From contig JAXLNO010002966.1 of assembly GCA_038087875.1 (NCBI GenBank), forward strand, positions 186,001-250,000: DNA of 64,000 nt, in the 5' to 3' direction. The notes beneath the pieces are model-generated. The model saw only the letters and a program-made list of their open reading frames with translations, did not search any database and had not been told where the DNA came from. The stretch is from Malacoraja senta. Lineage: Eukaryota. Positions 1 to 64,000 of this stretch are shown here, one piece after another (the first letter of the stretch is position 1; every line of letters starts with the position of its first letter). A program made the translations under genes and the position numbers.

Positions 1-2845
1 CCCTCTTTGACTCCCCGACACTCTGGTAGGAAGCAACCAAGGAGAACATTAAGAGGTTCTTCATAGTTAAAGGGGTTCAGAGAGCAAGACAGAGGGAATT
101 GTGCCAACTCCAGACACATTTGCAACAACTGCTCCTTCTGCAGTCGAGAGGGGTGGATGTGAGGGAGGAACTTAGAGAGGTGAAGGACCGGCAAGCTTGG
201 CTCTTTACCTCTGAATCCTCCAAGATCATCTTCTGATCCAGGGTCCGCCATGTGGAGCAGGATGAGACGTGCTCACGTTTCTTCTTCCATAAGGTTCACA
301 GGGGGGAGCTCTGTGACGAACAGCCTTAGGGAGGAGGACGGCTCGGTAGCATCCTCGCAGACGGACATGCTGAGGATCTGCAAATCCTTTTACACGCATT
401 TGTATGACAAAAAGGCCACGGACAGCACCGCCTCCCAGAACTTCCTGTCCTCTATCACAGAGGTCTTAGAGGACAGCAAGCGGGAGAGTCTGGACCAACC
501 ACTGACCTGAGAGGAGCTGACTGGCTCCATCCGTTCCTTTGACTCGAGTAAAACTCCCGGAAGCGATGGCTTACCGGCCGAGTTGTATTCGGCTCTGTGG
601 GACTGGGTGGGCCCGGACCTGCGGGAAGTGTACAATGACATGCTTCTAGCCAGCAGCATGTCAGACTCCATGAGGAAGGGCAGCATCACCCTAATCTACA
701 AGCAGAAGGGGGAGATGAAGGACATAAAGAATTGGAGACCCATCACATTGTTGAATGTAGATTACAAGATCCTGTCTAAGGCCATCGCCAACCGGGTCAA
801 GTCTGCTCTGGGATAGGTGATCCACCCGGACCAAACCTGTGCTGTACCTGGCAGGAAAATCTCAGACAGCCTCGCGCTGTTGAGAGATACCATCGCCTAC
901 GTGCAGGACAGACGGGTGGGTGCCTGCCTAGTCAGCTTGGACCAGGAGAAGGCCTTCGACAGGATATCGCACACGTACATGAGGGACGTGCTCTCCAAAA
1001 TGGGTTTTGGGGAGGGAATCCGAAATTGGATCAAACTGCTCTACACCAATATCCGTAGTGCTGTCCAAATCAATGGGTGGGAATCAGTTTCCCTGTAAGG
1101 TCTGGAGTCAGGCAGGGGTGCCCTCTCTCTCTCCTGTCTTGTTTGTCTGCTGTATTGAACCTTTTGCCGAGTCCATCAGGAAGGATGTGAGCATAAGAGG
1201 AGTGACATTGCGAGACTTGAAGGCAACCAACACGAGAATAACATTCCCCAGACCCATTCAAGTCAAAACCTCCCTGTACATGGACGATGTCGCTGTCTTC
1301 TGCTCGGATCCAGGGTCGGTCCGCAGATTGATCAGCATCTGCGACCAGTTTGAGTCGGCCACGGGAGCCAGGGTGAACCGCAGGAAGAGCGAAGCCATGC
1401 TCTTTGGCAACTGGCCCGACCAATCTTCCGTCCCCTTTACCATCAAGCCTGACTTCTTGAAGGTGCTGTGGATCTGGTTCGGGCGGGCTGAGGCGTGTTA
1501 CAAGAATTGGCTGGAGCGGATAGCCAAGGTGGGGAAGAAGCAGGAGCTGTGGAGGCAACGCTCCCTCTCCATAACCGGAAAAAATGTGGACATCAGGTGT
1601 GAGGTGCTCTCGGGGCTGCTGTACTTGGCGCAAGTGTGGCCTGTCCCTCCCTCCTACGCCACAGGGATCACCCGGGCTGTCTTCCAGTTCATCTGGGGGT
1701 CGAGGATAGACCGGGTGAACCGGGCCACAATGTACAAGTCAGCAGACAACGGGGGTAAAAGCGTGTCCAATGTCGCCCTCACCCTGATGGCCACCTTTGT
1801 GTGTGGCTGCATCAGGCGGAGTGTAGAGCCAAGGCACGTGGGCACCAAGTGTCACTACCTGCCGAGGTTCTACCTGTCCCCGGTGTTGCGAAGGATGGGC
1901 CTAACGCAGATGCCACACAGTCAGTCAGCTGTACATTGCCGCCCCATCTGTCGTTTGTGGAAAGGTTCTTCCGGACCAACACCTTTGACCACATGTCCAT
2001 TGGGCAGTGGTCAGCACGGAACGTAATGCAGGCACTGCAGGGAAAGGACTCGATGGATCCGGTGGCGTGGTTCCCAGAGCAGACTGCCCAGCTTGTCTGG
2101 CAAAATGCCTCATCGCCAGAACTCACCAACAAGCACCAAGACCTGGCTTGGCTGGCGGTGAGGGGAGCCCTCCCAGTCAGATCCTTCCTGCACCGTCGGA
2201 ACCTCACTGCCAGCGCACGCTGCCCTCGGGACGGCTGCTATGCAGAGGAGACGGTTGCCCACCTCTTCTCAGAGTGTGGATTTGCAAAAAGAGTCTGGAG
2301 AAGTATGCAGGGATCCCTGGCACGCTTTATCCCGAACAGCTCCGTCACAGAGAACTCTGGTTTACGGACTGTTCCCAGGGACACATTCAGAGACGGACAT
2401 CGAGTGCTACTGGAGGGTCATCAACTCGGTGAAAGATGCTATTTGGTCTGCCCGAGCGTTGTTCACCACCCAGCAGAGCGAGATGTCCGTCAGGGAATGT
2501 TGCCGACTGGCCCGCTGCAGACTGCAGGAGTACGTGCTGAGGGACGCACTGAAGCTCGGTGCAGCCAACGCCAAGGCTCGGTGGGGGAGGACCACAGTCT
2601 AGGGTCCTCCCGCTGCTGGACATGGGGGGCACGGTATGGTGGAGACGCCCCTCAAAATAAGGGAAGGTATGCCACGCCAGGGGGGCACATGAGTGGCACG
2701 GGTGGGGGACAGATTTGTGAGAAATGTATATAAACTGCATTGAACAATTTGTATAGCCTCCGAAAATGTCGGATGAATTTGTCGCACGGTTCATGTATTG
2801 TATATATTTATTACCTGAATAAAGTCTATTTTGAAATTTAAAAAA
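1..2845 (+). mobile_element. Tx1-like (L1 clade) non-LTR retrotransposon, ORF2 RT and C-terminal region plus 3' UTR; disrupted; continues upstream of the window
   Basis: Broken ORFs carry PGSDGLPAELY, WRPITLLNVDYKIL, HPDQTCAVPGR, SLDQEKAFDRISH, LYMDDV and a C-terminal CPRDGC..EET..HL..EC motif. In-frame stops at 508-510 and 814-816, frameshifts further on, natural stop at 2600-2602, AATAAA at 2818-2823, then an A-rich end. Confidence 0.9.
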
Positions 2846-3869
2846 GTTGAGTACTGGTGTTGCCTCTGTATCCACCTCTGTCAAAGTGCCAATAGAAAGA
2901 TTCAGCAAAGGCATGTGTTGAGAAGATGAGAGATGCTTGATGAGGAGAGAGAAGGGCAAGCAGCAAACTGCTGAGGAATCGCCTGTACCTTCTGTGGGCC
3001 CCTTTCTGGTTTCGGGATTGGATTGAGCTATTTTCAATTTAGTTATTTGCTTTGGTGACGTGGTACTTAGACGCCCTCAGAGTCTAGAGTAAACCACATG
3101 GGTGAGTTTGGAGACTCATTGAGAGTGGATCAGGTATGGACTGCAGATTCCCCCATTTTGCACCAATTCAGTTGTTTTACCAGCCACTGAGCTACCAAGA
3201 CAAACATTTCTTTTAATCAAACATTTTTGATTTATTCTAATGATTCATATTTCAATTCCCCAGCTCCAACAGAGAGATTTGAACATGCTTCTGGGTCAGC
3301 AGCCTGACATTCTGACTGATAATGCAACAAGTGTACATTATTCTACCAGACCACTGGGTGCATGAAAAGGATCACCTTCAAACCAAGTGATGTTAAATAC
3401 CACAACCCCTATCCTCGCTGGATAGAATTAACCCATTCAGTGCCACCCCAGAGTATACTCGGGTCAGAGTATACAAGTGAAAAAAGAAAACAATTATTTG
3501 CAGTGAACAGGTTAAATCCTGGTCCAGACCAAAGGATTTCACATGGATGGGCATTTGCAGGGGCCTCTTCCCCAAATATTGATTCTTAGCTTTCCATTTT
3601 GGCATAACGTTAATCCCCATTTATGAAGAGCGCAATAAAACACGTTCTACAAAGAAACACTTCTGCAATAATCAGTCTGCCATTATCATGAAAAGTAATA
3701 TAGTCATTCAATTTACCTACCGACCCACGTTGTGTCTCTGTCTTTCGCTCTCTCCCTCCCTCTCTCTCTCTCGCGGCTCTCTCTCCCCCGTGCGCTCTCT
3801 CTCCCGTGCGCGCTCTCTCTCTCCCGTTCCCCACCACTCTAGCTCTCTCGGCATTCCCGGAATCATTGA

Positions 3870-4010
3870 CGTTTTGCGGTATACAAAAATGCTGGAGAAA
3901 CTTAGCGGGTGAGGCAGCATCTATGGAGCGAAGGAAATATGCAACGTTTCGGGTCAAAACCCTTCTTCAGACCCGGCTATTTCCTTCACTCCATGGATGC
4001 TGCCTCAAGC
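3870..4010. mobile_element. Foldback remnant made of two inverted Penelope-like terminal repeats
   Basis: gaggcagcatctatggagcgaaggaaata (3911-3939) is inverted at about 3978-4007, with the hammerhead motif in the loop. Confidence 0.7.
3943..3970 (-). ncRNA. Minimal type I hammerhead ribozyme motif in a Penelope-like terminal repeat
   Basis: Minus strand reads CTGAAGA-A-GGGTT-TT-GACCC-GAAA-CGTT: intact core, stem II and palindromic ACGT stem III, with a GUU cleavage triplet. Confidence 0.65.
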
Positions 4011-4321
4011 CCTGTCCCATTGTGCGAGTTCACACAAGAGCTTAAAATCACTGGTAGCATCTCTGTCCCATCTTCAAATTCCCACTTTGAAATAAAATAC
4101 AGATTTCGACTTAAACAATTTGCAGCAGGATCGCGATTAGTCGATTCCCACGCATTTTCAATCATCGTTCGATTCAGTGTAATTTTCACACCTAGTTGAT
4201 ATAGTTTTTTTTTTAAGATACAGTACATTACAATAAATGGTTTCAAGCATACCCAGTACTAAACGCACGAACATTAAGGTGGTTACTGATGTTACAAACA
4301 GTTATAAATGAATATAATTTC

Positions 4322-4342
4322 AAAGTGAAATAGGAGATTTCC
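4322..4342 (+). promoter_or_regulatory. Adjacent IRF-E-like (AAAGTGAAA) and NF-kB-like (GGAGATTTCC) motifs
   Basis: Motif match only, at 4322-4330 and 4333-4342, in apparently unique, relatively CpG-rich sequence; an ATG follows at 4367. Confidence 0.2.
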
Positions 4343-5220
4343 GTGGAAAGAATATTTGACCAGAATATGGCGAGGTCGCTGCAAAATGCTCACTTAAAAC
4401 AATACGCCGTCAACTCAGGATTGTTTCTTATCCCTCTGACAGGTGTTTCAATCTCACCTCGCAGCTCGCTGTTAATCGATTCATAGCTATTAATTTTCAT
4501 TCCTGGTCCGTAAACGCTTCAAGTTACGCTTCTTGTGTGGTGGTAAGGGGGGGGGGGGGATGCTAGGATAAAATACCATATATTTGTATCTATATAGCGA
4601 TCCTGCTGCGAAATTTTTGTCGCGTTGTAATTTATTTCAAAGTGAGAATTGGAAGATAGGGGCAGAGATGCTACAGAGATTTTGATAGGAGGGAAACGTT
4701 ACAGCAGCTGAGTAAAAGATTAGTCAAATGGTAGGTTCAATGAAGATCGGGCGAGGGGGATTGGGTGTGGGGGAAAAGTATCTATAGTTTGGGACTTGCC
4801 TAAATGAGTACTGAGATGGATTATCATTCCACACCAAATTTCTTAGACAACAATACATGTTATGCAATTATCACAACATTTTGTTGGATATGGATCAACC
4901 TATGGTACATGCTCGTAAATTAGTAAAACAAATGTTCTTTAAGTACTGCTGTTTCTGGGATGGGATTTCTGATAACAAATAACCTACATTCTATATTTTG
5001 TCATAATGTGGCTGAAACAATGGCATATTTTGTGATATTTATTGAGATAGAAAGATACAACTGAGTTTGGGCAAGATATTACCTTGCAACATTCTGTATG
5101 TCAGATATTGTGAAATGGAACAGAAATTATGGGAGGATTGCATAAAACTACAATTCAAAGGTAATGAATATACAGAGTATTCTTATTTCCATCATGAACA
5201 TACAATAGTGATATAGAACA

Positions 5221-6150
5221 CCAGGTCCTACTACGGTAAACTCACGAGCTACTACGGTATGACTACGTGTTAAAAAGTATTAATTTTTTACACCCTGAGT
5301 ATATTTTACATGTGGACATTTTTCAACATGTTGAAAAATCTTCACAAGTTACCACGTTTCCCGAGTACCTGCCGTTAGCGCTAAGAAATGGCATGTTGGC
5401 CTTTATAACAGGAGGAATCGAATATAGGAGCAAAGAGGTCCTTCTGCAGTTGTAGAGTTCTAGTGAGACCGCACCTGGAGTATTGTGTGCAGTTTTGGTC
5501 CCCTAATTTGAGGAAGGACATTCTTGCTATTGAGGGAGTGCAGCGTAGGTTTACAAGGTTAATTCCCGTGATGGCGGGACTGTCATATGCTGAGAGAATG
5601 GAGCAGCTGGGCTTGTAGACTCTCGAGTTTAGAAGGATGAGAGGGTATCTCATTGAAACATATAAGATTTGTTAAGGGCTTGGACACGCTAGAGGCAGGA
5701 AACATGTTCCCGATGTTGGGGGAGTCCAGAACCAGAGGCCACAGTTTAAGAATAAGGAGTAAGCCATTTAGAACGGGGACGAGTAAACACTTTTTCTCAC
5801 AGAGAGTGGTGAGTGTGGAATTCTCTGCCTCAGAGGGCGGTGGAGGCCGGTTCTCTGGATGCTTTCAAGAGAGAGCTAGATAGGGCTCTTAAAGATAGCT
5901 GAGTCAGGGGATATGGGGAGAAGGCAGGAACGGGGTACTGATTGTGGATGATCAGCCATGTTCACATTGAATGGCGGTGCTGGCTCGAAGGGCCAAATGG
6001 CCTGCTCCTGCACCAATTGTCTATTGTCTATTGAAACGTTCCGAGCTCCGACGTACCCGCTACGTTCATTCTACGTGTTTACCACGAGTTTTGATTTTTT
6101 TTTAAACTCGGGAGAGCTCTTGGGTGAACTCGCACAGTGGAACAGGGCTT
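5221..6150. mobile_element. MITE of the family seen at 22704-23017, split by a CR1 insertion
   Basis: ccgagtacctgccgttagcg..ctaaga (to 5388) resumes as cgttccgagctccgacgtacccgc at 6037, collinear with the intact copy. GAAA sits on both sides of the insert (5385-5388, 6033-6036). Confidence 0.75.
5387..6032 (+). mobile_element. CR1-type LINE 3' fragment (HER1-like)
   Basis: Encodes the CR1 RT C-terminus (RPHLEYCVQFWSP..RKDILAIEGVQRRFTRLIP) and ends in the CR1 tail with ctattgtctatt repeats. Confidence 0.85.
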
Positions 6151-6159
6151 CACACCCGC

Positions 6160-6615
6160 TGAGTTTCTCCAGCATTTTTGTCTATCTTCGATTTTCCAGC
6201 ATCTACAGTTCCTTCTTAGACATTGTGCGGTGACGGCTGCATCTGCGGTTCCTTTCTGTTGGGGGGAGGGGTGGGGGGGGGAGGGTCCTGGCCCGTGGCG
6301 GCTCCTGATAAGTGATATGTTTCCTCCGCAGGTGCTGCCTTGCCCGCTGAGTTCCTCCAGCACTCTGTGTTTTTTGTTTGGCTCTGAAGTTGAAGGTGGA
6401 CCCCCTGTGTCTACCTTCAACTCCCTGTCTGTGGTGGCTCAGCGGGACGGGCAGGGGCTCTGGGGAGAGGGTTGCGGTTCTGGTCGAGATCCTTCTTCAG
6501 ACAATCACAAGTACTCTCACCGACGAGAGTTCAGTTCAGTCTGAAGAATGGTCTTCTCTCCAGAGTCGCTGCGTTGCCTGTCCTGCTGAGCTACTCCAGC
6601 TTTTGTCTGTCTCCA
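6160..6615. mobile_element. Cluster of degenerate Penelope-like terminal repeat fragments in both orientations
   Basis: Repeated cccgctgagttwctccagcattttt and ctgaagaa motifs; inverted cttcagac/gtctgaag at about 6495-6546. Confidence 0.6.
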
Positions 6616-6731
6616 ATTTCAGAGTTAGAGAAAATTGCAGACTTGATTTTTAAAATCTCAAAATTTTGTAACATTGCTAGAAAATGTACTCGCATCTTGG
6701 AGGCCGAAGGTTAGGTTATTAGCCAAGAAAG

Positions 6732-6803
6732 ATGGACTTTGTTATCCCTCAGTACAGCAACATCAAGAACGATGTTGTTGTACTGAGGGATAGCCAAGTC
6801 TAT
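6732..6803 (+). other. 33-bp stem, 6-nt loop hairpin
   Basis: Arms 6732-6764 and 6771-6803 pair at 29 Watson-Crick positions, 3 G-U and 1 U-C. Confidence 0.85.
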
Positions 6804-6891
6804 CCCTCATTGCTAGCAGCTGATGGGAAGCGGCTGTAAAGTGGGAAGCGGCAGTAAAAGGACAGCGCTGCTGAGGGGGGGGGGGGGAGAG

Positions 6892-7552
6892 AGAGTTCAT
6901 TTCACAGCGTGTGGGTAGTCTGTCCAGGGGTAAAGTAGCGGGGAGGGTTGAGGATGGGGTCGGCCGGGGATCATCCAACTCGAGCGGGTCAGCAGGCGAT
7001 GGATAACAGGACAGCGGGCGGTGGAGCTTACTCCATATGTCAGGGCGAGTAACCTCAATTGATCCCTTGTTCGCGTTGACACAGGGGTAAGCTCCACCGC
7101 CCGCTGTGATGTTATCCATCACCCGCTGACCCACTCTGCTCTATGATCTTTGCTCTTGAGCTGGTCCCCTCACTGTTCAGACGGAGAGCACTGCCAGAGG
7201 TGAGCGGGCCGGCAGAAGACGCTGAGATGGCAGTCGGTTCCGCTGTCCGGTGATGGAGGTCACTCGTAGCCACGCGAGCTGCTTCCCACCCCGGCCACAA
7301 TGCGGTGGCTCCGCGCCCGGAGCGCCGTGGCAGCGGTGAGTGAGTGTTACTGGCATGAACACCGACCCCCACCTTCTCAACGCTCCTTCCATCCTCGCAA
7401 CTTTACCCCTGGCTAGACCCCACACGCTGTGAAAGGAACTCTACCCCGAATTGTCATGTTACTCACGGCCCGTGACTCATTTATAATTATTTATTTATAT
7501 TTCTACGAAAAAATTTCCCAATTGGGCCCCGCACCTCTTAAGGCCGGCCCTG
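6892..7552. mobile_element. hAT-like non-autonomous element, right end only, with an internal ~75-bp imperfect inverted repeat; left boundary unknown
   Basis: Ends in TTAAGGCCGGCCCTG (CAGGGCCGG-type terminus, like the element ending at 13972). 6892-6963 is the imperfect reverse complement of 7361-7442. No left terminus found. Confidence 0.55.
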
Positions 7553-7752
7553 CTTCTACCCACGGGCCATCGATGTAACGTGGCTGAGAGATGGTGAGGG
7601 AGACCACGAGTCTGAATCCAGTGATCTGTTGCCCAATTGGGATGGGACTTACCAGCTGAAGAATACAATTCAACTGAGTAGAGAAGATGTGGCAAAATTC
7701 TCCTGTTACATCGAACATGCAACTCTGCTGCAGGGAGTCAATGTTCCACAGG
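7543..7752 (+). CDS. MHC class I-like alpha-3 (C1-set Ig) exon, 5'-truncated; possibly a pseudogene
   Basis: Translates to (RPC)FYPRAIDVTWLRDGEGDHESESSDLLPNWDGTYQLKNTIQLSREDVAKFSCYIEHATLLQGVNVPQ, with the class I alpha-3 motifs FYP, WLRDG, PNxDGTYQ and C.IEH..L. Strong phase-1 donor CAGG|GTAAGT at 7752/7753. Native homology starts at 7553; the 7543 start assumes a cryptic acceptor. Confidence 0.85.
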
Positions 7753-7845
7753 GTAAGTGGCAAGTCAATGAGGCTGATCACTTGAGACAATAAACCTCCT
7801 GGACTGAGATAACAGCCTCAACACACTCTTAACTAAGCTGTGCAT

Positions 7846-8158
7846 TTAGACTTTAAACTTTAGAGATATGGTGCAGATACAGGCCGCTCAGCTCACTGAG
7901 TCCACGCTGAACAGTGATCAGCCCGTACATTTACACTAACCAACACACTGGGGACAATTTACAATTTTACCTAAGCCAAGTAACCTACAAGCCTGTATGT
8001 CTTTGTAGTGTGGGAGGAAACCGAAGCACGCGGAGAAAACTCACGCAGTCACAGGGAGAACATACAATGTCCTTGCAGACAGCACCTGTAGTCAGTATCA
8101 AACCCAGGTCTCTGGCGCAGTAAGGCAGCAGCTCTACCGCTACGCCACTGTGCCGCCC
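7846..8158 (-). mobile_element. tRNA-derived HE1/V-SINE-like SINE
   Basis: Minus strand: ggcacagtggcgtagcggtagagctgctgccttac head, gtttgatactgactacagg B-box region, central domain and ctaaa-repeat tail. Confidence 0.8.
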
Positions 8159-8213
8159 ATTAATAATTTGTGGTTATCTAATTGCCCAGAATTATTGATA
8201 GTCAATGGAATGT

Positions 8214-8502
8214 GGTTTTAGTTTAAGAGATACAGCGCAGAAACCCGGCCCTTCAGCCCACCGAGTCTGCGTCAACCAGCGATCCCTGCACACTTACATT
8301 ATCTTACTTATTAGGGGACAATTTACAATTATACCACGCCAATTAACCTACCAACCTGTATGTCTTTGGACTGACGGAGGAAACCGGAGATCCAGGCAAA
8401 ACCCACGCAAGTCCCGGGGAGAAGGTACAAAACTCTGTATAGACGGGACCCGTAGTTAGAATTGAACCCGGGTCTCTGGCGCTGTAAGGCTGCTGTTCCA
8501 CT
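8214..8502 (-). mobile_element. HE1/V-SINE-like SINE
   Basis: Same head, body and tail as the 7846-8158 copy. Confidence 0.8.
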
Positions 8503-8937
8503 AAGTGGGCAAAGCAGAGCCAAAAGGAATACAGTGTAGTAAGTGTCTGGTTTTACATTTTGGCAGTCGGAATAAAGACGTAGACTATTTGAGCTACAAA
8601 GTGGGAGTACTAGCGCAGGATTCCCAAATAGTTCACTTGCAAATTGAGTCGGTGGTAAGTAAGGCAAATGCAATGCCAGCATTCATTTCGGGGGGCCTAG
8701 AATATAAAAACAATGATATAATGCTGAGGATTTATCGGGCACTGGTGAGGACACATTTGGAATATTGTGAGCAGTTTTGGGCTCCATATTAGAAAGGATG
8801 TGCTGGCTTTGGAGAGGGTCCAGAGGAAGTATGTCCTGGGGATGATTGATTTAACGTATGAGGAATGTTTGAAGTCTCTGTGCCTGTGCTCGTGGGATTT
8901 AGAAGGATGAGGGGGAAATCTCATTGAAACCTACCAG
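8503..8937 (+). mobile_element. CR1 fragment, left part (continues at 13973-14325)
   Basis: Encodes RALVRTHLEYCEQFWAPY and stops at ctcattgaaacctaccag, where the hAT element is inserted. Confidence 0.8.
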
Positions 8938-9461
8938 CAGGGACGGATTTAGATGAAGAGAGGCCCTAAACTGTTCCACTTGTGAGCCCCCCGCCCCAAT
9001 CCCCCACCCCCACGACTAGAGGAAGATGGTCCACCAGATTGACACCGATTTGCAGCCGAGCGTGGCCAATGAGATAAGGGGCTGGTAAGCTGGGCTTTAT
9101 TTATTTATTTATTTATTGCCTGTGCTAGTGTCGAGTTATTGGCTTAAAACACTATTATTCTGAAATGGAGGGCAAGGAAAATTACTGAAGGGTTGTTTAG
9201 AGACTACAGTGCGTTGTGACAGCATATGTAAGAAAGGCCTATACACCTTGCAGGGCTCTCACTTAATTTTTTTTCTCTGTTGTCAGCCGGGCAACCTTGG
9301 CAGCTTTTAAGTTGCCAAATTACAGTTTAGGTGGTTATTTAAGACGGCTTGCATGGCGCGTGCGATAATGTGCTTGGACGAAGTGCATAGTTACCTGTCG
9401 GAATTATACTCAGTGAAGCACTCGCATATTATTTCTGCTTTAAATAAAACTACAAACTAAA

Positions 9462-11592
9462 CCGCTGTTATTTGCTTTAGTAATTGAACCCCTTGCTGAA
9501 AAAATAAGAACACACATGGATATCTACGGTTATAATACAAAATATTCAAATAACAAAATATCCTTATATGCCGATGACGTACTATTGTACATCACAAAAC
9601 CACAAATTAGTATACCAAATATATTAAATTTAATTGAGGACTTTGGATCCTTTTCAGGATATAGAATAAACTGGAACAAAAGTGAAATTATGTCGATAAA
9701 ACCAAAAGACTCAACACACCTCAGGAAATTCCCCTTTAAAATAGCTATAGAAAAATTCAAATATTTGGGAATTGAAATTACTAGAAATTACCAGGATATG
9801 TTTAAAGCCAATTATAATCCCTTACTTAAGAAATTAAATAATATGATTAAATTTTGGAAAACACTTCCGATGTCCTTAATAGGCAGAATAAATGCTATAA
9901 AAATGATTTTCTTACCACAAATCCTATACCTATTTCAATCAATACCTATATATCTCCCAAAAAAGTTTTTCAAAAAATTGGACTCAGACATTACAAATTT
10001 TATATGGGATTATAAATCCCATTGAATACAAAGAGCACACCTTAATAAATGAAAAGAGTTGGGGGGTCTCGCGCTCCCTAACTTTATGTATTATAAATGG
10101 GCAGTAAATATTAAAAATATGATTCACCTGCTGGACAATTCTGCCCAGCAGGTGGACTGGATTATAATGGAAAAAGGGGACTGTTCCCCGAGTAATATAG
10201 GAGCGATTATTCTCTCTCCAATAAATTTGAATAATAAAATTTATAATAAAAACCCAATTATAAATAGCACAATTAGAACATGGAAACAAATAAAACAGAA
10301 TCTAAAATTAAGAAACCTATCTCTCTCAATACCAATAGTTAATAACCCATCGTTTAAACCTTCAACCATAGACAAATCATTTATACAATGGGAAAGAATG
10401 GGAATCAAAACGCTCGAAGATCTGTATGAATTGGGAAAATTACTATCATTTCAACAACTACAACTGAAATATAATCTGAAAAATAATCAATATTTTAAAT
10501 ATCTACAAATTCGTGATTACCTGAAAAAATACACAAAAGACTATCATAATATGCCTTCCGACTTACTAGATGAAGCAATGAAGACAAAGGCGGAATCAGC
10601 TAATCTAATATCGTACTTATATAATATCATTTTAAACATAGAAATACCCACAACAGAAGGAATTAGAAGAGACTGGGAACAAGAATTAGCTATAAAAATT
10701 TCAAAAGAGAGCTGGGATAACCACTTACTACAGGTGCATAAATGTTCGATCAACGTATACGCTCATCCAATTCAAAACATTACATAGACTATATTATTCA
10801 AAAACTAAATTAAATAAAATCTTTCCTAATGTTTCACCAATATGTGATAAATGTCTATGTCAAGAAGCTACCATAGCGCATTCTTTTGTTTTTTGTACAA
10901 AAATCCAAAATTTTTGGTATGAAATATTTGATATTTTCTCAAAATTAATTAAAATAAAACTGGTACCAAAACCAGAATGGATCATTTTTGGAATATCGGA
11001 AGGTATCCCTGAATTAAACGTGTATCAGAAGAACTTATTCAATTACGGGCTAATAATGGGAAAAAGGCTCATACTTAAATTCTGGAAAAATGCGCCCACA
11101 CCAACAATAAAAATGTGGACATCAAATATGTTGGAAACATTACATCTGGAAGAGATGAGATTCCTCTTAGCAGGGAAAGCAGACCAATTCCAAAAGACGT
11201 GGTCTACGTTTTTGGACCTATTACAAGCATGAGGTGCAATAGTAATTTAAAAAATAAAGAAAGAAAGAAATGGTATCAGGACCTGGTAATGGGACTTGGT
11301 CGGTGGTTCCCTTTCTGCGATTGTTCCTACTTTCTTTTTCTTTCTTTTCTAGGATCTACTTTCTTACTTTACTTCCTTCTCTAACTTCTTTTCTAAGGGG
11401 CTTTCTTTTCACAACACTCTCTTGCACCTCACGACTCTTGCGCACTTTCTTTACTTTTCTTACTTCTATCTTTCTCTTAAAGCTCAAAAAAATGAAGCGG
11501 TATAAAAAATGTATTAAGATATAAGTGTTGTGTATTACTGTAATTTACCGTACTTCTAATAAAAATAATTTTAAAAAAAATAAATAAATAAA
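9462..11592 (+). mobile_element. L1 LINE, 5'-truncated, with nonsense and frameshift lesions
   Basis: LLFALVIEPL..KISLYADDVLLY, FSGYRINWNKSE, GGLALPN and a CDKC..QEATIAHSFVFC C-terminus. In-frame TGA codons near 10023 and 10050, a deletion near 10755, a T-rich 3' UTR, AATAAA and an A tail. Confidence 0.92.
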
Positions 11593-11750
11593 CATATTCA
11601 CCAATCAGGACATGGTATATATCACAATGACATGCAGCAAAATTATAATACTGTATCTCAACTCTTTTTACACGTTGCAATGAATGCAATTTCTATTATT
11701 TCTTTCCACTTCCAAACAAAAATGTGGTTGGATTATTCAGCGTATGATCA

Positions 11751-12352
11751 ACCGAAGCGCAGGCTTGGCGATCGCTTCGCACAACACCTCCACTCAGTTC
11801 GCAATAACTAACCTGATGTCCCGGTGGCTCAGCACTTCAACTCCCCCTCCCATTCCGAATCCGACCTTTCTGTCCTGGGCCTCCTCCATGGCCAGAGTGA
11901 GGCCCACCGCATATTGGAGGGGCAGCACCTCATATTTGCTTGGGTAATTTACACCCCAGCGCTATGCACATCGGCTTTTCTAATTTCAGGTAGTCCTTGC
12001 TTTCTCCCTCCCATTCCCAGCTCTCCCACAGCCTACTGTCTCCGCCTCTTCCTTTCTTTTTCATGTCACCCATCCCCCCCCCCCCTACATCAATCTGAAG
12101 AAGGGTCTCGACCCGAAACATCGTCTATTCCTTCGCTCCACAGATGCTGCCTCACCCGCTGATTTTCTCCAGCTTTTTTGTCTACCAATGGGACCCACCA
12201 CTGGCCACATCTTCCCATCTCCTCCCCTGTTGGCTTTCCGTAGAGACCGCTCCCTCCGTAACTCCCTGGTCGATTCGTCCCTTCCCACCCAAACCACCCC
12301 CTCTCCTGGCACTTTCCCTTGCAATCACAGGAAATGCTACACTTGTCCTTTT
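11751..12352 (+). mobile_element. Penelope-like element fragments in tandem: GIY-YIG C-terminus plus terminal repeat, then a linker fragment
   Basis: RRLGDRFAQHL..PVAQHFNSPSHSESDLSVLGLLHGQSEAHR, a tail with a hammerhead motif at 12095-12122 (stem III ACGT decayed to ACAT), then PTTGHIFPSPPLLAFRRDRSLRNSLV..GTFPCNHRKCYTCPF. Confidence 0.85.
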
Positions 12353-13972
12353 AATTAAGTTTAAGACTATGGGACTGTACATTGGCCATAAAATTGCTGC
12401 CTAAAAGTGCCAGTGACCCGGAATTGATCCTGAATATGGGTGCTGTCTGTATGGAGTTTGCTCCTTTTCCCTTTGATCGCATGTGTTTTCTCCGGGTGCT
12501 CTTGTTTCCTTCCACATTCCAAAGGTGTGCAGGAACCTATTTCAGACCCAACCCAAAACGTAATATTTTCCTTTTGTCCAGAGATTCTGTCTGACCTGTT
12601 GAGTTACTCCAGCTTTTTGTGTCTATCTTCAGTTTAAACCAGCATCTGCAGTTCCTTCCTACACACACGATACTATACAATAGAACGTTATTAATCCCAG
12701 GTGGGAAATTGTATGTGTGTGTGGGTATATATTTAATACACACACACACATATATATTTATATAGTTATATATTCATATATAAATATACACCGTTTTGTT
12801 TTCTCGTTTATAACATTGTTTACAGAGTACTATGTTTACATATGCTGTTGTGCTGCTGCAAGTAAGGATTTCATTGTTCTAACTGGGACGTGAGAGAATA
12901 AAACACTCTTGACTCTTGACTTACTTCGCTAATGTGTGGGAAAGAACTAGTGTACGGGTGATCAATGGTCGGCGTGGACTCGGTGGCCTGAAGGGCCTGT
13001 TTCCACGCTGTCTTTAAATTAAACTAAAGACACTAAAACCAGAGGGAGTCTAAAGAAGGGTATCTACCCGAAACATCACCCAATTTCTTCTATCCTGAGT
13101 TGCTGGCTGCTCCGTGGAGTTCCCCCGCACAATTAAAGCATGGAATATTCTTCACCCTACCATAGTTACCCAACCAGACGCAACTAAATTTAAGGTACCT
13201 TTTTTTCCCCAAAGAACCCTTTTTTGCTTAAGTCCAAGTCAAGAATCAAGAGAGTTTTATTGTCATGTGTCCCAGATAGGACAATGAAATTCTTGCTTGC
13301 TGCAGCACAACAGAATATGTGAACATAATACAGAACAGGAGATAAAAGTTCAGTGTGTTTATATACCATAGACCATATATATACACAATACATAAACAGA
13401 TAAAATGCAATAGGCTGTTATTGTTCAGCCCTCTACCACCTCCAGTTTAAATTCCTTTTAGAATGTTTATGGAGGATCAGGAAACCAGAAGCGAGAGTTA
13501 CTCCAGGGAGATACTCCTGATCCAGGCTCAGGGAGTGATTCTGTGTTAGTTTTCAGCGGTTGCGGCGAGGCAGCAATGGCGGCGAAATCTCCCACAATTC
13601 AAAGCGAGGGAGAAAGTGCCCAGCGCTGACCAGTTGCCGTGGCAGTGCGCATGCGCAGGACGGCCGATGATATGCGGATGTGCAGGGGAGGACGTGCTGG
13701 CCGTAGCAGTGCGCATGTGCAAGGCGGCCTGCCGTGCCGGCCTAATGAGGAGCGAGCGGAGAACGGAGACCCGGACACGGATAACGGGCGGTGATAGAGA
13801 TAGAGAGGGGGGCCGCCCAGAGTTGAACGGCAGGTGTCCGGGAGGCCCCCTACACTTCAGGGCCCGAGGCTTCAGCCTATGAAGCCTAGTGGTAAATCCG
13901 GCTCTGCGAGCCCCCCCTAGATCTCAGGCCCTAAGCTGAAGCTTGTCCAGTTTATACGTAAATCCGGCCCTG

Positions 13973-14325
13973 CCTACCAGATAATGAAATGCCTGGTTAG
14001 TTGATGGGAAAGGATGTTTTCAGTAATGGGAGTCTAGCACAGCCTCATAATAAAAATACCTACCTTCAATATGGAGATGAGGAGGAATCTCTTTAGTCAC
14101 AGGGTGGTGAATCTGTGGAATTCATTGATACAGACAGCTGTGTGGGTCAAGTCATTGCATATTTTTCAAGCAGAGATTGATAGGTTCTTGATTAGTACGG
14201 GTGACAAAGGTTACAGGGAGAAGGCAGGAGAATGGGATTTAGCGGTAAAAATAGATCTGCCATGACTGAATGGTGGAGTAGACTCAATGGACTTGAAAGG
14301 CATAATTCGGCTCCAATATCTTATG
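13973..14325 (+). mobile_element. CR1 fragment, right part of the copy split by the hAT element
   Basis: Resumes as cctaccagataatgaaa; encodes EMRRNLFSHRVVNLWNSL and ends in the CR1 3' tail. Confidence 0.8.
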
Positions 14326-14959
14326 GTCAAAATTATTCTTATGTCACCCTTAACTCATCCATCCAAATGTAGGAACAGTGGAAGCAAGATAGGCTGATCC
14401 TGGACAAGGTCTCTTATCTTCTTCCTTGGGCATCTAGTTAATTTTCTGATAGTAGTTAGTTACACAAAAGACCAATAGTGGTGCCATATCCAACCCCATT
14501 ATCAGTCTGAAGTAGCTACACCTGTTGCAAGAGAGCGAGAGCGAGAGAGAGAAAATTAAATTCTCAGTTATCATTGAAATATCAGCAAAGTTTAAAACCT
14601 TTGAAGTTTTATCAACTATAAATGGGTTCACTTATTTGCTATAATAACAATCATCAACATAAGAAAATGGCCTTGTTGACCTCTACACTGTAAATAGTCA
14701 TCTATTTCTGACATACTTGATTCTTTAAATTCTTAATTAAATGCTGCAGATAAAATCTCAATACCATAATACTAATATGAGCTTCATGATTTTTCATTGA
14801 TCATTTTAAGCACATCCATCCTCTGTATAAATACATAAATCTAAAACTTTATTACTTTTTAATTAGATATGAACAGTGCTAGTTTAATTTAGATAATAAA
14901 ATCATTACAAAGTTGTTATTGATCAATAAATGTTTAAAATGCACTATATATGCCAACAG

Positions 14960-15189
14960 AGAGGGCAGTGAAAGAAGATATAAAGATTAGGATCGTGACT
15001 GCAGCTGTAATCGTTCCTCTCATTCTCCTGGGGATCATCCTTGGAATTGGTTGCTGGAAGAAGAGGAAAAAGATAAAACCTTTCAATGAACAGGGACCAG
15101 CTGACAACAGCAGAGACCAGGAGACGACTGCAGTGACCATGAAGCACAATCAGCTTCCTTTGGGATGCAGAGGAGGTCTACCGGAATGA
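14960..15189 (+). CDS. Connecting peptide, transmembrane and cytoplasmic exon of the MHC class I-like gene (probable terminal coding exon)
   Basis: Acceptor caacag|AG at 14959/14960 is phase 1, matching the alpha-3 donor. Translates to (E)RAVKEDIKIR-IVTAAVIVPLILLGIILGIGCW-KKRKKIKPFNEQGPADNSRDQETTAVTMKHNQLPLGCRGGLPE*: a hydrophobic helix followed by a basic stop-transfer cluster. Confidence 0.7.
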
Positions 15190-15655
15190 TGCCTGGATTA
15201 GTGGGGTATTAGCCACAGGGAAAAGTTGGACAGACTGGACAGTTGGATTGTTTTCTCTGGAATGTCGGGGATTGAGGGGAGACCTGACAGTAATATATCA
15301 AACTGGGAGGAGTAGAGATAGGGTAGACCATCCGACTTTTTACCCAGGAAGGAAATATCAAATAAGAGGAGGTACAGCTTTACAATGAGTGGCAAAGTTT
15401 AAAAAAGATGTGCAGAACAAGTGTTTTACGCCAAGGGTGGCGAGTGACTGGAATGTGCTGCCGGGGGTGGTGGTGGAAACAGATATGATAGTGGCATTTA
15501 AGAGACTTTTAGATAGGCACATGTATATGCAGGGTATGGATGGATATGGATTATGTGCAAGCAGATAACAATTGGTCTTGGCATCATTTTCGGCACAAAC
15601 ATTGTGGGTCAAAGGGCCTGTTATTGTGCTGTACTGTTCTATGTTCTATGCTCTT
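15160..15655 (+). mobile_element. CR1 3' fragment overlapping the end of the TM/cytoplasmic ORF
   Basis: gggatgcagaggaggtctaccggaatgatgcctggattag..ttggattgttttctctggaa matches the CR1 text seen in other copies here; ends in gtactgttctatgttctatg. Confidence 0.8.
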
Positions 15656-16374
15656 TATTGTATCAATGCTGACTGATGACTTTACATTCAGCCATTAATT
15701 TTTCAAGTGCTGTCTTCACTGCAGTTACCCTGTGATTCCAAAGTCATACATTGCGCCACATTTTGGAATAAAAGGTCGCCTATTTGATTGATTGATACTT
15801 TTTTTCCATATGTGTCATGTCACAGTGAAATTCTTTGTTTTGCATGACATACAAAGAGTCACCATATATAGGGTGTCGACGCAGTTACAAAGTAATCATT
15901 ACAGTTCCCAATGGTCCCTCTTTGTTCTGGCAGCCCCTCCATGTTGGGTCCCTCTTTAAAATAGTTACGAAGAAGATTTATTTTCCAGGAGGTGTATGAT
16001 TTGCCTGAACTTTCTATTCCAGCTGTGAAGACAAGGTGAATGAATATTTTCCAGGTTGAGATAGAGAATTTTAGATCAGAAATGAATCAAAGATTGCAGG
16101 AATAATGCAGTAAACTGATCGAAATCAGATTGGACATAATGTTATTGAATGATGCAGTCTTTTCAAGGGGGCTTACAGCTGATTACTAATCTTATTTTAT
16201 ATAAAACATAAAAATGTTCATCTCACGAAGAGGCCCTTTGGCCCACAATGACTGTGGTGAACATGATGAGATGCTAAACTGATCCCATCCAACTGCAACA
16301 TGATCCATATCCCTCTATTTCCTGCAGATCAGATTGTCAATCTAACTCTCAAACATCATATACTTATCTTGCCA

Positions 16375-16555
16375 GAAATAGACACAAAAAGTTGGAGAAA
16401 CTCACCGGATCAGACAGCATCTCTGGATACAAGACATAGGTGACATTTCGGGATGAGACCCTTGTTCAGACTCCAGAAATGCTGTTTGACCCGCTGAGTT
16501 ACTCCAGCTTTTTGAGCCTATCTTCGGTTTAAACCTGCATCTGCAGTTTCTTCCT
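16375..16555. mobile_element. Foldback of Penelope-like terminal repeats with a degenerate hammerhead in the loop
   Basis: gacacaaaaagttggagaaactcaccggatcagacagcat is inverted as atgctgtttgacccgctgagttactccagctttttg. Minus-strand CTGAACAAGGGTCTCATCCCGAAATGTC at 16442-16469. Confidence 0.7.
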
Positions 16556-16752
16556 GGTTATTTTGCCACTTCTCTTTGTCACATACTGTAACCTGCATTC
16601 CGTGTTCACATACCACCTGATGGTGTAGTGGAGAAGTAATTGCCTTTGCATTTAATGCTTCACTCAGTGCTTCAAGTATTTGATGGGCCAGTCAACAAGG
16701 ATCTTTGTTTTCAATACGAACCACGCTCTACACCACAGCTTACATAATATTG

Positions 16753-17000
16753 CTTAGTTTAGTTGAGTTATAGAGCATGGATGCAGAGCCTTCAGCTCAT
16801 CGAGTTGATAACATCCATCTTGCACACCAGTTCTATGTTATCCCTCTTTCACATCCTCTTTCGATACACTAGGGCAATTTTACAAAGGCCAACTCAGCTA
16901 CAAACCTGCACATCATTGAGATGTGCGAGGAAACCGAAGCACCGGGAGAAATCCCACGTGCTCACAGGGAGAACATGCAAACTCCACATAGACAACATCC
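16753..17000 (-). mobile_element. Degenerate HE1/V-SINE-like SINE
   Basis: Body and tail match the other SINE copies; the head is truncated. Confidence 0.65.
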
Positions 17001-17952
17001 CAGTACCATGTCCTGTGAATATTTATGGAACACGGTAACGTATGGGGGCTGTGTTTTCTTAACCCTACAGAGCACTGGGAACAATACTCATTATCAAAGC
17101 TGTGGTGTAATAGCTGTGGAAGTGTTTTATGTGCAACAGACCGAGAATTTCATTGTATATCCACCAGTGTCATTTCTGAATTATGAGCATTTAATAAAAT
17201 AATTTTGAATGAGTTTTACCAAGACGTTAGCATGCTATATACGTGTTTTGTCATTGTTAATACTACAGACAGCTATTTACTCAATCATAAGTTCATAAGA
17301 TCATAAGTGATAGGAACAGAATTAGGCCATTCGTCCCATCTATCATGGCTGATCTATCCTATCCTCCAAACCCCATTTTCCTGCCTTCTCCCCATAACCC
17401 CTGACACCCGTACTATTGAAGAATCTATCTATCTCTGCCTTAAAAAAATATCCATTGACAGCCTCCACAGCCTTCAGTGGCAGAATTCCACAGATTCACC
17501 ACCCTCTGAATAAAGAAATTCCTCCTCATCTCCTTTCTAAAGGAGTGTACTTTAATTGTGAGGCTTTGCCCTCTGCTGAGATGCTCCCACTAGTGGAAAC
17601 ATCCTCTCAACATCCACTCTATCCAGGCCTTTCACTATTTGGTAAGTGTAGATGGTTTATGCATGCAACCAATAATATAGCTACCTCAGTACTACTAACC
17701 ACGCCTTAGTTATCAAGTATAAGAACTCTCTGTCCCTCTTGCTCCTCCCTGGTTCCAGCATGATGACAGACTGGGTGCAGTCAGTGCTGGAAAGTGTTTA
17801 ACCTGTGTTATCATTAAACGTTAAGTAAAGCTACAAGTGAGTCAGACTTAACATCTTTACATGGTGTCAGCAAGTTAAAACGCACACCTCCTGTTTATCG
17901 TTTTTTTATTTCTTTGAAAGTGTTGCTTTATCGGAGTTTTGTACCTTTTGCC

Positions 17953-18657
17953 ATGGCATCCTCGTGCCGCAAACCCTCGCCCCTAGTCTTTGATGCTGAC
18001 ATAGCTGAACGCTGGGCGACTTTTGAAATGGACTTCACACATTACATTAACATCGTTCATCGCAACGATCCTGACATTGTTAAAGCTTCTCTCCTACTGA
18101 ACCTTGCTAGTCCCGATGCCATGAGGAGAGCACGAGCCTTCGCCTATGATCCCGCGGTCCGGGATGAAAACGATCAGGTTCAAGTACCTGTGGAGTCTGC
18201 CAACGATCCGGTATGTCTATTGCGAAAGTTTGCAGAAATTTGCGACTTGCCCTCTAACCGCATTTTAGAGCGAGCCAAGTTTTTTACGAGAAAGCAACAG
18301 CCTGATGAACCTGTTGAATGCATTATTGCGGATCTGCGCTATCTCGCCCAGAGGTGTCGATTTGAAAACATGACTGACCAGCTTACCAGGGACATTCTAG
18401 TGACAGGTATGCTGGATCAGAAATTGCGATCGGAGCTATTGAGAAGGCCGGATCTTACTCTGACCGACGCAATGCATGCATGCAGGTTGGCTGAAGTCGT
18501 TGACCCGTTGTTCGGACAAAGGGACGCTGTTGGTCGATCGGTCAACTTAACTGGTCTCAACAGACCGCGTCCTAAAATAGACAACTCTAGACCCGCGCCG
18601 CGGGCAGGCTACGTCCCCAGAGGGCGGGTTGCCGTCTGTCGGGCCACCCATGCTTGA
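17953..18657 (+). CDS. gag: Gypsy Gag (capsid region); zinc knuckle lost at the internal deletion
   Basis: MASSCRKPSPLVFDADIAERW..ERAKFFTRKQQPDEPVE..DL..LAQRCRF..RDILVTGM..LRSELLRRPDLTL. Confidence 0.85.
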   Translation: MASSCRKPSPLVFDADIAERWATFEMDFTHYINIVHRNDPDIVKASLLLNLASPDAMRRARAFAYDPAVRDENDQVQVPVESANDPVCLLRKFAEICDLPSNRILERAKFFTRKQQPDEPVECIIADLRYLAQRCRFENMTDQLTRDILVTGMLDQKLRSELLRRPDLTLTDAMHACRLAEVVDPLFGQRDAVGRSVNLTGLNRPRPKIDNSRPAPRAGYVPRGRVAVCRATHA

Positions 18658-20125
18658 TGATGGCTGCCAGCTGCAGTGCCTGGTCGAGCACACCGCCGCT
18701 GACCCTGCTTTGCAGCAGCTGGCAGCCATCATCAAGCGTGGGTGGCCCGACAGACGCACCAATTTGCCATCGGGTGCCCAACCGTTCTTCCTGGTCCGCG
18801 ATGAGCTGGTGATCCAGGATGGGGTTATCGTCAAAGGCCGCAAGGTCGTGGTCCCAGCCTCTCTGTACGATCTATACTACAACGCGGCCCACAGCGGTCA
18901 TCCTGGGGTCGAGGCCACTGTTTCTCATGCCCAGGGACAATTCTACTGGCCTAGCATGGCCAAATACATCAGGAACCGTGTGTCCTCTTGTGCCTCCTGC
19001 AACAACCTTACCCCACACCAGCAGCGGCAGCCTCTTTTGCAGCGGCCAGCGCCGGCCATGCCCTGGACATCGCTGGCTGCCGATATATTCGAATGGCGGG
19101 GGAAGGTGGACTCATACTCCAACTGGTTCGAGGTGGACCTCCTTCCGTCCGTCACCTCCGGGATGGTCATCGCCAAAATGCGGGAGCATTTCGCCGCCCA
19201 CGGTGTCCCTGTCCGTTTGCAGACCGACAATGGACGGCAATTCACAAGTGCCGAATTCAAAGCTTTCGCTGCGAGGTGGAACTTCCATCACTACACCAGC
19301 AGCCCCGAGTACCCTCAGAGTAACGGCCTGGCCGAACAGGCCGTGCGGAGTGCTAAGGGCCTGATGGAGCAGTCCCGCCTGTCTAACTGCGATTTCTACC
19401 TGGGCTTACTAAACCTACGTAACGTCTCACGGGACCCGGCTATGGGTTCCCCTGCCCAGCGTCTGATGTCAAGGGTTACAAGACCACCTATGCCAATCGT
19501 CCAGCAGTCCCTGCTACCAAAAGTGCTCAATCCTGCCACTGTCCAACAACGGATCGATCAGAAACATGAAGTTCAACGACGGTCCCACGACAGGTCCTGC
19601 CGCCCTCTACTGCCTCTACTACCCTGGCAGGTCGTTCGGATGCGGACCACCACCGGCTATTCCCGCCTCGCGACTGTGATTGGTGTGGACGACTCTCCAA
19701 GATCCTACCTGGTGGATTACGAGGGGACTGCCTATCGACGGAGCCGTCAACACCTGTTGGCTGTGAACGAGCCGAAGCTTCTTCCTGCGGCTCCTTATGC
19801 TCCTCCGTTGCGGTTCCTACCTGCTGCTGCTGATCGCCCTGCTGCTCCATGCATGCCCCAGTCCCCTCGCTTATTGCGGTCTCCTTCTCCGTTGCCTCCT
19901 GGTTTTGGCCGGGCGGTTTCACCTCCTGCACGTCCTCCCCCTCCTGTCTCTCCCGCTCCGACTGCATCTCCCCCTCCCTTAACATTCTTGCCTGCCTCCG
20001 CTACGCCTTCTCTTCTTTCCGATGGGGGGGGGGGGGGGAAGGTGCTGTACGTACGCGTTTGGGTCGCATTGTTAAGCCGCCTGTCCGCTACGGCGACTTT
20101 GTCTAAACTCGCATGTTTATTGTAA
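18629..20125 (+). CDS. pol: Gypsy integrase (HHCC zinc finger, DDE core, C-terminal domain); no protease, RT or RNase H
   Basis: H(SG)HPG..FYWPSM..CASC; PWTSLAADIF, LQTDNGRQF, PQSNGLAE; a small in-frame deletion in DIFEWRG/KVDSYS. Confidence 0.9.
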   Translation: MPSVGPPMLDDGCQLQCLVEHTAADPALQQLAAIIKRGWPDRRTNLPSGAQPFFLVRDELVIQDGVIVKGRKVVVPASLYDLYYNAAHSGHPGVEATVSHAQGQFYWPSMAKYIRNRVSSCASCNNLTPHQQRQPLLQRPAPAMPWTSLAADIFEWRGKVDSYSNWFEVDLLPSVTSGMVIAKMREHFAAHGVPVRLQTDNGRQFTSAEFKAFAARWNFHHYTSSPEYPQSNGLAEQAVRSAKGLMEQSRLSNCDFYLGLLNLRNVSRDPAMGSPAQRLMSRVTRPPMPIVQQSLLPKVLNPATVQQRIDQKHEVQRRSHDRSCRPLLPLLPWQVVRMRTTTGYSRLATVIGVDDSPRSYLVDYEGTAYRRSRQHLLAVNEPKLLPAAPYAPPLRFLPAAADRPAAPCMPQSPRLLRSPSPLPPGFGRAVSPPARPPPPVSPAPTASPPPLTFLPASATPSLLSDGGGGGKVLYVRVWVALLSRLSATATLSKLACLL

Positions 20126-21608
20126 TGACACTATCCCTATTGCCTCCATGTGTATTTGATTTCTAAGGGGAAGGATGTAGATGGTTTATGCATGCAACCA
20201 ATAATATAGCTACCTCAGTACTACTAACCACGCCTTAGTTATCAAGTATAAGAACTCTCTCTCCCTCTTGCTCCTCCCTGGTTCCATCATGATGACAGAC
20301 TGGGTGCAGTAAGTGCTGGAAAGTGTTTAACCTGTGTTATCATTAAACGTTAAGTAAAGCTACATGTGAGTCAGACTTAACATCTTTACAGTAAGTTTCA
20401 ATGAGATCACCCTCATCCTTCTAAACTCCAGCGAGTAGGGGCCTAGTGCCGTCAAACGCTCATCAGAACGGAATAACAACAACTTTACTCTTCATATAAC
20501 CAATTGTGAAAATTCACACCTCCACATTCAGGGACAGTCTCTTCCCAATTGTTATCAGGCAACTGAAACCATCCTACCAACAACCAGGGTGCAGTCTTGA
20601 ACTACTGTCTCCTGCATTGGAGATCATCGGACAATCTTTGATCGGACTTTACTGCCTTTATCTTGCACTAAACGTTATTCACGTTATTCCCTTTATCATA
20701 TATCTGTACACTATGGATGGCTCGATTGTAATCATGTATTGTCTTTCCACTGACTGGTTAGCACATTTAGTTTATTTAGTTTAGAGATACAGGACGGAAA
20801 CAGGGTCCGCACCAATTCCCGCACACTAACACTATCCTACACACACTTGGAACAGGTTTACATTTATACCAACCCAATTAACCTACATACCCATAGTCAA
20901 GATCAAACCCGGCTGTGTGGCACTTAAGGCAGCAACTCCAGTGCTGCATCACCATGCTGTCCTTATTGTTGTAGGATGTGCAGGGAATGGAGGTATATTA
21001 TGTGCCGGCAGATAGGAGTTGGTCTTGGCATCATGTTCAACACAGACATTGTGGGCCAAAGGGCCTGTTCCTGTGCTATACTGATCTATTGTGGTGATTG
21101 TGAAAACACATAATAATTACTTGATTGCTGATATCTTAAGTGTATTTACTAGGTACATTAAATATTCAGACAAAACTAAATTCCATTCCTGATTCATTTA
21201 ATTCCCACACCCCATTCAGCGTGAAGCATCAACTTTCTAGAGGTAATGATATATTTATTTGCTGTTAATATTTAACTGTGAGTTTAATGTTACACCAAAT
21301 GGCAATTGGCTTGTTTCCATCAGTGTTTGCAATCTGGGTGACCCTGAATTTATTGCTTAGGTGTGAGATTCCTCGCAAGGACTGAGATGAGGCAGAAACT
21401 TGACTGTTACAGACTTTTTGGAGGGGTTTGCAAGATTTTGACCCAACACCTCCGAAGGCAAGACAATATATTTACAAGCAGCCTCAAACACACCTCAGAC
21501 AGTGTCATCAAGGCATTCATCACTGTCTGTGAAAAAACATGCCCTGCACATTTCCTTTAAACTCTCATCTTAAAGCTATGCCCTCTTGTATTCAATGTTT
21601 CCATCCAT

Positions 21609-21928
21609 GTTAAGTTTAGTTTATTTTAGTTTAGAGATACAGCGCGGAAACAGGCCCTTCGGCCCACCGGGTCCGCACCGACTAGTGATCCCTGGGAATT
21701 AGCACTACCCTACACACACTAGGGATGATTTACACATACACCAAGCCAATTAATCTACATACCTGTACATCTTTGGAGTGTGGGAGGAAACCGAAGATCT
21801 TGGAGAAAACCCATGCTGTCACGGAGAGAACGTACAAACTCCTTACAGACAGCACCCGTGGTCGGGATGGAACCTGGGTCTCCCACGCTGCAAGCGCTGT
21901 AAAGCAGCAACTCTACCGCTGCGCCACA
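21609..21928 (-). mobile_element. HE1/V-SINE-like SINE
   Basis: Full head, body and tail, as in the other copies. Confidence 0.8.
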
Positions 21929-22703
21929 GTGACTGCCCCTGTTCTGACTATCTATCCTATCTATACTTCTCATAGTATTATATCAGGTGTTCCATCAAAC
22001 TCCGGCATTCTAGCGGAAGCAATCCATGTCTGTCCATATGTTTCATGTAGCCAACACACCCTAGTCAAGGCATCATTCTTGTAAACCTCTGCACCCTTTC
22101 CAATGCCTCTACATCCTTTATGTAATGGGTCAACAAAAACTGCACATAATACTCCAAATGTGGACTACCCAAAGCCCAATAAAACTGTATTATGACTTCC
22201 TGTCTCTAGAAACCCAAGATTCAACCCCAAGATCTCTCTGTAGATTAATGCAGTTAAGGGTCTTGCCAATAACTGTATACTTTTCCTTTACATTCGACCA
22301 CTCAAAGTGTAACATACTTGCTCAAAATGAATTCCATTTGCAATTTTTCGGCCCATTTCTGTATCTGATGTATTTCCCATTGTACACTACAGACTTCTTC
22401 ACTGTTCGCAACTCCATCAATGTTGGTGGCGCCTGCAAACTAACTAACCAACCCAACCACTGGGTGGCGCCAACAATGGCTGCCTCGCCAACAGTCTGTC
22501 TTTCCCTTCCTTCTTTGTGTTTTAACAGTTTGTGTTAAATCAGGGGTTGGCAACCTACGGCCCACGGGCCGGATCCGGGCTCTAAGCCGAAATCATCCAA
22601 CCCGCAGGCGTAACACAAAACACACACAACACTTATCCGAGAGTAGTTCTCACACACACACACACACACAGCCAATTCCATATCACAACACCTGTCGACT
22701 CAA

Positions 22704-23017
22704 GGGCCTGTCCCACTGTACGAGCTAATTCAAGAGTTCTCCCGAGTTTCCCCTGATTTGAACTCAGAGAATAACGGTAATAGCCGCTCGTAGGTACTCG
22801 GGGCTCTCGTGGACATTTTTCAACATGTTTAAAAACCTTCATGAGTCTTCACGAGCTTACCGCGTTTCCCGAGTACCTGCCGTTAGCGTTACGAGCTGCT
22901 AAGAGACGTCCCGAGCTCCGACGTACCCGCTACGTACATTCTTCGTACTTACCACGAGTTTGATTTTTTTTAAACTTGGGAGAGCTCTTGAATTACCTCG
23001 TACAGTGGGACAGGCCC
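22704..23017. mobile_element. Intact MITE with ~44-bp TIRs; superfamily not assigned (TTAA-like flanks)
   Basis: GGGCCTGTCCCACTGTACGAGsTAATTCAAGAGyTCTCCCrAGTT at both ends with 3 mismatches; flanks TCAA and TTAA. Confidence 0.85.
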
Positions 23018-23374
23018 TTAAATCTCTCTCTCCGTCCCTACCCTCCCACCCCCTCTTCCATCCTCCCGACCACCCAAAGTGAAAGCGCCCCCCCACCTCG
23101 GTGCTGCGGCTTGTGTGAAACTGCGGCGGGATGAGAGCGGCTTCGACAAGGTGGTGATGGAGCGGTTTCCTCGGGAGCCCAGCGGCGGACTGGCTGGAGG
23201 AAAGCAAAGCATCAGCGGGGTCGGTGAGCAATTCCGCTCCGGCCACAGTTTTGCACTTTAGTCGTATTTGTTGCAGGGGTAATTGTCTTTTTGTTACGAT
23301 TTTTTAAAACTATAATTAATTAATTATTAACTGAATCAAAATAAGAATGCAAGGAAACAACAAGAGTCCAATCA

Positions 23375-23700
23375 GAACATAGACACAAAATGCTGGAGTA
23401 ACTCGTCGGGACAGGCAGCATCTCTGAAGAGAAGGAATGGGTGACATTTTGGGTCGAGATCCTTCTTCAGACTGATGTCAGGGGAATGGCAGGTCGATAG
23501 CTAAGGAAGCATATAGATAAGGATGTGTGAGATGTGAAAACAGGACAAAGGGAATGGAGATCAAGGAAAATGTAGCAACAAAGGAAACAGAGATAAAGAA
23601 GGGAAACTCTCGGAAAAGATTGACAAGGGGGGGATCTGCTACATCGTGAGAAGCTGAGGTAAATATAACACCTTTATTTAACAGCAAGCTTCTTCGATAA
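23375..23700 (-). mobile_element. Penelope-like 3' region with a degenerate hammerhead (23443-23470)
   Basis: Terminal repeat motifs; minus-strand CTGAAGAAGGATCTCGACCCAAAATGTC. Confidence 0.65.
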
Positions 23701-25114
23701 ACAAATAGGTAACAAGCCAACAGACGGTTACACTGATAAAGTTATACCAACAAGGGTGTTTGCAGGTTCAAGTGCAACATAAACTCTGGCCTTGAAGTAT
23801 GATACTGTTTGGTTGGTTTCTGTGTGCATACGCAATGAGATTCTTTACAATCTAAATCAGAATATGAAAAACTGAGAAAAATGTAAAATATATAGATTCA
23901 TTCTTGCAAAACCTTTCACAACATTTTAAAAACATTTAGAACCACTGAGTATTTCTTGAAATGTAAACACTATTGAATGAATAAACAAAGAACATTGAGC
24001 AGGATGACACAGGGATAAGCCCTAGCATCACAACGTCTGTGCTGGCCATGTTGCCATTACAAACTAATCCCATCTTCCTGCACATGGTCTATCCAGACTG
24101 AAGAAGGGCATCGATCCAAAACATCACCCAGTCCTTCTCTCCTGAGATGCTGCCTTTCCCGCTGAATTACTCAAGACTTTGTGTCTACCTTTGGTTTAAA
24201 CCAGGATCTGCTGTTCCTTTCCACACACCCCTTCATTTCCTCTCTGTTCACATGTCAGGACCCAAGAGAGACAGGAGAAAGCTTCTTTAATGAAATGTCT
24301 AATTAAATGTTCCAACAACAGAACAACTACATTATTACATGCAGCAGTCTAACAGGCCCATAAACAGAGTATAAATTGATAAAAAAAGATAATAATTAAA
24401 AAAAAAATAAAAGAGCCACTGTGTGGCGCGACAGTCAAAATCAATTTATTAGTTAACATAAAACATAGAGCAGTACCACATATATGCCTGTTTAAATGCC
24501 TTTAAACATTGCTATCATATCTATTTCCACTACTTCCTCTGACAGCATGCTCCAAGCACCCACCACTGTGTAAAAAATCATTTAAGATTTACTCCTCTCT
24601 GTCTCTCATAATTATATATACTTCCATCAGGTGTCCCCCACCCTCCTCATATTCCAACTCCACAAGAGCAAATGATCTAAGTTTGTCCAACCTGTCCTCA
24701 CAGCTGACACTCTCAAACACTGCTTCCAATTTTCATTCAAAGGGAAATGTGACGAGCGACAGATGATCTGTGTTCTTCGGTGGTATCAACTGCAAGATGA
24801 ATATCAATGAGGATTCTGGGATTAACCTGTATTCCTTAAATAACGTTTTGGGATTCTTTTTTAGAGGGCTGAAATATATATCAGGCCATTCAGCCCACCG
24901 AATCCACACCAGTCATTGACCATCCGTTCACACCAGTTCAGTGTTATCACATTTATGCATCACATCTTGACTTCACGGAGGCCAATTAAGCAACAAGCCA
25001 GCATGTGGTGTACGAGGAAGTTGGAGCACCTGGAGGTAGCCAGCGCAGTCACAGGGGGAAGGTGCAAACTCCACACGGACAGTACTTGAGGGCAGGATCA
25101 AGGCCAGGTCATAA

Positions 25115-25655
25115 GGAATGGGTGTAGAATTAGGCCATTCGGCCCATCTAGTTCACTCCACCATTCAATCATTACTGATCTATCTCTCCATCCTCACCCC
25201 AATTCTCGTGCCTTCTCCCCATAACCTCGGACACTTGTACCAATCAAGAATCTATCTATCTTCGACTTAAAAATATCCAGACGGCCTCCACAGCCTTCTG
25301 TGGCAACAAATTCCATGGATTTGCCACCCTCTGCCTTAAGAAATTTCTCCTCATCTTCCTAAAAGAACGTCCTTTAAATCTGAGGCTATGGCCTCCAGTC
25401 CTAGACTCTCTCACTAGTGGATACATCCTCTCCACATCCACTCTATCCAAACCATTCACTATTCTGCAGGTTTTAATGAGGTCCCCCCTCATTCTTCTAA
25501 ACTCTAGAGAGTACAGGCCCAGTGCTAACAAATGTTCATGATAGGTTAACCTACTCATTTCTGGGATCATTGTTGTAAACCTCCTCTGGACACTCTCCAG
25601 AGCCAGCACATCCTTCCTCAGATATAGTGCCCAGAATTGCTCACAATATTCTCTA
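25115..25655 (-). mobile_element. CR1 3' fragment
   Basis: YCEQFWALYLRKDVLALESVQRRFTTMIP..RMRGDLIKT. Confidence 0.85.
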
Positions 25656-26692
25656 GCACTGAGGGAGCAGCTCTGCCAGTTGTGCCATTGTGTCGGCCTG
25701 GTAGTATTTTGGTTTAACATGTGGTAGTAAAATTGCATCACAAACTCTGCAGAACGCCCTGTATAGCACTAGATTCCACTGATGTTTCTTTGGTGGGATA
25801 TTGACCCGTGGCTCTCTGACTGAGAATGGAGATATGCTGTGGCTGACACCCAATGAAAAAAATGTTTTGCACACAACTCACAGTTACTTCTTGCCTGGGT
25901 GGATGGAGCCCGCAGCGGGGGCTTGGGTCAGTGCCACGAAGGTGTCCGGAGAGGACCCGGCAGTGTTAGTGAAGAGGCCGGTGTGGCGGTCGATGATGGC
26001 GCCTACCGATGGACGAGGATGGAGACGTGGAATTGAGGACGCCGCTGCCGAGGGAAGGAGCAAAGGAGGACCTGGCGTGGGGGAACGGAAATTTGTAACT
26101 TTGTAAGCGCCCTTTATGGGCAACTATTTCCATACCTTGTGTGTGCAAGCAAAGAATGTCACTGAGCCTTCAAAGTATTCAATTCAATCAACAGCCACCT
26201 CTCATAATCTATTGATAACAGGCCTTTTGTTACAAGATGGCATTCTCTGGAAAGGCGTAGGTTATTAAAAAATGTTTTAATCAATTTCTCTGATAAAAGT
26301 GCACTGACCTCTTGTTCTGCTTTAGCTGTAAGTAGACACACTCTACAGTAACTTTCTCACATGACCGAACTTTGAAGATCAGTTCTCACATGGTATGTTT
26401 GAGAGCTATTTCCATTTACTGGGAGACATCACAGCCTAGCCTGAACTAGACTGCATGCTACTCCATAGTTAATGGTGAGATCAAGGCTTTTTGTCTGTCA
26501 GTCTGATATTGATTACAGTTGAATTCAGGAAACCCAATACCAAGCACAGCCTTTCACGAGGAAAATCAAACAAATTGTGGCATTTATTAAAGAAATACTC
26601 ACTCTCCCTATTGGACAATGTTAATGAATTCTGCTTTCAAACAATGAGTTCAAACCATGCTAAACAAGTCCAAAACATTCTTAATGTAAACA

Positions 26693-27078
26693 AAGGAACT
26701 ACAGATGCTGGTTTAAGCCGAAGATAGACACAACATGTTGTAGTAACTCACAGGCACAGGCAGCATCTCTGGATAGAAGGAATGGGTGATGTTTTGGGTT
26801 GAGATCCATTGGGGGGGGGAAATCCTCCTGGCCTATGTGTAAATCGCATGTCAATGAGAATGGAGATGTTGACTGTGAAATGGAAGTCAGTGGGATTTGG
26901 ATGGAAATGTGAACTTATAAAATTTAAAAGTAGTCTATTGGATCTGAACACATCTTGGTCTGAAGTAGGGTCTCGACCCACAATGTTACCCATTCCTTCT
27001 CTCTAGAGATGCTGCCTGTGAGTTACTCCAGCATTTTGTGTCTGTCTTCCGTGTAAACTGGCATCTGCAGTTCTTTCC
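26693..27078. mobile_element. Foldback of Penelope-like terminal repeats (~115-bp arms around a ~150-bp spacer)
   Basis: 26693-26806 is the imperfect reverse complement of 26957-27078; both hammerhead motifs are degenerate. Confidence 0.7.
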
Positions 27079-27789
27079 TGCACATTTGGTATGTGAATCA
27101 GTATTGTGTGAATGGATAATTTTTTTGAATGGGGATGTTCTTCAGAATGGTGTTGGTGGATACATTTTTGAATGGGGTATGTGATTCACCATGGTGTGAA
27201 TGGAGGAATTTTGGAACGGGGCATGTGATTCAAAATGGTGTGAACAAATCAAGTTTATCAATGACACCTACATTTATGCAATTAATCTATATTTATCATA
27301 TCTAATTTTATAACATAAATATGAACTTCAAATTGAATTAATTATGTTCCACCCTGTTACTTGATCTTTTAGATAGTTGAGAAGGTATTGAAAGAGTTCC
27401 TTGTTCACTCAAGACCACAGGCAATAGTGGACAGTTTATCAGCAAACACTTGGCCCAGTGCCTGAGGTGCTCCAGTCACTAAGTGATGGATATGTATTTG
27501 TCATTCCACAAATCTCACATTGTGTAAGAGGTTGGGGCTGGAGTCTCAGCCCAACAGATCAGTCAGAAGAGGTACAGGAACAGAGGCAGGGTGAATGTGT
27601 GCTTTGTAGACTATCAGATACAGAATATTACAGGTCAGGAACTCACCCTTTGGCCCACAATTTATATGCCAAATGTAATGCCAAGATAAACTGACCTAGT
27701 CGAATGCAAACAGAAATTTTACATTCGATGAACACTTTCACATCATACAACCCATCTCCAATGAAAATTATCTCCTTCCTTCCATGACT

Positions 27790-29420
27790 TTTAAACATAG
27801 AAACATAGAAAATAGGTGCAGGAGGCCATTCGGCCCTTCGAGCCAGCACCGCCATTCATTATGATCATGGCTGATCGTCCCCTATCAATAACCCATGCTT
27901 GCCTTCTCCCCATATCCCTTGACTCCACTAGCCCCTAGAGCTCTATCTAACTCTCTGTTAAATCCATCCAGTGATTTGGCCTCCACTGCCCTCTGTGGCA
28001 GGGAATTCCATAAATTCACAACTCTCTGGGTGAAAAAGATTTTTCTCACCCGAGTCTTAAATGACCTCCCCTTTATTCTAAGACTGTGGCCCCTGGTTTA
28101 GTTATGGAGTCATAGAGTGATATAGTTTGGGAACAGACCCTTCGGCCCAACTTGTCCACACCGGCCAACATGTCCCAGCTACACTAGTCCCACCTGCCTG
28201 CCTTTGGTCCATATCCCTCCAAACCTGTCATATTAATGTACATGTCTAACTGTTTCTTAAACGAGGGGATAGTCCCAGCCTCAATTACCTCCTCTGGGAG
28301 CTTGTTCCATACACCCACCACACTTTGTGTGAAAAAGTTACCCTTCGGATTCCTATTAAATCTTTTCCCATTGACCTTGAAACTATGTCATCTGGTCCTC
28401 GATTCCCCTACTCTGGGCAAAAGACTCTGTGCATCTACCCGAACTATTCCTCTCATGGTTTTGTATACCTCTTACAAGATCACCCCTCATTCTCCTGCGC
28501 TCCAAGGAATAGAGACCCAGCCTACTCAACCTCTCCCTATAACTCACACCCTCTAGTCCTGGCAACATCCTTGTAAATATTTTCTGACCAGTTTCAAGCT
28601 TGACAACATATTTCCTATAACATGGTGCCCAGAACTGAACACAATATTCTAAATGCGGTCTCACCAATGTCTTATACGACTGCAACATGACCTCCCAACT
28701 TCTGTACTCATTATTCTGACTGATGAAGGACAATGTGCCAAAAGCCTTTTTGACCACCTTATATACCTGTGACTCGACATTTAAGGAACCATATAACCAT
28801 ATAACCATAACAGCACGGAAACAGGCCATCTCGGCCCTTCAAGTCCGTGCCGAACATTAAATTTTTTTTTTTTTTTTTTTAATTTTTATTTATTTATATT
28901 TAAGTACAACCTTGCACTTGTACTCCTAGATCCCTCTCCTCTCAACACTCCCCAGAGACAGACCATTTACTGTGTTAGACGTCCCAAAGAGCAACACCTC
29001 ACACTTCTCTGTATTAAATTCCATCAACCATTCCTCGGCCCACTGGCCAATCGATCCAGATCCTGCTGCAATCGTTCACAACCATCGTCTACCTGCAATT
29101 GTTCACAACCATCTTCACTATCTGCAAAACCACTCACTTGTGTATCATCAGCAAACTCGCTAATCTTGGATAATTATATCATCCAAATCAATTATGTAGA
29201 TGACAAACAGTAACGGGCCCAGCACCGAACCCTGAGTCACACCACTAGTTACATGCCTCCAATCAGTGAAGCAACCTTCCACCATCATCCTCTGCTTCCT
29301 TCCATGGAGCCATTTGCTATCCATTCAGCTATCTCTCCTTGGATCTCATGTGATCAAATATTCCAGAGCAGCCTACCATGCTACCTATTCAAATACCTTT
29401 CTGAAATCCATGTACACAAC
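27790..29420 (-). mobile_element. Stacked CR1 fragments
   Basis: VKKAFGTLSFISQNNEYRSWEVMLQSYKTLVRPHLEYCVQFWAPCYRK, several CR1 tails, and an RT-region fragment at about 28900-29420. Confidence 0.8.
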
Positions 29421-29604
29421 ATCTACAGCTCTGTAGAGCTTCCACAGCTCCAGTTGTGCAAAGTCATGGAGAACACATCTCCGGTCAGTCAGCTAATTTC
29501 CATTGTGTTTAGTGTGTTGGACTGAGGGGAAAAAATGGGATTAAAGGATGAGATTCATTCTCCAGGTGCTGTGATACATTGTAAATGGATCGATTGTAAT
29601 GTGT

Positions 29605-29795
29605 ACGAAGGAACTGCAGATACTGGTTTAAACTGAAGGTAGACATAAAAAAGCTGGAGTAACTCAGCGGGGCAGGCAGCATCTCTGGAGAGAAGAATTG
29701 AAGAAGGGTCTCAACCCGAAACATCACCCATTCCTTCTCTCCAGAGATGCTGCCTGTCCTGCTGAGTTACTCCAGCTTTTTGTGTCTATCTTCAG
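29605..29795. mobile_element. Foldback of Penelope-like terminal repeats with a degenerate hammerhead (29698-29725)
   Basis: aaaaagctggagtaactcagcggggcaggcagcatctctggagagaag is inverted after ttgaagaagggtctcaacccgaaacatc. Confidence 0.7.
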
Positions 29796-30559
29796 ATCAA
29801 TTACAATCATGTATTGACTTTCTGCTGACTGGTTAGCACACAACAAAAGCTTTTCACTGTAAACAACTTTCACTGTTTCACAATAAACTAAACTGAACTG
29901 AGACTATTAATACGTCATACCTGTGCATAAACCTGGGCAAATGAATTTTAAAATCATTCTTGACTATAACCTGCTTATTTATTCAAGTGACAGTGGGTGC
30001 ATTGATCCAATGGTTCAATGATACTTTATTGTCGCATATACCTGGGTTCAGTGAAATTCCTTTTTGCATACAGTTCTGTCAAACATTTACAATATACAAG
30101 GACAATCATACTTTAGTACAAGACTACAGGAAATATAGATTACATTGAGACAATACAAGAGTTACCACATTTCCACTAACATTTTGCATAAATCAAAACT
30201 CCAAAGTTGTAAACAATGTAGTGATTTAACTTGACCTTATAACCTATTGCTTTGGTGGCAGCACTGGTTTGGAGCTGCAGGGTTTAGCCCACATTATTTG
30301 GTATTAGTGTAAAGTTCACAATATCAGGATTAATCTTGCATGGAACAGACACTGGTCCACGGCCCTAACTTGAATCTGACTTTATGAAATAATTGAGCAT
30401 TGTACACTTGGCCAGACATTCCTTATCAAGATTACTAGAAGCGACAACCTGCCCTGCCAATGTTACCTCAAAGTGACTATGAGTGTGATGAACATGGATT
30501 GACTTGGAACGTTTCCTGAAAGATCAGCACACATTGAAATGATAACGCAATCAACTGTT

Positions 30560-30880
30560 ATTCGATGCATAGATTACTTTGCCCAGAGTAGGGGAATCGA
30601 GGACCAGAGGACATAGGTTCACGGTGAAGGCGAAAAGATTTAATAGGTATCAGAGGGGTGGTGGGTTTATGGAACAAGCTGCCAGAGGAGGGAGTTGAGG
30701 CTGGGACTATGCTATTGTTTAAGAAACAGTTGGACAGGTACATGGATAGGACAGGTTTGGGTGGATATGGACCAATCGCAGGCAAGTGGGACCAGTGTAG
30801 CTGGGACATTGTTGGCCGGTGTGGGCGAGTTGGGCCGAAGGACCTGTTTCCAAACTGTATCACTCTATGACTCTATGATA
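30560..30880 (+). mobile_element. CR1 3' fragment
   Basis: VGLWNKLPEEGVEAGT..FKKQLDRYM and the CR1 tail. Confidence 0.8.
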
Positions 30881-31279
30881 TTATTAATAAAATTAATTAA
30901 CGACAATCAAGTAGATTGTTTGAAGCTGTTCCCATTCCTTATGCAGATACCAAGTAACCCAATCAAGGTAAATCAATGTTAGGTGCCTGGAAAATGTACT
31001 CACTAATCAAGATCTGGGACTTTAGTGACCTTCCTTCCATTATAAAGTCAAAAGTGATTGTCTGCTGTTGATTGCACAATGCTCAATTTAATTTCCTCGT
31101 TTATTCACTGCACAAGTTTTAACCAGCGACAAAACACACTGCAGATACGTGTCGTCTAGCCCATGAGAACATTCCAAACTCAACATCTCAAGCACAAGAA
31201 CAACAAGGTCAGCAGATGTGTGAGAACCTGACCTGGTATCCATCCTGACTTAGAATTGAATCACCATTTGTTCATAATT

Positions 31280-31600
31280 GAGTTTGGTTTAGAGATATGT
31301 CATGCCGGCAGTTCGAAATAAACAGGTCAGGAGAGGGTAGAAGGCCGGCACAGGGGGTCAAAGAGGAGGGGGAATGTTGGATACGGAGGACGGTGTTTTC
31401 ACTGGGACGTGAGGACTCCTTCCCGTAGAAAAAGGCTCGGAAGCGGAGGCAACTGAAGAAGAGCTCTACATCATGGTAAGCCCTGAACTTGTTGAAGTGG
31501 GGGGTGTAGGGGTACAAAGGTAAGGCCTCTGTTCAAGACTGACTGGTCTGTATCAGAAGGAAGTCGCGCGGGGGGGGGGGGGAGAAGGATCCCAGAGAGC
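31280..31600 (-). mobile_element. Penelope-like ORF N-terminal fragment
   Basis: SVLNRGLTFVP..FNKFRAYHDVELFFSCLRFRAFF, the conserved region upstream of the RT in Penelope-like elements. Confidence 0.7.
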
Positions 31601-31829
31601 TCTACCATACATTGTAGGGGCCAACAGTCAATGGCCGAAAACTGGGACTGCAAACCATGTGAGTTGATGTATTTGGCCGGCTGGTGGCCGGTGACGAGGC
31701 GAGGAGCGGCGGAGTCAATGGGCCCACGAGGGGCTAGAGTACAGGTGAAGCTTGGAGGCAAACATGGCCTGGAAGCTTTGTGGGCCGATGGTGGCATCGG
31801 CAACAGTGTCAGTAGGTCAGGCCTGGAAG

Positions 31830-32790
31830 CTCCATTAACCATTCTTCAGCCCACTTGTCTCACTGATCAAGATCCAGCTGTAATTTTTGATAACTATGTT
31901 CACTGTTTATGATACCAACTACGTCAATGTCATCTGCAAAGTTTCTAATCATGCTGCACATTTTCATCTAAGTTGCTCATATAAACCACAATCAGCAATT
32001 GTGTCCCTCAGGGATCAGCACTGATCCCTGAGGGACACCTCTAGTCACAGGCCTCCTGTGTGAAAAGCACTTCCACTATCACCCTATGCTTCCTTCCATG
32101 AACCTAATTCATTGGTTAGGCAGCTAGTTCTCCCTGAATGCCATGAGCTCTAATCATCAAGGGCAGCCTAGCATGCAGAAAATTATCAAAGGCCTTGCTG
32201 ACGACCATATGTACAATGTCTATGACCTTATCATCATCAACCTTCTTGGTTACTTTTTCCAAAAACTACCAGATTGGTGAGGTATGATGTCCCACGTCCA
32301 AAACCACGCTGACCAGCCCCCGTCTCTTCAAATGCATATTTATCTTCTCTCTCTGAATCCTCTCCAGTAACTTACCTACCGCAGATTGTAGGCCCACTGA
32401 TTTATAGTTTCTAGGTTTTGCCCTATAGTCCTTCTTAAATAGATGCACAACATTTGCCACCCTCCAGTTATCCGGCACCTCACCCATGTCTAACAATGAT
32501 TCATATCTCTCAGTCAGGGCGCTTGCAATTTCTTCTCTAGCTCCCCACATTGTCCTCAGATATATGTGATCAGGTCTGGGTGAATTATCTACTTTCATAT
32601 ATCTTAGGATTTCCAGCACATCATCGGGCATAACACGGACTGTCCTCCAGACATCTCCATTTCCTGTTGCAAGCTCCCTCATCTTCAAATCTTTCTCCAC
32701 AGTAAAAACAGGGGAGAAATACTCATTGAAGATCTTGCTCATCTCATGCAGCTCCTCACAGAGATGACAGCTTTTATTTTCTGAGTGGAT
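31830..32790 (-). mobile_element. CR1 RT 5' region fragment
   Basis: NEYFSPVF..DNSPRPDHIY..VPDNWRVANVVHLFKK..PRNYKSV.L.S.VGKLLERI. Confidence 0.8.
32001..32038. repeat. Perfect 18-bp inverted repeat with a 2-nt spacer
   Basis: GTGTCCCTCAGGGATCAG-CA-CTGATCCCTGAGGGACAC. Confidence 0.95.
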
Positions 32791-32829
32791 TTATTCTTTA
32801 TCAAGTTACCCTCATTCATTTAATGTAGG

Positions 32830-33345
32830 AGTGAAGAAGACTGTAAAAACTTGTGAACACTGCCCAGTCCATCACGGGTTCTGACCTTCCTACCATCGAA
32901 GGAAGCTCAAAAAGGCAGCAAGCATCACCAGAGACCCACACCACCCTGGCCACACACTTATTTCACCCCTGCCATAGGGTAGAAGGTACAGGAGCGTTAA
33001 AACTGTAACGTCAGGTTCAGGAATAACTTCTACCCTACAGCCTTTAGGCTATTAAACACTACAGCCTTAAACAAGCTCTTAACTACATAGACTATTATTG
33101 TTATTGTTGCACCATTATGGTTTGTATTTTGTGTGTACATATGAGTGTGTGTGTGTATATATATATATACACGAATATGATCTGTATATATGTGTATTTG
33201 TGAGTATGTGTATATATACACACCCAGATATTTTTATTTCTTGTTTCTTATATTGTTTACAGTGTACTATGTTTACATATTCTGTTGTGCTGCTGCAAGT
33301 AAGAATGTCATTGTTCTATCTAGGACATATCTATATAACTAAAAG
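32830..33345 (+). mobile_element. Rex1/Babar-like LINE 3' end; related tails near 12700-12925, 13225-13430 (-), 20480-20765 and 40330-40625
   Basis: AASITRDPHHPGHTL..GRRYRSVKTV followed by the gtgctgctgcaagtaagaat tail. Confidence 0.6.
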
Positions 33346-34369
33346 TCTTTGGCTTGTTTGTGCCCACGATGTGTCTCTGTGTGTGTCAATCTGGTTAATT
33401 GCTATCTTCTTCCTAATGCTAGGCCACAGCTTTCTCATTTTCACACGTCGTACTCACATTTTTCCCGTGGTGGCGATAAACATCTTCCCGTCACATTTCC
33501 ACCTATATTTCCGAAGTTATTAATCATAACATTTTTTTAAACAGTCTGATTTCTTCAAACTCTTCCATTTTGGAAACAAAATCCGAGTGACTTCACAATG
33601 CACTCGCAAGGCAGGACAGGGCCACTCCAGGAGGGATGGGCACTCCAGTGCTCCAACCCTCCCTCCCCCCCACCCCCCTCCAGTGCACCAATCACGATGG
33701 GCTCTCAAGCTGCCGAGTGCCACCCCCCCCGTCCCCTCCCCCCACCGGGTTATTCATGATTAAAGTTGTTTTTTAAGCCAAACGGTTTGCGTTGGGGGAA
33801 CGGGTGAGTGCTGGAATATTTCGTTGGGGGAGCAGACCCGATCTGCACTTGGTCTAGTATGACAATAAAACAATATTGACTCTTGAATGTACATAAAGTA
33901 TCTTTGGATTCTTCTTTGCCAGAGTTGACAACAAAATTGATAAGTATATTAGGTAATGATAATTGTTGTCTAAGATTACAAAATCATGTTGATCAACCGG
34001 AAAGGTATGGAGGTGAGGGGATGGGAGGTGAGGGGGGGGGGGGGGGGAAGGAATGCCAGTTGAAATCTAACTCAAACAAGTGTGATTTGATGCATTTTGG
34101 GAAGTCAAATCAGGGCTGGCCAAATCTATTGCAGGATTGTAAATGGAGCTGTACCTTGGTGTACAATTACATAGTTCCCTGAAAATGGCATCATAGTTTG
34201 ATAGGGTAGTGAAGGGAATATATGTCTGAAGAATCGCCTCAATCCAAAACGTCACCCATTCCTTCTCTCCAGAAATATTGCCGCCGAGTCTCTCTAGCTT
34301 TTTGTGTCTATCTTCGGTTTAAATTAGCATCTGCTGTTCATTCCTACACAGAGTATATGTTATGCCTTG

Positions 34370-34660
34370 TGTTAAAGAAGGAACTGCAGATGCTGGAAAA
34401 TTGAAGGTACACAAAAATGCTGGAGAAACTCAGCGGGTGCAGCAGCATCTATGGAGCGAAGGAAATAGGTAACGTTTCGGGCCGAAACCCTTCTTCAGAC
34501 TGATAGGGGGTGGGGAGAAGAAAGGAAAAAAGGAAAAAGGCGGAGGAGGAGCCCGAGGGCTGGGGGAGGGGAGGAGACAACCAGATGGCTGATGAAGGGG
34601 AGGGGACAGCAAGGGCTAGCAGAATTGGGAAATTCAATGTTCAGGCCCCCATTATCACAG
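34370..34660 (-). mobile_element. Penelope-like terminal repeat
   Basis: Tail motifs and the end of the GIY-YIG-adjacent sequence. Confidence 0.7.
34471..34498 (-). ncRNA. Minimal type I hammerhead ribozyme motif
   Basis: Minus strand reads CTGAAGA-A-GGGTT-TC-GGCCC-GAAA-CGTT; intact core. Confidence 0.65.
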
Positions 34661-35557
34661 AGATGGGGCAGTTAGAGAGTTGGGTGTGGAACAGTCTCCG
34701 GAGAGAGGAGGAGAACTTCTTCAAAGTAGGCATACCTTGACGAGATTTCGCAGTGGAGTAGACAAAGTGTTAAAGAAGGAACTGTTATGTTATGTATATG
34801 TTATGCCTTGTTTTCCTCAGCCATGGTACTGAGGACTAGGGTTGGGGTGTCATGTTACAGTTGTACAGAATGTTGAACAGGCAACCATTAATCTGTCCAG
34901 GGGCTCAGCTGATTTGTTGCACAATAGACTCTAATCCAAGGTCCGAACTCTGAAAAGAAAATCAAGAAAATCAAGTTGCCACTCATCCAGGGACTGAATA
35001 ACAAAACACATCTTTGTTTTGCTTATCTGGCTTGAGAACTCTTAACATTGATCTATTTTCCTTCATAGTGTAGTCCATTTATAAACTGGCCATCCCCAGA
35101 CATCCTGTGTCCACACTGTTTTCCAAGGGCACCTCGCCTATTTTCAGCTCTGCTCTCAACAAGTATCAATCACATTATCCCTCTCTCTATCTATCATCGC
35201 TCTCCATCTCACTATATATATCTCTCTCTCTATCTCCCTATCTCTCTCCATCTATTTATCTCTCCATCTCTCATCCCTCAGCTCTATCTCTCTTTCCTTC
35301 ATCTCTTTCATTTCTGCAAATTGAAATCATTAATCAGTCTGAGAGCACTGTGTGTGACTGAATGACATCAGAGCATCAGTCCCTGAGGCATACCAATGGT
35401 CACAGGCTTCCTATGTAAAAAAAACAACCCTCCACTACCATTCTCTGACTCCTACCACCAAGCCAACTTTGTGTCCAATTGACTAGCTCACCCTGGATCC
35501 CATGTTTTCCAACCTAATGGACCAGCCACCCATGTGGGGCCTTGCTGAAGGATGGCA

Positions 35558-35854
35558 TGGTGGCATAGTCGTAAGGCTACTGCTTTACAGTGCCAGAGAT
35601 CTGGGTTCAATCCTGACTACAAGTGCTTTCCTATATGGAGTTTGTACGTTCTCCCCTTGACCTGCGTAGGTTTTTTCCAAGATCTTCGGTTTCCTCCCAC
35701 ACTCCAAAGACGTACAGGTTTGTACGTTAATTGGCTTGGTATAAAAGGTAAAATTACCCCTAGTGTGTGTAGGGTAGCGTTAAAATGCGGGGATCGCTGG
35801 TCGGTGCAGGCCCGGTGGGCTGTTTCCTCGCTGTATCTCTAAACTAAACTAAAC
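35558..35854 (+). mobile_element. HE1/V-SINE-like SINE
   Basis: tRNA-like head (ggtggcatagtcgtaaggc..gggttcaatcctgac), central domain and ctaaa tail. Confidence 0.8.
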
Positions 35855-36096
35855 ATAGACAACATCTGTCATCCAATCACACACTGGGCAATTTACAAAA
35901 TTCAATTAACCAACCAACTCGCATGTCTTTGAGATATAGGAGGAACGGAGCATTTGGTGGAGATCCACGTGTCATCGGGAGAACAAGAAAATGATACACG
36001 TTGTACCCGAGATCAGGATTGAATCCAAGTTGCTGTAGCAGAGGGGCACCAAATCTGCTAGTTGCCTCAATGTACTGCCTTTTAAAAAGAAAATTC

Positions 36097-36402
36097 AAAG
36101 CCTGTCCCACTGTACGAGGTAATTCAAGAGCTCTCCCGAGTTAAAAAAATTAAACTCGTGGTAAGCACGTAGAATGTACGTAGCGGGTACGTCGGAGCTC
36201 TGGAAGTCTCCTAGCGGCTCGTAACGCTAACGGCAGGTACTCGGGAAACGCAGTAAGCTCGTGAAGACTCGTGAAGATTTTTCAACATGTTAAAAAATGT
36301 CCACGAGAGCCCAAAGTACCTACGAGCAGCTATTACCGTAATTCTACGAGTTCGAATCAGGGGAAACTCGGGAGAACTCTTGAATTAGCTCGTACAGTGG
36401 GA
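36097..36402. mobile_element. MITE (family of 22704-23017, opposite orientation), right TIR cut at the L1 junction
   Basis: aaagcctgtcccactgtacgaggtaattcaagagc..gaattagctcgtacagtggga, with the final caggccc missing. Confidence 0.8.
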
Positions 36403-39400
36403 GCTAACAATACCTACATAAATAACACTAATATAGCAGATGTTTGGAGAATTGTGAATCCAACTGGCAGGGAATATTCGTTTTACTCAATGGTACATAA
36501 GACATACTCACGTATAGACTACTTTCTGCTGGATACAAAATTAATCCCCCAAACATCTAATGCAATATACCATACAAATTCAATTTCAGACCATTCTCCA
36601 CTAACTTTCTTTTTAAAACTGGAAGGATTGTCTAAGAATAATTCATTCTGGAGATTTAACTCTCAAATTTTAAAAGATCCACAAGCGAGTATATATTTAA
36701 AAGAACAAATGGAGGTCTTTTTTCAAACAAATGATACTTCAGATATATCGCCTACTTTACTTTGGGAATCTTTTAAAGCATACATTAGGGGTATTATAAT
36801 TTCATATCAAGCTTTTCAAAATAAAAAGAATAAGAATGAACAAAGACAGTTAGAAGAACTTATTAGACAAATGGATATAGATAATGCTAAAGATCCATCA
36901 ATAGATAAACATAATAAAATAATAATTTTAAAATTTAAATTAAATAAATTATTATCTGCCAAACTTATAAGACTTTTTCAAATTACAAAACAAGAGCACT
37001 TTGAATTTGGGGATAAACCGCATAAACTTTTGGCTCGCCAGCTAAAAAAACGAGAAAAGGAACATACTATACCAAAGATCAAATCAGATAAAGGGGAATT
37101 ATTAACAACACCGAAGGATATTAATAAAAGATTTGCGCAATTTTACGAGAATTTGTATACATCTAAAACGATAATTGATTCCAATAATATCACAAAGTTC
37201 TTGGATACCTGTAACCTTCCAAAGTTAGAGCTGAAGGAACAAGAGGAACTGGGTGCACAAATCTCAATTAAGGAATTAGAAGATACAATAAACTCACTAA
37301 AAAATGGAAAAACACCAGGCCCTGATGGATTTACTAATGAATTTTATAAAAGCTTTTATGATAAAATAATACCAAGATTACAAAAAATGTACCAATACGC
37401 TTTAAAAAAACGAATACTACCTGATACATTAGCGGAATCAACGATTACATTAATACCTAAGAAAAATAAGGATTTAGAAGAACCTGGCTCATATAGAGCT
37501 ATAGCATTGTTAAACACAGATCAAAAAATATTAGCGAAAACATTAGCCAGAAGATTAAGTAAATACATTAGTAAATTAATAAACCCAGATCAGACAGGGT
37601 TTATCCCTAAGAGATACTCTTCTAATAATATGAGACGTCTACTCAACATAATGCACTCACACAAATCTGAAGATCAAGAATTATCAATTATTTCGCTGGA
37701 TGCTGAAAAAGCATTTGATCAAGTAGAATGGAATTATATGGATAAAGTATTACAAAAATTTCAACTGGGAGAGAATTTTATTTTATGGATTAAGTTACTA
37801 TATAACAAACCTACAGCTAGAATACTTACTAATAACATATTATCCTCGAAATTTCAACTATCAAGGGGAAATAGACAAGGATGCTCATTATCACCACAGC
37901 TGTTTGCTCTCATTATTGAACCGCTAGCAGAAAAAATTAGAATACACCCTGATATTCATGGATATAATACTAAAGACTCATATAATAAAATATCTTTATA
38001 CGCGGATGATATATTATTGTATATTACAAAACCTCAAATCACTATACCAAATATATTAAATTTAATTGAAGACTTCGGATCTTTTTCTGGATATAGAATA
38101 AATTGGAATAAAAGTGAAATTATGTCAATAAAACCGAAAGATTCAACACATCTTTTAAAATTCCCTTTTAAAATAGCTACAGAAAAATTTAAATATTTGG
38201 GAATCGAAATTACCAGAGCATATCAAGGTATGTTCAGGGCAAATTTTGACCCCCTACTTAATAAACTGAATACATTAATTAAATTCTGGAAAACGCTCCC
38301 GATGTCTTTAATAGGCCGAATAAACGCAATAAAAATGATCTTTTTACCACAAATTTTATACCTATTTCAATCAATTCCTATATACTTACCTAAGAAGTTT
38401 TTTAAAAAACTCGACTCAGATATCACTAATTTTATATGGGACTATAAATCACATAGAATACAAAAAACCCATCTGAATAAATCTAAAGTATTGGGGGGTC
38501 TAGCACTACCTAATTTTATGTATTATTATTGGTCAGTAAATATTAAAAACATGATTCAACTGATGGATAACTCCGCCCAGCAAGTAGACTGGATTGTAAT
38601 GGAGAAAGAGGATTGCTCCTCTAGAAACATTGGAGCGATCCTCCTCTCTCCAATGAAATTGAATAACATAAACTATAATAAGAACCCAATTATTCATAGT
38701 ACAATCCGTATTTGGAAACAAATAAAACAAAATTTTAAAATTAAGAAACTTATCACTTTTATTACCTATAGTCAATAACCCTTCGTTTAGTCCTTCTATT
38801 ATAGATAAAGCTTATACACAATGGGATAGACTAGGAATTAAAACGCTTGGTGACTTGTATGAAACTGGAAAATTACTTTCATTTCAACATTTACAAATAA
38901 AATATAAACTCGGAAATAATCAATATTTTAAATACTTTCAAATATGCGACTATTTGAAAAAATATACAAAAGATCATCATAATAACCCAGCAGATGTACT
39001 GGACGAGGCAATGCAGATAAAAGCGGAATCAGCAAACTTAATATCATATTTGTACAATATTATCTTAAATGCACAAATACCATCTACGGAGGGTATCAGA
39101 AGAGACTGGGAACAAGAGTTAGCTATTAAAATTTCAAAGGAAAGTTGGAATGAATACTTATTAAAAGTGCATAAATGCTCGATTAATGTAAGACACACTT
39201 TAATACAATTTAAAATTTTACATAGATTATATTACTCGAAAACTAAAATTCATAAAATTTTCCCAAACGTATCATCTATTTGTGATAAATGTCAATCCCA
39301 AGAAGCAACTATAGCGCACTCATTTGTCTTCTGTACAAAAATTCAAAAATTTTGGAATGAAATTTTTGAAATCTTTACAAAGTTATTTAAAACAAGACTG

Positions 39401-40064
39401 ATACCCAAAGCAGAATGGATTATCTTCGGAATAACGGAAGATGATCCAGAACTAAATGTGTTTCAAAAGAAATTAATGGATTATGGGTTAATAACTGGAA
39501 AAAAGCTAATTCTAAAATTTTGGAAGAAGGCTCCAATACCAACTATAAATATGTGGATTTCAAATATGTTTGAAACATTACACCTTGAAGAGATAAGACT
39601 CCTCCTAGCAGGTAAACCAGATCACTTCCACCTGACGTGGTCTGCATTTATAGAATTATTACAAACATAGGGTGCAAAAGTACTTTAAAAAAATAAAAAA
39701 TTGAGGTCGGGTAAGGGGGGATGATAGTTGAAGAGTTCGTATGTCCTATTTACGTGATGCTCAAAAAAAAAAAAAACATTTGTTTCTCTTTTTTTCTCTT
39801 TCTCTTTTCTTTTCTTAGGGCCTTTTTCTTAACTCTTTTTCTTTTTGTTTTTAATTTCGCTCTTATAGGGTCTTCGTCCTTTTTTGTTGTTACATTTTCT
39901 ACACTTTTCTACACTTGCACTTTTTCCTTCACTTTCTTCTCTCTTTCAATCTTTTCTTTCTCTAGTGTAAAAATAAAAATAAAGGGAGTACATTAATTGT
40001 AAGAAGATATAAATGACGAGTATTAATGTATGTGGTTGTAATGTAATGTACTTCTAATAAATAA

Positions 40065-40106
<42 letters not shown>
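36403..40106 (+). mobile_element. Young L1 LINE, truncated inside the endonuclease domain; ORF2 has one visible frameshift
   Basis: DVWR..YSFYS..YSRIDYFL..SDHSP endonuclease end; KTPGPDGFTNEFYK, SLDAEKAFD, RQGCSLSP, LYADD RT; +1 frameshift near 38733; CDKC..HSFVFC; stop at 39668-39670; AATAAA and a 37-nt poly(A) at 40070-40106. Confidence 0.95.
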
Positions 40107-40109
<3 letters not shown>

Positions 40110-40931
40110 ACAAACCAATTAACCTACAAACCTGTACGTCTTTGGAGTGTGGGAGGAAACTGGAGCACCCAGAGAAAACCCATGCGTTCACCCAACATAC
40201 AAACACCGTGCAGACCGCACCCATAGTCAGGATCGAACCCTGGTGTCTGTTGCTATAAGGCAGCAACTCTACCGCTGCGTCACCCTGCCGCCCCTAAGTA
40301 TAGATATAGGGAAAGATACAGCAGCCTGAAAACCGTGACAACCAGATTCAAGAATAGCCTCTTCTCAGCAAACATCAGGCTCTTCAACACCGCACAAAAC
40401 TAACTTCAGCATCTATGATCATCTACGGACTGTCTTTGAATGTACTATGAATTTAGTTTTTTGCACTATTATGATAGTCCAGTATTACAGTTATTAATTT
40501 ATTGTTTTATTGGTTGTTTTATATTATCTCTGTGTTATTGCAGTTACATGCAGGTGAAGCTGCAGCAAGTAAGAATTTTGTTGTTCTATTGTTGATACAT
40601 ATGACAATTAAACGACTCTTACCTCACATTTGATTTTGGGTAAAGCTCACTCCATATTACACCCATCATACACTCGGGAAAAGTACAAGGAACAAGTACA
40701 TGTTTAAGAAAGAACTGCAGATGCTGGAAAAATCCAAGGTGTACAACTTGATGTTTGAATTATGTTCTTCAACCAGTTTAGACCAGTTTAGTTCAGAGAT
40801 ACAGCACGGAAACAGGCCCTTCGGCCCCACCGAGTCTGTGCTGACCAGCGATCCCCGCACACTAACACTATCCTACACATACACAGGGGGACAATTTACA
40901 ATCTTTACCAGAAACCAATTAACCTACAAAC

Positions 40932-40969
<38 letters not shown>

Positions 40970-41287
40970 CCTCCTTCTCCCCCTCCTTTTTCCTCTCCAT
41001 CCCACCCTCAATACACCAAACAACAACACAAACGCACTCCGGAAGCAACATTGGGCGTTTCGCCCTCCACCCGGACGCCTGAGACCCACCGTCCCACGTT
41101 GCCAGCGCCGGTGCCCCTCCCCTCCCCTTCCGCCGGAAGCGCCTTTGTGGACAACAAAGATACTCGAGGACAAAGTGTTGAAGAAGGAACTGCAGATCAA
41201 AGATTATATGGCGGATCCTCTAATATCTTTGCTGCAGATGCTGGAAAATGGAAGGTAAACAAATGCTGGAGAAACTCAGCGGGTGCA

Positions 41288-41384
41288 GCAGCATCTATGG
41301 AGCGAAGGAAATAGGCAACGTTTCGGGCCCAAACCCTTCTTCAGACTGAAACGTTGCCTATTTCCTCCGCTCCATAGATGCTGC
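41288..41384. mobile_element. Foldback of Penelope-like terminal repeats with 37-bp arms
   Basis: 41288-41324 is the near-perfect reverse complement of 41348-41384; the hammerhead spans the left arm and the loop. Confidence 0.8.
41317..41344 (-). ncRNA. Minimal type I hammerhead ribozyme motif
   Basis: Minus strand reads CTGAAGA-A-GGGTT-TG-GGCCC-GAAA-CGTT. Confidence 0.62.
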
Positions 41385-41419
41385 ATTTGTGTTTACCTAC
41401 TAGAGGAGCGGCTTGGTTG

Positions 41420-41720
41420 TTATCATAGAAACATAGACAATAGGGGCAGGAGGAGGCCCTTCGGCCCTTCGAGCCTGCACTGCCATTCATTGTGATCATG
41501 GCTGATCGTCCCCTATCAATACCCCGTGCCTGCTTTCTCCCCATATCCCTTGATTCCACTGGCCCCTAGAGCTCTATCTAACTCTCTTAAATCCATCCAG
41601 TGATTTGGCCTCCACTGCACTCTGTGGCAGGGAATTCCACAAATTCACAACTCTCTGGGTGAAAAAGTTTGTTGTCACCTCAGTCTTAAATGGCCTCCCC
41701 TTTATTCTAAGATGTATGTA
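41420..41720 (-). mobile_element. CR1 3' fragment
   Basis: Near-identical in text to the CR1 tail at 27790-28100. Confidence 0.8.
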
Positions 41721-42440
41721 TTCTGGAATTCATGTATAGCCTTTCCACTGACTGGATAGCCCACACCAAAAAACCTCTTCACTGTTGGTCCGGCAAAACA
41801 GATAATCCAGAAAGGCTCTGGAACCAAGGATGCTGGAAAATCAGTAGTGGAGATAACAGATATTGAAGGTAAATATCCTGTATGCCTTCTTTACCACCTT
41901 AAATGTTGCCAATTTCAAGGATCCTCGTACTCCAGAGTCCCCATTCCTCAATACTCCGTTGGAATCCACCATTCCAAACGCATTCCCACCGTGAATAGCC
42001 CTCACCAAGTACTTCACCTCACACTGGTGAGGAATATAGTCTATCTTCCATTGTTCTACCTACGGCATGTGTGTGCCTTTAAGAAATGTGTCCCGGGCCT
42101 CCTCCTTTGCCAGATTGAGGCTGTACACAACATGGAGGAACAACTTACTACCCAGTGATGTAAACATTGGATTCTCTGAGTTAAGGTAACTTCTACATAT
42201 GCTCCCCTTCATCTAACAGAATGAAGGGATATGGGGAGAAAGCAGGAACGGGGTACTGATTCTGGATGATCAGCCATGATCATATTGAATGGCGGTGCTG
42301 GCTCAAAGGGCCATATGGCCTACTCCTGCACCTATTTTCTATGTTTCTGTACTGTCCTTGCCTGAGGTAATCTGTTGCCGGTCCTGATTTGTCCTGGTCC
42401 TTTCTTGCTTCCAATCCACCCCCTCCCACGCACAATCAGT

Positions 42441-42468
42441 CCGAAGAAGGGTCCTGATCCGAAACGTC
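42441..42468 (+). ncRNA. Hammerhead motif with a U4C core variant
   Basis: CCGAAGA-A-GGGTC-CT-GATCC-GAAA-CGTC. Confidence 0.45.
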
Positions 42469-42614
42469 ACCTATCCATGTTCTCCAGAGATGTTACCTGT
42501 CCCGCTGAGTTACTCCAACACTCTGTGAAACGTCACCTATCCATTTTCTCCAGAGATGCTGGCTCACCTGCTGAGTTACTCCAGCACTTTGTGTCTATCA
42601 TTAAGAACCTTTGG

Positions 42615-42860
42615 TGCGACAGACCCTGGTTCGATCCTGACTACGGGTGCTGTCTCTACGGAGTTCGTATGTTCTCCCCGTGACCGCGTGGGTTTTCTCC
42701 GGGTGCTCCGGTTTCTTCCCACATCCCAAAGACATGGAGGTTTGTAGGTTAATTGGCTTCTGTACATTGTCCCTAGTGTGTAGGATGATCATTGGCTGGA
42801 GCGGACTCAGTGGGCCGAAGGACCTGTTTCCACGCTGTATCACTCAACTAAACTAATTAT
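42615..42860 (+). mobile_element. HE1/V-SINE-like SINE, head partly missing
   Basis: ggttcgatcctgactacgggtgctgtc..ggtttgtaggttaattggc..ctaaa tail. Confidence 0.8.
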
Positions 42861-43499
42861 TTGGTTTTGCAAAGCTTGAAGATGTAAGAGAAAATAAGGT
42901 GGAGTAATCTCCAAAGTTTAAAAGTTTTAATGTATCTGAGAACCAAGTGAAAATAGAATGGGTACACACGGAATGTTGATGTTGGAATCTGGAGCAAAAC
43001 ACAAAGTGCTGGAGTAACTCAGCAGGTTAGGCAGCATCTGTGGAAGGAATGGGCAGGCAAAGTCATTAGAATGGGCATCCAAAGATGTACAGATTATTGG
43101 CTTCTGTAAATTGGCCCAAGTGTTTAGGATAGTACTAGTGTACAGGTGATCGCTGGTCAGCGTGGACTCGGTGGGCCGAAGGGCCCATTTCTACGCTGTA
43201 TCTCTGAAAGCAAAACTAAAAGGTATGTAGCATGACTTTTGCGACGTTTTGCATCAGCATCTTTTGATCATTTCAGTGTTCATCAGGGTTAAACACTGTT
43301 TGACTAGCAGTTTAGAAGCATAATTAGATCACAATATAGGAAGAGTTTACAGACCATACATGAGAAGACCATACATGAGAAGTTGCACATTCCATGACTA
43401 TTCATGTTTAAAAGAACATATTAATCAAAATGCTAAACTGATTTCTGGACTTGTTGTGAATCTCACTTCTCCAATTCATTTGGATCATTAGACTATTTA

Positions 43500-43905
43500 T
43501 GGGAAACATCTGTCTAACCAGAACCAGCGACGGCTGGTAGGGTGGAAGGTGAGGACAAGGGGGATTCTGTCCTTGTTACGAGTAGGGGGATGGGGAGTGA
43601 GAGCAGAACTGCGGGATATAGATGAGACCCTGGTGAGAGCCTCATCTATAATCGAAGAGGGGAACCCCCGTTCCCTAAAGAATGAGGACTTCTCCGATGC
43701 CCTGGTCTGGAACACCTCATCCTGGGTGCAGATGCGGTGTAGACGGAGGAATTGGGAGTGGGGGAGGAATGGGTAGAAGGGAGAATATGAAAACAAAGAA
43801 CTACTGATGCTGGACATAAAATGCTGGAGTAACTCAGCAGGTCAGACAGCATCTCTGGATAGAAGGAATGGGTGACGTTTCGGGTCGAGACCCTTCTTCA
43901 GACTG
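43500..43905 (-). mobile_element. Penelope-like fragment (thumb/linker region) plus terminal repeat
   Basis: SQFLRLHRIC..F..RGFPSSIIDEAL..RIPLVLTFHP. Confidence 0.8.
43874..43901 (-). ncRNA. Minimal type I hammerhead ribozyme motif, best copy in the window
   Basis: Minus strand reads CTGAAGA-A-GGGTC-TC-GACCC-GAAA-CGTC: perfect stem II, palindromic ACGT stem III and a GUC triplet. Confidence 0.72.
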
Positions 43906-44544
43906 CTCCACTGCAGATGCTGGTCTACACAAAATATCTGAGTGGGACAGTATCTCTGGAGAACATGGATAGGCAATGTTTTGGGTCGGTAATAATGTTA
44001 ATTGTATCCCTTCGTTATAACCACTTCCCCAGCCAACAATGGGCCATTATGGGCTCCACCCTTCCTTGGTCATCTGTTGCTGGCCCTGATTTGTTCTATA
44101 TTGGTCCGTGTGTTTAAGAGAGTTAGATTTAGCTCTTAGGGCTAATGGAATCAAGAGATATGGGGAGAAATCAGGAACAGGGTACTGATTCTGGATGATC
44201 AGCCATGATCATATTAAATGGCGGTGCTAGCTCAAAGGTTCGAATGGCCTACTCCTGCACCTATTTTCTATGTTTCTATTCTATTCTTACCTCCAATTCC
44301 CTCCCCTCTATTTTCAGTCTGAAGGAGAGTCCCGACCCGAAACGTCACCCACGTTAGAGCTGCTGCCTTACAGTGCCAGAGACCCAGGTTCGATCCACAC
44401 TATGAGTGCTGTCTGTATGGAGTTTTACGTTCTCCCCGTGACCTTTGTGGGATTTCGCCAAGTGCTCCGGTTTCCTCCCACATGCCAAAGACGCTAGGGT
44501 TTTAATTGGCTTCGGTAAAAATTATAAATTACCCCGAATTGGTA

Positions 44545-45070
44545 AAGCTGCATCAATCTTCAGATAAATGCAGCCAACATGGTCTAGTGGTGGGATATCC
44601 AAGATGCTAAAAGTCAAACTCTTCCAGTCCGCAGTCCTCCCTACAGCCCTCTGTGCCACTGACACATGGAAAATCAATGTGAAGATGAAAAAGAAATTGG
44701 ATGCATCCCAACAACGTTGCTTGAGGAGGATCCTGAAGACTAGCTACAGAGACCACATCACAAACGAGATCTACCAGGGAAACTGCAACAAAGCCTCTCA
44801 GCCAGGACATGGAGGGACGCAGGATGAAATCTGCAGGACATGTACTCAGAATCTCACCAGAACGTGCACCTAAGATAGCAATGACATGGCAAGCTGATGG
44901 AAGAAGGAAAAGAGGCCGAACAAAACTCACATGAGGTGAACATTCTGGTAGGATTTGGAAGCCCGGGACGCTAACCTATCGAGGGTGGAAGACGTCGCAC
45001 ATAACCGAACAGAATGGCGAAAGCTTGCTGCCCAATGCACTCAACAGTGTGGGAGGAACTAAGTCTAAGT
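44545..45070 (+). mobile_element. RTE-clade LINE 3' end inserted into a SINE
   Basis: KVKLFQSAVLP..DTW..KKLDASQQRCLRRIL..WRKLAAQC..GRN, ending in ctaagtctaagt. SINE 5' part at 44355-44535 and 3' part at 45072-45175. Confidence 0.7.
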
Positions 45071-45774
45071 ATGTAAGTGTGTGTAGGATAGCGTTAGTGT
45101 GCAGGGATCGCTAATCGGCATGGACTCGGTGGGCTGAAGGGGCCGGTTTCCGTGCTGTATATCTAAACAAAACAAAAAAATCACCCATTGTTTTTCTCCA
45201 GATATGCTGCCCGGCCCATTGAGTAACTCCAGCACTTTGTGTCTATCACGATAATGTTATTGAAGGGAGTTACCATAAATAGTGCGTGAACAGCTTATTG
45301 GGAAATCAGGCTTGTGCTTGGATCTGTGATGTGTAAGAGATGGCTGTACTCCCAATACCTAATCCATACCATGGAACCAAACTCAGAACAAATAAAGAAC
45401 ATGCAGAGAGCAGCGGTTAAGGTCAGAGCAGAAAAATAACAGCAGCCAAAGCCTTGTGCCTTAAAACTCTCAAAACTTTATTTCAAAAAACAAATTGATG
45501 AAATTCATTTATAATAGCTATTTTCTTAAACAACAAATTAAAAACAAGGAATATTGAAAACTATTTACAAAAGTATACACACAGAAAGTTTCACTGATAC
45601 CACAGGCAATTTGTGTTTAACATCTGTGTCCAATACCGTAGATACATTTTCTTTTTACATTAATGCACTCAATGCTGAGAGAAAGTGCCGAGATTTTGAA
45701 ACTTTCATGTAGGTGGTGGTTTGGGGCAGTCCGTGTCTGATGAACATGTTAGTTACCGGTGCTTCAGCAAAGGT

Positions 45775-45969
45775 NNNNNNNNNNNNNNNNNNNNNNNNNN
45801 NNNNNNNNNNNNNNNNNNNNNNNNNNNNNNNNNNNNNNNNNNNNNNNNNNNNNNNNNNNNNNNNNNNNNNNNNNNNNNNNNNNNNNNNNNNNNNNNNNNN
45901 NNNNNNNNNNNNNNNNNNNNNNNNNNNNNNNNNNNNNNNNNNNNNNNNNNNNNNNNNNNNNNNNNNNNN
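45775..45969. other. Assembly gap (195 N)
   Basis: Run of N. Confidence 1.
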
Positions 45970-47507
45970 TGGATGAGAGTGAGTGAGAGTAAGTGAGTGA
46001 AGAGTGAGTGAGTGTGAGTGGGTGAGAGAGTGAGTGTGAAGATTGAGTGAGAGTGAGTGGGATTAAACAAGTGAGTGAAGTGTGAGTCATTGAGAGTGAG
46101 TGTGAGTGAGTTAGTGTGAATGAGTGATAGTGAGTGAGCGAGTGAGCAGGTGAAAGTGACTGAGTGAGAGAAAGTGTGAGTGAGTGTGTGAGTGAGAGTG
46201 AGTGAGTGAGTGGGTGAGTGAGAGAGTGGGTGAAGAGTGAGAGAGTGGGTGTGTGAGAGTGAGTGAGTGTGTTAATGTGAGAGTGAGTGAAAGTGGGAGA
46301 GAGTGAGTGTGATTGAGTGAGAGTGAGCGTGAATGAGTGGGTGAAGGGTGAGTGAGTGAAGAGTGAGTGAGATTGTGAGAGTGAGTGCATGAGTGAGTGA
46401 AGAGTGAGAGTGAATGAGTGGGTAAGTGAGTGAGAGTAGGTGAGTGAGAGTGATTGGGTGAGTGAGCGTGAGTGAAAGTGAGTGAGAGCATGAGTGAGTA
46501 GGTGAGTCAGTTGGTGAAGAGTGGGTGGGTGAGTGAATAAGTGGGTGAAGAGTGAGTGGGTGAAGAATGACTGGGTGAACATTGAGTGAGTGCGTGGGTG
46601 AAAGTGAGTGTGAGTGAGAGGGTGAGTGAGGGTGAGTGAGAGTGGATGGGGGAGTGAGGATGTGAGAATGTGTGAACGGGTGAGAGTGAGTGAGAGTTAG
46701 TGTGAGTGGGTGAGTGAGTTGGTGAGTGAGTGAGAATGAGTGAGAATGAGTGAGTGGGTGACAGAGTGAGTGTAAGTGAGTGAGAGAGTGAGTGAGTGGG
46801 TGAAGAGTAAGTGGGTGAAGAGTGAGTGAGTGAGTGCGTGGGTGAGTGAGAGTAAGTGAAAGTGAGTGGGTGAGTGAAAGTGAGTGGGTCAGAATGAGTG
46901 GGTGGGAGTGAGTGAGAGTTAGTGAAAGTGAGTGGGTGAGTGAGAGTTAGTGGGTGAGTGAGTGAGTGAGTGAGAGTGAGTGGGTGAGAGTGGGTGAGTG
47001 AGTGTGAGTGGGTGGGTGAGTGAGTGAGAGTGAGTGGGTGAGTGAGTGAGAGTGGGTGAGAGTGAGTGGGTGAAGAGTAAGTGGGTGAAGAGTGAAAGTG
47101 AGTGAGTGCATTGGTGAGTGAGTGAGAGTGTGGGTGAGTGAAAGTGTGTATGTGGGTGACTGAGAGTGAGTGGGTGAGAGTGAGAGTGTGAGTGAGTGAG
47201 TGAGGGTGAGTAAAAGTGAGTGCGTGAGTGAAGAGTGAGTGAGAGTGTGAGTGAGTGGGTGAGAGGGAGTGAGTGGGTGAGTGAGTGAAGAGTGAGAGTA
47301 AGAAGAGTCAGTGATTGAAGAGTGAGTGGGTGAGGAGTGAGTGAGTGAGAGTGAGTGAGTGGGTGAGTGAAGAGTGAGTGAGTGTGAGTGGTTGAGTGTG
47401 AGTGAGAGAGTGAGTGAGAGTGAGCGAGTGAGTGAGAGTTAGTGGGAGAGTGAGAGTGAGTGAGTGAGATTGAGTGTGGGTGAATGAGAGTGAGTGAGTG
47501 AGTGAGA

Positions 47508-48491
47508 GATGGAATGTAAATAAAGTTGAAGCGGGAGATGTAATGTAAATGCCAGCGCCTCTTGAGGCCAGGAGCCCTGTAGTCCAGGATAGAGACCTGT
47601 AGCACAGAATAGAGACCTGCAGCCCAGGATATAGACCTGGAGCCCAGGATGGAGACCTGTAGCCCAGGATATAGACCTGTAGCCCAGGATAGACCTGTAG
47701 GCCTGGATAGAGACCTATAGCCCAGGATAGAGACTTGTAGCCCAGGATATTGACCTATAGCCCAGGATAGACCTCTGAAGCCGGGGATTGTCCACATTTA
47801 GACAGACGTGAGAAACCTAGATGGAGGAGCCAGTCTCCCAGAAGCAAGAAATTGTCTCCTAGATGGAGCCAATCCCCCAGATGACATGATTCGCCGAGAC
47901 GCAGCGAGATGCAGGAGCTAGTCTCCCAGATGTAGTGAGAGGCAACGAGACAGAATCCTTGAGTTTCTAGGTTTTGAGGTGAAAGTGGAAAACAGCAACA
48001 CTCTTAATTGATTCTAATGTAAAACGATATGGATATTAAAGCTCATAAGCAGAATTTAAATCGAATGCAAAATATTATTGAAGGAAACTACATGGAAAAT
48101 GTACAAATGTTCTGCTGAATTAAATGAAGCCAAATCTAAATGGCTTTAGATTTGCATTTTAGTAAATAGTACTGTATTTTCATTTATATGCCGTGGACGT
48201 ACACGTAAATGAAACCCCAAAGTTGAAGGGTGAGATGTAACGTTTGTATTTGTCATCAATATTAACATTGGAAATAGTTTGTTATCCACATTAAATTGAT
48301 TCAAGGTTAAATTTATTAGTATTGAAAAAATTGTGACCTCAAATTTGAAGGGGGAGATGTAATGTAAATAAATTTGAAGGGGGAGATGTAATGTAAATAA
48401 ATTTGAAGGCGGAGTTGTAATGTAAATGCCAGCGCCTCTTGAGGCCAGGAGTACAAGCTGGCGAGTTGGCGTGTGACAGCAGACATTACAG
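47508..48491. repeat. Satellite island, copy 1 (984 bp, longest form)
   Basis: 67-nt terminal direct repeats (47508-47574, 48385-48451), a 20-bp minisatellite (47575-47775), a 281-bp segment absent from other copies, and an extra 29-mer. Confidence 0.9.
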
Positions 48492-51400
48492 AGTGCGAGT
48501 GAGCGGGAATATGGGTGAGCGAGAGTGAATGAGAGAGTGGGGTGAGAGAGAGTGAGTGTGAGTGTGAGTGGGTGAGTGAGTGTGGGTGTTGAGTAGGTGA
48601 AGTGAGAGAGTGGGTGGGTGAGTGCGTGGGTGAGTGAAGAGTGAGAGAGTGGGTGAATGAAGAGTGAGTGAGTGAAGATTGAGTGAGTGAGAGTAAGTGA
48701 GTGAGAATAACTGAGTGGGTGAGTGAGTGTGAAAGTGAGTGAGTGCCATGAGAGAGAGACAGTGAGTGAGTGGGAGTGACGGAGATTGTGAGTGCGTTGA
48801 TGAGTGCAAGTGAGTGTGCGTGAGTAAGACTAAGTGGGTGTATAGTGAGTGTGGGTGAGTGAAGAGTGAGTGAGTGAGGGTGAGTGTGTGGGTGAGTGAA
48901 GAGCGAGAGTGAGGGAGTGGGTGAGTGAGTGAGTGAGTGTGAGAGTGAGTGAGAGTGTGGGTGAGTGAGTGAGTGAAAGTGAGTGGGTGAGAGAGTGAGT
49001 GAAGAATGAGTGAGAATGAGTGATCGTGGGTGAGAGTGAATGATTGTGGGTGAGTGAGAGCGAGCGAGTGGGTGAGAGAGTTTGAGTAAGTGAATAGTGG
49101 TTGAGTGGGTGAGTGAGGGTGAGTGAGAGTGGGTGAGAGAGTGAGTAGGTGAATGAGAGTGGGTGAGTGAATGTGAGTGTGACCGTGAGAGAAGAGTGAT
49201 TGTGAGTGATTGAGTGAAGAGTGAGTGGGTGAGAGTGAGTAAGTGTGTGAGTGACTGAAACTGAGTGAGAGGGTGGTGAAGAGTGTGAGTGAGAGAGTGA
49301 GTGAGTGGGTGAGTGAGAGTGTAAGAGAGCGTGAATGAGTCTGAGTTAGTGAGAGAGTGAGAGTGAGTGCGTGGGAGAGTGAAGAGTGAGTGAGAGTGAG
49401 TGGGTAAGAGATTGTGAGTAAGTGAAAAGTGAGTGAGTTGATGAATGAGAGTGGTTGTGAGAGTGTGAGTGCGACAGTGAGTGAGTGAAGAGTGGTTGTG
49501 AGTGTGTGAGTGAAGAGTGAATGGGTGAGAGTGAGTGAGATCGAGGGAGTGAGAGAGTGTGAGTGAGAGAGTGAGTGGTGGGTGAGTGTGAAAGTGAGTG
49601 TGGATGAGAGTGAGTGAGAGTGAATGAGAGTGAGAGTGAGTGAGAGTGAGTGACAGTGTGGGTGAGTGTGAGTGGGTGAGTGAAGAGTGAGTGAGAGTGA
49701 AGGAGGGATGATTGACAGCGAGTGAGAATGTGAGTGGGTGAGTGCGAGTGAGTGGGTGTGAGTGAGTGATAGTGAGTGACAGTGTGGGTGAGTGACAAGT
49801 TGGGTGAGAGTGTGAGTAGGTGAGTGAGGAGTGAGTGGGTGAGTGAAGTGAGCATGTGAGTGAGAGCAAGTGAGAGAGTGTGTGAGTTCGTGAGTCAGTG
49901 AAGAATGAGTGAGAGAGTGAGTGGGTGAGTGTGTGGGCGAGTGAAGAGTGGGTGAGAGAGTGAGTGAGTGAGAGTGAGTGAGTGTGAGAATGCATGTGTG
50001 TGAGAGAGTGAGAGTGAATGAGAGAGTGAGTGAGAGTGTGAGCATGAGTGAGAGAGTGTGAGTAAGTGAATGGGTGGGTGAGTGAGTGAGTGGGTGAATG
50101 AGAGTGGGTGTGAGAGTGAGTGACTGTAAGTGGGTGTGAGAGTTAGTGGGTGAGTAAGATTGAGAGGATGAGTGAATGTGAGAGAGTGGGTGAGTGTGAC
50201 AGTGAGTAAATTATGAGTGAGCGTGTGAGTGAGTGAGTGAAGGGCGAGTGAGTGGTACTGAGAGAGTGTGAGTGAGTGAGAGTGAATGAAGAATGTGAGT
50301 GAGAGTGAGTGAGTGGGAATGAGTGGGTGAATGACAGTGTGAGAGTGAGTGAGTGTGCATGATAGTGAGACAGTGAGTGAGTGAGTGGGTGAGTGTGAAT
50401 GAGTGAGTAAAGAGTGAGTGAATGAATGAGAGTGAGTGTGACTGGGTGAGTGACAGAGTGAGTGAGTGAAGAGTGAGCGGGTGAGCGAGACTGAGTGTGA
50501 GTGAGTGTGTCAGTGAGTGAGAGAGTGAGTAAGAGTGAGTGAGAGTGTGACTGAGTGAGTAAGAGTGAGTGATAGTGGGTGAGTGAGAGAGTGGGAGTCA
50601 GTGAATGGGTGAGCTTGAGTGAGAGTGAATGAGATAGTGAGTACGTGAATAAGAGTGAGTGAGTGGGAGTGTGGGTGACTGAGTGTGAGTGGGTGAGTGA
50701 GAGTGAGTGAGAATGAGTGAGTGAAGAGCGAGTGAATGGTAGTGAGAGTGAGTGAAGAGTGTGAGAGTGAGTGAGTGAGAGAGTGGGTGAATGAGAGTGT
50801 AAGAGTGAGTGTGCATGAGAGTGAGGCAATGTGTGAGTGGGTGGGAGTGAGTGGGTGAGTGAAGAGTGAGAGAGAGTGGGTGAGAGAGAGTGAGAATCAG
50901 TGAATGGGTGAGATTGAGTGAGAGTGAATGAGATGGTGAGTAAATGAATAAGAGTAAGTGAGTGTGAGTGAGTGAGTGAGTGTGAGTGAGTGGGTGAGTG
51001 TGAGTGGGTGCTAGTGAGTAAAGAGTGAGTGAATGAATGAGTGAGTGAGTGTGAGTGGGTGAGTGACTGAGGGTGAGTGAGTGTGAGTGAGTGGGTTAGT
51101 GTGTGGGTGAGTGAAGAGTGAGAGTGGGTGAGTGAGACTGAGTGAATGATAGTGAGACAGTGAGTGAGAGCGTGTGTGAGATCATGAGTGAGTGGGTGAG
51201 AGAGTGAGAGTGTGGGTGAGTGAGTGAGAGTGAGTGCGTGGGAGTGGGTGAGTGAGAGAGTGGGAGTCAGTGAATGGGTGAGATTGAGAGTGTGAGATAG
51301 TGAGTGAGTGGGAGTGAGTGAGAGTGAGAATGTGGGTGAGTGAGTGTGAGAGTGAGTGAGTGAGTGAGTGAATGAGTGAGTGGAGAGCGAGTGAGAGTTA

Positions 51401-53320
51401 GTGGGCGAGTAAGAGTGAGATAGTGAGTGAGTGTTAGTGTGAGTGGGTGAGTGTGACAGTAAGTTAAGAGTGAGCGTGTGAGTGAGAGTGAGTGAGTGAA
51501 GAGCGAGTGAGTGGTAGTGAGAGAGTGTGAGTGAGTGTATGAAGAATGTGAGTGAGAGTGAGTGAGTGGGAGTGAGTGGGTGAATGACAGTGTGAGAGTG
51601 AGTGACTGTGCATGATAGTGAGACAGTGAGTGTGTGGGAGTGAGAGTGAGTGAGTTGGTGAGTGTGCATGAGTGAGTAAAGATTGAGTGAATGAATGAGT
51701 GGGTGAGTGAGTGTGACTGGATGAGTGACTGAGTGAGTGAGTGTGAGTGGGTGAGTGAAGTGAGTGAGTGTGAGAGAGTGAGTGTGTGAGAGTGAGTGAG
51801 CGAGTGAGAGAGTGAGTATGAGTGAGTGAGTGAGTGTGTTAGTGTGTGGGTGAGTGAAGAGTGAGTGAGAGAGAGTGAGTGACAGTGGGTGACTGAGAGA
51901 GTGAGAGTCAGTGAATGGGTGAGATTGAGTGAGAGTGAATGAGATAGTGAGTGAGTGAATAAGAGTGAGTCAGAGAGTGTGGGCGAGTGAGTGTGAGTGG
52001 GTGAGTGAGTGAAGAGTGTGAGTGAGAGAGTGGGTGAATGAGAGTGTAAGTGAGTGTGCATGAGTGAGCAATGAGTGAGCGAGCGTCAGTGAGTGTGTGA
52101 GTGAGTGTTAGTGAGTAAAGAGCATGAAAGAGTGAATCAATGAGAGTGAGTGTGAGTGGGTGAGTGACTGAGAGTGAGTGGGTGAATGAAGAGTGAGTGA
52201 GAGAGTGAGTGTGAGTGAGTGGGTTAGTGTGTGGGTGAGTGAAAAGTGAGAGTGGGTGAGTGAAGAGTGAGAGTGGGTCAGTGAGAGAGTGTGAATGATA
52301 GTGAGGCAGTGAGTGAGAGAGGGTGAGTGAGAAAATGACTGAGTGGGTGAGAGTGTGGGTGAGTGAGTGAGTGAGAGAGTGAGAGTCAGTGAATGGGTGA
52401 GATTGAGTGAATGAGATAGTGTGAGTCAATAAGATTGAGTGAGTGGGAGCGAGTGAGAGTGAGAGTGTGGGTGAGTGAGAGTGCGTGAGTGAGAATGAGT
52501 GAGTGAAAAGCTGGTGAGTGGTAGTGAGTGTGAATGAGTGAGAGTGAAGAGTGTGAGTGAGAGTGAGAGGGTGGGTGAATGAGAGTGTGAGAGTGAGTGT
52601 GCATGAGAGTGAGACAATGAGTGAGTGAGTGGGAGTGAGTGAGTGTGAGTGAGTGTGAGTGAGTTAGTGAGTAAAGAGTGAGTGAATGAATGAGTGAGTG
52701 AGTGGGTGAGTGACTGAGAGTGAGTGGGTGAGTGACTGAGAGTGAGTGGATGAGTGAAGAGTGAGTGTGAGTGAGTCGGTGAGTGTGTGGGTGAGTGAAG
52801 AGTGAGAGTGGGTGAGCGAGAGTGAGTGTGAGAGTGAGACTGAGTAAGAGTGGGTGAGAGTGGGTGTGGGTGAGTGAGTGTGGGTGAGTGAGTGTGGGTG
52901 AATGAGTGAGAGTGAGTGAGTGAGAGTGGGTGTGAGTGAAAGTGAATGGGTGAGATTGAGTGAGAGTCAATGAGATAGTGAGTGCGTGAATAAGAGTGAG
53001 TGGGTGTGAGATTGAGTGAGACTGTGGGTGAGTGAGTGTGAGTGGGTGAATGAGAGTGAGTGAAGAGTGTGAGAGTGAGAGTGTGTGGGTCAGTGAGTGT
53101 GAGGGTGTGAGATTGTGTGACTATGAGTGGGTGGGTGATAGTGAGAGTGTGAGAGTAAGTGAGTGAAGAGCGAGTGAGTGGTAGTGAGAGAGTGAGCGAG
53201 TGGATGAAGAGTGTGAGTGAGAGTGAGTGAAGGTGAGTGAGAGAGTGGGTGTGCATGAGTGAGAAAATGAGTGAGTGAGAGTGAGTGAGTGGGTGAATGA
53301 GAGTGAGTGAGTGAGTGAGA

Positions 53321-53993
53321 GATGGAATGTAAATAAAGTTGAAGCGGGAGATGTAATGTAAATGCCAGCGCCTCTTGAGGCCAGGAGCCCTGTAGTCCAG
53401 GATAGAGACCTGTAGCACAGAATAGAGACCTGCAGCCCAGGATATAGACCTGGAGCCCAGGATGGAGACCTGTAGCCCAGGATATAGACCTGTAGCCCAG
53501 GATAGACCTGTAGCCCAGGATAGAGACCTATAGCCCAGGATAGAGACTTGTAGCCCAGGATACTGACCTATAGCCCAGGATAGACCTCTGAAGCCGGGGA
53601 TTGTCCACATTTAGACAGACGTGAGAAACCTAGATGGAGGAGCCAGTCTCCCAGAAGCAAGAAATTGTCTCCTAGATGGAGCCAATCCCCCAGATGACAT
53701 GATTCGCCGAGACGCAGCAAGATGCAGGAGCTACACGTAAATGAAACCCCAAAGTTAAAGGGTGAGATGTAACGTTTGTATTTGTCATCAATATTAATAT
53801 TGGAAATAGTTTGTTATCCACATTAAATTGATTCAAGGTTAAATTTATTAGTATTGAAAAAATTGTGACCTCAAATTTGAAGGGGGAGAATAATGTAAAT
53901 AAATTTGAAGGCGGAGATGTAATGTAAATGCCAGCGTCTCTTGAGGCCAGGAGTACAAGCTGGCGAGTTGGCGTGTGACAGCAGACATTACAG
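53321..53993. repeat. Satellite island, copy 2 (673 bp)
   Basis: Collinear with copy 1 apart from the deletion at gagcta|cacgta. Confidence 0.9.
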
Positions 53994-56900
53994 AGTGTGA
54001 GTGAGCGGGAATATGGGTGAGCGAGAGTGAATGAGAGAGTGGGGTGAGAGAGAGTGAGTGTGAGTGTGAGTGGGTGAGTGAGTGTGGGTGTTGAGTGAGT
54101 GAACAGTGAGAGAGTGGGTGGGTGAGTGCGTGGGTGAGTGAAGAGTGAGAGAGTGGGTGAATGAAGAGTGAGTGAGTGAAGATTGAGTGAGTGAGAGTAA
54201 GTGAGTGAGAATAACTGAGTGGGTGAGTGAGTGTGAAAGTGAGTGAGTGCCATGAGAGAGAGACAGTGAGTGAGTGGGAGTGACGGAGATTGTGAGTGGG
54301 TTGATGAGTGCAAGTGAGTGTGCGTGAGTAAGACTAAGTGGGTGTATAGTGAGTGTGGGTGAGTGAAGAGTGAGTGAGTGAGGGTGAGTGTGGGTGAGTG
54401 AAGAGCGAGAGTGAGGGAGTGGGTGAGTGAGTGAGTGAGTGAGTGTGAGAGTGAGTGTGTGGGTGAGTGAGTGAGTGAAAGTGAGTGGGTGAGAGAGAGT
54501 GAGTGAAGAATGAGTGAGAATGAGTGATCGTGGGTGAGAGTGAATGATTGTGGGTGAGTGAGAGCGAGCGAGTGGGTGAGAGAGTTTGAGTAAGTGAATA
54601 GTGGTTGAGTGGGTGAGTGAGGGTGAGTGAGAGTGGGTGAGAGAGTGAGTAGGTGAATGAGAGTGGGTGAGTGAATGTGAGTGTGACCGTGAGAGAAGAG
54701 TGATTGTGAGTGATTGAGTGAAGAGTGAGTGGGTGAGTGAGAGTGTAAGAGAGCGTGAATGAGTCTGTGAGCTAGTGAGAGAGTGAAGAGTGAGTGAGAG
54801 TGAGTGGGTAAGAGATTGTGAGTAAGTGAAAAGTGAGTGAGTTGATGAATGAGAGTGGTTGTGAGAGTGTGAGTGCGACAGTGAGTGAGTGAAGAGTGGT
54901 TGTGAGTGTGTGAGTGAAGAGTGAATGGGTGAGAGTGAGTGAGAGAGTGTGAGTGAGAGAGTGAGTGGTGGGTGAGTGTGAAAGTGAGTGTGGATGAGTG
55001 AGTGAGAGTGAATGAGAGTGAGAGTGAGTGGGTGAGTGAGAGTGAGTGACAGTGTGGGTGAGTGTGAGTGGGTGAGTGAAGAGTGAGTGAGAGTGAAGGA
55101 GGGATGATTGACAGCGAGTGAGAATGTGAGTGGGTGAGTGCGAGTGAGTGAGTGACAGTGTGGGTGAGTGACAAGGTGGGTGAGAGTGTGAGTAGATGAG
55201 TGAGGAGTGAGTGGGTGAGTGAAGAGTGAGCATGTGAGTGAGAGCAAGTGATAGAGTGTGTGAGTTAGTGAGTCAGTGAAGAATGAGTGAGGGAGTGAAT
55301 GTGGGCGAGTGAAGAGTGAGAGAGAGTGGGTGAGAGAGTGAGTGAGTGAGAGAGTGTGAGAATGCATGAGTGTGAGAGAGTGAGAGTGAATGAGAGAGTG
55401 AGTGAGAGTGAGTGAGAGTGAGTGAGTGTGTGAGCATGAGTGAGAGAGTGTGAGTAAGTGAGTGAAGAGTGTGAGTGAGAGAGTGAGTGAATGAGTGTGA
55501 GAGTGAGTATGCATGAGAGTGAGACAATGAGTGAGTGAGTGGGAGTGAGTGAGTGTGAGTGACAGTGTGGGTGTGAGAGTGGGTGAGTGAGAGTGAGTGG
55601 GTGAGTGAAGAGTGAGCATGTGAGTGAGTGTGAGAGAGTGAGTGAGTGAGTCAGTGAAGAATGAATGAGTGAGTGGGTGAGTGTGTGGGCAAGTGAAGAG
55701 TGAGAGAGAGTGGGTGAAAGAGTGGGTGAGTGAGCGTGAGTGAGAGTATGTGAGTGTGAGAATGCGTGTGTGTGTGAGAGTGAATGAGAGTGAGTGAGAG
55801 TGAGTGGGTGTGTGCGTGAGAGTGAGTGACAGTGTGGTTGAATGTGTGAGAGTGAGAGAGTGAAGAGTGAGTGAGCGTTAGTGAGTGTGAATTAGTGAGA
55901 ATGAGTGAATGGGTGAGTGAGAGTGGGTGTGAGAGTGAGTGATTGTAAGTGGGTGAGTGAGAGTTAGTGGGTGAGTAAGAGTGAGATGGTGAGTGAGTGC
56001 TGGTGTGAGTGGGTGAGTGTGACAGTGAGTAAGTTAAGAGTGAGCGTGTGAGTGAGAGTGAGTGAGTGAAGAGCGAGTGAGTGGTAGTGAGAGTGTGAGT
56101 GAGTGTATGAAGAATGTGAGTGAGAGTGAGTGAGGGTGAATGACAGTGTGAGAGTGAGTGACTGTGCATGATAGTGAGACAGTGAGTGTGTGGGAGTGAG
56201 AGTGAGTGAGTTGGTGAGTGTGCGTGAGTGAGTAAAGATTGAATGAATGAGTGGGTGAGTGAGTGTGACTGGATGAGTGACTGAGTGAGTGAGTGTGAGT
56301 GGGTGAGTGAAGAGTGAGTGAGTGTGAGAGTGAGTGCGTGAGAGTGAGTGAGCGAGTGAGTGAGAGAGTGAGTGTGAGTGAGTGAGTGTGTTAGTGTGTG
56401 GGTGAGTGAAGAGTGAGTGAGAGAGAGAGTGAGTGGGTGAGAGTGAGTGACAGTGGGTGACTGAGAGAGTGAGAGTCAGTGAATGGGTGAGATTGAGTGA
56501 GAGTGAATGAGATAGTGAGTGAGTGAATAAGAGTGAGTGTGTGGGAGTGAGTCAGAGTGAGAGTGTGGGCGAGTGAGTGTGAGCGGGTGAGTGAGTGAAG
56601 AGTGTGAGTGAGTGAGAGTGGGTGAATGAGTGTAAGTGAGTGTGCATGAGTGAGCAATGAGTGAGCGAGCGTGAGTGTGTGAGTGAGTGTGAGTGAGTGT
56701 TAGTGAGTAAAGAGCATGAAAGAGTGAATGAATGAGAGTGAGTGTGAGTGGGTGAGTGACTGAGAGTGAGTGGGTGAATGAAGAGTGAGTGAGTGAGAGA
56801 GTGAGTGTGAGTGAGTGGGTTAGTGTGTGGGTGAGTGAAAAGTGAGAGTGGGTGAGTGAAGAGTGAGAGTGGGTGAGTGAGAGAGTGTGAATGATAGTGA

Positions 56901-57956
56901 GGCAGTGAGTGAGAGAGGGTGAGTGAGAAAATGACTGTGGGTGAGAGTGTGGGTGAGTGAGTGAGTGAGAGAGTGAGAGTCAGTGAATGGGTGAGATTGA
57001 GTGAATGAGATAGTGTGAGTCAATAAGATTGAGTGGGAGCAAGTGAGAGTGAGAGTGTGGGTGAGTGAGTGTGAGTGGGTGCGAGAGTGCGTGAGTGAGA
57101 ATGAGTGAGTGAAAAGCGGGTGAGTGGTAGTGAGTGTGAATGAGTGAGAGTGAAGAGTGTGAGTGAGAGTGAGTGAGAGGGTGGGTGAATGAGAGTGTGA
57201 GAGTGTGCATGAGAGTGAGACAATGAGTGAGTGGGAGTGAGTGAGTGTGAGTGAGTGGGTGAGTGTGAGTGAGTTAGTGAGTAAAGAGTGAGTGAATGAA
57301 TGAGAGTGAGTGAGTGACCGAGAGTGAGTGGGTGGGTGACTGAGAGTGAGTGGATGAGTGAAGAGTGAGTGAGTGAGTGAGAGAGTGAGTGTGAGTGAGT
57401 CGGTGAGTGTGTGGGTGAGTGAAGAGTGAGAGTGGGTGAGCGAGAGTGAGACTGAGTAAGCGAGAGTGAGAGCGAGAGTGAGAGTGAGACTGAGTAAGAG
57501 TGGGTGAGAGAATGAGTGAGTGAGTGTGGGTGAATGAGTGAGAGTGAGTGAGAGTGGGTGAGTGAGTGAAAGTGAATGGGTGAGATTGAGTGAGAGTCAA
57601 TGAGATAGTGAGTGCGTGAATAAGAGTGAGTGGGTGTGAGATTGAGTGAGAGTGTGGGTGAGTGAGTGTGAGTGGGTGAGTGAGAGTGAGTGAAGAGTGA
57701 GAGTGAGAGTGTGTGGGTCAGTGAGTGAGGGAGTGAGATTGTGTGACTATGAGTGGGTGGGTGATAGTGAGAGTGTGAGAGTAAGTGAGTGAAGAGCGAG
57801 TGAGTGGTAGTGAGAGAGTGTGAGTGAGTGAGCGAGTGGATGAAGAGTGTGAGTGAGAGTGAGTGAAGGTGAGTGAGAGAGTGGGTGTGCATGAGTGAGA
57901 AAATGAGTGAGTGAGAGTGAGTGAGTGGGTGAATGAGAGTGAGTGAGTGAGTGAGA

Positions 57957-58630
57957 GATGGAATGTAAATAAAGTTGAAGCGGGAGATGTAATGTAAATG
58001 CCAGCGCCTCTTGAGGCCAGGAGCCCTGTAGTCCAGGATAGAGACCTGTAGCACAGAATAGAGACCTGCAGCCCAGGATATAGACCTGGAGCCCAGGATG
58101 GAGACCTGTAGCCCAGGATATAGACCTGTGGCCCAGGATAGACCTGTAGCCCAGGATAGAGACCTATAGCCCAGGATAGAGACTTGTAGCCCAGGATATT
58201 GACCTATAGCCCAGGATAGACCTCTGAAGCCGGGGATTGTCCACATTTAGACAGACGTGAGAAACCTAGATGGAGGAGCCAGTCTCCCAGAAGCAAGAAA
58301 TTGTCTCCTAGATGGAGCCAATCCCCCAGATGACATGATTCGCCGAGACGCAGCGAGATGCAGGAGCTACACGTAAATGAAACCCCAAAGTTAAAGGGTG
58401 AGATGTAACGTTTGTATTTGTCATCAATATTAATATTGGAAATAGTTTGTTATCCACATTAAATTGATTCAAGGTTAAATTTATTAGTATTGAAAAAATT
58501 GTGACCTCAAATTTGAAGGGGGAGATGTAATGTAAATAAATTTGAAGGCGGAGATGTAATGTAAATGCCAGCGTCTCTTGAGGCCAGGAGTACAAGCTGG
58601 CGAGTTGGCGTGTGACAGCAGACATTACAG
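57957..58630. repeat. Satellite island, copy 3 (674 bp)
   Basis: As copy 2. Confidence 0.9.
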
Positions 58631-61600
58631 AGTGTGAGTGAGCGGGAATATGGGTGAGCGAGAGTGAATGAGAGAGTGGGGTGAGAGAGAGTGAGTGTGA
58701 GTGTGAGTGGGTGAGTGAGTGTGGGTGTTGAGTGAGTGAACAGTGAGAGAGTGGGTGGGTGAGTGCGTGGGTGAGTGAAGAGTGAGAGAGTGGGTGAATG
58801 AAGAGTGAGTGAGTGAAGATTGAGTGAGTGAGAGTAAGTGAGTGAGAATAACTGAGTGGGTGAGTGAGTGTGAAAGTGAGTGAGTGCCATGAGAGAGAGA
58901 CAGTGAGTGAGTGGGAGTGACGGAGATTGTGAGTGGGTTGATGAGTGCAAGTGAGTGTGCGTGAGTAAGACTAAGTGGGTGTATAGTGAGTGTGGGTGAG
59001 TGAAGAGTGAGTGAGTGAGGGTGAGTGTGTGGGTGAGTGAAGAGCAAGAGTGAGGGAGTGGGTGAGTGAGTGAGTGAGTGAGTGTGAGAGTGAGTGTGTG
59101 GGTGAGTGACTGAGTGAAAGTGAGTGGGTGAGAGAGAGTGAGTGAAGAATGAGTGAGAATGAGTGATCGTGGGTGAGAGTGAATGATTGTGGGTGAGTGA
59201 GAGCGAGCGAGTGGGTGAGAGAGTTTGAGTAAGTGAATAGTGGTTGAGTGGGTGAGTGAGGGTGAGTGAGAGTGGGTGAGAGAGTGAGTAGGTGAATGAG
59301 AGTGGGTGAGTGAATGTGAGTGTGACCGTGAGAGAAGAGTGATTGTGAGTGATTGAGTGAAGAGTGAGTGGGTGAGTGAGAGTGTAAGAGAGCGTGAATG
59401 AGTCTGAGCTAGTGAGAGAGTGAAGAGTGAGTGAGAGTGAGTGGGTAAGAGATTGTGAGTAAGTGAAAAGTGAGTGAGTTGATGAATGAGAGTGGTTGTG
59501 AGAGTGTGAGTGCGACAGTGAGTGAGTGAAGAGTGGTTGTGAGTGTGTGAGTGAAGAGTGAATGGGTGAGAGTGAGTGAGAGAGTGTGAGTGAGAGAGTG
59601 AGTGGTGGGTGAGTGTGAAAGTGAGTGTGGATGAGAGTGAGTGAGAGTGAATGAGAGTGAGAGTGAGTGGGTGAGTGAGAGTGAGTGACAGTGTGGGTGA
59701 GTGTGAGTGGGTGAGTGAAGAGTGAGTGAGAGTGAAGGAGGGATGATTGACAGCGAGTGAGAATGTGAGTGGGTGAGTGCGAGTGAGTGAGTGACAGTGT
59801 GGGTGAGTGACAAGGTGGGTGAGAGTGTGAGTAGATGAGTGAGGAGTGAGTGGGTGTGAAGAGTGAGCATGTGAGTGAGAGCAAGTGAGAGAGTGTGTGA
59901 GTTAGTGAGTCAGTGAAGAATGAGTGAGGGAGTGAATGTGGGCGAGTGAAGAGTGAGAGAGAGTGGGTGAGAGAGTGAGTGAGTGAGAGAGTGTGAGAAT
60001 GCATGTGTGTGAGAGAGTGAGAGTGAATGAGAGAGTGAGTGAGAGTGAGTGAGAGTGAGTGAGTGTGTGAGCATGAGTGAGAGAGTGTGAGTAAGTGAGT
60101 GAAGAGTGTGAGTGAGAGAGTGAGTGAATGAGTGTGAGAGTGAGTATGCATGAGAGTGAGACAATGAGTGAGTGAGTGGGAGTGAGTGAGTGTGAGTGAG
60201 TGTGAGTGACAGTGTGGGTGTGAGAGTGGGTGAGTGAGAGTGAGTGGGTGAGTGAAGAGTGAGCATGTGAGTGAGTGTGAGAGAGTGAGTGAGTCAGTGA
60301 AGAATGAATGAGTGAGTGGGTGAGTGTGTGGGCAAGTGAAGAGTGAGAGAGAGTGGGTGAAAGAGTGGGTGAGTGAGCGTGAGTGAGAGTATGTGAGTGT
60401 GAGAATGCGTGTGTGTGTGAGAGTGAATGAGAGTGAGTGAGAGTGAGTGGGTGTGTGCGTGAGAGTGAGTGACAGTGTGGTTGAATGTGTGAGAGTGAGA
60501 GAGTGAAGAGTGAGTGAGCGTTAGTGAGTGTGAATTAGTGAGAATGAGTGAATGGGTGAGTGAGAGTGGGTGTGAGAGTGAGTGATTGTAAGTGGGTGAG
60601 TGAGAGTTAGTGGGTGAGTAAGAGTGAGATGGTGAGTGAGTGCTGGTGTGAGTGGGTGAGTGTGACAGTGAGTAAGTTAAGAGTGAGCGTGTGAGTGAGA
60701 GTGAGTGAGTGAAGAGCGAGTGAGTGGTAGTGAGAGTGTGAGTGAGTGTATGAAGAATGTGAGTGAGAGTGAGTGAGAGTGAATGACAGTGTGAGAGTGA
60801 GTGACTGTGCATGATAGTGAGACAGTGAGTGTGTGGGAGTGAGAGTGAGTGAGTTGGTGAGTGTGCGTGAGTGAGTAAAGATTGAATGAATGAGTGGGTG
60901 AGTGAGTGTGACTGGATGAGTGACTGAGTGAGTGAGTGTGAGTGGGTGAGTGAAGAGTGAGTGAGTGTGAGAGTGAGTGCGTGAGAGTGAGTGAGCGAGT
61001 GAGTGAGAGAGTGAGTGTGAGTGAGTGAGTGTGTTAGTGTGTGGGTGAGTGAAGAGTGAGTGAGAGAGAGAGAGTGAGTGGGTGAGAGTGAGTGACAGTG
61101 GGTGACTGAGAGAGTGAGAGTCAGTGAATGGGTGAGATTGAGTGAGAGTGAATGAGATAGTGAGTGAGTGAATAAGAGTGAGTGTGTGGGAGTGAGTCAG
61201 AGTGAGAGTGTGGGCGAGTGAGTGTGAGCGGGTGAGTGAGTGAAGAGTGTGAGTGAGTGAGAGAGTGGGTGAATGAGTGTAAGTGAGTGTGCAATGAGTG
61301 AGCGAGCGTGAGTGTGTGAGTGAGTGTGAGTGAGTGTTAGTGAGTAAAGAGCATGAAAGAGTGAATGAATGAGAGTGAGTGTGAGTGGGTGAGTGACTGA
61401 GAGTGAGTGGGTGAATGAAGAGTGAGTGAGTGAGAGAGTGAGTGTGAGTGAGTGGGTTAGTGTGTGGGTGAGTGAAAAGTGAGAGTGGGTGAGTGAAGAG
61501 TGAGAGTGGGTGAGTGAGAGAGTGTGAATGATAGTGAGGCAGTGAGTGAGAGAGGGTGAGTGAGAAAATGACTGTGGGTGAGAGTGTGGGTGAGTGAGTG

Positions 61601-62565
61601 AGTGAGAGAGTGAGAGTCAGTGAATGGGTGAGATTGAGTGAATGAGATAGTGTGAGTCAATAAGATTGAGTGGGAGCGAGTGAGAGTGAGTGTGGGTGAG
61701 TGAGTGTGAGTGGGTGCGAGAGTGCGTGAGTGAGAATGAGTGAGTGAAAAGCGGGTGAGTGGTAGTGAGTGTGAATGAGTGAGTGAAGAGTGTGAGTGAG
61801 AGTGAGTGAGAGGGTGGGTGAATGAGAGTGTGAGAGTGTGCATGAGAGTGAGACAATGAGTGAGTGGGAGTGAGTGAGTGTGAGTGAGTGGGTGAGTGTG
61901 AGTGAGTTAGTGAGTAAAGAGTGAGTGAATGAATGAGAGTGAGTGAGTGACTGAGAGTGAGTGGGTGGGTGACTGAGAGTGAGTGGATGAGTGAAGAGTG
62001 AGTGAGTGAGTGAGAGAGTGAGTGTGAGTGAGTCGGTGAGTGTGTGGGTGAGTGAAGAGTGAGAGTGGGTGAGCGAGAGTGAGTGTGAGAGTGAGACTGA
62101 GTAAGAGTGGGTGAGAGAATGAGTGAGTGAGTGTGGGTGAATGAGTGAGAGTGAGTGAGAGTGGGTGAGTGAGTGAAAGTGAATGGGTGAGATTGAGTGA
62201 GAGTCAATGAGATAGTGAGTGCGTGAATAAGAGTGAGTGGGTGTGAGATTGAGTGAGAGTGTGGGTGAGTGAGTGTGAGTGGGTGAGTGAGAGTGAGTGA
62301 AGAGTGTGAGAGTGAGAGTGTGTGGGTCAGTGAGTGAGGGAGTGAGATTGTGTGACTATGAGTGGGTGGGTGATAGTGAGAGTGTGAGAGTAAGTGAGTG
62401 AAGAGCGAGTGAGTGGTAGTGAGAGAGTGTGAGTGAGTGAGCGAGTGGATGAAGAGTGTGAGTGAGAGTGAGTGAAGGTGAGTGAGAGAGTGGGTGTGCA
62501 TGAGTGAGAAAATGAGTGAGTGAGAGTGAGTGAGTGGGTGAATGAGAGTGAGTGAGTGAGTGAGA

Positions 62566-63239
62566 GATGGAATGTAAATAAAGTTGAAGCGGGAGATGTA
62601 ATGTAAATGCCAGCGCCTCTTGAGGCCAGGAGCCCTGTAGTCCAGGATAGAGACCTGTAGCACAGAATAGAGACCTGCAGCCCAGGATATAGACCTGGAG
62701 CCCAGGATGGAGACCTGTAGCCCAGGATATAGACCTGTGGCCCAGGATAGACCTGTAGCCCAGGATAGAGACCTATAGCCCAGGATAGAGACTTGTAGCC
62801 CAGGATATTGACCTATAGCCCAGGATAGACCTCTGAAGCCGGGGATTGTCCACATTTAGACAGACGTGAGAAACCTAGATGGAGGAGCCAGTCTCCCAGA
62901 AGCAAGAAATTGTCTCCTAGATGGAGCCAATCCCCCAGGTGACATGATTCGCCGAGACGCAGCGAGATGCAGGAGCTACACGTAAATGAAACCCCAAAGT
63001 TAAAGGGTGAGATGTAACGTTTGTATTTGTCATCAATATTAATATTGGAAATAGTTTGTTATCCACATTAAATTGATTCAAGGTTAAATTTATTAGTATT
63101 GAAAAAATTGTGACCTCAAATTTGAAGGGGGAGATGTAATGTAAATAAATTTGAAGGCGGAGATGTAATGTAAATGCCAGCGTCTCTTGAGGCCAGGAGT
63201 ACAAGCTGGCGAGTTGGCGTGTGACAGCAGACATTACAG
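62566..63239. repeat. Satellite island, copy 4 (674 bp)
   Basis: As copy 3; shares the acctgtggccc variant with it. Confidence 0.9.
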
Positions 63240-64000
63240 AGTGTGAGTGAGCGGGAATATGGGTGAGCGAGAGTGAATGAGAGAGTGGGGTGAGAGAGAG
63301 TGAGTGTGAGTGTGAGTGGGTGAGTGAGTGTGGGTGTTGAGTGAGTGAACAGTGAGAGAGTGGGTGGGTGAGTGCGTGGGTGAGTGAAGAGTGAGAGAGT
63401 GGGTGAATGAAGAGTGAGTGAGTGAAGATTGAGTGAGTGAGAGTAAGTGAGTGAGAATAACTGAGTGGGTGAGTGAGTGTGAAAGTGAGTGAGTGCCATG
63501 AGAGAGAGACAGTGAGTGAGTGGGAGTGACGGAGATTGTGAGTGGGTTGATGAGTGCAAGTGAGTGTGCGTGAGTAAGACTAAGTGGGTGTATAGTGAGT
63601 GTGGGTGAGTGAAGAGTGAGTGAGTGAGGGTGAGTGTGTGGGTGAGTGAAGAGCAAGAGTGAGGGAGTGGGTGAGTGAGTGAGTGAGTGAGTGTGAGAGT
63701 GAGTGTGTGGGTGAGTGAGTGAGTGAAAGTGAGTGGGTGAGAGAGAGTGAGTGAAGAATGAGTGAGAATGAGTGATCGTGGGTGAGAGTGAATGATTGTG
63801 GGTGAGTGAGAGCGAGCGAGTGGGTGAGAGAGTTTGAGTAAGTGAATAGTGGTTGAGTGGGTGAGTGAGGGTGAGTGAGAGTGGGTGAGAGAGTGAGTAG
63901 GTGAATGAGAGTGGGTGAGTGAATGTGAGTGTGACCGTGAGAGAAGAGTGATTGTGAGTGATTGAGTGAAGAGTGAGTGGGTGAGTGAGAGTGTAAGAGA

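Follow-up and report, generated by a model that had tools for sequence, protein, structure and literature searches.

Class I pseudogenes and gene fragments disrupted by transposons are well known, for example from the human and teleost class I regions. Among the class I genes of sharks and rays, UFA and UGA are two CD1-like lineages (PMC12562908), and UDA, UFA and UGA have been named as low-copy elasmobranch lineages (PMC12562908, PMC10751288). The names UDA, UEA, UFA and UGA are given without sequences in the review and in the genome paper (PMC12562908, PMC10751288). MHC genes of skates are often found on unplaced scaffolds (PMC10751288).

The closest relatives of the locus described here are two predictions from Leucoraja erinacea, both named "MHC class I-related gene protein-like" (MR1-like), namely XP_055486430 (protein P0005, locus L001) and XP_055486496 (protein P0004, locus L002). 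Among solved structures, PDB 9ch4 chain A ('Ig-like domain-containing protein') is the best match both of the fragment in our window (E 1.5e-15) and of full-length P0005 (E 2.9e-60, alpha-1 to alpha-3). The motifs ..C-x3-G-FYP.. and ..C-H-I-E-H.. are common to 9ch4 and to this lineage, with an identity of only about 50%.

The window, by which we mean the whole stretch of 64,000 nucleotides that was analyzed, very probably holds the non-functional remains of a skate MHC class I gene, a non-classical one of the elasmobranch MR1-like lineage, and these begin inside the alpha-3 exon, at the end of a repeat. The locus combines a sharp breakpoint, a repeat flank, missing exons and apparently neutral divergence, and there is no protein model or RNA contig at the acceptor proposed for it. 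The features referred to below are as follows (a slash within a sequence or between two adjacent positions marks a boundary).

6700..7551, no strand assigned: high-copy repeat with long internal inverted repeats, delimited by contig depth; 6700 is the start of the stretch examined and not a known left limit
6720-6815, 6892-6947 paired with 7389-7442, and 6982-7136: internal inverted repeats of the high-copy repeat (inverted-repeat search)
7539..7542, plus strand: TAAG, an in-frame TAA stop (7539-7541) overlapping an AG (7541-7542) (sequence; stop-free segment from 7542)
7543..7551, plus strand: nine repeat-derived bases (..GC CGG CCC T..) of the proposed 210-nt exon (sequence, alignment)
7552..7752, plus strand: retained 3' 201 nt of the alpha-3 (C1-set) exon (translation, Pfam, PDB, tblastn, three-way alignment)
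7552..24052, plus strand: block paralogous to L001:19071-31399 (collinear homology, >16 kb, about 90-93% identity)
7753..7758, plus strand: splice donor GTAAGT of the alpha-3 exon, phase 1 (sequence; alignment of the X23 contig ends exactly at 7752)
8938-13972: insertion in the paralogous block, with LINE reverse transcriptase at 9444-11229
14960..15189, plus strand: connecting-peptide/transmembrane/cytoplasmic exon (acceptor cag/ at 14957-14959; TGA stop at 15187-15189)
17648-20383: insertion in the paralogous block, a retroelement with integrase

The truncated alpha-3 exon and its relatives

Positions 7552-7752 encode FYPRAIDVTWL...FSCYIEH...GVNVPQ, free of stops and frameshifts and with the F-strand Cys kept. 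The stop-free translation of 7545-7751, RPCFYPRAIDVTWL...GVNVPQ, that is RPCFYPRAIDVTWLRDGEG...FSCYIEHATLLQGVNVPQ, matched the Pfam C1-set family PF07654 (E 7e-10, 39.5 bits against a cut-off of 21), and the match covered only positions 25-86 of the 86 in the profile. When 1.8 billion representative proteins were searched exhaustively and without a profile, 769 matched at E<=1e-3, the two closest being P0004 (88% identical) and P0005 (85%). A word search of short proteins with the 69-aa piece gave zero candidates, which is explained by the length range of that search and not by missing relatives. After the alpha-3 domain of 9ch4 chain A, the best matches among solved structures were CD1c, MR1 and class I chains, and all of the best matches align with the fragment from the FYP motif onward. 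The C1-set match and the MHC-I, MR1 and CD1 alpha-3 domains among the best structure matches confirm the MHC class I alpha-3 identity proposed by the first-pass annotation of the sequence. A non-MHC Ig domain as the best match, which that annotation had named as the observation that would overturn the identity, was checked for; the best PDB matches are class I-type alpha-3 domains.

The exon is incomplete at its 5' side. Counted on L001, the first 72 nt (24 codons) of the 273-nt alpha-3 exon are missing and 201 nt are left, and these are 93% identical in nucleotides to L001:19071-19271. Positions 7564, 7601, 7603, 7631, 7671 and 7719 carry variants particular to the window copy. The lost codons, PEVFIGIKRDGSQSLSLSCLVTG in P0005, specify strands A and B together with the Cys five residues before F, and have no counterpart in the window. 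The fragment is thus not a complete seven-strand C1-set domain with a Cys pair between the B and F strands. An Ig fold without strands A and B has lost half of one sheet. The loss of both strands and of the B-strand Cys rules out a normal Ig fold, and because the lost 24 residues carry the two strands and the canonical Cys, the Cys that now stands beside FYP cannot restore the C1-set fold.

The break is sharp. BLASTN homology of the window to L001 and to L002 begins at base 7552 in both cases, so that the abrupt start of homology in the FYP region, described earlier from the sequence alone, is reproduced in DNA against two paralogues. At the junction, a three-way alignment shows ..GTCACAG/GCTTCTACCCAC in the paralogues against ..GGCCGGCCCT/GCTTCTACCCAC in the window; with longer flanks, the same junction is ..CTTGTCACAG/GCTTCTACCCAC.. 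in the paralogues and ..AAGGCCGGCCCT/GCTTCTACCCAC.. in the window. None of the listed Logan contigs from public runs bridges 7551/7552. The best exon contigs of runs X1 and X2 are only 98% identical to the window, and their alignment ends exactly at 7552; such 98% identical variants are compatible with several copies. In run X3 (organism B), a contig over 7552-7826 carries exon and intron at 96% identity, and its alignment likewise ends at 7552. This contig may be the intact orthologue, with an empty site.

Little of the remaining gene is present. In tblastn, five class I proteins matched only 7554-7751 and 14950-15186 in all 64 kb, the latter with 84% identity to P0005 residues 281-359. The same search identified no leader, alpha-1 or alpha-2 exon and no 5' piece of alpha-3 in the window, and the unique DNA of the 6-kb intron 3 of L001 was likewise not found there. 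Leader, alpha-1, alpha-2, alpha-3 and transmembrane exons in order, as expected of a full gene, do not occur in the 64-kb window; at least the 7.5 kb upstream lack the leader, alpha-1 and alpha-2 exons, intron 3 and the initial 72 nt of alpha-3.

The Leucoraja genes agree with the window copy in what is left. The alpha-3 piece is 85-88% and the transmembrane/cytoplasmic exon 84% identical in protein sequence, exon phases and tail (..KHNQLPLGCRGGL.E) are shared, and collinearity at about 90-93% identity extends through introns and 3' flank for >16 kb. A YQNI motif is absent from the tail of the window copy. L001 differs in having alpha-1, alpha-2 and the full 273-nt alpha-3, whereas the window copy begins at exon base 73 and has the repeat upstream instead. 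The L001 exons (alpha-1 at 10003-10263, alpha-2 at 12701-13021, alpha-3 at 18995-19276 and the transmembrane exon at 21938-22174) form a full set within 12 kb. The second relative is less regular: in the model XP_055486496 (L002:10001-14232) the first 69 residues are unrelated, alpha-2 is partial, alpha-3 has a 3-nt deletion and a transmembrane exon is absent. Such a model probably reflects a decayed gene copy, so that L002 would be a second pseudogene in this lineage.

A maximum-likelihood tree was computed from 27 class I proteins of elasmobranchs, chimaera and coelacanth together with the fragment, to which the window contributes only 65 columns. The fragment and the two Leucoraja genes form one group (support 99), nested in a batoid clade (98) and, more widely, in an elasmobranch-wide "MR1-like" clade of 11 rows (99); the fragment thereby falls into the elasmobranch non-classical MR1-like lineage. 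The classical-type "F10 alpha chain-like" clade (12 rows, 100) is separate from the lineage of the fragment and from P0064. P0064, a close look-alike of 9ch4, is sister to the MR1-like clade that holds the fragment and not a member of it.

Several further elements were observed in and around the paralogous block. The insertion at 17648-20383 corresponds to an empty site in L001, carries an ORF (18581-19999) with integrase zinc-binding and rve core domains, and is flanked by short direct repeats of the GTAAGT type. Two LINE-type elements have reverse-transcriptase domains: one at 8938-13972, with ORFs 9444-10022 and 10053-11229, the other near the beginning of the window at 511-2730. The former lies in the intron between the alpha-3 and transmembrane exons and lengthens it to 7.2 kb, compared with 2.7 kb in L001. 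In the same intron, a SINE-like repeat is present in two copies 364 nt apart (7860-8150 and 8220-8500). It is by far the deepest feature in the four runs, including organism B, with a summed depth of up to 8.5 million, and looks like a very abundant repeat common to the sampled species. A 20-nt motif of the CCCGCTGAGTTTCTCCAGCA type occurs three times in 6153-6620, with relatives at more than 10 other places in the window. An Rfam search of 5000-9000 gave no hammerhead at E<=1. Far downstream, in 45970-64000, directly after an N gap at 45775-45969, GC skew stays at extreme values of 0.67-0.91 per 2-kb window.

The repeat left of the breakpoint

We aligned Logan contigs from four public runs to 6700-8300 at 85% likeness and used the summed contig depths as a contrast only, as they do not equal copy numbers. 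In runs X1 and X2, the contig depth on 6700-7551 was 20-170 times that on the exon. The summed depth in X1 (organism A) was 3,000-30,000 over 6700-7563 and about 170 over 7564-7779 (172 over the exon); in X2 (also organism A) it was 47,000-490,000 and 2,300-9,500, respectively. The collapse falls in the 54-nt bin that holds 7552 in both runs of organism A, and is similar in organism C. In organism B, depth left of 7552 is essentially zero, yet the exon and the downstream SINE are present. The collapse of depth around 7552, together with the lack of the flank in organism B, shows a high-copy and lineage-restricted repeat on the left. Positions 7512-7513 are covered by dozens of distinct contigs, as in a many-copy family of the mobile type. 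One X1 contig spans 7410-7542, so that the terminal 110 nt and the inverted-repeat arm at 7389-7442 belong to one repeat. The coincidence of the homology start with the depth collapse at 7552 upholds the earlier view that the exon is cut at a repeat terminus.

On the plus strand this terminus reads ...GGCCGGCCCTG, i.e. ...CCCAATTGGGCCCCGCACCTCTTAAGGCCGGCCCT(G), and on the minus strand CAGGGCCGGCC... The CAGGG.. of the complementary strand fits what we take to be the hAT end consensus. A hAT origin is plausible, with the terminal CAGGG motif as its sole ground, and it is unproven because a partner inverted repeat, a target-site duplication and a transposase were not found. Exact and near-exact searches identified no plus-strand partner of the repeat end upstream. 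When the reverse-complemented last 60 nt were compared with 1-7492 by local alignment, the best score in these 7.5 kb was 20, and shuffled queries scored 17-31. A second copy of the target was not present in the window with up to 3 mismatches in 17 nt, so that the 8-bp duplication typical of hAT insertion is not seen within the window; the other junction may lie outside. On this point, as on the missing 5' exon piece, target search and tblastn agree with the first-pass annotation within the window. Pfam searches of ten stop-free segments of 3300-7440 returned no protein domain at all, and so no transposase remnants. Other copies of the repeat end 7140-7552 were found neither in the window nor in 56 kb of Leucoraja DNA. 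Zero matches to the last 24 nt were seen in a metagenome scan, and in the full-text literature the 11-nt end motif occurred only in unrelated primers and similar sequences.

With hAT elements and MITEs the repeat has in common the terminal CAGGG, subterminal palindromes, high copy number and lack of coding capacity. It differs from them in having no inverted-repeat partner, no 8-bp duplication (the candidate duplication would be CTTCTACC) and no transposase.

Near-perfect hairpins lie inside the repeat at 6982-7136 (53-nt arms) and 6720-6815 (45-nt arms). Rfam on 5000-9000 returned no family above threshold. The hairpin at 6982-7136 had a sub-threshold match to the plant family MIR1437 (61 bits, compared with a gathering score of 168) and is probably a generic long hairpin; plant miRNA families were rejected for the internal inverted repeats on these grounds. 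The CAGGGG...CCCCTG pair at 6925-7411 was considered as a separate MITE and rejected, since complementarity extends past the motifs and therefore leaves no flanking duplications.

The putative acceptor and the evolution of the surviving exons

The sequence bears out the first description: an AG stands at 7541-7542, a 210-nt span of phase 1-1 extends over 7543-7752, a GTAAGT donor begins at 7753 and the following exon at 14960. If spliced in this way, the exon would take x-R-P and the start of a new Cys codon (TGC at 7551-7553) from 7543-7551. Because of the TAA at 7539-7541, the reading frame opens no earlier than 7542, which leaves the AG at 7541-7542 as the one acceptor that could be in frame. 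This AG is preceded by a pyrimidine-rich run. The candidate reads AAG/G, with A at position -3, while the acceptors of real family exons here are all CAG/ (..ttgcag/ for alpha-3). AAG acceptors are rare in vertebrates, and with its A at -3 the candidate is weak. By a rough estimate, and not a computed one, an in-phase AG would arise by chance within these few bases in roughly 10-20% of cases; judged by its sequence, so weak an AAG/G could easily be supplied by chance and would not go beyond it.

The translated piece has no Met and the window has no leader exon, and expression would therefore be possible only via splicing from an exon outside the window. No public protein model with the exon was found in the length ranges 38-120, 145-460 and 197-628 aa. 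No protein model uses the acceptor at 7543, nor does any contig of the public runs, none of which is a verified RNA run of the source species; the acceptor is thus unsupported rather than excluded. None of the runs on record as RNA contains the stretch; X23 is only guessed to be RNA. Its contig aligns to 7554-7752 only, at 93.5% identity, with 75 unmatched letters before and 38 after, and is likely a canonically spliced mRNA of an intact paralogue, in which the whole 72-nt 5' portion of the exon would be retained. As the alignment stops at the donor with unmatched flanks, it supports the donor 7752/7753 for the family and says nothing for 7543. Very likely the AG does not work as a splice site nor the Cys in a disulfide, and both are incidental products of the junction.

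The surviving exons look neutral in their evolution. Compared with L001, the alpha-3 piece has 4 synonymous and 10 non-synonymous differences (dN/dS 0.72) and the transmembrane/cytoplasmic exon 4 and 15 (dN/dS 1.08). When the codon counts of the two exons were summed by script, dN/dS was 0.90, on a small tally of 8 synonymous and 25 non-synonymous differences. Exon divergence (K 0.073 for alpha-3 and 0.089 for the transmembrane exon) matches that of the adjacent introns and flanks (K 0.063-0.098). Polarization with L002 assigns 4 non-synonymous and 2 synonymous changes to the branch of the window copy. Both exons are open and indel-free, with 0 indels against 2.8 expected from the flanks (P about 0.06), which suggests that the sequence was constrained for part of the divergence time or that the copy is young. 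The absence of indels is the sole hint of past constraint, and is expected if it was the branch of the paralogue that was constrained.

Origin of the truncated copy

The first-pass annotation had left a choice between a pseudogene and a transposon-rescued, shortened alpha-3. The results bear out the pseudogene: upstream exons are missing from 7.5 kb, evolution looks neutral, there is no protein model, and the RNA contig comes from an intact paralogue. We think that a DNA transposon, hAT-like by its CAGGG end, most probably inserted into the alpha-3 exon. In that case either the element together with nested insertions would exceed 7.5 kb, or a later event would have removed or detached the upstream part. 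Segmental or tandem duplication seems afterwards to have multiplied the truncated form, as the contig pattern in part suggests. An insertion predicts that the other junction reads ..GTCACAGGCTTCTACC followed by CAGGGCCGG.., with an 8-bp duplication. Against this mechanism, the second end and the target-site duplication are both absent from the window.

These absences weigh in favor of a break that involved no insertion, whether in a truncated segmental duplicate, at a deletion or rearrangement breakpoint that happens to abut the repeat, or through a repeat-mediated break without cut-and-paste. The partner inverted repeat, the target duplication and the 5' exon piece are all missing within 7.5 kb, and the paralogous block extends over >16 kb, as in a segmental duplication. 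However, the break lies within one base of the collapse in repeat depth, and the repeat ends there in a canonical hAT-type CAGGG (on the other strand) with subterminal palindromes, as expected of a terminus and not of a random breakpoint. We therefore consider an origin without insertion unlikely. It is much less probable still that the junction was made by the assembly, through mis-joining of a repeat copy to an intact alpha-3 exon at 7551/7552. Such an error would fit the lack of a bridging contig among those listed, the best exon contigs of X1 and X2, which are only 98% identical and end at 7552, and the frequent placement of skate MHC genes on unplaced scaffolds (PMC10751288); but a de Bruijn graph that contains an intact and a truncated form would also give contigs that start or stop exactly at 7552.

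Rescue by the transposon would make the repeat AG at 7541-7542 a functional acceptor that joins exons from outside the window to the 210-nt alpha-3, yielding a class I-like chain in which a new Cys precedes FYP. The acceptor with its pyrimidine-rich run, the phase 1-1 arrangement, the open frame, the intact donor, the intact transmembrane exon and the freedom of the exons from indels are all as such a chain would need. Nevertheless, the acceptor is AAG/G where real acceptors of the family are CAG/, the window holds no upstream exon of the gene, and no contig or protein model was found at the site. Moreover, dN/dS is 0.9, strands A and B and the canonical Cys are lost, and the piece contains no Met. 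The rescue proposed earlier thus finds no support, in view of the weak AAG/G, the missing leader and in-frame ATG, the missing transcript and protein model and the loss of strands A and B, and we regard it as very improbable. Equally improbable is the idea that the truncated exon and repeat junction were multiplied many times and that at least one copy uses the AAG/G with an unrelated upstream exon, so that a short alpha-3, transmembrane segment and tail would make up a new small membrane protein.

With the pseudogene as the preferred reading, the fragment should be annotated as a piece of a class I pseudogene and neither counted as a gene nor built into a chimeric model. Beyond annotation its importance is small. 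It does fit a picture in which a skate retains several broken copies of a non-classical class I lineage whose copy number is low in other sharks and rays, and the junction can serve as a dated marker of an insertion or rearrangement for tracing duplications in a poorly assembled MHC region.

The locus resembles the transposon-disrupted class I pseudogenes of multigene MHC regions in being a partial gene in a repeat-rich, duplication-prone setting, in its apparently neutral evolution and in retaining some open exons. We found no difference of substance from them, and the window copy is thus a further example of this class of pseudogene, in a skate.
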